64,000 nt of DNA from the NCBI GenBank assembly GCA_977018835.1, contig OZ361259.1, positions 2,418,001-2,482,000 on the forward strand, read 5' to 3'. This DNA comes from Minutocellus sp. GHC0000111 (taxonomy: Eukaryota). Below, piece after piece: positions 1 through 64,000 of this stretch. Under the pieces are notes generated by a model. That model ran no database searches. It was not told where the DNA came from and worked only from the letters and a program-made list of their open reading frames with translations. The position numbers and the translations under genes were made by a program. Within the stretch, counting starts at the first letter, position 1, and each line of letters opens with the position of its first letter.

Positions 1-1203
1 TATCGCAGGGAGGTCTCAGCCCGGCACGGTGGCGCTTGCTTTCACATTTTTCGGAAGCCCTCGAGTCTCAGCGAGAGCTTGGCTTTGAGCAGTCCGATAT
101 CGATGATCTGCGACGGCTCATAGCCGAGACCAATGTGACTCTCCTGGGAATTACAATGCTAGCGTCGACACTCCATTTGCTGTTTGAGTTCCTTACATTC
201 AAGAGTGATATTGATTTTTGGAAAGGGAACAAGGAGTGAGTGATAGTTTCTTTATGATGCCTTCATTTTTTTGCATATTTCACCCAATGAATACATATTC
301 ATGATTCTTACCATCTAATCTTCTATACCAAAATCTCTCACATTCAATTACAGCTTGACGGGACTCTCAGTGAGAGCTTTGTTCATGGACTTTATCAGCC
401 AACTTATCATTCTGTTGTATCTCATCGAGATGGACAGCTCCTTGTTGATGACAATTCCAACTGCGTTTGGGGTCCTTATCGCATTATGGAAATGTCAAAG
501 AGGGTCCGGTCTCAAATTTGTCAAGGTTGCAGGAACAGACAAAGTTGATGAGGTAGCATTTTACAATCGACTTTTCCGGTTGCTTGGGTATGAGCTCCAG
601 GCGACGAGATTGAAGGTCGTTAGCATGAAGACTGATGATGACAAGAAGGGCAAGGCTTCAAATGGCGCAGGGAAAACATCCGACAAAGTGGATTTAGTCG
701 CCTTGTCGATTGAAACAGATGCCTTGGCAACTCGGACGCTCGGCAAATATGTGCTTCTACCCATTGTCTTTGGTTACACCATCCACTCGTTGATTATGGA
801 GCAACATCCTTCCTGGTACACTTGGTTTATAGTTTCAGCAAGTAGTGCCGTTTACGCTCTCGGATTCGTCATGATGACACCACAACTGTTCTTGAATTAC
901 AAGCTGAAACGTGTTGCACATTTTCCGTGGCGGGTCCTTGGTTTCCGATTCATCAATACGTTCATTGACGATCTCTTTGCCTTCATCATTCGTATGCCCA
1001 CTATGGCAAGGATTAGCTGTTTCCGTGATGACATCGTTTTCATCATCTACCTATGGCAACGGTGGTTATATCCTGTGGACACCAGTCGGCCTGTTGAAGG
1101 TGGAGGTATCGATGCATTGTCTACGGCCGCTGCAACAGAAGCAATCGGTGACGACGATGCCAATACTACCGAAAATGACGCGAAGAAGAAGAAGAATCAA
1201 TAA
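1..1203 (+). CDS. CLPTM1: CLPTM1-like multi-pass membrane protein, 3' part (5' end outside window); intron 236-353
   Basis: Motifs ETNxxLLGIT..LHLLFEFLTFKSDIDFW, MTPQLFLNYKLK.VAH.PW, NTFIDDLFAFIIRMP..ARISCFRDDIVFIIYLWQRWLYPVD. A GTGAGT donor at 236 and CAG acceptor ending at 353 join the two ORFs in frame (KGNK-D-LTGLSVR). Confidence 0.92.
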
Positions 1204-1262
1204 TAAATTAGCTACACGTAGTCTTTTAGTGGATCTACAATTCGTACGTCGCGATGCTGCAA

Positions 1263-2549
1263 CTAATTCACCATGCTACCAAGATTCTTGGCCAGTAGCC
1301 ATGCAATTATACTTTTGATCAATAAACCGGGAAGAAAAGGCAGGGCTCCGCGGCGCAACGCTTGAGTTATCGTCATGGAAGGATCCGATGAAACCACGAT
1401 AAGCCACAAAACGCCAAGAAGTAGCGTGCAGCTCTGGCCAACAGCAGCAGCCAGGATCGGATGAAGTAAATTTTCAATGCACAGTGCACCCGATGCAATT
1501 GCGCAAGGCACAAGGCCCATTACATAGCCAAACGAATGGATATTCGTTCTTGCATGAATATTGTATATGGCCCACAGCGAGGCGTAGAGTATTGCTCCCT
1601 GACATCCAATGCCAGGGCCCAATGCCATTCCACCAAAACAGGCCGCTAAAGTGTGAAGTGTGATTGGTACTTCTGAAACTGAAACTGGTAACCGCAGCCT
1701 TATTTCCCCTCCAATATGTATGATGGCCGATACAAAGACCAAGGGTGCAACATTTGTCTTCCGGCCATCAAATGGAAATTGTTGCCATAATAAAATTGCC
1801 AAGATGACCACTGCAACATTCATTCGGCGGACCAATATTTCCATACGCTTATTTCTTGCACAAAACTTGGCCAAGTTCAAATTACTGCCGTCTTGTGAAG
1901 CCAGTAGGCTTGCTAGCTCGATCCCATCTTGAAGAGCAATGTCTGCACCGCATTTGATCCGTCGGCTACCAAGATCAAATCTATCCTGGCACCATCGACC
2001 ATCGCCAAGGAGAGCAATATTGCTATGACTTGTGAGAGTCCTTCCACTTCCACTGCATTTGCGTATGCACGAAATGACACCATCAGCACCCGCAACAACA
2101 TCAAAAGGCCCTCGTCGTATTTCTGTTCCCTTGTCCTTTCGACCGGCATTTCTTCGCCTTTGAGTGCCATGAACAAATAATCCTTCGCCTTCCTTGTCGT
2201 TACGTATTCCGGTAACACGGTGACCATAATAGATGTCCTTGGAAACTGCACTTCTCATGGAACTTTGCAACCCTTCTTGGGGAATGTAATTTGGTCGTCC
2301 CGTCTTGGACCCCCTTGTGAGATTTTCCCACACATCAGACATGCCTAATCGGCGCATAGATTCCTTCCCGTTCGGAAGGAAGAGGTCCCCAACAACGTAG
2401 GATGTTCCCCCATCGTCGTCATCATCTCCCGACCGAGATTCAAAGATTGCAATTGATTCAAAGCCACGTTGCTTCAAAGCGATTGCCAACGAAAGGCCTG
2501 CAAAACCAGCACCAACAATTGCCACTGATGACTTCGTTGGCGCATTCAT
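1263..2549 (-). CDS. FAD-binding (monooxygenase-like) domain fused to a C-terminal BioY-like membrane domain
   Basis: N-terminal VAIVGAGFAGLSLA Rossmann motif, DVVAGADG and LLGD motifs. C-terminal VPITLHTLA..FGGMALG..G...Y...FGYVMG...LLGVLWL...GALPFLPG.LIK resembles BioY. Confidence 0.75.
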   Translation of the reverse strand: MNAPTKSSVAIVGAGFAGLSLAIALKQRGFESIAIFESRSGDDDDDGGTSYVVGDLFLPNGKESMRRLGMSDVWENLTRGSKTGRPNYIPQEGLQSSMRSAVSKDIYYGHRVTGIRNDKEGEGLFVHGTQRRRNAGRKDKGTEIRRGPFDVVAGADGVISCIRKCSGSGRTLTSHSNIALLGDGRWCQDRFDLGSRRIKCGADIALQDGIELASLLASQDGSNLNLAKFCARNKRMEILVRRMNVAVVILAILLWQQFPFDGRKTNVAPLVFVSAIIHIGGEIRLRLPVSVSEVPITLHTLAACFGGMALGPGIGCQGAILYASLWAIYNIHARTNIHSFGYVMGLVPCAIASGALCIENLLHPILAAAVGQSCTLLLGVLWLIVVSSDPSMTITQALRRGALPFLPGLLIKSIIAWLLAKNLGSMVN

Positions 2550-3264
2550 TGTCGGCCCAAGTAGACTAAAGATGCCTACTCGAACCCCGGATGACCGCCA
2601 GCCAGAGGAACGAGCAGGCGGCAGTTACTCTAGACTAGCTACGTAGTACGAGTAGGCCTACTACTAGCTACTCGTAGTAGTAGAGAGTTGGCGAGTTGCA
2701 AGTTGCAAAAACGAACAGCAGCAATGCGGTAGCGTCTGGCCGTCCATCGGTATATGAGGTCTGGCCGCCACCCGTCCGTAGCTTGCGGAGACTGCCATTA
2801 TCACTACAACAGATTGCCTCAAACCACTGCATAAATTGCTCATACAAAGAAAATCGCACAAAGACAGTGCCCAACCAAATGATTTCAAATGCATTCGACG
2901 GGACCAACTAAAATCCGTCACTCGTGTGAGTACTTTTGTACCAAAACTCTACGAACGGTACACGAGAATCAACTTTTTGGCTGGAAAAAAAAGGATTTCA
3001 ATCAAAAATCGAAGAACCAACAAAAAATTCGGTAACCGAGGAAACTCTAGTTACAAGGTTGTTCGGTGAAAATCATGGTTTACCAACACTTAGAGTGATT
3101 TAGATAAACGGGACCAAAAAGAATTTTGGTCCGAGCCGGCATCGCCGGGACGATTCTGCTGTAGTGTCGACCAAGGAACGGTGGTGGCGCGTATTGCCCT
3201 CTGAAATTGAACGAGAGATAGGCAGCAGAAGCACAAATACACTCATAATTTCGGTAAAAGCATA

Positions 3265-3708
3265 ATGTCGAATGCCCGAGTAACGCTGTTCGAGGATATT
3301 TTCGAGGTCACGACCCTCAACCCCGACCGAAAGACATTCGATCGGGTGAACCGAATTGCCGCCACCGGTACCACCTTCGAGTGCGACCTTCTCCTCGATA
3401 TCAACTGCGAAATTTACAGCCTCAAGGAGGGGGAGAAGGTGACACTCGTTCTGGCATCGACTCTCAATCTCGATGGTACCCCTGACGATCACTTCTCATA
3501 CGCCCCCAATGCCGGCGAGCCGACTCTCGCTGACAACTACCATTACGTGATGCACGGCCGGGTTTTCGACATCACATACAAGGGAGATGGGATGGTGGTC
3601 ATCGCCGCCAGCTTTGGGGGTTTGCTAATGAGGTTGACGGGAGACCAACGGCACCTGAGCAGCGTCCAGCCAGACATGAGGTTGTACATTCTGATCAAGA
3701 AGGATTAA
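3265..3708 (+). CDS. RPB8: RNA polymerases I/II/III shared subunit RPB8 (RPABC3)
   Basis: LFEDIFEV..NPD.K.FDRVNRI, LLLDINCEIY, LADNYHYVMHGRVF, SFGGLLMRL motifs; 147 aa. Confidence 0.96.
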   Translation: MSNARVTLFEDIFEVTTLNPDRKTFDRVNRIAATGTTFECDLLLDINCEIYSLKEGEKVTLVLASTLNLDGTPDDHFSYAPNAGEPTLADNYHYVMHGRVFDITYKGDGMVVIAASFGGLLMRLTGDQRHLSSVQPDMRLYILIKKD

Positions 3709-3872
3709 TTGAGACACATCCGTGTTGCCGCCAATGGAGTCGGCCACTCTTACAGTAGTGTTTGGAGACTTGGAGACTGCAACAGGCAATGAAAAATTCA
3801 TGTATGGCACGAGCTCATTAACGGTAGACTACTTTTTACTTGAAGAATATATATTGACTATCGAGCAGCATA

Positions 3873-4745
3873 CTACTTATTCTTATTCAAACCGCCGAAG
3901 GAATAGTCAATGTCAAGAAACATCGAGTAGAGTTCGTGTATCTTTTCATCTGTAAGGGAAGCAGCTTGCACGGAATCTCTTTGAGAGCACAACTCATACC
4001 ATTTCAAGAGTTTTGGAAACTTATCCGCTGGGATCTCATATTGCTTGAATTGTCGAAGCGAAACCACCAAGCGCAACATGAATGGCAATACGTGGACATA
4101 TGCCAGAGTAAAGTGCTCACCCATGAGAAATGGCCCACCAGTCTTTTCCAGCTGCTCCTCGTACACCAGCAATGCTTTCTCCAGATCTGCACTCAGTTTC
4201 CCATCCTTATCTTCATCCTTGTTCATGAAGAAGGTGAATTGGGCCGGGGTCAGGACTGTATCACAGTGATCATTCAACAATCTTACTTCGGCCCTGGAAA
4301 TAGCATCGGTTGGCATCAAAGTTGTGCCTGGCTGAGTATCGCAGCAGTACTCACAAATGATGGCACTCTCATAGACAACTGCATTGTTCTCAGTGGGAAT
4401 CTTGATGGCTGGGACCTTTCCACGTGGATTTATCTTCAGATACCAATCGGGCTTTGGCCTTCCCGATACCTCTTGCGTTTCAAAGGGAATGCTCAACTCC
4501 TTCAGGACGATGTATGCTCGAGAAGCGTAAGGGCACGTGTTCCCCGGAGTGGTGAAGAATTGGAGAGGTGTGGATGGATCGATGCCGACGGTGGAGTCAT
4601 ATCCACCTCTAAGGTCAGTTCCTTGGCGGTTGGACGCTGAGTATCTCGAAGGAGCAAAGGCAGAAACGGCAGCTGGAGTTTGGATGACGCAAGTGTATGC
4701 AACAGCAGCCACAATAAGCGACGACGAAAACCCGAAGCTAAACAT
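3873..4745 (-). CDS. Glutathione S-transferase (Cys-type, omega/lambda-like), probably plastid-targeted
   Basis: CPYA active-site motif, KINPRGKVP and VYESAIICEY motifs; signal peptide ending VSA-FAP (diatom ASAFAP-type). Confidence 0.88.
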   Translation of the reverse strand: MFSFGFSSSLIVAAVAYTCVIQTPAAVSAFAPSRYSASNRQGTDLRGGYDSTVGIDPSTPLQFFTTPGNTCPYASRAYIVLKELSIPFETQEVSGRPKPDWYLKINPRGKVPAIKIPTENNAVVYESAIICEYCCDTQPGTTLMPTDAISRAEVRLLNDHCDTVLTPAQFTFFMNKDEDKDGKLSADLEKALLVYEEQLEKTGGPFLMGEHFTLAYVHVLPFMLRLVVSLRQFKQYEIPADKFPKLLKWYELCSQRDSVQAASLTDEKIHELYSMFLDIDYSFGGLNKNK

Positions 4746-5106
4746 TTCGGATCGACGCGAAGAACACGTACACTCAGAGAGCCCCCAGTGCTATCAGCAT
4801 GCAGAGAGACGAAGCAAGCAAAGGCGCAGAGGCAGGTCAACTACGTAGCTACGAGTAGAGCAGAGGAGAGGTCAACCTATTCTGTGCGTGGGAAGACGGA
4901 CAGACGTGGCGCATTGCGCGCGCCAGAGCGCCACAACGCAACGCAACGAACGCTGCCGCTGCTACTGCTGCCTGCAACCTGCAACGCAATCGAAAATGAA
5001 GTCGATCGAAGCCCAACAAGGGCAGTAGCTGATCGAGGAGAAGATTCATACAACAAAGGATGGATGATATCGTTATCAAAAGCATTACCAGCAGTGTGGA
5101 CGAAAG

Positions 5107-6308
5107 ATGAACGGCAACAATACTGGAATGGATGGCGCTGCCGATCCACCCCATCCCCCGCCTGCCTCCTTTCTGCCTTGCCGTCGTCTCAACGGAGTGT
5201 CAATCTACAATCCATCGACGGGGAAAACGGAAGTAGCCGAACGACCCCATCGTTTTGAAGGATGTAGACGATATTGGTAAACTTGATATCAAGGCATCAT
5301 CGCCCTCGAACAAGTGCGCCAAATCGGCTTCACCATCAGATGTAAAGACAAATGCGACCGGCCAGAGAGCATACTGGTTGCGCCGTACTCTTCGAGAGGG
5401 CAAGTTTGGTCGAATCCGATATGCGATTGCCCTCCAAAGACGCACTGAGGAAATTAATGGCCAAAGCAATGTCGTCGATTGGGAATTGACCGACATTAAG
5501 GTTGCTGTGAAGAAATACAGTCGCGGAGCTAAGGTCAAAAGTCGCTGATGATCCCATCAAAGGAATCGCCGCTCGACAGTACATGGCCTGCCGCAATGCT
5601 CCGGCCGGCGAATCGTTTCAAGAGAGAGTCAAAAGGGCAGTCAATTGTATGATCAGGTCCCATGTCGTCACACCCATCGATGTTTGGGTAGATCATCTTC
5701 ACATCTATCAAGTTATGCCCTATTGCGGTGCTGAGTTGTTTGAGGTGATATCTCTAAAGGAGCATCGGTTCACAGAGGCACAAGCCAGGCATTGGATGGG
5801 CCACATTCTCAACGCATTGGACTTTCTTCATAACAAGGTTGGCAATGTCCACCGCGATATCCGGCCAGAAAATATATTGCTGCACGAAGAGAGTGACAGC
5901 TTGGTTTTGATTGACTTTGGTTTGTGCCTCCTTTTGCCACAAAATGAAGTGAGAGGCCAACTCATCAAGCCTCAGGGAATTTGTGGGACGCTGCCATTCG
6001 TAGCACCAGAAATAGCAGCAAACGAGGCGTTCGATGGAAGGGCCGTGGACTTGTTCCAGGCCGGCGTTGTCCTATTTGTTATGGTGACGGGATTCCCTCC
6101 CTTCAGTCGACCTGACACCAAGGATGTGCGTTTCAATCTGATCAATTCGGGAAATCTTGATCGAATGTTGAGATCTCATAACCTTGGCCTCTCCGTAGAG
6201 CTTTTGGATCTACTCCAGAACATGCTGCGATTGAATGCATCGGATCGTCTCACGTTCGAAGAAGTTGCGCAGCATCCATGGATGACAATGATGGCAGAGT
6301 ACATGTAG
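5107..6308 (+). CDS. Ser/Thr protein kinase (CAMK-like) with apparent frameshifts near ~5250 and ~5540
   Basis: EGKFGRI and VAVKK lie in ORF 5255-5548; HRDIRPEN, DFG, GTLPFVAPE and D.FQAGV lie in ORF 5583-6308 in a different frame. Start at 5107 is inferred. Confidence 0.8.
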
Positions 6309-6544
6309 ATTTGATAACAAACAAGAAAAAATTTGCGACATTCGTATCTGGTGCCTGTACTTCCTCGACTTCTGAGCTGGCAATTTGCTCAATTGCTCAT
6401 GCCCTCCATGGCGGCGGAAGTGAATGAAGGCGGCGGAAGGCACGCCATTTTACCACGCCCTCGCTCAGTGCAGTAGACCCGATGCCACGTGATCGTGAAC
6501 GGATCCGGCCAAGGCCCGGCCAACGGCCGGCATGTGCATTGCCG

Positions 6545-7747
6545 ATGCCTCGGTGGTCTCCCAGCCACCTCATCCTCGTTGCTACCACGACCATCGCTGC
6601 CCTGCTGTGCTGTGATAATGCAGCAGCATTCACGAGATTTCCAGATGCGTTTCGATTCATGTCGCTGGACAATTTATTTCTGCAACATTCCCCCTTCTTA
6701 CAAAACCACAACATATGCCAGCATCCGAGACGCAGGTCATTCCTCGAAATGGGAAAAGGCGATGGGAAGAAGGAGCGCAAGAAGAAATCAGCAGCGGCAC
6801 CAAAGACAGCGGACACCACTGCGTCAGCTCCTGCCGCAATACCCATGAGGGTAACGAGCGATAGCAACATATCGGTCAAAAGACAGATCAAATGGGCGCG
6901 AATGAAGAAGGAGCAGAGCCAGGTCGGCCAAAGTTTTCGGCAGCAAAAGAAGGTACGGACGAAATACAGGCGTACCTGGGATGAGGACGAGATCGAGGAA
7001 AAGCGCATTGAAAGGTCGCAGCGCGGAAAGGAGCCCGATTGGGACGTGATATTGAATCAGACGGCATCTTCGCCGCTGTTTATTGTGGATGGGTACAATG
7101 TTATACACAATTGGCCGAGGCTCAAGAAATGGATGACCAAGGGTCAGCTCCATCGAGCTCGAGATACGTTGGTGCACGATCTTGAAGAATTACGAAGGAT
7201 CAAGGGATGGAGGATAGAGTGTGTTTTTGATGGCGCAGGCAAGGCAAGCGATCCAGGACCGCTGGGTTCTGGACCGGGGAGCAGCGAGTACAACGAAAAC
7301 AAGATCAGAGGAAGCAAGACAGAAAATACCAAGGCTGTGACGAGTCACGGCGTTAGAGTGGTCTATACAGGAGCTGGCGCAAGTGCTGATTCCTACATTG
7401 AACACCGATGTTTCGATGCGAAAAAGGTAACTGGCGGCGAGATGACTGGATCGCTCATTGTGGCCAGCAACGATGGCATGATTCGACTCGCTGGTACAAA
7501 CGCAGGTGCCCTCTGTATGAGTTCAGAACGACTAGTCGATGAATTGAAAGCCACTCGGGCCTCCATCTTGCATCGAGTAGAAGTTGCGGTCGCCGAGGCC
7601 AATGGCCAAGGAGTAAGGCCCTCAGGATTGCAGGGAACCGCGGCGCGGGGCCGATTTCAGAACAAAATGATGATTGTGGACAAGCGGAAGAAAAAGAAAA
7701 AGACTGAAGATGATGACGAAGATGATCAAGATGAAATTGATGGCTAA
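6545..7747 (+). CDS. NYN/YacP(Rae1)-like ribonuclease-domain protein, likely plastid-targeted
   Basis: FIVDGYNVI, CVFDG, SADSYIE and IVASNDG PIN/NYN motifs; hydrophobic N-terminus ending AAA-F. Confidence 0.85.
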   Translation: MPRWSPSHLILVATTTIAALLCCDNAAAFTRFPDAFRFMSLDNLFLQHSPFLQNHNICQHPRRRSFLEMGKGDGKKERKKKSAAAPKTADTTASAPAAIPMRVTSDSNISVKRQIKWARMKKEQSQVGQSFRQQKKVRTKYRRTWDEDEIEEKRIERSQRGKEPDWDVILNQTASSPLFIVDGYNVIHNWPRLKKWMTKGQLHRARDTLVHDLEELRRIKGWRIECVFDGAGKASDPGPLGSGPGSSEYNENKIRGSKTENTKAVTSHGVRVVYTGAGASADSYIEHRCFDAKKVTGGEMTGSLIVASNDGMIRLAGTNAGALCMSSERLVDELKATRASILHRVEVAVAEANGQGVRPSGLQGTAARGRFQNKMMIVDKRKKKKKTEDDDEDDQDEIDG

Positions 7748-7768
7748 CAAAAATAATATCAACAATAT

Positions 7769-9601
7769 CTATAATTCTTGAATTAGAGGCTTTCTCGTCG
7801 CTACTTCAGTCTCTTTTTCGCTTGATAGGCGCCCTTCATTTCCATCTGAAATAGCTGCACTTTCTATCTGCAAAAGCTCGGACGACACCTTCGGTACCGG
7901 TTTGTTTGAATTTCCCTCTTCACCATCGCTCGAATCCGAGTCGCTATCATCGCTGCTGCTACTGCAGTCATCGTCACTGCTCGAGTCGTCGGACGAAGAT
8001 TCGCTCTCAGATCTATCCTCTTGCAATTCCTCGTTCTCATGCAACGTCTTTTCAATTCCAATTAAATTCAGGCCAATCCGATCCTTCCATACTGATGAAT
8101 TACTCTGCATATCCTTTCCAAGTTTTTCCATCCCTCCGGCAAACTCAGATAATACACTTTCTTCTATCGATTGAATCCAGAAAATGATAGGATCAATGTA
8201 CAATTTGTTGAGAAGGTAGTGCCCCGTACTATTCTCAAATATCTTCCTCAGTTGGAGCAGACATCTCAGCACAACCCGCCGTCCACCCTGAAGGATCGAA
8301 ATAGCGTCGCCAGCAATTTTGGCACCGAGATTGTAGCTCCGAAGATAGGGGTACACCAAAGAACGACGAATGCACCAAAGCAATACATCAGCAGGAGTGT
8401 CAGTAGAAATGGCTGATTCTGTAACATCGGCAGCTCCTGCTGCATTGTAGGCATCAAACCAACTCAAAGTAGGACTGAGGATGGCAACTGTCCAACTGGA
8501 TTCGACTGTTGGATCGCCTCCAGTTGTTCTGTGATCATACGCGTACGCAAACAAAATGTCCAGCAAACATAGTAGCGTTGATTGTATCTGATTTCGGCTC
8601 ATCGAGGCAAAGTCAACCGGTGGCATGTGCGTTGCCGGTACCGAGGCGAGTAATTGCATCTCATCTTCCGTCAGCTGTGGGGATTGACTAGCAGCAGTTT
8701 TATCGATGGAAAGAGATCCAAGTTCACTGGCAATACTCTCGACAGATGCTGCTGTCTTTTCTGGGTTTGTTGATTTCGTCCAGTGTGGTTCCATGTGCAC
8801 TGCTTCGTCAAAAACCATGTCGCCTCCACATCCATCATCCTCGTAATGAGGGTCGGAAGCATCCTCCTCTCCAAGAATTGCATCATCCAAATATCGCCCT
8901 GGATCGAACTTATCGGCTTCAATATCCAGCCTCATACTTCTCCTATCACACTCTAGCGTGGCATCTGGTTCGGGCAGTTCCAGCATCTCATGGCATAAAC
9001 CCTCCCGCGCCAGATCAGTGAATACCGAGTGATACAATTGAAGAAAGCCGTAACGTTGGGCGGTCAAGTTGAGTAGAGCAGATGTCGCGTTTTCCGGGGC
9101 AATCGTACATGTAGCAGGATTGGCACTACTGGTAGTAGCGGTCGCTGTGTTATCATCTTCGGTGGCAATGAAATTTTCGATTGGCGCATCTTCTGATGAC
9201 AAAACCTCAATTGCTGGGCGGCCACTTGTATGAGTACCACTACTACTATTGGTGCCATCCGCATTCGCCCTAGAGTGAGTATTCATCATGAGCCGCCCGA
9301 CCAAGTCCAACCCATCCCACTGCCCCACGTCCTCCTGTGCCTTGTATATGGTTACCGTCACGGTTCCGTTGTCTCGAGACGGATCATATGTTGCCTTGGC
9401 TTCTCTGCCAGACTCGGCATCATCGACCAACCGTCCCGGTAGAGTCAGTCGGAGCAGATAGGGCGGACTGTAAAAATGAATGGCATCGTCATCGATCACC
9501 ACCTCCAGAGTCGACGCCGAAACTCGCACGTGAGGCGTTCGAATGGTCACCGTTAGGATTTCGTCAGTCTGCGACAATACGAAGCGTGGCGTTATGGGCA
9601 T
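7769..9601 (-). CDS. SHQ1: SHQ1 H/ACA snoRNP assembly factor
   Basis: MPITPRF.LSQ CS domain, YGF, LLDILFAYAYDHR.T.GD.TVESSW...LSPTLSW, RRSLVYPYLR, YLLNKLYI. Confidence 0.92.
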   Translation of the reverse strand: MPITPRFVLSQTDEILTVTIRTPHVRVSASTLEVVIDDDAIHFYSPPYLLRLTLPGRLVDDAESGREAKATYDPSRDNGTVTVTIYKAQEDVGQWDGLDLVGRLMMNTHSRANADGTNSSSGTHTSGRPAIEVLSSEDAPIENFIATEDDNTATATTSSANPATCTIAPENATSALLNLTAQRYGFLQLYHSVFTDLAREGLCHEMLELPEPDATLECDRRSMRLDIEADKFDPGRYLDDAILGEEDASDPHYEDDGCGGDMVFDEAVHMEPHWTKSTNPEKTAASVESIASELGSLSIDKTAASQSPQLTEDEMQLLASVPATHMPPVDFASMSRNQIQSTLLCLLDILFAYAYDHRTTGGDPTVESSWTVAILSPTLSWFDAYNAAGAADVTESAISTDTPADVLLWCIRRSLVYPYLRSYNLGAKIAGDAISILQGGRRVVLRCLLQLRKIFENSTGHYLLNKLYIDPIIFWIQSIEESVLSEFAGGMEKLGKDMQSNSSVWKDRIGLNLIGIEKTLHENEELQEDRSESESSSDDSSSDDDCSSSSDDSDSDSSDGEEGNSNKPVPKVSSELLQIESAAISDGNEGRLSSEKETEVATRKPLIQEL

Positions 9602-10109
9602 GATGGCGCATATAGTCGAAGGACCAAAGATACGAGTATGAATCGAATCCAACGCGTCTTCTATGTTGACGGGCGGGCAGGAGGGGGTGGTGGCCCGGGC
9701 AACCACGAAAAAGACGGTCGATGGACGGACTTCGCGTCGTCGTATCAGAATAGAAGCCCCTTTCGCCGACTACGACGGAGACCCTACCAACCAACCCAGC
9801 CAACACCAAATACTTCAAACGATCCCCCGATCGATCTGGCCCTGATACCGGTGCCATATCTTTTCGACGCCACGTCGATCGGAAGAGTCCTTGGACCAGG
9901 AGCATCAGCTCGCCTCGGATGCCAATTTGCAGATGGAAAAGTAAGCACATACAACATTTTCAGAGTTTCTTCGTGACGTCTTGTATGGCATTTTAAGAAC
10001 TTTGGACAGATGGTTGCCGGACATCCTCGCCGAAATCCCGCTGCCGAGCAGCCCGTCGCTGATGAGATGGAGCTCTCGACCCCCGCTCCCTCACCGCTTG
10101 CGCCTTTAG

Positions 10110-11444
10110 ATGGCAATGCATACCCGAGTTCACCGAATGGCAAAGGTGTTCTCTCTCCCGCAGCTTGCTCTGGCTCTTCGAGCTTATCTGGCGTCGCCAT
10201 TAGCCCGCAGTCCTCCGCCACTGTCAATGGAGAATGTGCGTGCGACATCAACATTCGATCCAACCTACCCACCAAGCGTCAACACTCCCGAGCTGTGCCG
10301 CCACCATGCGGAACTGGGCGATCCCAATGCCGTCGAGCACAGGAGCATCAGAGCAGCGATCGCACCCCCCGTCCACGAGATTTCCTACATGCCCTACAAA
10401 TGCGGTCACAGAACCTGCAGGGCACCGGCCGAATCGATGTCAAAGACACTTGCGGCAACGCCGCTTACAGTGAAGACCCGGACTTTCCGAGTAGCGCGAG
10501 ATGCTCGAAAGGTCCACCCCTTGGACACAAACTGGACACTGTCGTGTGGACAGCATGAGGACAGGGCACATCGACGCAGACACACATTTGTGCCAGGAGA
10601 CCTGGGAGAGCGGCGACTGCGTAACAACCAGGAGCGGTGTAAGAACATTCCACCATGGCACCCCCAAAGAACTTCACCTGGGTGCTCGTGGTCGGGCAGG
10701 CGTGTGTGTCATGCTCGGGCCGAGAGCGGTTCAAGCGTGGGAGAGAGCAGGAATGCCAGATGCCTTCGGCAGACAGGTGTCAGCTGGAGGGGCAAGAGTG
10801 ATCGGCCTCCCACTGCATTGCCGAGATCATCTAGACATGCTGGCACGAGTCGTTGTTTGCAGTGCCTCCGTCCCGAAGGCGGCACCCGCCATGCCTTGCG
10901 TGACACCCGCGTGGCAGCCCTCCAATCAGCACACCCCAACATGGCTAGTGACGGCAGGTTCTCCGACTACAACTTCCACCGCGACATGCATGTGCTCAAG
11001 GACGATGGCATCCCCTTCAAACAGAAGATTGACCACCTGAAGCGTGTGCCACCCCCAAGCCCACCCAAACCTTTCGACAAACAACGCCCCGTCCACAAGA
11101 TGCACCCCGTCCAACTCCAAGTGCTGTCTCTCAACCCCCAGCACCCCAACCTCGCCGCCGACAACAAACAACGCCTCGAACGAGCCAACAGCACACCACC
11201 AGTCGACATCCCAAGCATCGAAGAGTGGAGGGCATCCAAAGCCCGGAAACGAAAACGCTCTCCTGCCTCTCCGCCCCAGTGTCCGCCTCCACCACCACCA
11301 CCACCACCACCACCACCACCCGTCCAATCCCCGCCAACATCTCCATCAGATGGCGGCATGTCACCTCCAACTTCGTCGTCTTCACACCACCACCACCACC
11401 AATCCGGCTTGCGGACCAGGCGTGCGAATCCCAAGCATCTTTGA
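10110..11444 (+). other. Uncharacterised Cys/His-rich ORF, strongly TpA-depleted; possible TE-derived relic
   Basis: 444-aa ORF with no recognisable family; about 5 TA dinucleotides by eye in 10501-11460; (CCA)n run near 11290. Confidence 0.35.
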
Positions 11445-12035
11445 TGTCGGCTTGACCACAAGCCCTGTGTGTTTATGTAACTATCCGGCCCCTTAAGGGC
11501 CTCAGGAATCTCGACATGTCGTGTGCCCGACGCTCGCTTTATCGCTTGCGTCTGTGGCCAACATGGCTTCCGGCGAACGAGGTTTGTCCCTGTGACACTC
11601 CTCAACCGAACTTTCCCCTGTATGTAGCCTCAACTCTTAAATTAGAGGAGTAATTATCATCAATAAATCGCGTCAGTAATGACGCCTGTGCTGGCCTACG
11701 TGGACTCTTTCTTTCGCTAAGATTTTCAATAATTGTTTTGTTCGTGAAGAATCGATGAAGAATGTGGATTCTTCACTGACGTGTAGGTAGGTAACTTCTC
11801 TCCCGTTCTCGTTGAATTTTGACGATGATAACGATAAAAAAGAAAGTGAATGACGCCCAATCCTGAACGAAATGGCCTACAACATCGGAACTACCAATTT
11901 CGCCGACGCGTCCTCAAGCATGCGCAGATCTCAAACTAAGCGTGGGGCCGGTAGCCGGTAGCCAACCAGCAACTGTCCGCACATTACATTTCATATCCCG
12001 TCCACTTGCGTTGCAGAGCACCATCTAAACCAAGC

Positions 12036-13232
12036 ATGAACCGCATCGATTCCCTCCTGCTCCTCCATCGGCGCCTCGATGGCGACCACGACGACGAACA
12101 AACTGCAACGTCGACAATGCCAGCAGCGAGCGTGGTCGATGCTGCGGATAGCCCTTTGGATTCGGTATCGACGCTGAACAGCGTCCTCGAAGAAGACGAA
12201 GACGAAGAACACCATTTTCATCGCCACGAGGAAGGGAGATGTTCTGAAGTAGACGGCGACTCTGATCTTGTCGTTGGGTTCCCACCTGTGCCACGGCGAT
12301 CGTCTGAGGCATTGCAGGAAGAAGAAGATAGTGACGATGAGACGACGAACACTGGCCCTGTAAGTCGACGACGGTCTTCGCTGCGGCCATCTTCTTCTTG
12401 CAGCAGCAGCCAGCACAAGGCTGTACGATTTGTCCTCCCACATGAAGATCCAGTCGCCATCCATTACATCGAATCAGTGCTCGACATGTCTCCCCAAGAA
12501 ATATCGAAACTGTGGATTACGTCCACCGAACGCGCCGAGATCAACCGGCGCAACAAGGAAACCGTCAAGAGTATGCGCCGGTCTCATTCCGAGAACGACC
12601 TAAACTACCTTGGTCAGAGCAGCCGGGGTTTAGAGCATCTGCAAAGCTCCCGCATCCTCCGTGCTCTGGCCCAGTCGCAGCGAGACCTCATCGATGCCGT
12701 TCTTCATTTGCAAGCCGTCCAGCGCAAGAACTCAAGCTTCCACCCGTATCGTCACGAACAGAACGAAGCATTCGCCAGAGATCTTGCCCTTCTTGCACGA
12801 CAAATGTCCCAATCTGCTCGCGCCCGTGCCATTGAGACAGCCGAGGCCGACGCTGCCACAGCTGCTCTCATCGCTGCGATGGATTTGCAAGAAACGCAGG
12901 GCGAAGAAGGTCAGGCTACCAGTACTGGTACCGGTGCCGGTGCCGGTCCTACCAACAATGATCGGCGGCGTCGACACAGCGACGTTACACATCTTCCATC
13001 TATCCCACAAGAACGCCCCTCGCCCGACCTACCTACCATTGGCTCTGCCTCCGCTGGTAGAACTCCCACTTCTGCCTCCAATCATGCCGCGATGAGACAA
13101 GCGTATCTTGCTAACCTCCAGGAGACGTTGGAGCTTGGCGTTTTCGACAATGCCGGTGACAATCAATCCGTCGCTTCTACCGTTCATGGCGCCACATCGG
13201 TTGGGTCGCAGGACTCTCCTCTTTGCTTTTAG
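12036..13232 (+). CDS. Diatom-type uncharacterised protein (VRF...LW...RGLEHL...AVL family)
   Basis: VRF, EISKLW, RGLEHL.S, IDAVL..Q and SQ.AR.RA motifs shared with the paralog at 33205-33666. Confidence 0.7.
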   Translation: MNRIDSLLLLHRRLDGDHDDEQTATSTMPAASVVDAADSPLDSVSTLNSVLEEDEDEEHHFHRHEEGRCSEVDGDSDLVVGFPPVPRRSSEALQEEEDSDDETTNTGPVSRRRSSLRPSSSCSSSQHKAVRFVLPHEDPVAIHYIESVLDMSPQEISKLWITSTERAEINRRNKETVKSMRRSHSENDLNYLGQSSRGLEHLQSSRILRALAQSQRDLIDAVLHLQAVQRKNSSFHPYRHEQNEAFARDLALLARQMSQSARARAIETAEADAATAALIAAMDLQETQGEEGQATSTGTGAGAGPTNNDRRRRHSDVTHLPSIPQERPSPDLPTIGSASAGRTPTSASNHAAMRQAYLANLQETLELGVFDNAGDNQSVASTVHGATSVGSQDSPLCF

Positions 13233-13583
13233 CCACGCTGGTCTCGCTACCTAGAAAGTAGAGCTGGATCTATTAGCTGGGAGTATATCTCTAGAGCAAC
13301 GACACTACACACGCATTCATGCATATTGATTTTTTAGAGTACATGTAGATTTTTGCACACAAAATACAAATTTTGATTGAAACAATATCGGCGATATTCA
13401 TTTATCCGTGCAAGTAAGCATTGCCATTTACGATTGTCTATATCTCCCTCTAGCTAGGAGGGGCACTGTAGGCTCTTCGCAAAAAGAAGGTTGCTCTATC
13501 TTTTGTTCTACATGTTGTGTATCGTTCAGATAGGCTACTGTTACTTTTTCAGTTTCATTTCAGGCATAAACTGCATAATTTAA

Positions 13584-16331
13584 CTAATCATAATCAAAAC
13601 GAATCTTTTTGTTTTGTGGTGTTTGAGAAGTTGACTTGCTTTCCCCAACATGACTGGCGTCTCGTTTTGCCCTGTCTCGTAGAGCATCAATGTCCTCCTT
13701 GTCGTCCGCCCACTCCAGGACCAGATGGCGACCATAAAGATGAGTGCTGGACAAAGCCTTCATGGCATTTTGAGCCTCCTGAGATGTTAAGAACTCGACG
13801 AAGGCAAAGCCTCTGTGAGATCCATCAAATTTCTTCGGAAGGCGCACTTTCTTCAGCTGCCCATATGCGCCAAATAATTGAAGTATCTCCTTCCTCGTTG
13901 CCTGAAATGGGACGTTGCGGACCATTAATTTCTTGCTCTTGAGACCTCCCGAGGCGGGAGCGGTGGCACTTTTCTTTGGAGCCGAGGCTGCACCTGTCTT
14001 GCCAGAAAACTTGATTTCCAAAGAGTGTCCATCCAAAAAGGAACCTTGCATTTTCTTCATGGCCTTGCGGGCGGCAGCATCGCTGTCGAACTCGATGAAG
14101 CCAAAGCCCATGGAAAGCTGCCTCATTTCAGGTTCGGCGCCGGGCATCGATCGTCCCACCTTTTTCTTCACCGGAGCCAGCTTGGTTGGAATTCGCACAG
14201 CGCGGGCCTTGTGGCCTGCACGCTTGAAGGCCTCGAGCAACTGTTCCTCTGTAGTTGAGAAGTTGAGATTTTTGCAATACAAAGTCGAAGCCGTGTTTTG
14301 CTCCTCGTCGTCATCGCCAACCTGTTCTTCCTCGTCATCTTTATTGGAATTCTTTGCGGTACCTTCGGTGGATGGGGCAACTTCGCTCTGCTTGGCAGCG
14401 AGTGGGGCCCACTCGAGATAGAGCGGTACATGTTTGAAGCGCTTGTAGGCCAATTTTCGGAATGCCTTCCTGGCGTCTACAGCGTGACCGTACTCGACCA
14501 AGGCGATTGTTCGTGAAGGGGGGAGTAGGATGCGGGAAGGCGCATCACCGACGCCGTTGAATAGCTTGGTTAGATCATCTTCGGTAGTGTCATATGGAAG
14601 GTTCTTTACGAGCATCATTTCCTTGCTCCGCTTCACGTCGTGGAGAATTTCCACACCCTTTCCACTGCTTCCCGAAACGAGAATGTTCATGTCAATACCA
14701 TGCTGCTGAAAGTACTCTCGGTTCTCTTCGATAATTTGAGTCTCACCCAGCGCCAGACGAACTGCTGCACCGCCAGAGGATAAGTCGTCTTTGACATTCA
14801 AAATATCACCCTTGGCAAGACCCAGCCTGTCAGATAAGTTGTCAACCACGGCGTCTCCTCGAACGAAGCTGCTGGACCAACCTGCGGCAACATTCTCAGC
14901 ACCCTTTTGCCTAGCAAGCTCCTGTTTCTTTTTGTAAGTCATATCTCCACCGTCACCTGGGATATCACTAGCGCCAGCAGTGCCTTCTTCTCTGCCTTTC
15001 TTGGCCGGTATTACGTGCATCAATCTTCCCTGAAAATCAGATCCGTCGAGAGCATTTCTTGCCGTCAGAGCATCATTGGAGGAGGAGAATCGAACGAAGG
15101 CATATCCTTTGTTGCGCTTTGTATCGTCAACAGGAATATGACATTCCACTACCTCGCCAAATGCCTCAAACGCCTCCTTTACTTCTTCTTCAGTAGCGGC
15201 AAAAGGAAGGTTACGAACGAATAGACGATCGCGAGCACATCCATCATCGTCCTCTTCGGCGTCATCATCATTATCGTTCGCGTGAGATACTGGTTGAAAA
15301 TCTCGGGATGCACCACTATCCTTTGCGTCTTCAACCTCTTCGTCATCGCTATCAGAATCATCGTCACTGCTGCTATCACTAGGGGCGGAGCTACTACTGT
15401 CAGAGCCGGCACTGCTTTCATCGTCATTCTTTGGACGTTTCTTTGCTCCATTGTCATGCACATCCTCCATATCCTCACCATCGTCGTCGTCGTCGTCGGA
15501 CAACAGCTCGTCCTTGGCCGTTGTTTTCGAACGAAGAAAGTCCATATCAGATACTGCGGCACCGGCATAGGCTCCTCGGCTACCTGCTAAAGCATCGGCA
15601 CCCTCCCCGCCGCTATCGACAGAACTATCGTCAGATACACTGTCATCGTCGTCACTCTCATCGCTATTGGAGTCGCTATTGGAATGACTTTCTTCCATCC
15701 TACTTTTCTTCTTTGCATCCTCATCATTCGATTTTTCAATAACTCCAACATTATCGTTGGCCCATGCCTTGGCCTTGCCCCCGCCTGAGGTAGCCGATGA
15801 AGCACCCATCAGCTGAAGGAATTCCTCCTTCTTTCGCAGAAGTTCTTCATCGGCGGCAGATTTGGTCTTGCCCTGTTCATCGGCCATCTCATCTGAAACC
15901 TTGCGAACGCTGGCTCCGCCCTTTGCTTTGGATGCACCATTAGTATCTGCTTCATCTTGCTTGGCATGAGTACGTTCGTAACGTGAGCTGCCTTTGCTGT
16001 GCTTCGACCACGGTCGGTGTCCCGTCTCCTCGGCCGATGCCTTCTTGGAGAATGCAAGCTCGACGGCCAGCCGGGACGTCTTGGCGTAGGTCCCATGGAA
16101 GGCCTTTACGGCCCGGGCGGCCTGATCATGTGTCTTGAACCCCACAAAGGCCAGCTTGCGCGACTTGCCGTCCTTGGTCTTGAGGATGCGGCAGTCCGTG
16201 ATGGTTAAGTTGGACGTCGAGGACGGTCCAGACTCGAGGATGTGCCGGCGGAGCTTGGCATCGTCAAAAGCCGGGGGGACATTCTTGATGCAAATGCGCG
16301 TCGGTTTAGGAGCAGCAGCGGGGCTAGACAT
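13584..16331 (-). CDS. MRD1: Multiple RRM-domain protein MRD1/RBM19 (ribosome biogenesis)
   Basis: Five RRMs (RICIKNVP..AFVGFK; RLFVRNLP..KGYAFV; LVKNLP..PLYLEWAP; LYCKNLNF..MGFGFIEF; LMVRNVPF..RGFAFVEF..HLYGRHLVLEWA) and the AVRLALGET motif. Confidence 0.95.
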   Translation of the reverse strand: MSSPAAAPKPTRICIKNVPPAFDDAKLRRHILESGPSSTSNLTITDCRILKTKDGKSRKLAFVGFKTHDQAARAVKAFHGTYAKTSRLAVELAFSKKASAEETGHRPWSKHSKGSSRYERTHAKQDEADTNGASKAKGGASVRKVSDEMADEQGKTKSAADEELLRKKEEFLQLMGASSATSGGGKAKAWANDNVGVIEKSNDEDAKKKSRMEESHSNSDSNSDESDDDDSVSDDSSVDSGGEGADALAGSRGAYAGAAVSDMDFLRSKTTAKDELLSDDDDDDGEDMEDVHDNGAKKRPKNDDESSAGSDSSSSAPSDSSSDDDSDSDDEEVEDAKDSGASRDFQPVSHANDNDDDAEEDDDGCARDRLFVRNLPFAATEEEVKEAFEAFGEVVECHIPVDDTKRNKGYAFVRFSSSNDALTARNALDGSDFQGRLMHVIPAKKGREEGTAGASDIPGDGGDMTYKKKQELARQKGAENVAAGWSSSFVRGDAVVDNLSDRLGLAKGDILNVKDDLSSGGAAVRLALGETQIIEENREYFQQHGIDMNILVSGSSGKGVEILHDVKRSKEMMLVKNLPYDTTEDDLTKLFNGVGDAPSRILLPPSRTIALVEYGHAVDARKAFRKLAYKRFKHVPLYLEWAPLAAKQSEVAPSTEGTAKNSNKDDEEEQVGDDDEEQNTASTLYCKNLNFSTTEEQLLEAFKRAGHKARAVRIPTKLAPVKKKVGRSMPGAEPEMRQLSMGFGFIEFDSDAAARKAMKKMQGSFLDGHSLEIKFSGKTGAASAPKKSATAPASGGLKSKKLMVRNVPFQATRKEILQLFGAYGQLKKVRLPKKFDGSHRGFAFVEFLTSQEAQNAMKALSSTHLYGRHLVLEWADDKEDIDALRDRAKRDASHVGESKSTSQTPQNKKIRFDYD

Positions 16332-16615
16332 GGTGTTGCAGCTGGGTGGAACTGGTATGTCTACGTGATCGATCCTTTGCTGCTATTCGCGGCACCGCGA
16401 TGATGATTTCTTCTGTGGGAGGTGGGAGGCGGGCCGGGGGCGGAATGAATGGCGGCGCGAGCAAACATGAAAAAGCACAGACGCCGTACCTAGGTAGCCT
16501 GTTGTGCTGGCAATCGCATCATGCAAAATAAAGCAGTCAACACGCGGCGGCGGCGGAGCAGAGGGCACACTCAATGAATCTGGATCTACATCTACTACAT
16601 GTAACTCTAGCTAGC

Positions 16616-18226
16616 TTATGAAATGGCTACATATACGCCACAACCGGCACTGGCACACCGACGGTGCATCCTCTTTGCTCCAGACCGACTTCCATGCCCA
16701 AAACCCCCATCACTGCTGCCGCCAGAAAATTGCAGCAATGACGATTGCGGTGGCCCAAACGACGAGCCGATATTATTGTTATGAATATGATGATGATGAG
16801 AGAGACTATGGCTACTGTCTGCTGTGGTATCGGTATCGGTGCCAATGCTGGTATTGAGCAGGCAACTTTCCGAAAAGTGCCGCCGGTGAGACCGGGTGCG
16901 TTTTGGGGGTTGTTGGTTCAGTAGCAGCTTTTCGTCATCATCATGTATTGGTGGTGTCGATGGTCGTGCCTGTGGTGCTGCATGACGGAAGCTCTGTTGA
17001 TCTTGACCAACTACACGGAACAAGGAGTCTCTGCTGTGATGCGATGGAGAGGTGGATCGTCTCCCACCTTCGGCACTGTAGACAGTGGCGGCGGACTTCG
17101 TCCCGTCAGCGGCGGTCATGGGAGCGGCGGCAGCACCAATGTGCTCCAACAATCCCAGACGACCTAAAAAGGAGGAATCCCTCGATTGGCTCTTGAAGTG
17201 GCCAGGCGGTCTCCGATTGCTGCGATCCCTCGCTGCTCCCCCGCCGCCGACCCTGCTGCCGGCACCGCCACTGGAATTTCGATTCATCATTGACGATTTG
17301 CACGGAGAGCTGGTCGACAACGAGTACGACATGTACGATGGCTCGTCATCGTCTCCATGTGCGTTGTCATGCTGGTGGTGGTAGGCGTCGTCCAGATTTG
17401 TGGCAGTGCCATCAGCATCGACATCTACATCGCCACCCGCTTCAGCGCCGCAGAGGGCATTCGTCGAGGAGTAGACACGGTTGGTGCTACTACTAGTGGT
17501 GTTGTTGGAAGCCTCGCGCCTCCTGTCGGTCCAATACCGACGCCTCGGATCATCCTGCTGTTCGGAACCGCCGCCAATACCACGGCCGCCGTGGCCCAGA
17601 TCTACCTCGAGGGAGCTGAGGGTGCTGGCTCCGTCGTCAATGTCGTCACTGTCACCGTTGCCGTCAGCATCGTTCATGACATCCTCACGCACCAGCCTGG
17701 ACCGAGAGTGTCGAATGACAACCTCCTTCATGGCGACGGGAATTTCAATGGCGACGCTCTGCCTCTGCTGTCGGGGTGTTTCGGCGGCGGCGGCGGCGGC
17801 AGCAGCTGCGGCGATGGGCCCACCCGCGTAGGTGTGACGTCGGTGAAGCTGCGGTTGCTGCAATTGCTGTGGCTGTGGCCTGGAACGATGGTGAAGCAGC
17901 AGCAGCGCGTCTCGTTGAAAGTCGCTGCTCCCGCTCACGCTGCTGCTCCCTCCAAGCGACGAGGAGGAGCAGGACGACAGATGAAAATCGTCGTCGTCAT
18001 CGTCGTCGTAAACTGCGCCGACGGCAGCACTGGTAGTGGCGGTGGGAAGACGGCGGCGGCTCAGGCTCTGCTCCGGTGATACCATGGCGGCATTGCCATG
18101 GTCATGGCCATGGGCATCGGCGGCGGCAGCGGTCGACCACGAAGTGTGAGCTCGTCGACGAAGCGTCTTCGGCGTCGTCGTGCACGGCGGCGGCACATCT
18201 TGTGCCTGGGAAGGGAACGATTCCAT
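16616..18226 (-). CDS. Low-complexity hypothetical protein
   Basis: 536-aa ORF with ATG start; Ser/His/Asp-rich; recurring HxRxxS-like motifs. Confidence 0.55.
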   Translation of the reverse strand: MESFPSQAQDVPPPCTTTPKTLRRRAHTSWSTAAAADAHGHDHGNAAMVSPEQSLSRRRLPTATTSAAVGAVYDDDDDDDFHLSSCSSSSLGGSSSVSGSSDFQRDALLLLHHRSRPQPQQLQQPQLHRRHTYAGGPIAAAAAAAAAAETPRQQRQSVAIEIPVAMKEVVIRHSRSRLVREDVMNDADGNGDSDDIDDGASTLSSLEVDLGHGGRGIGGGSEQQDDPRRRYWTDRRREASNNTTSSSTNRVYSSTNALCGAEAGGDVDVDADGTATNLDDAYHHQHDNAHGDDDEPSYMSYSLSTSSPCKSSMMNRNSSGGAGSRVGGGGAARDRSNRRPPGHFKSQSRDSSFLGRLGLLEHIGAAAAPMTAADGTKSAATVYSAEGGRRSTSPSHHSRDSLFRVVGQDQQSFRHAAPQARPSTPPIHDDDEKLLLNQQPPKRTRSHRRHFSESCLLNTSIGTDTDTTADSSHSLSHHHHIHNNNIGSSFGPPQSSLLQFSGGSSDGGFGHGSRSGAKRMHRRCASAGCGVYVAIS

Positions 18227-18548
18227 GCGATCGCGATGCTATTTCGCCGGGCTATCGTTGTGCCATTGCGTTGTGTTGCCTCTAAAAAGCTAACAAACAA
18301 TTGGTGATGCCCTCGATATGCAAGCACATCCCGTGGATGATGGTATCTGCCGCCGAACTCGCGCGCCGGGCGTGCCAAAACCAAAAATTTCAGATTTGAG
18401 ATTGGCGGGACCACTCTCTAAAAGAAAAGTCTTTCCATAACGCAACAACGCAACACGGCAGCAACCATGATGATGACGACGGGTCGAGGGGCATCATCAG
18501 CAAGCTAGAGACGACCATCAGCAGTCTCTTTTCACCAGTAGGTCTACA

Positions 18549-20299
18549 ATGTCCACATGCACAACAGCAAGAGGGAGAAAACGAACGCATGGCGTCGCAA
18601 TGACAACGAATAATAATCGTCGCAAGATCAGGATACCGAGGCCATCCTCGGCCGGAACCCTGGCCGTCCTTCTCATCGTGTCATCGTGCTGCAGCCGCCA
18701 GCACCACGGCAAGATGCAGGGGACGGCGCTCCACGCTGGTGGGATCTGGGGCACGGTGATGACGATGTTGCCCGTGTTGACGGCGGTGGCCGCTGAGGAA
18801 CAACAAATGCCGGTGGTGGATTCTTACCAGGGAGAAATGGTGGATCCCGTGGAACTGGGCGCTCATCACGATGATGAAGAAGAGCAACACATGTCGCCAC
18901 TTGCTGCTGCTGCAGATATCGGTACACGAAGCGATGATACAGCAGAAGCGGCTGTGCCACCCGCGCAAGAGGAGCAGGTTGGACTGGAAAAAGCAAGATC
19001 CAGCGAGGAGGCAGAAGATCCCACGGCCAACAAGGCGAGAGAGGCACAGAGCACACAACCACTGCACCACAAGGACAATGAAACCACCGTCTCCTCAAAG
19101 AAAAAGGGTGTGCCGTTTGGTGGATTTGCTGGCACAGCTGCCGCTGCTGCTACGGCGGATACTAACACCTCGGCAACGACGGTGGCAACGAAAACTTCTC
19201 CAAGCAAGAATGACAACATCATCCCGCCGGATGGGTTCGTCTTGGCATCCCGCATTGTATCGATCGAAGGGTTGTCGTGTTTTGTGGATAGTGTTGGGGT
19301 CGGAGCGAGCACAGAAAGCGATGCCAACGCAGCTGGCGCACTTAGTCCTCCGCCGGTATTTGGCGATTTGACAATCCCTTTCTTGGATTGTGGCGCCGTC
19401 GGTTCCTTCACGGATGCCATTGGCATGAGAGATTGCTCCTTCCGGCACTTGCCATCGGGCGCCGAGCCGTTTGGTTGGGCGACGGTCGATGCACCCCAAC
19501 TGGTGGTAGCGCTCCAGCCTCTTGAGGTGACCGTCAGTGGTGGCGGTGGCGATGATGGGCTGGAATCGACTCGGCGCAACTTCCGGGCTGGTGATGTTTT
19601 GTTGTTTGAAGATACCGACGGCAAGGGTCACAAGATGAAGGCGGCACCGGTCAAGAAGAAGGGTGCAACTGGAGGCAAGCCTGCAGCAACCCCAATCTTG
19701 CACCCGGATATGAGCGTATTGATTATTTCACTTCCTCCCCAGAAGCGCCACGGCAACCATCGTCGTGCCGGTACCGGGGCCACTTCTGGTAGCAGCGGTA
19801 GCAAAGACAAGACAGCTATCCGCCTTCCAGCTCTATTCGGCAGACGAAACAGCCACAACAACGAAGGTGGCTCTGTCGATGGGGATCCACCTCGGCCGTG
19901 CCTCGTCGAAACGGATGGAACCTACTCGTCTCTTGGGCCACCTGCATCGCAAACATTATCAGATGTGCTGCCGCAGTTGGGGCTGTGCTTTCAGCATTGA
20001 TGACGGACCGATGGCTTGGACGAGGTCAACCTCGAATATCAGGCTGGCTGGGAGGATGCGCCCTCGTCGTCGGTGGCACATGTGGTGTCGCAGCCGTCGG
20101 GGAGGGGACACTGGAGTCCCTGGCAGATTGGTGGGAAGAATTTGTCATACGTAGAAGATTTATGGATGGTGAAGATGTCGTCGAAGATGTGGGTAATAAC
20201 GACAACGAGGATCTGGATTTGGATGGCCTAAAAGAGGAGATCAAGGAAGAGATTTTGCCGCAAATGCTTGCAGGACGGAATTCTTCTGAGAAGTTATGA
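18549..20299 (+). CDS. Membrane/secreted protein with cupin-like motif (paralog 1); apparent frameshift near 19990
   Basis: QLVVALQPLEVTVSG..RRNFRAGDVLLFEDTDGKGHK resembles small bacterial cupins; hydrophobic N-terminal segments; C-terminal TM segment continues in ORF 19898-20299. Confidence 0.65.
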
Positions 20300-20359
20300 A
20301 AGTTGTATATACTATCTAGTTAGTTCATACATGATCCATAAATCGAATCATTCTCAATT

Positions 20360-21505
20360 TCATACTGCAAGCATATCGATCAATTGAGGAGACAGCCGAA
20401 GCAGACTGTAAATAGTTTCAACTCCCTTCTCATCATCATTTGCGGAGCAAGCTGCCAGCATAAAGGGATACAATCCCTCAGCACGACACAGCAAGGCATC
20501 GGGTTTTATCTCCCATATTGATTGCACAACTCCAGGCACTGTGTCGGAATTACTCTCGTCCGAATTCGTCCAATGGAAACCTGATAAAATGGCGATGCAC
20601 AGAGCACTTTGTTCCGATTTTGTCTTTTCTTCCAGCAATCTAGCAGCATTTGGATGCGATTTCAAGAGCTGCCTTACATAATGCGCATTGTTGTAAAAAT
20701 GCTCTGCCGTCCACTCAATTGTGGCATCTCTTTCTTTCGATATTGCCATTTCCAATGCATTTGCGAGGCAACACCCTTCGTCTTCGTTCCGTCTACTTGT
20801 CCATTTGATTCTGTAGATGAGTTCAGACAATATCGGAGGTATTGCCGGTGATGCCATTGCTAACAATTCATGCATATGCTGGGTATTCTTGGCTTCTCTC
20901 GGATGCCCTGAAGCCGCTGCCAAGACACAATTTGCCCGTTCCCAAAAGAATCGCAGAGACATCCAGCTCTCCAATTCGCTCTCGTTTCTTATTCTATCCA
21001 AGGACGGTGCGACGGGCTTGACCTTCCAACGGCCCTTTGTGTTGTACCAATCGCAGAGTTCCAATAACGGTGTGCGGCCACGTTCATCACACATCATTGC
21101 CATTGCTTTCGGGTCGGATGACTTGTCGATGAGCAATCGAAGCACGTCTACATGGGCGCCTGTCGCACAGCCAATCAGCAGTGGCGTGGAGCCATCAGAA
21201 GTCTGCAGCACGGCCAGATCCACCTTTGGTCGGGCACACCGCTCGGCAACCGTCAGTAGAGCATCGATGGCATCGATCGGGGCACCATTGAAGACACATA
21301 TGTGCAGAGCAGTGTTCTTCCACTCATCTCCAGACACCAAAGCCCTGTGGAGTCGAGAGGCGTGCTGTTCGCCACCGGGAAGATTCTTTGTCTCGGATAT
21401 TCGCTGCCAGGAACGTCGGCAAAGCTCCTTCATATCATCCCACGCGTAGGAGGCTGCACATCGGTACAGACTCAGGGCGTCTAGGTCCTCTTCGTTGGCC
21501 GCCAT
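20360..21505 (-). CDS. Ankyrin-repeat protein
   Basis: KNTALHIC, GSTPLLIGC and GRTPLLEL repeats plus C-terminal GLYPFMLAA..TIYSLLR typical of diatom ankyrin-like proteins. Confidence 0.75.
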   Translation of the reverse strand: MAANEEDLDALSLYRCAASYAWDDMKELCRRSWQRISETKNLPGGEQHASRLHRALVSGDEWKNTALHICVFNGAPIDAIDALLTVAERCARPKVDLAVLQTSDGSTPLLIGCATGAHVDVLRLLIDKSSDPKAMAMMCDERGRTPLLELCDWYNTKGRWKVKPVAPSLDRIRNESELESWMSLRFFWERANCVLAAASGHPREAKNTQHMHELLAMASPAIPPILSELIYRIKWTSRRNEDEGCCLANALEMAISKERDATIEWTAEHFYNNAHYVRQLLKSHPNAARLLEEKTKSEQSALCIAILSGFHWTNSDESNSDTVPGVVQSIWEIKPDALLCRAEGLYPFMLAACSANDDEKGVETIYSLLRLSPQLIDMLAV

Positions 21506-21638
21506 CTTCCACACGTCTTTGAGAATGAGGTCAACAGCACGCAAGTTGAATGTACGAAAGAGCCTCGTACGTACTGTACGAGCTCGTACGGCATACGCCA
21601 CAAGCATCACAAGCACCACAACACGTCCAAAGCAAGCC

Positions 21639-23600
21639 ATGACGAACCAACGGTCCATCAATAACAATCGCCGCCGCCGTCCTCGGTCCGACCGGTCCGT
21701 CGGCTTTCGGTGGGGCACTGTCCTTTTGTCGGCATGCGTTGTCATGGGTGGCACCACATCTTATGTCGCTTCCGCGCAAGAGCACGCGGCGACGATGACA
21801 GTTGAGCAAGATACGAGAACTGGCACCGGCGAAAGCGTGGAAGATGATGCCAGCGGCGTGAAGGTGGTTGCTGACCAGCACGTCGTAGGAAATGATTCGT
21901 CGTTGGTCAATGCAGATGTCGTTCAGCCTGGTTCTGCTGCATCGGTGAAAGACGCTGAAGAAATTCGTAAGGACGATGATGAGGAAAGCACTGACGCCAA
22001 ACCAGATCGGCCTTCTGTTTGGGGGTCGGCGTCGTCAAATGGTGTCGGCACTGCTGAGTCCGAGGCATCGACGGCAGCTTTCGCGGGGAAGAGAAAGCTC
22101 GCAGCTGCGAGTGACAAGCCCCTCGTCCTTGAGGACCAAGATGCGGAGATATCTGGTCGCACTACTGATTCCTCTTCGGCTGACATTAAAAATCACCAGC
22201 AAGTGAAGGAAGAGCATCCCTCTACGGGCACTGTATTCGGGGCGGTGAAACACGATGGATCCAACGTCCAGACAAGTGAAAAAGCTCATGCTGCGTTTGT
22301 GAAATCAGGTGAATCTGCAAAGAAGGACTCGGTATCTCCTCCGTTGGCAGGGTCATCCGATTCAATAGCTGCGGCCGCGATGCGGAAGAAGGCAGCGGCG
22401 GCGGCGGCAGCTGCAGCTTCTCCCATACCGAAAGTGAATACAACCGGAAGAGAGAACGCGCAAAATATTGAACCACCGGAGGGATACTATCTGGCAGCTC
22501 ACGTGGTAACAGATCCAAGAGATGGGCTGTCTTATTTTGCAACCGCCGAGCCATGGTCCGTCAGCGAGAGTCACCACGACAGCCATCTCGAGATCCCCTA
22601 CCAAAATTGTGGTTACTCGGGATCGACGACGCAGGCCATACCCCTGAAATCGGGACACTTTCGCCACTTGCCTCCTGGGGTGCATCCAGAAACCTGGACG
22701 ACGGCTACATCGACTAGATCGCCGGGTGCGGCTCTCATATCGAATCTGATAACCGGAAGCGATTCTTCCGATGGCTCGAGCGGCGCCGGGACTGAACATC
22801 GCAAGGATCCACAGCTACTGGTTGTTCTCAAACCGCTCGAGCTCACTGTGAGCGGTAATGGCGCCGAGTCGTGACGATTTCAGGCAGGAGACTGTGTGCT
22901 ATTGGAAGATACGGTGGGCAAGGGCCACAAACTCAGCCCAATCGGTGGAGAGGAGTTGAGTGTTCTGATGCTTGCGTTGCCACGACATCATCATGCGCAC
23001 CATCACCACTACCATCATCAAGAGAAGGAGGAATTGCACATTCCTCTGATGGATAGCGAGAATGGAGAGAAAGGACAAGCCGATACACAGCCAGGTATTT
23101 TCAGGCCAACAAATTCGGTGGCGTCTGCGAATAGTAAGGCTGGTAGGCATCTGTCGGTCCTCGGTCTGCGACGAAGAGGTATCAACTAGGGACGACTTCC
23201 GAGACCATGTCGGGTTCCTCATTCTTCGTCACTCTCGGGGGATGCGTCAGTATTAGTAACAGATGGCGAAAGCACCGCCACTTTTCTATCAGATGGTGAT
23301 AGCGTGGCAGCAGCCATCCTTGGAGCCGATGGCTTCCTGGGCCGCCGCCGAGCCTTCATTGGTACTGTCGGATTCGGCCTGTCGGCATTTACTGCATACT
23401 TCTTGGGACAGGTAGCTCCATGGGTGCTCGGTTTGATGGGGCTTCTCACTGCGTTTGTCGGCGGTGCCATTGTGTTTGATGGTCTGATTGGTGCCGTCTG
23501 GGCGGAAATTAGTGACTTGGTACAAAAGATCAAAGCTGGCTCTCTGCTCATCGATGACGAAGAGCAAGACAATGCAAATGATGATGGCATCTCTAACTAA
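21639..23600 (+). CDS. Cupin-like paralog 2, frameshifted near 22872 and ~23150-23300
   Basis: IEPPEGYYLA, LEIPY.NCG, FRHLPPG, QLLVVLKPLELTVSG, then in another frame LLEDTVGKGHK; all match paralog 1. Confidence 0.65.
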
Positions 23601-23667
23601 TAGTAGCACAAACTATGAAGAAGATATCCGTACTAGCTAGTATGAAAGATTGCTTTGATTTTAAAGC

Positions 23668-24608
23668 TCATCTAATACAAGCTTCTCCAATCTCTTTCGC
23701 GAAACTCTCTTCAATAGTTTTCTTCGTCCAAAGTACAGCCTCTGGTAATGATGCGACATCTTTCTGTGTATGAGGCATCGAGGGCATATAGGGCTGAGGT
23801 CCAAGCTCGGGAGAGCACCAGCACTCCGTGGCGCCGTTTGCAATCTGATGTTTCCACATCTGTACCCAATTATTCAGCTGCAGCTGAACGTCTCGATTGT
23901 ATTCCTTGGCACTTGGATCGGCAATCTGCGGTCCCTGTGCAAAGCCCAGACGACCGTGAACGTAATCGCACCGTTCCGCTACACTTTTCAGCAATTTAGG
24001 CCACCATTCTGCATCTCTGGCTTCACTCGGATCGAATACACGTTCACAGGCCACGAACCAATGGCTCAGATCGGCATTGAGGCGAAGACCTTTGAGCTGC
24101 GCAATCTCTGGCCTGGATAGTATATCTCTGGTAGCAAAGGGTGACCCAAACAGTCGCTGCCGATGGGTCTCAATGACCACCTTGAACGGAGACTTGGCTG
24201 CCAAATGGGAGGCAAACGTTAGGAATTGGATGGATTCCTCCATCGTCCATGCGTCCACTCCGGCATGTACATTGATGAAGCCATCATTCTGGACTTGGCC
24301 GAGGAGGTTGCAGCATGCAGCAACCTGCTGTTCCAAATCAGTGATGTGATCGTCGCATCTGGCCGAACCGACGTAAACATACTCCCCGGTGGCATCGGAT
24401 AGGTACCCGCCAGACGTGTGAATTTGACAAACGACGGCAAGGCTGGCCTCGTTGGCACTTTGGACCAGTATCCTTTGTGCCTCGTCGGTGTTCCAGGCGA
24501 GGGCGATTCCTCTACGCCCGAGTAACCTTCCGATGCGATCGAACGGAACAGGGCCGGTGATATTGGTTCTTCCACTCCCCACAGGGTCTTGACGAGGCGG
24601 AGGGACAT
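23668..24608 (-). CDS. Xylose-isomerase-like TIM-barrel (sugar phosphate isomerase/epimerase family); frameshift near 24510
   Basis: KTLWG..EGYSGVE in one frame; INVHAG.D, ETHRQR, DLSHW.VACER, H.R.G..Q.PQ..DP and PELGP.PY in another. Confidence 0.8.
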
Positions 24609-24915
24609 GTTTGTGCTACAGAATAGAACCACTCTTCTGAGGGAAATGACTACGTGTACTACAACACTACCGTAGTAACTACTACTACGTAGCTAGAGTA
24701 CGGTACTGAGAGAGGAGAGAGTTTGCAAGTTTGCAGTTCAGTAGTCTCTCTCAATGTTGGAGACGGACAGACCAAAAATGAGGCGGACCGACCGACCGAC
24801 CGTCCAGCCTGCCGTCGTCGTCACAATCCTGCCGAAGATACCGACGTTATCGTATTGCACCAGCAAAGCAGAAGGCACATCAAGACACTAGTCTAGCTAG
24901 CACTACGTAGCAAGA

Positions 24916-27618
24916 ATGGCCGGCTTAGAGGATATGCTCCTGGGAGGGTCCGACGACGATTCGTCGGGTGACGAGGAGGCCGTCGAGCAGTCGGGAGTTG
25001 TTGCGGCCCCGGCTCCGGCTCCGTCTGCTCCGGCTCCTGTCGCGGCAGCCCCTGCTCCAGCACCAGCTCCCGTCGCGGCAGCGGCTTCTTCCGGTAGCGG
25101 CGGCAGTGGTATGCCAGCCCCCAGCCCGAGGGGTGGCAAGGGCGGTAAGAATCTGGCGGCCGCCAAGGCCCGGGCCGATGCCAAGGTCGCGGCCGAGAAG
25201 CAAAAGGCGGCGGCCGCCGCTCCAGCTCCAGGCGCAGGCGCAGGTTCTGCTCCAGGTTCTGCGGGCGCAGCTCCAGCTGCAGGTCCGGGACAGTCGGAGA
25301 TGACCCGCCGCCTCAAGAGCTTGTACGGTCCGGCCGCCGAGGCGCATCAGCAGCAGGCGCAGCAGGCCGCCCAGCAGAAGGCCGCACAAAAGCAACAGCA
25401 GCAGCCTCCTGCGGCTGCCCGACGAGCTGCTCCCCATCCCGGGGCGCCCGTCCCCGCTGCCCCGTCCGTCCCGGGCCCGGGTGCGTCCTCCCTCGTGGCC
25501 AGCGTGGACATCGAGCCGACGTCGCTCAGCACCATCCGGCAGAAGCAGCATCAGCATCAGCAGGCACGGGGCAGCAGCAGTTGCACCATCACAACCACCC
25601 GACACCGTCACAACAACATGGCGGTGGCGGTGGATGCGGAGGTGGATCCCGCCGATCGAGCGGAGGTGGCGGCGGCAGTAGTAGTATCGGAAGTGGCAGC
25701 GAGGGAGGAGGCGGTGGAGGTGGACGGTCGTCGTCGGCCTATCCACCGCAATACTCTCAGCAGCAGCAGCAACAACAACAACAGCCGGGCGGCGGACCGA
25801 GCCGGTACCACGGCGGGAGCGGCTCGTCCATGTCGTCGTCGTCCGGGGCGCCCCGCGACGTCCACCACCAGCAGCAGGAGGTGGCCTACCAGGAAAAGAA
25901 GAAGAAGGAGCAGTTCCTCATGTCCACCCGCGTCCTCATGAAGTATCTGGAATCCAAGGACGCCGCCATGCACCAGCAGGCCAAGCAGGTCATCAAGGTC
26001 TGCGCCGAACGGAACAAGCAGGGCGATCCCAAGTACGCCAGCCTCACCTCGAGCATGAGGGAGCAGCTCCGGCAGGTCGTCGGGGAGCAGTACTGGAGGA
26101 AGGCGGAGGACTACCTCAAGCACTTTCTCCAGACCAAGGGGGCAGAGCAGGCCAAGCGCGCCATGGCCCTCAGCCATGGCGGCGGCGGAAGTGGGGGCAG
26201 GGGTGGGGGTCAGGCGAGGAGCTCCTCTCAGCAGCAGCAACAGCCACAGCAAAGGCCGGGCATGGGCAGCGGCGGTCCCATGAGATCACCGCCGGGTGAC
26301 TACGTCCCTCAGCAGCGGCCGATGCCTGCTCAAAGCAAGAGCAAGGCCGGATCGGCCGTCGGCCTTACCAGCCAGCAGAAGAAGGCCGAGGAGAAGAAGC
26401 GGGAGCAGGAGAAGGCCCTGCGCCAGGCCAAGACACAGAAGGGAAAGGCCCAGCAGAAGGGGAGCGGATCGGCCGATGCCAAGGAAGGCAGCGTCGCAGC
26501 AGGCCCAGACGGAGATCCAGAAGGCGGCGCAGCTGCTCAATATGCGGCAGAGGGGGATGACTCCCCCGGCCAACTTGGGGGCCGCGGCCGCCGCCCTCCT
26601 CGCGTGCGGCAAGACCGGTGGCGGGTCGTCGGTCGCGTCGGCGTCGTCGTATGGCGACAAGCAGACGCTGGAGCTGATGGAGCACCTCGATCATGCAGTG
26701 ATATACGACCAAGCCAGAGTTGCTCCATCCTGCTTTCGAAAGATTACCGGGAGGATATTGACATCCAGCGTGAGCAGAAGAAGCTGTTGTTCGGGGACGG
26801 CAATTCTCTTGGCAAGGTCATTAGGGTGCCGCCGTCGGCTGGAAATTCCGCGGCTGTCATCGCTGGAGCTCAAGGGATGGTCGAGCAGGAACATTGTTTC
26901 TGCCAGGACGGCCTGGGCCAAGGTACGACTCCCGGAGAATGAAGCAGCATCGAGTCCAGATCGGCCCTTGCTCCCAGGAGAGAAAGACCCAGCTCCCATA
27001 GCTGTGGAAAGCGCAGATGCTGTCGAGACGACGTCGACGGCAGTAGGGACCCCGTATGAGTGGTTCAACGAGATTAGAGCCGAAGAAGATGAAACGCTCA
27101 CCCTGCTGAGCGAGGCTACCGAAATGTATGTCAGGTCGCTTCTGGAAGATTCGATAAATCAGGCCCGACAACGGCAAAACCTGGATGGTGTCCGTCTTTG
27201 GTATCAACAGCACAATGGGGCCACAAAGGCACCGCTCTGTTTGCGCCTTGGTTGCGATGTTAAGCGACAGGAGGCTTTGGCAACTGGCAACGCCGCCATG
27301 ACCGTCAAGAGGATGGAGGAAGCGCTGGATCGACAGAAGTTGCCCCAAAACGAGCGCAATCTGAATAGCAATGAAACATTGTACAAGGCAACGAGTATGT
27401 CGGACCTCGCCAAGCGGCCGCGCCTCGCGCGGGCGCCGGAAAGGGCCGAGTTCGATGCCAAGCGAAGCTTCGAGGAGTACAGCGGTAAGAATAGTGGCGC
27501 TCCGCCCCTTGGTAGGGTGCCGAAGAAAGTCAAGATTGGTAAGAAGGATATCACGCTATGCGTACAGGATCCTCATTTCCCGTGGAAACGGAAGCGAACT
27601 GTCGCTGCAAATATCTAG
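24916..27618 (+). CDS. TAF4-like protein (RST-like domain plus histone-fold-like region); two frameshifts (~25580, ~26480)
   Basis: Helical domain FLM.TRVLMKYLE..QAKQVIK.CAERNK..LRQVVGEQYW; LLSEATEMYVRSLLEDSI..ARQR; ATGNAA; three overlapping ORFs in different frames. Confidence 0.6.
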
Positions 27619-27773
27619 CTACCGGTACGTACGTGCTTGATAGTAGTTTGTGAAAGCTACAAATTGGTATTAGATCTTCAACTATTCTACACTACATCAA
27701 TTGAGTACATCTCTAGATCTAGCCAGAAAATGACTTAATGAAAGCAGCTAGATACAGCCTTCATTCTAATATT

Positions 27774-28457
27774 CTAATCCCTGCACCAATTGACAAGGTA
27801 ATAATCCAGTCCAAGATCTTTGATCAAAGGTTGATACCGTTCCTCAACCTGACCTCGTTTAAAGCCATCAATTAAGCACCACTTTGCCCTATACTTCTCA
27901 TTAACATTCTGGCGGATCCCAACATCACTACCCACTTTCGCAAGCACAGCCGCAACAGTTTCGGCACTCGAATCAACTCCAAGCCAGCTGAATACTTCTT
28001 CCAGATGTCTTGCAGGATCAATGACAAAATCTTCGAGTTTGAGCAATTTCGGCCCGTTTTGCAGATGGCGCATGTCTTCCATCAAATATTTGTGAACTTG
28101 AACATAGTTCTGAAGCAAAGTGTCGAATGGAACAACATCGGACCCTCCCAAGAGATGATGGTGGCCGTATGCATTTGCGATCGGATGACGAGTTGTGAAC
28201 AAAAATTTCGTCGGAGGTGCCTTTGGTTCTTCCGAACCCTCTACGTTGATGTTGTACAGGCCCTGGAATGCTCGGCTCATGACGGCTGCGGGAGGTGACT
28301 TGTCGACCCATACTGGCTTGGTCAGGTTCCAGTGACTCCCATAACGATTCAGTAGTCGAGCAAAATTCTCCACTGTTACACGTTCGTCTTGTTCTGTAAG
28401 ATGCACCGATGCCTCGTCTGCGAGCGCGTACCTTGGTCCCCGCATGGCGTTGATGGG
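27774..28457 (-). pseudogene. Sulfotransferase-family gene, 3' half (interrupted by transposon)
   Basis: VWVDKSPP, FLFTTRHPIANA and LKLEDFV.DP...LEEVFSWLG motifs; abuts the left TIR. Confidence 0.75.
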
Positions 28458-28459
28458 CA

Positions 28460-31400
28460 CCTTTCGAGTTCAGAGGATTTGAAAGTGACGTGATGATGAC
28501 GTATTAGAAACACGACCACACCAGACCAAAAATCCAAGCTCACTTTTTCTAACTCCGAGGAATAAATGACGGCCAAGATGGAAGTCGGGGCAAGAACCAA
28601 GTTATGGTCACCAACTTCTACATATAGTCGAGAGATATTGTTTACCAGAACCAATAAATGTACATTATGTGATGATTTTTTTCGACATTTGCATTCCTCA
28701 CCCCGGGAAAAAATACATTTTTGGAAGCACCAAATCAAAATGTAATGAATAGAAATGGACATGCTATGATAAGTTATAGCAAATCAATGACTCCATCGTC
28801 TTCATCATTTTCATCTATGTCGTCCTCAATGTCATCATCTTCGCCGGGAGCATCAATTGGCCAGAGTGGTTCACCATCCTCTTCAGCTTCTTCCTCGGCA
28901 ATTTTTGCGAGACCAGCCTTTCCCCGTCTGGTCTCCACAAGATTGTTACCGCCACGACTTCTCTTGATGTTGTTATATATCACTGGAAGTTTTCCAAATA
29001 CATTGAGAAAGGCCTCTTTTGATGCGACATTGGCCCATACTTTCATCACAGTCTTGTCAAGAGCATTCGCATCATTCTTCTGACCGCGATGTTCCTTTTC
29101 GACGGCCGACTGCAAAGACATCCAGATGCCGAGATCAAGAACATTTGTCTCGGGCGACCGAGGAACCTGCTGGATTATCTCAATCTTATATTTGTTTTTG
29201 AGGTCCTCGGTGTACTTCTCAACTGCTTCATTGGACCCATGACCGCCGGCATTGTCCATCATAAGACACATAACATCAGACTCCTGAATATTTTGTGGAT
29301 CCCACTTCACCCAATGATGTGCGTCTCGAGTCGCCTTCCCGACCTCATTCACAGTCTCCAACATCCATTTGGAGTCGCAGCTACAGTCCTTGGCAACCTT
29401 ATCGCCCCGTTGATACCTCACCCCGAGCTCAAGGTCGTCGATCTCAACCTTCACCTTCTCTCCATTGCTATCAGGAGTGTGTCGCTTGAGACTCGAGATC
29501 TTTTGATTGCAGCCAACAGCGGCATGCTTGCGACTTTTTGCCTGACCGTCGGATTTACAGTCCTCGCATTGAAGTTCCAATCGCTCTGTAACAAACTCAG
29601 AAAGGCCGTAGATTTCGGCAATGTGGTCGCAAAGATGGCCGGCGGTCATGTCAGCATTCTCGTCGTAAATGTCGCGCCAATCTTTGTCATTTTTAGCGCA
29701 TCGTTGACCTTAGCATCTGGAGAGAAATTCTGATTACGCGTAAGCTTTTCCACCTTCTGCTCCCTGGCGACTCTCTTGATCATGATGCGCCCATTGAAAT
29801 CAACGTCTTTGGTTTCATCCTTCATTGGTCGGCCAACAACTCCAAGACACATAACTTTGACAGGGCATCTTCTGGATCGAATTTTCGGGCTTGCCTCGGA
29901 AGCATGGATAGACGCGAGGTTCGGACTGCTTAGTTCTTCGTCAGAAAGTGGCAACATCTTGATCTTTCGTCGCCGAGTAGCAGTGTAAAACCACTTTTCA
30001 TCAAGATGCGCTACAGGAATGTTGGGATCGGTCGCAATGTCCTCCCACTTTTCGATCCAATCAAGTCGCTTCCTACAATGTTCGGGGGTGAGCCTCGGCT
30101 TCTCGATCGACGACTTCTCCTTGCCGCCTTGCTTTTTCCACCAGCGAAAAAGCTGAAGACGATGGAGACTAATTGTCAGCCTGTCTTCATCTGGAGTAGC
30201 TGATTTTGCGCTCATGCAGTCAGCTAGCTCCTTAAAGGTTGCCATCGCACCCTTCATCCGAGTAGCATGCCGACACAGCTCGCGGAGATGTCCTGGCTCC
30301 TTCTCCTCGATCATGTCCGTGCATGCCTTCCTTCCACGAACCTCCTTTCTGCCGATGGGATTGCTGATGCCATCAGTGAGGCTTTTGTAGAGCTGGTCTC
30401 TCCACTTGTAAAGCTGAGAACCACCGGTTGACTTGGCATAGCCGTGATCGTGCGCAACTTGCCGACACGCGGCAGTTGCAATTTGTTGCCGGTCTTCATG
30501 CGTGCGAGTTGGGTCGCCGCATCCCCACCAATCCGCGAGAGCCACGGCGCTGAACCGCATTCTTTCATTCGCCTGCTTTTCTTTTCTGATTGGTGTTGGT
30601 TCGGTGACGGTTGCATTGGGACGAGGAGGACGGAGCATGTCATCGTTGGCCATCCGAACAACAAAGTCGAGGCCGAGAGCGACCTTTACCTGTTCATCAA
30701 TGTCACTGGAGGTGGCACAGACAACGGAAGTGTCGGCTCCTCCTAAACCTTCATCATTGGGGGAGGCTGCAGCTGCTTCAGTGGCGGAAGCATCACCAGT
30801 TCCCTTCAGCATGCTGAGGAGACTTGCTGGCATCCAACCCAGTTTCTTGGCCTCGTCGACTAGTGATTTCACTCTTGCTTCGCAATGCGCTGACTGCACC
30901 TCCTTTCTGTGAGCTGACAACCTCTCACCTAGCTTAGTAGCTAAGACAGTCGAGCGCCCAGAGAACAGAACTTCATCGGGATTTCTTTTCTCGTGCACCT
31001 TCTGTCCCTCCGGTCCAGAGAATTTCGGGTGGTTGTCCTCCTTCTTTTTACGCAACCTGTGAGCACAAACATAAAGCGCCCTGCGTCTTGTCTTCCCTCT
31101 CGGCCGACACGTCGACAAGTGCAACTTCAAACTACAATGCTCCTTGAGATGTTGCTGCACATCCTTCCATTTTTCCTCGTTGTACTGTAGCTCATACTTT
31201 CCTCCACCGACGGACTTGGAACGCAACAAGTCGGCCTCGATGAAAGCAGGGAGGACGTCTTCCCATTTCTGCCGAGAACCAACACAAATGTCATCTTTGC
31301 CGCAGGAATCGGGGGTTGCTCTCCACCACAGATCCTTACCAGCCCTTCGAATGACATCTGCTGCAAGGAGAAAGGCCATGGGGATAGGAGGAGGGGCCGT

Positions 31401-31907
31401 CCTCTTCTTCGCCGACGACGGTGACGGTTTGGCGGGCGAATTTGTGACCGTGGCCGCTTCTTCGACGTGCTTGCGCTCGGCGATGGTGTTTTCGGCTCAG
31501 CTGCCGCCTTTGCCGCCTTCCTGGATGCCTTGGTGTTGCCTCTCTTGCTCCCTGAGAACGAAGTTCTGCTGCGTTTGTATTTTTTGGGCGTGGTCTGGTT
31601 GGTCGTCGTCATCGTCACAAAATTTGCGGGTTGCGGTGAGGGTGTGCGGGGGACCAAAAAACACATGTGTTCCTGCCAGAATCTACTGGACCTGCGAATT
31701 CAGTGGATAACACTACTGGTCGGTGGCAACCTACTGAATGAGCAGGTCCAGTAGACATCCACGAGTTGAGGAGAGTGTTTTTGCGTTCCTCCCGAAGAGA
31801 ACATCGACTAACAAGACACGTGTGGTGGGAAATGAGAAATGGGTGCAAGAATGACCTTTTTTAGGGGTTGTTGGTATACCCTCTACAAATCCTCTGAAAC
31901 CGAAAGG
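28460..31907 (-). mobile_element. Tc1/mariner-superfamily DNA transposon (DD39D), ~3.45 kb
   Basis: 22-bp TIRs 28460-28481 (cctttcgagttcagaggatttg) and 31886-31907 (reverse complement cctttcggtttcagaggatttg), 2 mismatches; flanked by CA and TG where a TA TSD is expected; splits a host gene. Confidence 0.88.
28774..31612 (-). pseudogene. Mariner-like transposase with frameshifts
   Basis: HLDEKWFY, MDNAGGHG and QVPRSPETNVLDLG motifs (39 residues between 2nd and 3rd Asp); split across ORFs 31127-31666, 29646-31379 and 28774-29649. Confidence 0.85.
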
Positions 31908-31909
31908 TG

Positions 31910-32464
31910 CTTCCCAACGCTGACCATTTGTTTGTCAAAATCATGAGACGACTTGATGGCCAGTTCTGTGGCGACCCCATGCTGCGGCAGGACGTCCTGC
32001 ATCAGCACACCCTCTCGCTGAAGCTGACGCCGCTTTCGAATTCCGACCCGAAGCCAGTGGTCTCGGGGTGTTTGGTGATGCACTCCCACAGGAGCGTGGT
32101 GCCAGATCGATGTGCACCGCCAATGGTCAAAATGGTCTTGTGCTCGCGAATGAGTGACTTCCACTCCGACGGCGTATTGTGCAAATCAAAATAGGCATGT
32201 CCGAGAATTGCAGTTGGACCAAACATCCAACACCGCGATGTTTGCGGCAATGTCACTGTGAATCCGAGAGTGGTTGCCAGGGGAATCAGAGGCATTTCCT
32301 TGCGTTTCATTGGGGAAGAAGATGAGGATGATGAGGCAGAGGCATTCGCATTGTCTTTTTACTTTTTTCTTGCGTGCTGCTGCTGCTGCTGCTGCTCCTG
32401 TTGCCGGCGACGATGTGTCAGGCCCCACCTTGTCTTTCTTCCTTTGTTTCTTGGTCGGGGACAT
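31910..32464 (-). pseudogene. Sulfotransferase-family gene, 5' half
   Basis: TM anchor, then IGGAHRSGTTLLW..I.KHP (5'-PSB loop) and EGVLMQDV; frameshifted. Confidence 0.75.
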
Positions 32465-33204
32465 TGCACCATTAGTGGTCGGAATGAGTAGAGAGTACGC
32501 ACTCAACAACGCATTAGAGTTAGCACCGCGTGTTGCGGCAGAGCGTTGCAGACGGCCGTTGAAAAGTGGAGGTTGACCACTCCTTGGCAAAACTTTTTCT
32601 CATTTTTTGCCTCATCATCTCTGTGAGGGAGCAGGCCTACTCCGCGAAGTCTGAGGCTCGACGTGGATCGACGACCATTGCGTCATCAAGGCGCAATCGG
32701 ACTGCGCTCACAATGCAAAACTGCGTCACGAAAGCCCTTGAAGTCGCAATCGACTTGGATGACGAAGAGAAAGTGGCTTTGTGTGGCATATTTGTCCCTT
32801 TATGCACCAGCACACTGTGGTCTTTTGTGGCCTTTTCATCCCTCCCGTTCCACAAGAGCTTTCATACTTTTTTATGTTTATCCGTACTCCCGTCTCTGTA
32901 CGAGGACTTCTGTGCTTGCACACTAATTCTCACACTGCACGTCAAAACTTACATATACTAGACTAGTAGGAATTCCTATGGGGGAAACGCCGGAGGCGAA
33001 AAGATATCCCGCCGCAAGTTATGTTATCCCGCGATGCGTGCATCATAGGAATGTTCCTACATGTAACACGTGCTGATGCTCTCACTGCATCTCACTTTTT
33101 CTGGAAGAGCAAAATAGCGAGACCAACCAAAGCCGCTTACATACAGCTAACTCCGAGCCATCCACCCACAACTACGAGCTCCAAACCTACCGCATTATTC
33201 AAAA

Positions 33205-33666
33205 ATGATCAACATCTCTTCAGTACAAACCCCCACCACACCCATCGATCGCCGCCGCCGTTGCCACCGTCGTGTCACATTCGTGAAAACGGCGTATGTT
33301 TACAATATCCCCAGCTTGAAGGAATTCACCGATAAGGAGATCTCTCAAACATGGCTCACACCGCAAGACGAGGAAAGGATCAAGAACGACATGCTTCGTA
33401 CTGTCGTATGCATGCGCAAAGGTGACATCAACATTGGCATGTGCACTCGCGGTTTAGAGCACTTGAAGAGCTCCGAAAGAACGCAGAGACGCGTCTCGGA
33501 CAAACAACGTGTGGTCCATGCCGTCCTTTCCGAGCAGTCCAATCAATGTCACCGAGAGATCTATAGCTCAAAAAATATAGCCGCTGTTTCGTCGGCGCTG
33601 AGCCAGAGAGCTAGAGATCGTGCCGTCCTTTTGGCGGCGCATGATGCCATCGATATCAATGCATAA
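33205..33666 (+). CDS. Diatom-type uncharacterised protein, paralog of 12036-13232
   Basis: RVTF, EISQTW, CTRGLEHLKS, VHAVL.EQ and SQRARDRA motifs. Confidence 0.72.
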   Translation: MINISSVQTPTTPIDRRRRCHRRVTFVKTAYVYNIPSLKEFTDKEISQTWLTPQDEERIKNDMLRTVVCMRKGDINIGMCTRGLEHLKSSERTQRRVSDKQRVVHAVLSEQSNQCHREIYSSKNIAAVSSALSQRARDRAVLLAAHDAIDINA

Positions 33667-33839
33667 TTAAATATTCAGAGATGATGTGAATTAGATTTCT
33701 AGCTCCGTAATATGTATGTATAATTTTGGATTCGTACGCGTAGCCATTCTGTTTATGTATCTAGGACTCTATTAGATCTACCTGAAAGATCCACCTCCTG
33801 TTATATCAAGTGATGGTTATATTGTAACTCAAAACTTTA

Positions 33840-35141
33840 TCATTTTAGCGGTAGGCACGCTGGTCGCAACACTGCTCCTCCCATACCAATGGTGCTTCGA
33901 AAGCCATAGCCAGATTTGGTAGGTTTGTCTTTCTCCTCATCAGCATCACTCGACTGGTTCTCATCTTGATGCATTTTCAGCTCATCTTCGTATACCTTGA
34001 GGACACAATCTCTTGCGAGAGCAATAGCCTCATCCATGGACAGGGTACAAAGAAATTTTTTCGCATCATTATTTGACAACGAAGCCATCGTTTCCTCGAG
34101 GACGTCATTGTCAATCTCTTCTTCGTCGTAATCGCCGCCTCCTCTACTCCCCTCCATATCTGTTGAGCTCGTCATCCGTCTTGCGATTTCTTTCATTAAG
34201 TATGCTTCGGCAACTGCTGCCCCTCTTCCCACAGTTGCCGCATCGCACGACCAGAACTGACCACTGGGATCGACACGCCAGATCTTGGGTGCACCACAAC
34301 CTTCAGCCGTGTCTACAATGATCGCCGATGCTGCCAGGGCACGATTTCTAGTTGACTGCGTCGAAACTTGGACCATGTCGGCAATTTTTCGTGCCAAGAT
34401 TGATCCATCGACTCCAAACATTCCACATTTTGAGCGGCGCCCTCCTTTGGGTGTAGATTGGTAGGTGAATCCAGTACCACCAAAATTGGAATTGTGCATG
34501 TCCGATGCCATTGATCTTATCCGATCAAGCAATACAGCTGCATCGGTTGGGGTTCCTCCTGCTGCTACCAACATAGTCGGCGAAAGAATTGACATTGTCG
34601 GTGGGATGGACCTGTCTGATGAGTTAACAAGGAGGTCCGAGCGGAAGCTTGGCTCATTTTGTTCCTCGTTGTTGGTCTCCTCGCCTTCTTCACTGTCGTC
34701 ATCTTCCTTTCGGTCATTGTCCGTACTAGTAGTTGCCAGTAGGGCCGATGCTTGAATCGCAAGAGGACTTCGCGGTGACGTCCCAACAACCACGATGAAT
34801 TCCTTGTTGGAATCATAACCCTCTTCCTTGCCGACGCCACCACATCGTAGCGCCACTACAAGGCCGGCAGTTGCATCATCTTTGTTGCATGCCGCCATCC
34901 CTACGCTATCGACCATGTGAAGCCAACCCGTTGGTGCGAATACGGTCGGTGGATAGGTTTCGTACTGTGCCCGCTCGAACGGGTCAATGTGAATGCTCGG
35001 GGCTGATGCTGCAACTGAAAGAGACATGTGGAGGAAGCATGCTGCATTTGCAGCACACACGAAAAAGGAGCGTCGTACGGCGGCGGCGGTCCAAAGTGCC
35101 GCTTTGACAGCTGCTGGTTTGGGCCGATCCATTGAGCTCAT
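33840..35141 (-). CDS. Divergent 20S proteasome alpha-subunit-like Ntn-fold protein with N-terminal extension
   Basis: YETYPPTVFAPTGWL resembles the alpha-subunit YD..T.FSP.GRL signature; AGG..TDA.VL, ARKIAD..Q..TQ...R.L and IWRVDPSGQFW...A..GRG. Confidence 0.7.
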   Translation of the reverse strand: MSSMDRPKPAAVKAALWTAAAVRRSFFVCAANAACFLHMSLSVAASAPSIHIDPFERAQYETYPPTVFAPTGWLHMVDSVGMAACNKDDATAGLVVALRCGGVGKEEGYDSNKEFIVVVGTSPRSPLAIQASALLATTSTDNDRKEDDDSEEGEETNNEEQNEPSFRSDLLVNSSDRSIPPTMSILSPTMLVAAGGTPTDAAVLLDRIRSMASDMHNSNFGGTGFTYQSTPKGGRRSKCGMFGVDGSILARKIADMVQVSTQSTRNRALAASAIIVDTAEGCGAPKIWRVDPSGQFWSCDAATVGRGAAVAEAYLMKEIARRMTSSTDMEGSRGGGDYDEEEIDNDVLEETMASLSNNDAKKFLCTLSMDEAIALARDCVLKVYEDELKMHQDENQSSDADEEKDKPTKSGYGFRSTIGMGGAVLRPACLPLK

Positions 35142-35401
35142 TCCTACAACACCAAGAACGATAGCATCAGCGAATGAAGGGCTAATCTTCCTATGCAATG
35201 AGTGCCAATTAAGTGTTTGTCAGATTGGTGGCGGTACAAACTCTCCTCCGATTCCTCCGGGTTTTTATTTTGGCGGGCCCGCCAAACCGCCAAATATGCG
35301 TCAGGATCTGGTAGGAGCGAAAAAGAACTTATTGAATTGCCAGGGGAATGAGCGTGTTGCTCGTCATTTGATTAATATCGCCGGCATGACTCACATGGGC
35401 G

Positions 35402-36343
35402 ATGGTATCCGCCATCGGTACAGGCCAGATTCCCAAAAAAAAATGGGGTGAACGAGCAGCGAATAGCGGTGGGTACACAAACAAATCGTCTGATGTGTGG
35501 TTTTATGTTGCGATCATCGGGTTCTTTGTGTTCCTGCGCTTTCTCCCGTGGATATTGAGGAAACTTGGATGTATCCCACCAAGACCAGAGCGCGTCGTTC
35601 TTCGCCGTAACCCCGGTGAGGAGACCACAGAAGAGCTCTCCGGGGAAGAGCGTAAAGAGCTGGTCACCAAAAGCCTCTCAACTACGAAAGTCACAAAGCA
35701 CTCTCCTGATATTTGTTTGGGCGAGTGTGTGGAGAGACAACCCATAGGTACGGGGAAACAAGATCCATCCCGGATATCGCTGGCTTCAGTCAGTACCGTG
35801 ACAGCAGATGAAGAAGAGATTGAACAAGAAGAAGAAGAAGGAATCGAAAGGGCCAGAGAGGACGTTGGTGTTGGTGATGAAGCCTCTTCAAATGACGACC
35901 AAACCACTCTCAGTCCGTGCCATATATGCCTTGATCACTTTCGAGTCGGTGAGGAGATATCCTGGTCAAATGTATCAAAATGTGAACACTGCTTTCACTC
36001 CCAGTGCATCAATGAGTGGCTGCTCAAGCATCAAGCCTGTCTGCTCTGCAGAGCGAATATGCTGGATCTCACAAGTTTACAACGACGGGATTCCGAGGAG
36101 GGACGAGAAGATGATGATAGCAGTAACGTACAAGATGAAGTCGCTGACGTCCAGGTAGAAATTACGCCTGGCCTCGATACATCGTGCAATCCTTTGCCTG
36201 CCAACGAGGAGAACTTGGTGGCGGCTGAGGAAGGTGAAGCCAAGAGCATTAACGTCGATGCGACAGGAAATAGGCAAGAAGAAGCTTTAGGAGAGAGGAT
36301 GTGTTTTTGTGTTGAGCACGGTCTCCGTGTAAAGATGACGTAG
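35402..36343 (+). CDS. RING-H2 E3 ligase with N-terminal transmembrane helix (ATL-like)
   Basis: CHICLDHF..CEHCFHSQCINEWL..HQACLLCR; hydrophobic segment at aa ~32-52. Confidence 0.88.
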   Translation: MVSAIGTGQIPKKKWGERAANSGGYTNKSSDVWFYVAIIGFFVFLRFLPWILRKLGCIPPRPERVVLRRNPGEETTEELSGEERKELVTKSLSTTKVTKHSPDICLGECVERQPIGTGKQDPSRISLASVSTVTADEEEIEQEEEEGIERAREDVGVGDEASSNDDQTTLSPCHICLDHFRVGEEISWSNVSKCEHCFHSQCINEWLLKHQACLLCRANMLDLTSLQRRDSEEGREDDDSSNVQDEVADVQVEITPGLDTSCNPLPANEENLVAAEEGEAKSINVDATGNRQEEALGERMCFCVEHGLRVKMT

Positions 36344-36437
36344 CAAAATATTAACGGTAACAATGCTGTACAGTATAAAGAGATGCATTTTGAAGAAGTA
36401 AACCTAAATCGATCGTTGTTGTATTATGACTTTCTAT

Positions 36438-38941
36438 TCAGGCGACAGCAGCGCATTCGGGGTGGAGCTTCGAAAGGAAATAGAAATTATAACCAGCTAT
36501 GACCAGATCGCTGGCATCCTTTCCTTCCGCGTGATAAATTCTGAGGGCTTCTGAGTACGTTGCCATCAATTTATCAACCTCGCCTTTCTGTAGGTACACG
36601 TTTCCAATGTGGTTGAGTGTGCGAGCAACGTTCATGCTGTTACTTCCAGATAATTTTCGTTCGATGGCCAGAGCCTCCTCGTAATATTCCAGGGCTCGAT
36701 TCAAGTCCCCCCTTTGTTGGTAAACCTGACCAATGTGCTGCATGGTCAATACGACATCTTCGTGGATGGGTCCCAGAGCAGATCGTTCGATTCGTAGTGT
36801 TTCCTCATAGTGCTTCATGGCCTCATCTTCGTCGCCAATATCTAACAAGATTGTCGCAATGTTGTAAAGAACAATGCCAACATCTCGGTGGTCGTTACCA
36901 AGCATCTTTCGTCGGACACGCAAGCATTCCCAAAAGCTTGACATTGCCATTTCATTGAAACCTTGCTTGAAGAGGACGAGGCCAATAGAATTCAAGGTGG
37001 AGGCGACATCCAAATTCTCGTCATTGTAGACATCTCGTCGTATCCTTAGCACCTCTTGGTAGACGTCAAGAGATCGCGAGTAGTTGCACATTTGGAAGGT
37101 GATGAGACCGATATTGTTGAGTGTGTTGGCGACGCTGATGTGAGAGTTGCCCAGAGACCGACGTTGGATGCCTAGGGCTTCGTAGTACATGTCCAAGGCG
37201 GGATGATAGTCACCATTGTTTTTGTAGATCTGACCAATATTTGACAGTGTCACAACGATATTGGGATGATCAGATTCCAGGACGGCACGCTCAACTTCAA
37301 GGCCCTCCTTGTACACCTCAAGGGCGGCATCAAAATCACCAACTTCGTAGTAGAGGTTGCCAATCTTGTTGAGCGTGCTGGCAATCTCGATGTGGTTCGT
37401 ACCGAGGGATGCCTTGCCTGCGCGCAGAGCCTCCTTGTAGCGCTCAGTTGCCTTCTCATACTCGTCCCTTTCGTGGTAGATCTGTGCGACGCACTTGAGG
37501 ATGATAGACACATCTCGATGGTTCTCGCCCAGACGAGCCCGGGCGATGCGGAGGAATTCCTTGTACAGCCTCATCGCGTGATCGAGCTGCCCAATTTGGT
37601 GGTGTGTCTGACCGGCATTGTAGACTGTAGCAGCCACGTCAAGATGGTCTGGACCAAGAATTGATCGTCGTATACGCAGTGCCTCACAGTACATGGACAT
37701 GGCAGAGCCATACTGTCCCTTCATGTAGTGGACTCTGCCTATGTTGTTGAGGGGTAGATCTGTGCGACGCACTTGAGGATGATAGACACATCTCGATGGT
37801 TCTCGCCCAGACGAGCCCGGGCGATGCGGAGGAATTCCTTGTACAGCCTCATCGCGTGATCGAGCTGCCCAATTTGGTGGTGTGTCTGACCGGCATTGTA
37901 GACTGTAGCAGCCACGTCAAGATGGTCTGGACCAAGAATTGATCGTCGTATACGCAGTGCCTCACAGTACATGGACATGGCAGAGCCATACTGTCCCTTC
38001 ATGTAGTGGACTCTGCCTATGTTGTTGAGGGTGGTGGCCACAACTTGGTCTTCACTGCCTGACATGGCCCGGCGAATATTAAGCGATTCCGTGTGCATCT
38101 CCAAGGACTTGTCGACATCAGGTTTGGCCATGTGAAAGTGTAACACGCCAATGCAATTCAGGGTCGATGCAATGTCGAAATGATACGTCCCAAAGACAGA
38201 TCGAGTCAGAACGAGGGCCTCGGAGTACGTTGCAAGAGCATCCTCACAGCGCCCAGCTCGGTAATGAATGTAGCCGATATTGTGCAAAATGCCCACTATA
38301 CCAGCGCCGGCTCCATCAGGAAGGTCTAGCTGCCCACCATCATTTTCGTAACAGATTTGAGCCGACTTCAAGGCTCGCTGGAAGGCATTTAGAGCGCTCC
38401 CATCATCGTTGAGACGAAGCTGGATCTGCCCCCAATTGTAGAATGTAGTGCTGATCAGCCGATGATAATTGAGTGCCGAGGAGGATTGGTGCTGAGACAA
38501 TGATGTGAGTGGTAGCGGCGTGCCGTGAGTTTGCATTCCCTCGTCGTAGGCATCGCGTTGGTAAATGTACAGAGATGGAGAAATGTTGCTTACGGAGTCG
38601 ATGCATAGGCGTTTATTCGTACCGAGAGGCCGTGCCATCGTCTCGACGGAAGACATTATTGAAAGCGCGTTTTCCAGAGAGGCAGCAGCCTCAAGGATCG
38701 ATCCAGAGTTGATGGCATGGTATGCGACGTTGTTGCAACGGATCAGCTCGGATGTCACCTGCATCTCCTGTGATTCTGCCGTGGCTGCAGAAGGCGAAAT
38801 GCTCGACGACGGATGGAAAGGTGAGATCATGGCTTCGCTTTGTTTTGCTGTTGCTGTTAGCCGCTTGGGATTATGGCGCCAATAGCCGATAAATGCGTGA
38901 TTGTTTGTCGCGGCAGAGTCGCAGAGGAGTTGAGTGGTCAC
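36438..38941 (-). CDS. TPR-repeat (kinesin light chain-like) protein A; frame broken by internal 278-bp duplication
   Basis: Many ~42-aa repeats (H.DVA.TL.NIG....G.Y..A...Y.EAL.IRR); ORFs 37739-38941 and 36438-37772. Confidence 0.88.
37475..38030. repeat. Apparently perfect 278-bp direct tandem duplication (37475-37752 / 37753-38030)
   Basis: Both copies begin ggtagatctgtgcgacgcac and end atgttgttgagg; no differences seen. Confidence 0.93.
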
Positions 38942-40106
38942 TTACTTGAGAGACCGGGCATGTCTTGGGGGCGAAAACTACGAATAAGTCAAAAGTGCAC
39001 TGAGGGCTGTTTTGAGGAGGTGGAGGGCAAGACATCGACGCAGTATATAATGGCCTGCGGTCGTAGAACATTGTAAAATCGAAAGTCACATTCTTCTTGA
39101 ACAACGAGGCGGAGAAGGATGTGTCAGATGGCGTCTGAATAATTCTACTCTTATCTTGAAGCGACACAAGACACTTTTACGACTTTTTCTCGACGTGCTT
39201 GAAATGCTTGAGCAAAAGCGCGTGGCGGGCAAATTCGAAGCTGTTTACGAGCGAGCTTGAAGCACCGCGCACCGGCTCGATCGACAGCGAGCACATGTAG
39301 CTACGTAGCAGTGCGCACATGTAGCTAGAGCCTACGTTTCATAAACCCATCGCGATGGCGCAATGACAGCGAGCAAAAACTAGGAAAATGACTACATGTA
39401 ACTAACTGGGCCTACATGTGCTAGCACAACAGAAACCAAATTGAGTAATCCTAGCCTGTGCCTCGTTCAGGCTGCTTTCCACCCGCATGCCATTGCTGCG
39501 TGGTTAAAAATTAAATGAGACTTTCACACTGTTGTGCACCCCCTTGAATTGTGGCCTTTATTATCACCGCGTAAAGGCAGGCCTGCATGCCATTGGCTCA
39601 CTTTGTCCGAAAAATGACGCAATGTGCTGTCGGCCTGTGAGTGCAGGCCTACGTGCTACTGTGCCAGTGCCATCGGCTTTATGGAAATCGTGTGCTTTGA
39701 ATCTTGGCCTCGTTCACTGAACACGTTTCTGGCGAAGGCCTGCATTTGCATGTGTTTGACTTCTGGATAAACAAATTGGGTTTCTTATTGGCCTCTTCGG
39801 TCGGCCTTCTTCAGCATTCGCAGTGCCAGTTAGTTGTGCATTCGTCTTGCAGTCCGAGCTGAACCCCGTTTCGCCTGTTTGGTGAAAAGAATTGGCGAGT
39901 GCTTCCCTCCTCTCTGTGCACATTTATGTAGATCTAGCTATAGAGTCTAGCTAGATCTACACATGTTGCATTGCACCGTTGTTGTTAGATCTAATGGCAA
40001 CAGTAAAAAGAAATCTCTAGCTTGTAAGCTTCTGTAGCAGTGAAATAGAGTATCTCTAATGTTTTAAGTAATGCACATACGTGCAGCACTGCCCCTGATG
40101 ACCCCT

Positions 40107-40406
40107 TTAGCTCTCTCTCTCTCTCTCTAAGCTACAGGAGCAGCCTCCGGATGGTCCTTGGTTGGACAGTGAGTAGAAGTTGAAGCCAGCCACGACCAGG
40201 TCGTTCATGTAGTCAGTGCCACCACTGGTATTGGCGTTGTACAAACGTGCGCTCTCGACATAGGACTCCATGGCATCGCTGACGTGACCCCTCTGCAGCC
40301 GCATGTTGCCAACGTGGTTGAGCGTCCTGGCGACGGTGGGGTGGTGCCGCCGCTGCCGCTGCCCTCGGCCTGCTGCTTCTGCTTGTTGCGCCTCTCGATG
40401 GCCAGA
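40107..40406 (-). pseudogene. 3' fragment of a TPR paralog, truncated at the Copia LTR
   Basis: HPTVARTLNHVGNMRLQRG...DLVVAGFNFYSLS matches the C-terminus of TPR A (VARTLNHIGNVYLQKG...DLVIAGYNFYFLS). Confidence 0.8.
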
Positions 40407-40602
40407 TGCTAAGAGGTCCTAAAGCTAAGCTAGATAGACATAGCTAGTAGAGGTTAATAGGACCTACGTAGATGAAAAATGGGCCATCGGAGATGTCGTT
40501 GGCCCATGGATCAACGGTCAGGAGAGGGCACTGAGTCAGTGGTCTGATCACCGTACGTACCGTACGTATGTATACGTACGTACGTATCCCACGGCATCAA
40601 CA
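40407..40602 (-). repeat. 3' LTR of Copia element
   Basis: 196 bp; differs from 46440-46635 at 4 positions by eye. Confidence 0.93.
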
Positions 40603-40636
40603 CACCCTCGCAGATCAATGACTAGTGCCATTGAAT

Positions 40637-43600
40637 CTACATGTAGAGTCCTAATTGGAATCTACATGTAAGTAGACTGGTCGCATGTCGACATGGTAGC
40701 GGGCGGGATGGTGCTTTGTAAAATAATCGGCCAAATTTTGCACGCTCCTTTCCGCCAGTGCACCTGGAATTGTCGTTGCTCTGTGCGATCTTGGACCGGA
40801 CCCAGTAGAATCTCATGTCCATAGCCTTAGACCGTCTTTGCTTGACGGTTTTATTGGCGATTCCAGATGCTGTAGAGTTGTCAACGACGATAGCAGTAGG
40901 GGGCTGCGGGTGACCCATTTCTTCTAGTGCTGCCCGGATTGGCACTGCATCTTTCATGTTGAAAAACAATCCCCTCCCAATTCGGCTTCAGCGGCTGAGG
41001 ACATCACATGCTTGATGATGTTGGCATTGACGAGGATGGCTCCATTCATTGGTGGCATGGGATCACTTGAGTCAGGCTGGCGGTGCGGGTCCTTAGGTCG
41101 GGAGCTTAGGTAGAAGCACCCTCCGAGCTTGCTTCTTGATTTCGGGGCTGACAAGCAGGAGGCGTCGCTATGTGCATGTAGGATCATGTCTGACTTGACG
41201 CATCGAATGACTGCGTCGGGATGGGTTGCAAGGTAATCTAGAAGCTTCTTGGCATCTTGTCGAGTGCGCTCGGTAGCTTTGGATTGTTCCGCTGAGATGC
41301 TGTTGAGCGCCGGTAAAATTGTTGAATCAATTGCTCGACCACAGCACAAGGAGCTGCCCACCACCTGTTGAATTTCGTTGATGCCTTTGGCGTCGAGTGG
41401 TGGTGAGTCGTCTTCCGGTTCTGGCAGCTGGGGTCCCGGGCCATGCGTCGGACGATTCCATCGATGTGGCGCATGCTCGGGCCGTGAGGGGCGGTCGTGT
41501 TGGAACTTGTGGCGCATCTCCTTGACGTAGTTAGGCATAGACAGATCCACCCATTTGGCCTCGTAGTTCCACTCGAGTTGAACACCACAATAAAGTCGGC
41601 CTTCCCAATCGGTAGTGATCTTACACTTGGAGTTGAGGGCCTGAATGAGATGGTCTGCATGCTCTTTCCCGACATGCTTTGCTCCAAAATCGTCAACGGT
41701 TAGGCAAAAGGCAATTGGGCGGGTTTTGTGCCTCCAAAGGCCGGCAGTGCGCTTGCAAGGGAAATGGCCATGGGGTTTGAGATGCTTGACAAGTTGATCG
41801 CAGGCTAGGCGCCCTGCCTGGGGTAATCCATGCATTCCGCCATCGATTCTGACCAACACTCGACCATTCTTTACTTTGTCGTGGAGGTCGTAGGCTTCCA
41901 TGACTTCGTCGGGGATGAGAGCTACTGGCGCCCACATCCATTCTGGCTCTGGCATGGTGCTGTTGAGACAGAAGTCACTGATATCAATTCCCATGAAACG
42001 AGCGTTGTCTGTAGAGATGACGCTGTTGAAAAGTAACTTTGCAGTCAACATTTCAGCGGTCGGGGTCGAGACTGTACCAGGGTAATGAATTTTGTCGCCT
42101 CCTGCAGTCCATCGAACTCGATTGGGATTTGGTTTGTGGGAGCGATAGTCGGCGACAATGCGGAGGTATGTGGCTTTTTCCCCCGAGGCAGTTCGGACCA
42201 GTGGACGAAAGCCATTGCATTGGAGGGAATGCTAGCACTGTTTCCAACTCGGCAGTCCGTTAGCCGTCCAATTTCATCGATGTTTGCTTGAATGAATTGG
42301 TCCCTCATGTTCGTTTTGAGGAGGTCGCGGTGTTCAAGCATTGCACCAGTGTCGGGATGGACGACGGCGTTAGCAAAGTGTTGGAGGTTTGGTAAAGGCG
42401 AGAAAGCTGCCATGTTGGCCACGTGGTGGGTGCTACGACGAGATGATGGCCGTGGGGGAGGGTTCCGATGTGGAATGCACCCTCGCTGACGGCATGATCG
42501 TCGTCGAGGTGGTTTGGCGGTCGATGGTTTGGACTTGCTTGTCGATTTTGCTGGAGCTGGTAATGTTGGAGTGGTGTCGATCGTTGGAGACTTGCGTTTA
42601 CGTTGCCGACGGGAGGTGGGGGCATTGGAACTTTGATTGGATGTTACAACGGTTGCATCGTTGTCATGATTATCATCATCGTCGCCGTTGGGCTCGTCTA
42701 CTGCAGCCAAAGGATTGTAGTAGTTGGAAGAAACTGACGAGCGAGGTGGCGCGTTGGATCGACGTGATCGACGGCTTTTAGTGGTGGCTGCATCATGTGT
42801 GGAGGATTTTGCCACCCTCGGAGGTTGCTGGGGCTGAGGTAACGGAGCGTTGGGGTTGGAGACAAGGTGACGGCCTACTTCAGTCTCGTTCATCTATTCT
42901 ACGTCGTCGTCCTCGTGTTTGATTTTGTAGTGCTTATACTTCTTGTCAAATGCAACGACTCTACCCTTGTAATTGCGATCTCCAAACACTTTGGCGACGA
43001 TGGTACCGAGGCGGAATCGTTGGGAGTCGTCATCTTTCTCCAGCACCCTCGGAGCTGCGGTTGTCTGCATCGTCTCATCAGAGGCGGAGGTGGCAGATTC
43101 TGCTGGGGTCACGCTGTTGAAAATCTCGGAGAGCTTTTCTAAAGCTTGACGATGCTCGTCTCGAAGGGGAGCAAGGGGTGCCGCTGGATGTGGATTCTGT
43201 AGAGCGTGCAGGAGTTCATGAGCTGCGACTATTGCTGCATCGGCCGACGACGTTTTGGGCACCGGAATCATTTTGGGGAGCCAGACGAGTGTGTTGCCAG
43301 TGCGTTCCGCCCGAGTTTCCTCAATCTAAACCTTGTAACACCGGTAGCGCTCCATGGCTGGACCGACATAGCACCCATCAACGCCATGCGGGGACCAAGA
43401 GCCGCGTGCCGAGGGCATCTCGTGAAAGATGACCATGCATCCGAGGGGGCCGAGAGGCGTGCGATTGAAATCAAAGCCGCCATTGAGTTGCTCGCACGCT
43501 GACAGTCGAGGGTTGACTCGGGATGCTCTCAGGAAATTGAGGGTCATTACCGCCTGCTCCAGCAATTTATCCCACAAGATGAGGGGAAAGTCGGGATTGG

Positions 43601-46144
43601 CACCACAGAGAATCGCAATGAAATGATTCTTAAAGGTTCGAATGGCTCGTTCGGCCGCATTTCGGCGGTGGGAGTGCGTTGGGGTCAATTGAAAATCTAC
43701 ATCCTTTTCTTCCATGAACTCCTTCAGCTCTCGACTCACTTCATTATCCAATCGTTGCAATTTTGGGCGAAATCCTCGCTTGGAGAGGTATTCGAAAATA
43801 GTTTGGTACGCTCGGCGCATTTCCGTTCCCGATCGGCTTTTCATTGGTTCGGCCAAGATGCTGTTGGAGTCATAGTCATAGACGACCATTATGTACTGGT
43901 GGCCAGAAATAGACGATACCAAGAAACGGCCGGGCTGATCTGAGAAGATCTGGCCCGTTATGTCATGACAATCAGCAAAGACATAGTTGGTGCGCTGTTG
44001 GTGTTGTGCCGGGTGGAGATCCTGCTCGGTTTCGTCCACCCCAGGGAGAGATTTTGGCGTAGCCATCGACCGTTTGGGCTTGGTCGACCTGATGTTCTTG
44101 CGCTGCTGGTCTAAGTGACCTTTAATCATCGGCATCGACTATGGCATGTGCTTACGTACAAGCTTTGATGTGAGGCCTGGCCAAGATCTGTAAAATCCCG
44201 CATCGATTGCTTTGCACCAGGTAGATAGCTGAGGACTGCCAGCGCACCAATAATGTAAAAAGGCTACACGTTCCGGAACCGTCTCCTGGGCAATTGCGGC
44301 GTTGGCAGCATGTTGGATGACGTTGGGGCCGGGGAGCGGCGACATGGTGGGCGAGCAATTAAGATCTACCATCCACAATTTCGTTGAGGGGTCTCGTTTA
44401 CCTTGCAAAATGACGGTGTTGTCCTTGGCGATGACTACCGAATCCTTATCGAAAGTGGCAATGCATCCATCGTCACACAGCTGCCCAATCGATAGGAGCG
44501 ATGATGCCAAATTATTGAAAATATAGGCCTTGCTAGCCGATGGGGAAACCCCAGGGAGGCGAAGCGTGGCCTCGTGGGTGTTCGTCATTGTGCTATTATC
44601 CGGAAGGGTGACGCTGATAGGAATTGCTGTCTGTTGGACGTTGAAAATAGGGCCATCGTACGACAGGCATTGGGGCTTCTGGACAAAATGTCCCGTCGTT
44701 CCAGCATCTGCTGCGAGGACGATTGGCTCTTGAGTTGGAGGTTTGCTTTTTGACGTAAGAAAAGCTAACGAAGGCGGGGAGGAGGTGGATTCAGACACAC
44801 TATCCTCTATTTTATACTGATTAACATCCACCGTCCCTCCCGCTCAGTTACGACGCGAGCTACCACCGCAAGGATTGTGCTTGGTGGCGTTATCAACGTG
44901 GTTGGGCCCTTTGCAAGTGCATTCAAAGCTGGGGTGGTTGGACGAATAGCCGCACGTGTGGCAATAATGGCCTCTGGGGAGGATCGACTGCAGTTCCCGC
45001 TTCTCCTGGCGGTTGAGGTTAGGACCTTGGCCTGGGAAGTGGCCGGCGCCGTTCTGCTGGCCACCGCCGCGGTAGCCTCCACTGCCACCAGCATGGTTGC
45101 GTCCCTCACGCAGAACGCGGTTCTCGGCCTTGAGTGAAGCTATTTCTTGGCGAAGTTTGGCAATGGTGTCATCCTTCTCGTTGCTCTTTTTGGCGAGGTT
45201 CGCCATCATGGCTTGGTTGGTCTTGAGGGCTTCGGTGGTGTCAGCCAAAAGGAGATCGGCTCGAGAAAGAAATGGATCGTCCGAGGCCGATGAGGCCAAA
45301 TTCGCGCCATGACATCCTGCCGCTTCGGTGGTGGCATTGGCCATCTTCTTATCACACCAATCGCGGAAGTCCGACTGCATGTTGGCCCACGTGCGTTCGG
45401 CCTCCGGTCTGTCGTCCCAGTCCTCGCATGCGCCTTCTTTGCCAATGAGAACCTGCGCACGGAGCGGCAGAACTTGGAGACCTTTTGCTTGTTGGTGAAG
45501 GGTTCGCCGGCCGTTTCAAACGCCTTGAAGACTTTGTTGAACATGGCGATGTGGGTGTCGATGGGTCCCCCGTCGTGCTGCTTGCTTCTCGAGCTGCTTC
45601 TCTAGTTCCTCCTTCTGAGTCTCGTTGAATTTCAAGTAAGTAGCGATCGGTAATGCTGTCGATGATTTGGCGGATGGTGACTGGCTGGAAACCGAGCATG
45701 TCATCTTCGAGATGATTGATGTAGACGCCGTCGATCGAGTCGAGGAGGAGATTCTTGAGCGCCGTGTTGACTTGCTCGCACAAGTTGTGGTGGCCCTATT
45801 CGATGTGTGACATCCCCCCGGATTGCACGATCGCGTTGGTCTAGATTGGCCACGGCGGGAATGGTGGGGCTGGGGCCAGGATTTGCCGGAGGCACATGTG
45901 GTCGGCCGTCACTTTTGGTGGTGTATTCGGCATCGCTGACGACGAGGCCCAAATGGCCGAGGTTGTGGTCATTGCACCCTCTCTGCTGGAGTGCTGGCCG
46001 CCGCTTGTTGAAGTTCCTTGAGAGCGCTTTGGCAACACGCTCGCGTTGGGGAGGTTGTCCTGGGTCATTCATACGTGTGATTAACTTGGTGGGGAGAATC
46101 GGCGCTGCGCCGAGAGGTTGGCCAAAAACTGCGTCGGGATTCAC
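40637..46144 (-). pseudogene. Copia gag-pol with stops, frameshifts and many Tyr->Cys/His changes
   Basis: Fragments in ORFs 45701-46144, 44844-45380, 44139-44831, 43326-44135, 42894-43271, 42045-42893, 40954-42051 and 40637-40969. Confidence 0.9.
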
Positions 46145-46439
46145 GCTGGTGTTTCAGTCAGCGAAGACAGGCAGCACGGCGGTGCTGCTGCGAGACGTGT
46201 GATCGACAGAAGGTTCGATCCAGAGAAGTGTGATCGATTGGATGGGTCGATCTGGTCAGGACTTTCGGGGAAGGGATTGGATCGTCGTTCCAATGTTGTC
46301 GAAAGAAACGGTCGTTTTGGCCGATTGAAGATGTGTCGGTTTTTCTTGCGTGACGAGTGAGAGAACCCAAGACGACAAACCGGTGAGGTGCGAACCGAAA
46401 TGGGGCGAGCACGGGTGGAAAAGATGCATCACGTAGGTC

Positions 46440-46635
46440 TGCTAAGAGGTCCTAAAGCTAAGCTAGATAGATATAGCTAGTAGAGGTTAACAGGACCTAC
46501 GTAGATGAAAAATGGGCCATCGGAGATGTCGTTGGCCCATGGATCAACGGTCAGGAGAGGGCACTGAGTCAGTGGTCTGATCACCGTACGTACCGTACGT
46601 ATGTATACGTACGTACGTATCCCACGGTGTCAACA
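46440..46635 (-). repeat. 5' LTR of Copia element
   Basis: Direct repeat of 40407-40602 at offset 6033. Confidence 0.93.
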
Positions 46636-47366
46636 CAACAAACACCTCCCCATTGATGATGATGGCCACACTGTCCAGGCTAAAGACATGTGTAATTCAA
46701 TTAGGTTTGACCCAAAGTTGAGGCACCAGAATTTGGACAGCAAGAAGAATGAAGCATTAATAAATAGACATACAATATGAAACAGCAACACACATAATGA
46801 GTTGCTGGCATGCAGATCACACACACAGAGATCGACGATCGACAAGAACAACGCCGGGCCGACAACAAGTCCATCTCGGGCATCATTGCCGCTCGTCAGA
46901 GCACGCCGCCGCCCTTTCCCATTGTCCAAACAGCGAGGCGACCAAAGTCAGGGGGGAGCTGGTGCACAGCCACTGTAGGACGATGAAGAAAGAGACGGAC
47001 GAGCACGAGGGCCCCGACAAGAACTTCCGGCGGCTGTCGACAACCGACGGCGAGGGCACCAAACTCTGCCAGTTTTCCTCGCCGTAAAAGTCTTACCGAT
47101 AATTCTTAACGCGGACGGAACGCTTCTTCCGACGCTTGTTCAAGTGATGATATAATGTGAGCACATGTGGCGGCGGCGAAGGTGTCGTGCGCCACTCGGA
47201 AGTTGACACCATTTTGGTGCCGCGGAATGAGGCTGGCTGTCAGCTGGAGAAAGATACTTTTTCCAGTCGGACAAGTCGAGTGAATCTCTAGTATTAAAAA
47301 AATCGAAGGTACGTGTTTCTACCTCAACGAGGTATTTTTTCTGTCCAGCTGTACCTAGGTACATTA

Positions 47367-49662
47367 CGAAGTCCGTTTCGCGAGAAATCGAGGGCAGGGC
47401 CGGGGGACCAAAAAATGTCGATTTTTGGGCCCGCAACCCGGACACGGACACATGCATGTAAAGCCGGAACCATCAAAACTGACAAGAGAGCACTACACAT
47501 GCATGTACGGCATGTGTGTGTAGTGGCACAAATATAGCTCGAATCTAAATAATCTAGTATTATTTTAAACATAACATAACTTAAAAGCACCGCAGGACTA
47601 ATTATCCATGGTTGGATCAGCAGGAGGAGGAGCGATAATTTTCCCATCTATCCGAACCATGCCATTTTCAGTCGGCCTGAAATCCTTTCGCACCCCAACA
47701 TGAATGCCTTCACCGTTTCCAAGAAAATCATTGTTGCCTTTTGCAACGATTACCTTCTTTGCAATTCTATGAGCCTGGATGCATGCCGATGCGATCTTCC
47801 AGTTTTCCAGCCCCATCCAAACTTCCTCCGCTGCATCCCAAGTCTGATCTTCTGTCAAAACCTTCAGCCCCTCCCGATCGCGGCTCGACATTGTATGCCG
47901 CTTTGACATGCAAGGGAAAACAGACAGATCAAGAACATTCATATGGGGCATTTCCGGGGCCTGAGGTTCCCAACGCCATCCCTTGTCCCGACAGTATCCT
48001 TCCACATATTCCACAAATTCAGTCTCGGCATGGGGCCCAGCATTGTCGCCCTGAAAAATAGGGACATAGCCTTCAAACTTTCCACCAGGTCCGACCAAAG
48101 CCTCAACATCCGGAAACATCTTGTTCTCAAATAAAGCTTTCAGTGGGAACTTGGGATTATCAAGGGTGCCATGGCTGCATCCAGTCACCGCGCAATCCAC
48201 AAGGTATAGATCGTCTTTCTTCCGAACCACCGGGCCGTAATATTTGATTCTACCATCTGCCTGCCGCACCGCCTCCCTTACCATCTGCCTCGCAATTTTA
48301 TGCGCCTGAGCCCGAAAAAGTCCAAGCTTGAACGCAATGCCGCCATTCTCAATGCTGTCAATAAAAGCCAAGGCAGTGACAGCCACCACCATGCACTTGT
48401 TGATGTGATTTCGGTGATATGCCGAGAAGGACCGAGGATCAATACCCAATTCTGCAACTTGCTTGGCATACGATCGAAGAACCAAGCCCCAAAACCACTT
48501 CTCATCGAACATAACAAGGAGAAACTTGCCACCGCCGAGCCCCCAATTGTTTCGGAATTTCCGCGCAAATACCAAATGTTTCTCCATCTGATGGGTAGTA
48601 AGGAGAGGGATGATCCTTTCGGCATAGTACCGGAACCCTTCCCGCGACATTATCCACCGCCGTATTGCCGAGTAGGAACACCAAAAGTTGACATCAACCT
48701 CCAGCTCCCGCCAAGATTCCCGAGGATTTCGTATCAGAGCATCAACAATAACATCTCGAATGTATGGCTGCATAGCCAGATGAGATCTCCTCTTCATCTC
48801 CCACATCGCCTTCTCAGATGCAGGTAGAGCACCATACGCCTTCATCCATCCCGAAAATCGTGCACCATGCTCTGCGCTGGACAGCACCGAATAGTCCACC
48901 TTTGCCTGCTCCCTGCACTTGGCAATTGCAAAGAGACATGGTGCAGTATACCGCCGGGTCGCCGTTGCAAGATCGTCGATGACAGAACGGAAGGCGGCCG
49001 AATCAGATGAATCATCGGCACTCGTTGGGAAGCAGTATACCGGTCCAAGTGTGCCGATCGCGTCATCGAAATGCTCAGCTTCGACTTCCGCCCGAGACAC
49101 AAATGGATTGAACACATACTCACCGCTGTCTTGGCCATCATCATTGACCAGGAGAAAACTCTCAAGATTGACGGGCCCGAGGATTTTGAGAAGCACATGC
49201 TCCTCAATGTCGTCAGTCGACTCGTCTGCCGGGCGATAAGGGCCGAGAACATGCCCCTCGACATGGATGATGTCGTGGCAATAACTGAATCGGTGTACGA
49301 CAAGGCCGCGGAGATGTTCCACTCCTCAGTTTTACCTTCATCTACAAGTTCAACGGCGTGAAGCGGGAGCTAAAGAAGCTCAAGCTCATCCCGGATTGGC
49401 TGTGGTGCGAGATCCGGGACGAATGCATCGTACTGCCGATCCGAGGCGAGTATCATGCCATCGTTCAAGATGAAGACGAGATGGAGGCCGCTGAAATCTA
49501 AAGTCTTATCCGAATTATTGTTTCACATGAAGATAAATCAAAATTAGAGTAAAAATAGCCATTTTCTTAAATATTTCAGCATGACTATTCTTCGAGGCGC
49601 TTTTCAATCCCCTCGAAAGCAGTCAAAAACCGGGCGCTCGATTTCTCGCGAATCTGACCTCG
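47367..49662 (-). mobile_element. Tc1/mariner-superfamily DNA transposon (DD38D), ~2.3 kb, TA TSD intact
   Basis: ~29-bp imperfect TIRs (cgaagtccgtttcgcgagaaatcgagggc / reverse complement cgaggtcagattcgcgagaaatcgagcgc); TA at 47365-47366 and 49663-49664. Confidence 0.85.
47598..49322 (-). CDS. Mariner-like transposase, open frame (true start uncertain)
   Basis: FDEKWFW, GDNAGPH and QAPEMPHMNVLDL motifs (38 residues between 2nd and 3rd Asp). Confidence 0.85.
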   Translation of the reverse strand: MEHLRGLVVHRFSYCHDIIHVEGHVLGPYRPADESTDDIEEHVLLKILGPVNLESFLLVNDDGQDSGEYVFNPFVSRAEVEAEHFDDAIGTLGPVYCFPTSADDSSDSAAFRSVIDDLATATRRYTAPCLFAIAKCREQAKVDYSVLSSAEHGARFSGWMKAYGALPASEKAMWEMKRRSHLAMQPYIRDVIVDALIRNPRESWRELEVDVNFWCSYSAIRRWIMSREGFRYYAERIIPLLTTHQMEKHLVFARKFRNNWGLGGGKFLLVMFDEKWFWGLVLRSYAKQVAELGIDPRSFSAYHRNHINKCMVVAVTALAFIDSIENGGIAFKLGLFRAQAHKIARQMVREAVRQADGRIKYYGPVVRKKDDLYLVDCAVTGCSHGTLDNPKFPLKALFENKMFPDVEALVGPGGKFEGYVPIFQGDNAGPHAETEFVEYVEGYCRDKGWRWEPQAPEMPHMNVLDLSVFPCMSKRHTMSSRDREGLKVLTEDQTWDAAEEVWMGLENWKIASACIQAHRIAKKVIVAKGNNDFLGNGEGIHVGVRKDFRPTENGMVRIDGKIIAPPPADPTMDN

Positions 49663-49841
49663 TAGATCTAGCTGACTTCAGATGGTCTCTGAAAAGCAGA
49701 GCCGAGCGAAGAATGAAAACTATTTGATCATGAGAGCCACATATTAGTGGTTACATAAGATTATGGTATCAAGCCGAATACGAATGCGAATTCGAACATT
49801 CGAACATCAAGGGCGATGACTTGACTTGTCACTCGCCAATC

Positions 49842-51158
49842 ATGGTGGTTCTTTCCAATAGCAGCCGCCGCCTTTGCCTTGTCCATCGTGTTCTCTCCCA
49901 CTGCGGCAGCCACCCCGCGTTGGGGTTCAGGAGCCTCAGCAATCTCAATGGGCTGGGCGGTGGCGGTGGTGTCAGCAACAACCCACTCAGCAGTACCGAT
50001 GAGAATAAGAAGACTCAGGTTACAACTCCGGCGTATGAAGGGAGCAAAGTGAAGGCAGAGATATTGGACTTGGCCGTCGATATGCGGATGGCACGCCCGG
50101 GTGATGTAATTCATAGTCCCTACGAGCTTACAGTAAGCGAGAGCATGCAGGAACTTTGGGGGTGTTGCTTTCACAGTCAAAATCGTAGAAGCACGTCGCG
50201 TCCATTCGCTCGACGGATTGGTCTTCAAGATCGAATTCTCCCCTTTAGTTTGGTGTTGTTCTTGACATCGGCCATGACACATGCGGATTCTGCCAAAGTT
50301 CAGGTCGGCTTTGGCCAATCGGTGTACCACTGGCCGGCGTTCGCAGGTGATACTTTCACAAAATCATTCCAAGTCCAAAGCATTCGCAACACATCAGATG
50401 GAAATCATTCCATTTTTCACATCCTCTGCAGCCTTAAAAACCAGCGAGGGCGAATCTGCATGAGCGCAGATAAGCGCATGATATTTCCGTTCGTCGTTCC
50501 AGAATCCAATGTAGTGGCAACTTCAGACGAAGGAGAACCCAGCCAACTCTTTCGCGACCACTTATTGGGCAAAGCGAATGTCCTGGCGAAAGAGCTGGGA
50601 AGTCAATCCCTCGCATCCTTGCACGCTGGCCAGCTGATTTGCCACAGTATGAGTAGGTCAATCACATTCAGCCAATCACAGCAGCTTGCTTCACTTGCCA
50701 GGTTGACACACCCGCGTCACTTTGATACTCGAAAATATGATGAGCTTACAGAGATTTACGTGCCGGGAGGTCTTGTCCTTGGGTTGACTTTGAGTGCTTC
50801 GTCTAGAGATTTGCACGAGATCCTGCACGAACAGGTGGAGAATGTGAACTTTATCAACAATTTACACCCCTGCAATGTTGTTTCTGCGATCACCTATGTC
50901 CAAAAGATTGATGACAACTTGCCTGGTGACCTCGAAGGCCTGACCGTTCGCACATTTGGCATCAAGAATCTTGATACTGCCCAAGAACTAGATGGCGCGT
51001 CGCTTCCACTGGAGTTGTTTGAAGGCCCACCAAAGAAGCCGAAAGATATTGAGAAGATTTGCAAGGAGAAGTGTCCTATTCTGTCTAAGAAGATCATTGT
51101 TGTCGTCGATCGGATCATATTGAGGCAGGCCAGCCGGAGAGAGATCTTCTTGTTGTGA
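49842..51158 (+). CDS. Double hot-dog MaoC-like dehydratase (mesaconyl-CoA hydratase-like), possible mitochondrial presequence
   Basis: ST..PFA..IGL..R.LP..LV, VGF....YHWP.FAGDT, HS.SRSIT, ARLTHPRHFD, YVPGG.V motifs; Arg/Ser-rich N-terminus. Confidence 0.68.
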   Translation: MVVLSNSSRRLCLVHRVLSHCGSHPALGFRSLSNLNGLGGGGGVSNNPLSSTDENKKTQVTTPAYEGSKVKAEILDLAVDMRMARPGDVIHSPYELTVSESMQELWGCCFHSQNRRSTSRPFARRIGLQDRILPFSLVLFLTSAMTHADSAKVQVGFGQSVYHWPAFAGDTFTKSFQVQSIRNTSDGNHSIFHILCSLKNQRGRICMSADKRMIFPFVVPESNVVATSDEGEPSQLFRDHLLGKANVLAKELGSQSLASLHAGQLICHSMSRSITFSQSQQLASLARLTHPRHFDTRKYDELTEIYVPGGLVLGLTLSASSRDLHEILHEQVENVNFINNLHPCNVVSAITYVQKIDDNLPGDLEGLTVRTFGIKNLDTAQELDGASLPLELFEGPPKKPKDIEKICKEKCPILSKKIIVVVDRIILRQASRREIFLL

Positions 51159-51326
51159 AAGCTTCTTCTTACAGTATCACAATCTGTTCTACTTAGAGAT
51201 ATTAATTCTTTGCTGATTTGTAATATATATTTTAATATACCTATTCTATCAGTACTACATACCATTTCTTCTACTAGTAATACAAAAGAGCTAAACGAGG
51301 AACCTACAAGAAAGGTTGGATTGAAC

Positions 51327-53416
51327 TTAAAGGAACCAAGGCGCTTCTTCTTCAACAAACTTTTTGTCGAGCTTTTTCGTCTTGACATTCTTCAGAACCC
51401 TCTTTCTATTTTCATCTTCGAGCAAAACTCTGCAGTCAAGACGAACGTGACGAACTGGGCGACCATCGACCGTTAGATTACAGTCCGCATCCGCCTCGGC
51501 GTCGTCACAATATTCCAGGGAAATATCTTCTTGGTCTGCAAAGACTCTGACCTTGCGTTCTGGTCCACATGCTGCTTGGACCGCACGCTTGGCCAGCATG
51601 AGCTGCCAAAATTTGCCACCAACGGCGTCAACTGCGAGGTGAGCACTGACCCACTGGAATGCTCCGGCAAGGATCGACTGAACGCCTCTCTCACCCCAGC
51701 ATCCTGCTCGCCACACGACAGCTTTATAGCCATTCCTCTTACCCAAATGGTTCATTACGTCAATCGGATCGCCGCCCACAACACCCATATCAGTAAGCTT
51801 TTGCTTGAGGTCCTGCGTTCGCTGCATTTCGCTCTGCACAACTTCTGTTGCCGCCAGAGCTGCCTTTTGGTGCATGACTGCAGCTTCGGCTGCTGCTTCA
51901 GCATCTCCAGACTCGATGGCCTCCTTGGCCTTGAGCGCAGCTTCAGCGGCAAGAGCGGCCGCCTTCGCTGCAGATTCTGCCGCAGCGATAGCCTGGGCAT
52001 TGTCTCCGTGTCGAAGCAGAATCCTGGATGGCTTGCGGCCTTCACTCCTCCAGAAGTTCTCAATGTCAATTCCTTTGGGTAGATTTGGATCATCATTGCT
52101 CATAGGCAAGTCCTGGAGGTCGGTCGCATCCATGACCAGGATCCTTTCCACAGCCGCCGGGAGTTCCCGGCCTTGGTCCGCAAGCCACCGAAGTCCAAAC
52201 AAACGCGATGCGACCGAATCATCACCACCGGGGCCATTCCCTTTCTTGGGGAACGTAGCGACACATGCATCCACCTGCTCATACCAGGGCATCATTGGGT
52301 TTTTATTCAAGTTCTCTTGCCAATCCTCCTCTTCAAATTCCAATTGAAACAAATCGTCAACTTCAGTGGAGAATTCATCCTCTTCGTCTTTATCAAAGTC
52401 CTTCTCCCAGATACTTTCCGGTGGCGGAGCAAGAGCGTAGGAACCAAAATCGCGAAAGCCCAGGACCTGTCCACCAAACGACTTCCCAAAGGTATTGCCA
52501 TTGCGAATGAAAGATTCTGTGTCATCACTATCAATAACAGAACAGTGCAAGAATCCCAAAGGTCGGCCGGTCCGGCTAAAATGGTGACGCGCCATCCGAT
52601 GCAGCTTGGTGTTGGCGAGGTTGGCATATTCCTTGATTAGGCTTTCGCAGTCCTCCTGCTCTACTCCCATCGTTACGCTAAGGCCGGCCGCATGAAGCGC
52701 CGATGCGCCCTTGTTGGCATGCTCCGGAATAGGATCAGCACAGCCGATGACGACCCGCTGGATTCCTGACTCCTCGATGAGCTGAGTTATCGATGGTACG
52801 GCAGTTCTAAACATGAAAGAGGAATACAACAAGGAAGTACAAGAAAAGGTATTTCAGTGGCGGTACAATTACGATGTGAGATCGCACACCGGGAGTTACG
52901 AAAATATAAGTGCATGGGAATGAAGGATCGACAAACAGGAAAACAAACCAAGCAACTCACCCCTGTCTCTCAGTACTAGGCTCCAGTGTTACATACAAGG
53001 TCGCCTCGGCAATATCCTTGCGAAGCTGCTCATCGTGAGGCCAGGTGACACACCACTCTCGCAGAGGGGTCGCTACGATCCCTGCATCGGCAATGGCAGC
53101 GCGGACAGCATCCTTCTTGTACGACGCCCGGCCCTTGCCAATAATGCGTCCGTCTGGGGTGGCAATCACTGCACCGACGATGGGCTTGGGGAATGGGGAT
53201 CTCGCGCCTCTCTCCCCGCCTCGACTATTGGCCTGCTGGATGGCCATCTGCATGTACTTGACGTCACGCTCCTTTTCGGTCTTCTCTTCTTCGGTGAGCT
53301 CTGGCGCGGCGTCATCCTCCACCTTTGCCTCGGCGAAGCCATTGACTACTACTGCTGGCTGATCGTCATCGTCCTCCTCTGAAACTAAGACATCACCCGC
53401 ATCCTTGAGCGAACCA
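51327..53416 (-). CDS. RibD/PyrR-like protein with degenerate deaminase domain; intron 52807-52960; 5' end missing
   Basis: YMQMAI..A...P.P.VGAVI..DG.IIG.G, ATLYVTLEPS, I.ESGIQRVVIGC.DP; Zn ligands not conserved. GTGAGT donor and TTTAG acceptor give an in-frame join (RQG-TAVPSI). Confidence 0.75.
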
Positions 53417-55141
53417 GGTGACGAGGCCGATGCTGCTGAGGGTGGCGGTGACCGAGGGGTGGTCAAGGCCGAGGGTGCGGCGCTGGATCTCCAGAGCCTC
53501 GTGGTACATGCGTACGGCCTGCTGATGGTCACCACGGTGCTGGTAGATCTGGCCAATGTTGGTAAGGGTCACAACGATATTGGGATGGTCCTGCTCCAGT
53601 ACAGCCCGCTCCACGTCCAGACCCTGGGAGTACACGTCGAGGGCGGCATCGAAGTCCCCCCGCTCGTAGTGGAGGTTGCCAATCTTGTTGAGGGTGCTGG
53701 CGATCTCGGCGTGGTTGGGTCCCAGAGCCCCGCGGGCGATCCGCAGGCTCTCCTCGTACACCTCGTGGGCCTTGTCGTGCTGGCCCTTCTCGTGATGGAT
53801 CTGGGCGACGCACTTGAGCATGACGGAGATGTCGCGATGGTCGGCCCCCAGGCGCGCCCGGGCGATGCGGAGGAAGTCGTCGTACAGCTCCATGGCCTCC
53901 TCGAGGCGGCCGAGCTGGTGGAGGGTCTGGCCGGCATTGTAGACGGTGGCGGCGACGTCGAGGTCGGCCTCACCAAGGAGGGTGCGACGGACGGCCAGGG
54001 CGCGACGGTAGACGTCGAGGGCGGCATCGTAGTCGCTGGTCATGTAATGGACCCGTCCAATGTTGTTGAGGGTGGTGGCGACGTCCTTGTGATGATCTCC
54101 CAGGATCGAACGGCGGATAATGAGACTTTGGCCATAGTGCGCGAGGGCCGCGTCGGCATCGGGCTTGGCCATGTGAAAGTGCAGGACGCCGATGCAGTTG
54201 TGGGTGGCGGCCGCGTCGAGGCTGAACTCGTACGGGAGCATGTGCAGGATCTCCGTGTAGGTCGACAGGGCCTCGTCGAACCGCTCGGCGCGGTGCTGGA
54301 TGTGGCCGAGGTTGTGGTAGATGCCGACGATGGTGGCTCCGGCCCCGCGGATGTCGTAGTTGGAGGAATCCTGGGTGGGCTCGGCGTGCGTGAGGGCGAT
54401 GCTGCTGCTGCCAGAAGAGGAAGCTGGGCCGAACGATGATGCTGTCGCCGTCTCGAGGGCACGGTAGAAGCAGTCGGCGGCCGAGGCATCGTCGCCGTTT
54501 CGAACATGGGCCAGGCCGAGGTTGCAAAGGACGGTCGATCGGACGACGGAAAAAGATGAGACGGCCTCGGCAGTCTTGAGGCGGAGGGGGTGGGAGTAGG
54601 TGGTCATTCCCTCGTCGCATGAATCGCTGTCCTTGTCGTCGTCGTTGTCGTTTTCTGTAGGCCTACTTCCAGAAGTTGAAGACATGACGACATCGACGTC
54701 CATGAAGGTAGAGGAGGAGGCATCGTCGTGCTGGGACTTGGAAACGCTGGCAGCACTGCAAGCGGCAATGGAGGAGCTGCCAGCAGAGATGCCGGCGAGG
54801 TTCTCGAGGGCCAATTCCAGGGCTCGAACGGCCTCGGCAGGAGCGGGGACGGACACATTGTTGCTCGACAAAGACGAAGAAGTAGGAACTCCTGAAGCAA
54901 CCTCCTTCGACTCGACGTGCATGGCCTCGGCGGCCACGTTGTTGAGGCGGACGGCCTGGGAGAGGCGAAGGAACGCCGACTCCGTCATGCCGTCGGTCGA
55001 CTGGTCGTTGCCGGCAAAAGTGGTGGCTTTGGCAGCAGTCGCACCGAATGCCATTGTGGACATGGCACGGGCGTAGTCGTAGTTCATGCCGGCGGGGTAG
55101 ACGACGGCGTTGCAGTCGAGGATGGACGACGAGGAGTTCAT
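53417..55141 (-). pseudogene. TPR protein B, 5' part, truncated at the junction with the RibD-like gene
   Basis: Close paralog of TPR A (NCIGVLHFHMAKPD, DVAATVYNAGQT, HPNIVVTL.NIGQIY); similarity ends at SIGLVT (~53417). Confidence 0.8.
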
Positions 55142-56593
55142 GCTTATTGCGTTGGGTTGGGATTGGATTGGATTGGATTAGCAGAGAGCAGGATGGGGTG
55201 GTGGTTGTTTGTTGCCTTCTTTCTCGAAGAAATGTGTGGGATGTGAGATGTGTCTCCGAAGTGTGAAAAATGACAGGCAGCGAGGCAAACAGCATGGCAG
55301 CAGCATCAGCAGCCGCCGCCGGCTAAACTCGCGGCGTAGCTGTGCCGGATGCGACGGGATGACACAAAGAGATTTTTGAGTTGTCCCACTTTCGGAGCTA
55401 ATAGTAATCCCGAGGCCTGTGCCATAATCGAAAGGGACGATTTCTTAGTGGAGAGTGAAAAATTCTCCCAAATGTCAGAAAGCAAAGTCTGCAGTCCCTT
55501 GTTCTCTCCAGTTCCCTTCATGTGTTGAACTTGGACACCCGGAAATTCTTGGAGTGACAGAAAGAAATTCACGTTTCTGACGACATAAGGCGTCATGGCA
55601 TGTTGAACTATTTTTACACACAAGCCACTCCTTTTGTGCGGTGGCCGCAGAACGTGTTGGAACACACAGGCCGCATAAGTGTTTATTGCGCGTCGGTCGG
55701 GACAAGGCCGAATTACCTGTTACTGTGCTCCCCAAAAACTTCAGAAATCAATGAAGTGACTGCAGAGTTCGTCCGAGAATGACGTCACGCACTTTCCCTC
55801 GGCGATGTTGGAGAATTTTGTACGCACAGCACATGTGAGCACACTTCAACGCAGTATTTTTGTACAAAATGTAAGCACAGCACACAAGCACACAGCCAAG
55901 GGGCACATGAAACAAACGACAAACGACACCAGCACATAACATCACCCCGAACTCATCATCTTTCCTGAGAGATCTGCACCCAGGCCAGCCAGAAATGTTT
56001 TCGAAACCTTCCCTTGCGGTGCAAACCAATGACCCCCAAAAAGTCGAGCCTTGTCCCGCCCCACTCCCTGCCTAACCGGCACAGTACCAAATTGGTAGTC
56101 AGAACAAGGAGATACACCCCAGGCTGAATAGAATGGGGAGTGGGAAGAAACTCCGAGCCCCACTTTGTGTCAATTGGCCTCAATTTATTTATGGTCCCAG
56201 ACGTCATTCGGAAGGATCAACATCCGGCACATCGATTCAAGTTGCAGGTCGAATTTCTGATCAGTTTCAGGCAGGCTCATGACAGACCGCGGAGTCATCT
56301 GATCTGTAGCTGTACCTAGGTACATGGAACATCCGTATCCCACACATTATTGTGAGCTGCAGAGCATAGCATCGAACTAAAAAAAGGAACAAGGACATGT
56401 CAATGTAACTTATTGTTGCATGTACAATACCGATTGAACACTCCCTCCGTCCATATTTATCGTGTTCCCCACGCAGGCGGAGGCGTGGGGATATTTCTTT
56501 TGCTCGAAATATCTTTCTCTTTTGCCGTCGTCGCGTCCTGACGATTTGACTTACTTATTGAGGCCAGTTCGCAAGCCCAGCCAGCCAGCCAGC

Positions 56594-59500
56594 ATGAACC
56601 GCGAGCCTCCGTCGCTGGCGGCCGGCACCAACGCGGCGCCCTCGCTGGCCGGTGCGGGCGGGGCGGCCTCGTACTCGTCGTCGTCATCGTCGTCTTCTGC
56701 CGCTACCACCAGCAGCAGCAGCAACCGCAAGAGCAACAAGAAAAAGAAGCGCCTGCGACCCCAAAAACACCTCAGCCGCTGGTCCGAGGCGTTCTTTGGA
56801 GGGGGCGGAGGGGGTCAGGCCCGGACCAACTCGCAGCTCGACAGCATCGACGAGGGGTTTGAGGAGGAGGAATCGTCGTCGTCGTCGTGCTCGTCGTCGT
56901 CGCGCCGCGGTGGCAATGGCGGTAGCGACGGCGGCGGTGGCGGCAGCGACAGCGACGACACCATACACAGGAGCGGCCACAGCAGCGGTGATCACTGCAG
57001 TCCGGTGCAGCGGGGCAAGGCGGGGCCGTTGCATGTGAGTGCTCGACAGCACCACGACGACGACGACGACGACGACGCTGCTGGTAGCAAGATTGCGCGT
57101 GCACAGACAGCGGCGGCAGCGGCGGCATCGAGCACCCGATCTCTGGATTATGCCTCGGCGACGGCGACGGCCACGGCAAAAGCAGGTGCAGGTGCAGGAA
57201 CTTCCACTGGCAGTAGCGCGCCCTACGTGCACAATCACGCGTCGAATGCCACCATGCCGACGGCGGCGTCGTCTGCCTATTACGAAGAAGACCCAAAGGA
57301 CGGGGACTGGATAGAACCGCTGCCTCCCGACGACGAGGGGGACACTGCTACTGGTGCTTCCAGCAGACGTAGGCTCAGCGGCGGCGGTCATCGGCGGTCC
57401 AGCAACAGCAGTGGCTCTGGGAGATCTACTGGTGCGGCGGCGGCGGCGGTGGCGGCGGGGGGCAGGGGCAGTGGCAGCGGCAGACCGCGGCTGCACTGCA
57501 TCCCCGACGACATCGAGGTGAGCGACGACCAGATGCTGCAGCAGCAGCAGCAGTTCCAGCACTCGGCCCTGACGATGAGGGGGGCGCTCTCGGATTCGTC
57601 GGGGGAGGAGAGCAGTGGCGACAACAACAATATTGAAAGAAGGGTGGCGGCCGCGTTAGCCGACGGAACTGACCAACAGATGGTCGGCTTCCGCTCTGCT
57701 TCTGGCTCTGCCTCTGGCGCCGTGTCGGGTGCAGGCGATGCCGATATCGGCACGTCGTCTGGTGAAGATGCAGCAGCAGTGGCAGCGGCAGCTGCGGCAG
57801 CATCGAGGACAGCTCCCACTCGACAGTTGAGTGTCATCGACATTGCCCTCAAAGCTTCCACTTCGACGTCGGATGTACCCAAGCCGGCCCACCGATCCTC
57901 GTCCTTCACGGGATCGGAGCCGATCAAGGATGCCAACCCCAAGGCCCGGTCTTCGTCTATGCCCCTTGTCGACGATGACGATCTGGATATCGAAAACCTT
58001 ATGCAACAGGCCGCCAGCACCTCGAATGCAGCGGCGGTAGGTGTTGGTGTTGGTGTTGGGACGGCGGCGCAGACTCCCTCCACCATGTCTGCTGGACTCG
58101 TCCCACCCATGGTAGGCACTCACACGACAGGCAGGCTCAACGACTCGTCCAATTCCTTTGGGGGCGGCCGATCCCGAAGGACGAGCGATGCGTCCAATGC
58201 CGAATCCATCGCCGCCTCCTCCATCGCGGCGGCGTCGTGGATGGGAAGTATGGGCGACTCTGACCTGAGTGGTTCGAGCAGTGACTGCGAGGGAGACGGT
58301 CCTAACCGACAGAGGCTGCGCACCCGCCGCCGAAGGAAGAAGTCGAGGCGGCCGACAGCGGATCGACGGGTGTCGAACGACAGTGACAATAATGGCAACG
58401 GTCCCACTCCGATGATCGTTGTAGAGGGTGCCTCTAGCGTCCAGTCCGGGCGCAACCGTCGCCGCCGTACCTCGTGGACAAGGCGACCGAGTCACCTCCC
58501 CGACTCGGCCCCCGCTGGTGTGGCCGCAACTTACCGAGATCGGCGCTGCTCCGATCCGATATGCCGCCACGAGGTGGCCAGGGCTATCGCCGATTTGGAA
58601 GCCGATGTTTCAGATTTAGATGGTGAGTCCTCCTCCGATGACGGCAATGGGTACGAGAAGGCACCTGGCAGCCGGCTCGATGCCATCGTTGCTTCGCTAA
58701 GGGCTGCGACGGCAAACGGCGGCAACAACAACAATAATGCCCGAAGAATCGCAACGAATCAAAACCCTCGCGATCTGCATGACCTCTTTCGACCGAATCG
58801 TGTCCTGCGTTCGACTGCGCCTCGAGAACCTAATTCTTTCGCTCCTAGCGCTGCTCCATTGCATGCATCGTGGCCGAACCAAGCAAGTGCGGCCATGCCA
58901 ACGTTGGACTTGAATAATCAGATTGCTCACGCGGCTGCAAGCTATTCGGTTGAGCCCACCGATACCAGCAACGCTACTGGAGCTGCTAGCACTGCGGCTG
59001 GTGCTATTCGGCGCCAGGACGAATCGTTTGCCAACGTAGAAGATTTGATCCGGGCCTCACTTCGAACCCAACCATCATCCGTATCCCTGAGACGTCTGCA
59101 AGGTGAAGACATTCATGGCAGCGAGCGCAACGCACAGTCGTGGCCGATTGTGTCCTCTCATCGCGACGATGTTGCCAGCGCAGCAGCCGTCGGTGTGCCT
59201 GTAGGCGCCCGTAGGTCAAACAACAGGAGTGACTCCATCATCGATACTCTGCAAAATCTAGACCTACGACAGCATTTACGGGACCATGACTCTGCTTCAA
59301 CCTTCAACTTTATTGATGACGACGAAAACAACAATGACGCTACGACGACAACGGCCGCCGCTGGATCTCAGGCTGGCGAAGGGCCTTTGCAAACAAATCC
59401 TCTTATGGCAGAACGACAGGCTATTTTGGGTTTTGGCCAAGAACGCCGCCGACCCGGCGACAGTGGCCATCGTATTTCGAACAGTAGGTCTGGCATCAAC

Positions 59501-60862
59501 AGTGGGCCGGCGACTTCCAATCTCCCACCAAGAGAAACTGTTGGGCCTATACGAGGCCTCGACGCTCTTGGTGCGGCCATCGGTGCTATTGCAGCAGCTG
59601 CTCCAGCGTTACCACCTCCAAATGTTTCCACCAGCTTTTCCCACAGAACATCGTCCATGAGTACTGATACCCATAGATCGTCGATAAGTAGTGCCGGTGG
59701 AAGAGATGAAATCAACAGCGTGCCAGCTGTCGTATCGTCGGCAGGAACTGCAAATGTCTCGGCATCGTCGCCGTCAGCAGCTGCTGGTGCTTCTACTTCT
59801 GCGCCTGTCGTCAACGGAAGGAGGAGACATTCGGGACCGACGCGGTTGTATGAAGCTGTCGCCTCTGGCTCGTCCTATGATACCATCAAATCTTTGATCG
59901 ATTTGGACCCTAGCTCGACAGGCCATCAGAATGGCGCCGGTCTTACCCCGTTGCACACCGCCATCGAACGATACGACGTCCCCATGTCGATCATTCGTCT
60001 GCTTCTCGCATCCAATCCTTCAACAGCATCGATGCCGAGGACAGATGGTAGGACGCCGATGGACCTTCTGTGGAAGAGGTATGTTGATCCCGATAGCTTC
60101 CGAATACAGAGCTCAATCATAGCTGCCAACGAGCTCGCTACCCTCATGGAGATGGCAGTATCCGACGATGGTTGCAATCGACCTCCGTCGAGCCAGAGCG
60201 GAAGCGAAGAAGATGTTGATCTTGAGGAGAGTTCCAGCAGACCTGGTGGCTTGAGCGAGCGCGATATGGATCGCAAGGCCTGTGCCATGCGCATCCTCTT
60301 GTCCAGTCCCCGTCTTCGTGACTTTTGGGACCTAATGACATTGTTTGTTCGAGCCGCTCATCACGGTACTATGGCTGATCCGCTCCCATCCGAGCATGGT
60401 CGTTGGAGGATCGTCCATTCCTGCGTCGTCACACGGTGCGAGCCACTGATGATTCGATTCGCCGCCGCGCTCTATCCCGAGCAGCTTCGGGAACGAGATG
60501 AGCAGAGCGGCAGAATTCCCCTCCACATCACCTCGGCCTTGAGTTGTGAGCGTTCGGCCAACAGCATCGACAAGACCGTCCTCAGGCTTTGGCCGCGAGG
60601 TGCTTGGCTTCACGACAACGAGGGTAGGTTGGCAATAAATCTCGCCATCGAGGCCGGCAAGCCGTGGCGGTTTGTCCGCGCCCTGCTCCTATGTGCACCT
60701 CCGTCCCTCCTCACGAGAGATACCAAGACGCGGATGATGCCCTTCATGATTGCCGCCTCCTCTCCCGATGCCAGTTTGGATTGTTCCTACCGACTCCTGC
60801 GAGACAGTGTTGATGTCATCACATCTGCTCTCGCAAGCAATGGGAAGATTTCTTCTAGCTAG
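56594..60862 (+). CDS. Large low-complexity protein with C-terminal ankyrin-like repeats
   Basis: GLTPLHTAI, GRTPMDLL, GRIPLHI, GRLAINLAI and MMPFMIAA motifs; ~1420-aa uninterrupted ORF. Confidence 0.82.
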   Translation: MNREPPSLAAGTNAAPSLAGAGGAASYSSSSSSSSAATTSSSSNRKSNKKKKRLRPQKHLSRWSEAFFGGGGGGQARTNSQLDSIDEGFEEEESSSSSCSSSSRRGGNGGSDGGGGGSDSDDTIHRSGHSSGDHCSPVQRGKAGPLHVSARQHHDDDDDDDAAGSKIARAQTAAAAAASSTRSLDYASATATATAKAGAGAGTSTGSSAPYVHNHASNATMPTAASSAYYEEDPKDGDWIEPLPPDDEGDTATGASSRRRLSGGGHRRSSNSSGSGRSTGAAAAAVAAGGRGSGSGRPRLHCIPDDIEVSDDQMLQQQQQFQHSALTMRGALSDSSGEESSGDNNNIERRVAAALADGTDQQMVGFRSASGSASGAVSGAGDADIGTSSGEDAAAVAAAAAAASRTAPTRQLSVIDIALKASTSTSDVPKPAHRSSSFTGSEPIKDANPKARSSSMPLVDDDDLDIENLMQQAASTSNAAAVGVGVGVGTAAQTPSTMSAGLVPPMVGTHTTGRLNDSSNSFGGGRSRRTSDASNAESIAASSIAAASWMGSMGDSDLSGSSSDCEGDGPNRQRLRTRRRRKKSRRPTADRRVSNDSDNNGNGPTPMIVVEGASSVQSGRNRRRRTSWTRRPSHLPDSAPAGVAATYRDRRCSDPICRHEVARAIADLEADVSDLDGESSSDDGNGYEKAPGSRLDAIVASLRAATANGGNNNNNARRIATNQNPRDLHDLFRPNRVLRSTAPREPNSFAPSAAPLHASWPNQASAAMPTLDLNNQIAHAAASYSVEPTDTSNATGAASTAAGAIRRQDESFANVEDLIRASLRTQPSSVSLRRLQGEDIHGSERNAQSWPIVSSHRDDVASAAAVGVPVGARRSNNRSDSIIDTLQNLDLRQHLRDHDSASTFNFIDDDENNNDATTTTAAAGSQAGEGPLQTNPLMAERQAILGFGQERRRPGDSGHRISNSRSGINSGPATSNLPPRETVGPIRGLDALGAAIGAIAAAAPALPPPNVSTSFSHRTSSMSTDTHRSSISSAGGRDEINSVPAVVSSAGTANVSASSPSAAAGASTSAPVVNGRRRHSGPTRLYEAVASGSSYDTIKSLIDLDPSSTGHQNGAGLTPLHTAIERYDVPMSIIRLLLASNPSTASMPRTDGRTPMDLLWKRYVDPDSFRIQSSIIAANELATLMEMAVSDDGCNRPPSSQSGSEEDVDLEESSSRPGGLSERDMDRKACAMRILLSSPRLRDFWDLMTLFVRAAHHGTMADPLPSEHGRWRIVHSCVVTRCEPLMIRFAAALYPEQLRERDEQSGRIPLHITSALSCERSANSIDKTVLRLWPRGAWLHDNEGRLAINLAIEAGKPWRFVRALLLCAPPSLLTRDTKTRMMPFMIAASSPDASLDCSYRLLRDSVDVITSALASNGKISSS

Positions 60863-62752
60863 ATCTAGTTTTTTTGACGATGGTGGCGATGGTGACGGAA
60901 AGTTAGTGATGGTGGTAGTGATGGAAAGCGATGAAGGTGTGAGTGTGGTGGACATGCAGCAGTGGTGTTGATGGTGATTCATTCAAGCACTGGTACCGGT
61001 GCCAGTGTTCCGGTGCCTGCTGTCAGTAAAAAAGAGAGCAAAGGTCGAATGAAGTGCGTCCGGTAGATCTAAGTTGTTATGAGTCCTCTTGAACGAGCTA
61101 CTTGCTGCACTTGCCGAAGAAGCTCGGCATCGGTCATGGTTGCTTCTTTCATTTTTGAAGAATGGCTGCACTTCGATGCCGATGAGTGGCTACTTAGAGA
61201 AGAGAGCTCGCTCGCGAGAGACGGTGAAAACGAGGAAAGTTTGGATTCGAGGTTAGGCACGTTTTCACTTGGATGAGGTGTTGATGTCTCGTCGCCGAGG
61301 AATGAAAGGCCACTAAGAACTCCACGAACCCCTTCTCTTTCGAACAGGCCTTCATGTTTCGTAGTTGTCCCTTTACCAATGATGGCTTGCGATCGAAGAT
61401 CTGACGGTGCATGTTTGGAATTGGCATCGCCCTCAACAGTTTCTGGCAAGCATGCATGTTCTTTCCTGCTGGTAATCGCAGCGCAATCGTTCACTATCAA
61501 ACAAAGGGGCGGCAATTCTATCTTCATGTCAATTTCTTACTTTTGGTTGTTTGGTGCTTTGATAAATTCGATTTTTTGGCAAGCGCCAGTTCTCTCTGTG
61601 TTGTGAGGAGATCGATGGGGAAGAAGACTTGGCCTGCACGGCCTGCAGTGTGAAGTAAGTGTAGCTGTGAACTCGTACAAGCGACAAAGCCTACCTAGGC
61701 ACACGCCCTTCGCCGTTATGTTTTCTGAGGCGGATGCATTGTTTAGCCCGTTTTGCGGTGATTGTGTCAGACAGTTCATGGCTCAACTGTTTTATTTGGT
61801 CCCTGAGAGAAGAAAAGCAGAAATCAAAATGTATCAGGACAACAGTCAGCACAAAATTGAGACTGCAATTTGTTGAATGCACCTCGTTCTCGCTCGACGC
61901 TCTACCTTTCTATGAATCACACCTTGGCTGCTGGGCATCTTGGCCAACGTCACATAACTGGCTGCTGCTGCTGCTGCTGCACAATGAGCAGCAGCTCAGG
62001 TCGTGACGCCAAGTCGTGAGGAACATCGCGACAAAAAGCGGCGGCCGCGGCAGCGAGCAAGAACACAAAAAAATGCTTGCTCCCCTCGCCACTGATAGAT
62101 CTATGAGAACAAATTCTCGGAACACACATCTAAACATGCACTTAGTGCCAGAAGATGCGAGCAGGAACACAAATGAATGAATGCACCGTGCTCCCCTCGC
62201 TGTAGGAGCACGGACAGTCGGGACACGCATCTACACGCAGTGCCAGCAGATGAATAATTACTATTATCATATTTTCATTTATCGCATAAGGACTACACGT
62301 ACACTGTCTTGTTTTGTGCAAGAGTATTTTTTTGATAGAGTATTTTATTGATGCATGTAGGCGACATTGAGTCTTCAAGATGCGTTTGATAATCCGCCTA
62401 CATGTGTGTAGGGCGTTTCCACGAGAGTGCCTACATGTTACCCCCCTCATTTGGTAATCATTGTAAAATTGCTTCATGGGCTCTATTGGTGTGTTTAGTG
62501 ATAGGATCAACAATAAAATTGCTTCTATACATGTGGTTTGGCTGTCGTCTCGATGGGTTTGTGAGGATGGGTCCCTCTTTTTTTGGAGGCTCATTTGTTG
62601 TGTAGCCACTAGAAAAAATCGACGGCATAGCAAACATTGCGCACAAATTTCAAAAAAAATTAAAACCACTAGGACGAAAATGATCGACTCGGACAGGAAC
62701 CCTCCTCTAAATGGACAAGTAGGTGGCCAGAATGCATAGATAATACATCAAA

Positions 62753-64000
62753 TTACATCAGATTAGCATAGTTGTTGTATGTGCTGATGCATTTGCCCAA
62801 ATCTTTGTGTCTTCTGCCAATATTCACGATGGAAACATTGCCCTCGGCTGCTACTCGGTACTTTCGATCATCGACGGGGTCCTGCTCAGCATCGCTTGTG
62901 CTTGCTACCCAACGACCATTGTGGTACAGAATGCCAGTAACAACTCTAACCTCGCCCTCAACCATAAGATACTTTCCCATGTATTTCTTCTCATATCTCA
63001 TGCCCACAACCTCGTCCCCGTCTTCTACTTTCTCTCCAAGCTCCATCGAGAGTTTTCCAGCTTTTAACTGGTCCCTTTCAGCTCGAGTCCGCTTCCGCTT
63101 TGGCTGCTCGACGCCAGTTCCATCTCCACCCGCGCTGCTTGTTATCTAGAGCTTTTCGGGAACCCATCCATGCCTGTACCTCCGGCACTTCTGGGCAAGC
63201 GAATGTTGGCAGCACATCCGCGCAAGCTTGGTGCATCTCGAAGACGCTCTTGCGATTGCCGCCCTTCTCGACTCCCTTCCTCCACTGCTCCTCCAATATC
63301 TTCCTTGCTACTGGGTGAAGATAATTTGATTCTCTCATGACCTTCGTCCCGTGCCCGAGGAGGACGCGACTGAACGATCGCGATGCCAACGGAACAATGT
63401 TGTCGCTCGCCAACGGGACCGATGCGTTGGCGAGCGACACTGTCCGATTGGAAACAATGGCGCCACCTGCACCGGTACCTACTACACTCGATGCCCTGCA
63501 AGCGTGGCTCACCAAGTGCCTCTCCGCTTTGAACGCGCGATGACAGGTGTTGCATTTGTGTGGCCATATCTTTGCTATGGCCGCGGCACGTTCGGCTTCC
63601 TTGACCTCCTCCTCTTGCAGCAACTGTCGCAAGCGATCCTCTTTCTTCCTCGCCTTTTCTTTTATTTGCTCACGCTTTCGCTTCTTCGACATCTGCACTT
63701 TCACATCACCAAGCGACGGTGCAGTGATGGTAGGCCCATTGCTGCTACTAGTATCTTGCATTCGCCGGTAATCGTGAACCGGCACTATTTCTCCACCGGT
63801 TCTCTCTTGCGGATAAGTTGACGAAGATGGCTGTGAGGCCGTCGACGCTGAACCACAATTATTGGCCCCGACGGACGACGATGCCGCCGCCGATGAGTCA
63901 CGCCCTGGGGTCCATTGCCGACGCATCGAAGAGAGTTGCAAACTTCCTTGGCGTTACGCCAGTAGGAATAATATCCTTCACAGGAACCCACCACTTGTCC
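62753..64000 (-). other. 3' part of an uncharacterised gene with a C2H2-like zinc finger; frameshift near 63100; possibly TE-encoded
   Basis: HKCNTCHRAFKAERHLVSHAC in ORF 63078-63941; plausible continuation in ORF 62753-63046. Confidence 0.45.

Follow-up and report, generated by a model that had tools for sequence, protein, structure and literature searches.

The window, a stretch of 64,000 nucleotides from contig OZ361259.1 of Minutocellus sp. GHC0000111, carries on its minus strand a Copia element that runs from LTR to LTR over positions 40407-46637, an extent wider than the 40637..46144 given in the original prediction. The two 198-bp LTRs (5', 46440..46637; 3', 40407..40604) share 98% identity and have TG...CA ends. 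Read along the minus strand, the interior consists of a frameshifted gag region (ORFs within 44844..46153, of which the part at 44847-45515 retains 0 RTAY), a putative protease-region ORF (44139..44843) that we compared with sister copies, an integrase-region ORF (43326..44138) labeled from its motifs and position, the reverse transcriptase (RT) ORF (40954..42231), and an ORF frameshifted from RT (40637..40987) whose position suggests that it is the RNase H-region end of pol. Pfam searches of the pol-end ORF and the integrase-region ORF gave no match, and RVT_2 was weak on the window RT protein (E 0.0075) but above the cut-off on its relative P0002. The LTR pair, the integrase region upstream of RT, and RVT_2 are Ty1/copia hallmarks that the element shares with the diatom CoDi elements, and named homologues sit on Cyclotella and Attheya scaffolds. 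Unlike CoDi, the window element has a broken ORF and no target-site duplication; its two flanks differ, and the locus looks rearranged. The copy is dead. Its integrase-region ORF is flanked by private stops at 43327 (TGG>TAG) and 44141 (CAG>TAG), two changes in the direction of repeat-induced point mutation (RIP).

The original prediction had pointed to Cys or His in place of Tyr in Copia motifs, and every motif that it quoted is present in the minus-strand translation. At 16 conserved Tyr columns of RT, the window copy has Cys or His in eight (DFCL, GMHG, HGHF, KHVG, KCKI, PTHG, CCGR, and SCL), Tyr in seven, and in one a Trp common to the family. The same columns hold Cys or His in only 6 of ~1,860 cases across 117 distant homologues, as expected if these residues are not normal in intact elements; judged from these homologues, Tyr is the ancestral state at the changed columns. 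Among sister copies, the RLACD site has Tyr in 11 of 11, and the FGAK site has Val in 12 of 12, in agreement with the proposed replacement of Val by Ala. The LSACEQL site is mixed in 15 sisters (10 Tyr, 3 Cys, and 2 His), the 76%-identical relative L001 has AGYHGAN where the window copy has AGCHGAN, and of the 19 matches to the LE-x-R-x-L motif among 120 RT hits, 16 carry Tyr. At the IRCV and SCL sites, the sisters covering them carry Cys or His only. The integrase core had been described as a patch that keeps its Tyr; this is true of the window copy (7/7 conserved Tyr) but is copy specific, as sisters are mutated there (e.g., at 43895, with 10 Tyr, 5 His, and 5 Cys), and we therefore rejected the idea of a protected domain.

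Comparison of sister copies revealed the mutation spectrum, its dependence on TpA and on flanking bases, its strand symmetry, its recurrence across copies, and its uneven load. The spectrum set comprised the window copy and 44 sister ORFs, with 898 codons each covered by at least five copies; three ORFs with 99.5 to 100% identity to the window were left out, and site classes are protein differences projected onto window codons, not sister DNA. A>G/T>C changes occur at 86 of 134 TpA sites and at 27 of 752 other A/T sites (AA, 10/217; CA, 12/250; GA, 5/285), so that this comparison, set beforehand as a test of the predicted A:T>G:C focus at TpA, found the enrichment. By copy-site, the TpA figure is 256/1795 (~14%), meaning that copies are only partly converted. 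A>G/T>C accounts for 295 of 349 transition copy-events (transversions lie outside this tally and occupy 8 of 118 places in contig X1), and TpA accounts for 256 of these 295; another 24, at CA, may be former TA sites at which the synonymous T had already been altered in the window. Such copy-level counts are partly nonindependent because near-identity occurs in 18 of the 364 overlapping pairs of sisters. Across copies, 35 ancestral Tyr sites hold 266 Tyr, 106 Cys, 80 His, and no Arg. RIP-type change is rare (C>T at 6/189 CA sites, against 86/134 for A>G at TA), and CpG decay affects 17 of 205 CG sites. Polarity called at the DNA level against the outgroup L001, the one locus of seven so used (the other six served for composition only), is weak, with 25 TA>TG/CA changes and 13 in reverse.

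Because the copies are partly converted, comparing ancestral with derived states reveals the flank code directly. Contexts rank as ATA*C > other RTA*Y > YTA*Y (the asterisk follows the altered A), with changes at 71/82 TA*Y sites versus 15/52 TA*R sites (p 1e-11) and, for non-Tyr codons only, at 22/30 versus 10/34 (p 0.001). All 15 TA*R changes are ATA*R, with zero at non-A-TA*R; TA*C is the best context class (148/641), and G at +2 is not favored. Mutated A falls on the sense strand at 134/677 (0.198) and on the antisense strand at 93/444 (0.209), confirming that both strands are affected. Adjacent changes lie on the same strand in 69 of 142 cases (null, 0.51), and processive single-strand deamination, for which same-strand runs would be the mark, is unsupported. 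Mutational load ranges from 0/26 to 22/44 among copies (permutation p 0.0005). Of the 137 pairs of derived states, 77 are incompatible under the four-gamete test.

The LTR pair differs in four columns at three sites, which read TA/CA, TA/CA, and CA/TG. Position 46491 is C in the window 5' LTR and T in its left counterpart; contigs X7 and X10 and 65% of X1 depth also have T. The statistic for the LTR pair (p 0.003) is suggestive only, because CA/TG may derive from CG and the change at 40439/46472 is unpolarised. The left LTR retains nine RTAY; since LTR differences record only post-insertion changes, we do not claim that LTRs are protected.

The same signature marks a Tc1/IS630-like transposase remnant on the minus strand at 28774..31496. 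Of the 18 Tyr in its relative P0477, which had no match in Pfam or PDB, 11 are His or Cys in the remnant and three are retained, and sisters of the remnant carry the opposite residue there. It is likely a Tc1-like DNA transposon, a class suggested by Atlas leads under 0.9 and by likeness to a second Tc1-like transposase, an open minus-strand ORF at 47598..49325 (HTH_Tnp_Tc3_2, E 9e-6) bracketed by inverted arms at 47365-47395 and 49634-49664. This second ORF, ~1 kb from the Copia element, is apparently little affected, judging from a host-like RTAY index of 0.30; its homologue search gave four matches. A further ORF, at 10110-11441, had no match in Pfam or Atlas.

Host controls consisted of protein conservation in TPR genes and of codon composition within this window. 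The TPR gene at 36438..37916 (minus strand), whose named homologues are diatom proteins, is unaffected: 16 of 17 conserved Tyr are retained over 36441-37751 (the other being Phe), with 8/9 in the N-part. The statement that TPR genes are untouched holds for this gene but not for a broken paralogue at 53396-55177, in which 3 of 13 conserved Tyr are Cys or His. RPB8 lies near 3490-3710. Within the window, the signature is confined to mobile DNA, the exceptions being the spared transposase at 47598-49325 and the partly affected broken paralogue.

We are highly confident that an A:T>G:C process at TpA is real and is aimed at mobile or silenced DNA. The claim of a repeat-targeted process stands insofar as mobile DNA is its target; repeat homology, silent chromatin, and foreignness are all candidate triggers. 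The TpA changes are likely the trace of a mutating defence against transposons, a role that we propose from the sequence pattern. On balance, adenine deamination by a candidate host enzyme of the TadA/ADAT type is the chemistry that we favor. Such a deaminase, steered to silenced mobile DNA, would convert the asterisked A in 5'-(R)TA*Y to hypoxanthine, and replication would then make the change to G permanent. It would act on chromosomal DNA after insertion, because a DNA transposon is affected and the LTR pair differs at TA-compatible sites only; single changes would accumulate across many divisions, and the guide would be silent chromatin, not sequence homology. Tyr would become Cys or His but never Arg, as the first change would abolish the target, and the likely outcome is the loss of conserved Tyr, Val, Ile, and Thr from pol and transposase with no new stops. 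The change occurs in a retroelement as well as in a likely DNA transposon, and host genes are spared even at synonymous sites.

TadA/ADAT enzymes, among them evolved TadA-8e/8.20, resemble the proposed activity in making A>G changes with a 5' T/U preference. According to the available parts of the sources, Escherichia coli TadA requires UACG, which resembles TA*C, the best class here, and evolved TadA favors TA (PMC12296453, PMC12265680), while the portion of PMC12296453 on TadA-8e gives no clear preference downstream of UA. The natural substrates are tRNA; moreover, TadA enzymes favor single strands, yet we see no same-strand runs. A natural ADAT2/3, amphioxus BjADAT2, deaminates A in DNA; the sole natural ADAT with proven A editing in DNA, it prefers GAA and hairpin loops, in contrast to TA*Y here, and also makes C>T changes at TCG (PMC10354150). 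Mettrop et al., in the available part of their preprint, suggest ADAT2 for the same TpA signature, as yet unproven (bioRxiv 10.64898/2026.01.13.699255). Among the scanned ORFs of the window, the sole deaminase-fold match was a RibD-like fragment without HxE and PCxxC.

Since the target TA/TA is palindromic, an A>G change leaves the same trace as a T>C change on the complementary strand, and with data symmetric for A or T an attack on thymine fits equally. A TET/JBP-type oxidase could mark T in R-T*-A on repeats, with mutation as a byproduct of a silencing mark: 5-hydroxymethyluracil (5hmU) would be oxidised further to 5-formyluracil, which mispairs with G, giving TA>CA/TG. In a dinoflagellate, 5hmU is enriched on repeats and older work gave TA and TC contexts, but the same source, as far as its available text goes, describes 5hmU in B. 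minutum as without sequence preference (PMC11071213); in our data TC is spared (GA/TC class, 5/285 sites), and our literature search on 5hmU in diatoms yielded only a dinoflagellate review. We consider this route unlikely. Also improbable is a mutagenic modification or adduct of adenine in heterochromatin, e.g., a methyltransferase byproduct, or else repair or bypass that is error-prone at TpA steps, which would involve no dedicated deaminase and no defence purpose. It would account for isolated changes scattered over both strands; the CpG decay noted above fits methylated chromatin, known for diatom Copia, and diatoms carry a RID-related DNMT4 whose function is given as uncharacterised in the available part of the source (PMC9998398). 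However, the change is almost purely transition, and methylation alone is insufficient, because on long contigs three other Copia clusters combine CpG-type decay with absence of the Tyr signature.

A genome-wide TA>TG/CA bias, purged from genes by selection and visible in dead transposons, would agree with a TpA o/e that is low throughout the window (mostly 0.3-0.8), with host third positions at which T is scarcer if the next base is A (0.24-0.41) than if it is any other (0.57), and with the Cys and His of the broken TPR paralogue. Although the element and host DNA are not told apart by plain TpA o/e per kb, they are by the RTAY index (host, 207/561; Copia, 15/204; relative L001, 51/120), which shifts in sharp blocks along the window, and T is retained at synonymous RT|AY sites sixfold more often in host genes (70/170) than in transposon ORFs (3/44; p 5e-6), making such a bias very improbable. 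ADAR-like editing of element RNA followed by reverse transcription would suit a retroelement, and UAN triplets in dsRNA are edited, according to part of PMC12265680; with sense-strand T>C as common as A>G, no same-strand clusters, and a likely DNA transposon affected more heavily than Copia, we give it hardly any credence. The earlier reasoning that the process is not RIP, 5mC decay, or RNA editing is thus upheld by its opposite direction, its strand symmetry, and its presence in a likely DNA transposon. The chance of an artifact, whether a modified base misread by long-read sequencing or a faulty assembly, appears negligible as well, even though the comparison data are assembled contigs from four runs and no listed contig spans the whole element. 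Long-read miscall, an outcome raised by the original prediction, is excluded because PCR-amplified short-read data, the Illumina RNA-seq contigs X7 and X10 from two studies, carry derived TG/CA alleles; X10 shares the window's own alleles at 41152 and 41156, X7 shows the opposite outcome at 41969/41970 and 42796/42797, and window alleles make up 49-82% of X1 and X2 depth at 41152, 41156, and 41832.

To our knowledge, the known eukaryotic DNA-mutating defences (RIP and APOBEC) change C to T. RIP of ascomycetes likewise acts on repeats, where it introduces dinucleotide-specific transitions on both strands and cripples transposons, but it converts CpA>TpA and creates stops, whereas TpA>CpA/TpG creates none; RIP depends on RID, homology pairing, and premeiotic timing. 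ADAR hyper-editing and APOBEC share the deaminase-type transition excess in retroelements; they are one-stranded, clustered, and tied to an RNA or cDNA stage, whereas the changes here are symmetric, unclustered by strand, and also found in a likely DNA transposon.

In keeping with the statement that no such pathway is established in diatoms, our literature search found no report of TpA hypermutation in diatoms; besides the preprint discussed next, it brought up fungal and retroviral papers, and PMC12344493 and PMC11453091 (the latter matching in a reference only) contributed nothing further. The signature is not unprecedented: the only prior report found concerns one alga, the chlorarachniophyte Bigelowiella natans, without a proven enzyme. 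In the available part of that preprint (bioRxiv 10.64898/2026.01.13.699255), TpA>TpG/CpA changes on both strands of integrated NCLDV and virophage DNA are described, with 230 of 231 changes being A:T>G:C, a de novo rate raised ~1000-fold in some lines only, and TpA-poor CDS enriched for DDE and RT domains; its main text, to that extent, makes no mention of diatoms, LTRs, or flanking or trinucleotide context. Both systems thus show A:T>G:C transitions restricted to TpA, on both strands, in foreign or mobile DNA only (in our case, within this window), and the unevenness among lines there is an analogue only of that among copies here. The spectrum is less exclusive here (295/349), and B. natans offers single-copy viral inserts with a measured de novo rate, compared to multicopy Copia and Tc1-like elements with historical changes only in our case. 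As a single-copy insert is affected in B. natans, a RIP-like homology trigger is disfavored. Tentatively, diatoms and chlorarachniophytes might share a chromatin-guided adenine base editor, a "reverse RIP" immunity of SAR algae, which we regard as possible but short of probable; RTA*Y would be erased from transposons and viral inserts, with some diatom lineages having the system and others lacking it or keeping it silent.

This diatom-like genome adds a second SAR lineage, and ordinary transposons as a second target class. If the proposed activity is real, a natural enzyme editing adenine in chromosomal DNA would be relevant to base editing, and the process would bias both the GC content of diatoms and the dating of their transposons. 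The flank code provides a fingerprint against which candidate enzymes could be matched in vitro. Some Copia clusters lack the signature, and this contrast between presence and absence could help to find the gene: Tyr/His/Cys exchanges make up 45% and 27% of differences in the window Copia family, compared with 0-4% in eight other Copia clusters.

We compared the reverse transcriptase (RT) ORF (window 40954-42231) of the dead Copia copy with the best 120 of 1,629 RT matches, 117 of them distant (46 to 60%). Of the 16 columns with Tyr in at least 70% of the distant homologues, 7 remain Tyr in the window, 8 read Cys/His, and the last is Trp (common to its sisters, i.e., related ORFs of the same family), whereas the 117 distant homologues have 6 Cys/His among about 1,860 residues. 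The original observation of Cys/His in place of conserved Tyr is thereby borne out, and each of the other quoted motif examples holds when compared with sisters or relatives.

The sister set comprised at least 47 ORFs from cluster look-ups on long ENA contigs, 85 to 100% identical to the window. One 30-member cluster was represented by 15 members, three ORFs 99.5 to 100% identical to the window (probably the same locus) were removed, and the short-contig relatives P0230 and P0250 were left out. Non-synonymous transitions were counted by context from the inferred ancestral residue at 898 codons with at least five copies, as protein differences projected on window codons, to which synonymous changes are invisible. 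In the sisters and window together, A>G/T>C changes were concentrated at TpA, as had been proposed (86/134 TA sites and 256/1,795 copy-sites, the site-level count being safer because 18 of 364 overlapping sister pairs are near-identical), versus 10/217 AA, 12/250 CA, and 5/285 GA sites. C>T affected 17/205 CG sites and 6/189 CA sites, and the latter count, set against that at TA, excludes RIP for this signature. The 35 ancestral Tyr codons read 266 Tyr, 106 Cys, 80 His, 2 Asn, 1 Phe, and no Arg across copies, with both Cys and His at 20 of the 35 sites; hence, each TA becomes TG or CA depending on the copy, and the first change destroys the target. As calling Tyr ancestral where His and Cys co-occur is biased towards Tyr sites, non-Tyr codons were tested separately and gave 22/30 changed sites at TAY versus 10/34 at TAR (contexts are written with the changed A as the penultimate base). 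Among derived states, 137 pairs could be put to the four-gamete test and 77 failed it, reflecting either recurrent mutation or recombination among copies.

Overall, TAY was changed at 71/82 sites versus 15/52 for TAR, all 15 in ATAR. Rates per copy-site were 0.49 for ATAC, 0.30 for ATAT, 0.25 for GTAC, 0.19 for GTAT, about 0.08 to 0.12 for CTAY and TTAY, and 0.08 to 0.09 for ATAR, with 0/334 copy-sites changed in CTAR, GTAR, and TTAR. The predicted action on both strands was evident (sense, 0.198; antisense, 0.209). Consecutive changes at most 150 nt apart lay on the same strand in 69/142 cases, matching shuffles (0.51), and load was uneven among copies (0/26 up to 22/44; p 0.0005). The integrase core does keep its Tyr in the window copy (7/7), as first noticed, but sisters are mutated there, which excludes a protected domain and leaves a cold stretch of this copy.

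RTAY versus its products (RTGY+RCAY) stood at 207/561 in 13 host ORFs and 51/120 in L001, an outside relative 76% identical in DNA, versus 15/204 in the Copia and 2/62 in a transposase remnant (28774-31496). Compared with P0477, its closest intact relative, this remnant has His/Cys at 11 of 18 Tyr and retains 3; in sister fragments, the other of these two residues occupies these positions. Judged by Atlas leads (0.85-0.86) and likeness to the Tc3-HTH ORF 47598-49325, it is likely Tc1/IS630-like, so that no RNA step would be needed and RNA editing is an unlikely cause; ADAR editing in particular is excluded for this signature, given also the equal change on both strands. A genome-wide TpA bias is likewise unlikely: host genes themselves show mild TpA avoidance, but T at synonymous third positions (RT-AY) was retained at 70/170 in 12 host ORFs versus 3/44 in transposon ORFs, a gap not explained by protein selection. 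The expectation that TPR genes are unaffected was correct for the host TPR gene (16/17 and 8/9 conserved Tyr kept, 0 Cys/His; named homologues in Conticribra, Phaeodactylum, Nitzschia, and Pseudo-nitzschia) but not for a broken paralogue (53396-55177; Cys/His at 3/13 Tyr). A second, Tc1-like transposase (47365-49664), whose open ORF (47598-49325) spans 575 aa between inverted arms, lies 1 kb from the Copia and looks spared or little affected (RTAY index, 0.30; RT-AY, 4/17); it may be young or escape targeting. This sparing, the paralogue, and the host TpA avoidance argue against a clean targeting rule.

Elsewhere, window 10000-11500 contains 1 RTAY versus 78 RTGY/RCAY in a 444-aa His-rich ORF without match in Pfam and Atlas searches, and is probably a heavily converted element. 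Further RTAY-depleted blocks lie at 39000-40000, 54000-55500 (spanning the broken TPR paralogue), and 61000-62500. At 37475-38031, an exact 279-bp tandem duplication, either a recent event or an assembly artefact, shifts the frame within the host TPR gene.

The Copia (minus strand) is bounded by two 198-bp LTRs (46637-46440 and 40604-40407; 98% identical) and has the order gag, protease region, integrase region, RT, and RNase H region, interrupted by stops and frameshifts; its named homologues sit on Cyclotella and Attheya scaffolds and, like those of the host TPR gene, mark the genome as diatom-like. The LTRs differ in four columns at three sites (TA/CA, TA/CA, and CA/TG) and are otherwise identical, which fits mutation after insertion on a young element, although the CA/TG site may derive from CG and reads polarise 46491 alone. 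A TACG/CGTA-rich array in both LTRs (40554-40588, 46587-46621) retains RTAY sites, possibly through promoter protection. Comparison of both flanks revealed no target-site duplication; the left flank (40107-40418) is a C-terminal TPR gene fragment, the TPR gene at 53396-55177 terminates abruptly next to a RibD-like fragment, and a contig from sequencing run X2 diverges from the window at about 40265, together suggesting a rearrangement or assembly join.

Part of the element was present in 20 of 24 runs among the matches listed, and four were compared in detail, every one as contigs. In X1, 110 of the 118 differing places are transitions. Of 40 difference rows (from 174), 37 fell inside the element: 31 TA/TG/CA exchanges, 1 ambiguous, and 5 other (contexts tallied by hand). 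Derived alleles also stand in contigs assembled from Illumina RNA-seq in two studies (X7 and X10), and at 41969/41970 and 42796/42797 they show the outcome opposite to that in the window. Because a miscalled modified base would not persist through cDNA synthesis and PCR, an artefact is unlikely. One contig each in X1 and X2 crosses the right-hand junction with zero differences; none in the four runs spans the whole element, so these contigs leave alleles of the window locus unphased.

Tyr/His/Cys exchanges constitute 45% and 27% of differences in this family versus 0 to 4% in eight other Copia clusters, which probably come from other assemblies; three of the eight (long contigs) have instead Arg>Cys/His/Gln exchanges, as CpG decay typically yields. 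Three of 144 distant transposase homologues (P0505, P0517, and P0562; 40 to 44% identity) contain little Tyr, most of the conserved Tyr columns reading His/Cys instead, and may carry the signature in further families or genomes. With this distribution, the process looks lineage-restricted.

We regard a transposon-directed TpA mutator as well supported. On balance, the favoured candidate for its enzyme is a TadA/ADAT-type adenine deaminase, which would attack adenine where the chromosomal DNA of silenced mobile elements transiently opens. In the portions available of PMC12296453 and PMC12265680, wild-type TadA requires UACG and evolved forms favour TA, close to TAC, the best context class in the Copia copies; amphioxus ADAT2/3 can deaminate A in DNA, yet at GAA (PMC10354150, available portion). 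The same footprint could arise from thymine oxidation, which we hold to be rather unlikely: the accessible part of PMC11071213 locates 5hmU on repeats in a dinoflagellate, but a motif for it was not recovered there. That footprint would also follow if heterochromatin acquired a mutagenic adduct or underwent error-prone repair, a route that seems slightly less probable again; in its favour, diatom Copia elements are CG-methylated and DNMT4 is RID-related (PMC9998398, in part). The RibD/PyrR-like gene at 51327-53568 (weak Pfam match), a degenerate deaminase fold, is excluded as the enzyme by the absence of HxE and PCxxC.

This kind of process was previously known from one preprint, on Bigelowiella natans (Mettrop et al., bioRxiv 10.64898/2026.01.13.699255). 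As far as its available text goes, two viral inserts, the larger single-copy, accounted for 231 of the 302 new mutations; nearly all were A:T>G:C, those all at TpA, and limited to some lines; TpA-poor genes were enriched in DDE and RT domains; ADAT2 was put forward as the enzyme; and diatoms, LTRs, and flanking context are not mentioned. The Copia/transposase signature behaves in the same way, agreeing in the features compared. We found no literature report of it in diatoms in a search whose coverage mostly excluded subscription journals.

Two of the 31 TA/TG/CA exchanges are private window changes towards TA that create stops in the RIP direction (43327, TGG>TAG; 44141, CAG>TAG). Among sisters, C>T is slightly more frequent at CA than at CC (5/265 sites) or CT (1/171). 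The window alone also shows A>G on the minus strand at two positions within 43348-43350, spaced by 2 nt and neither in a TpA.
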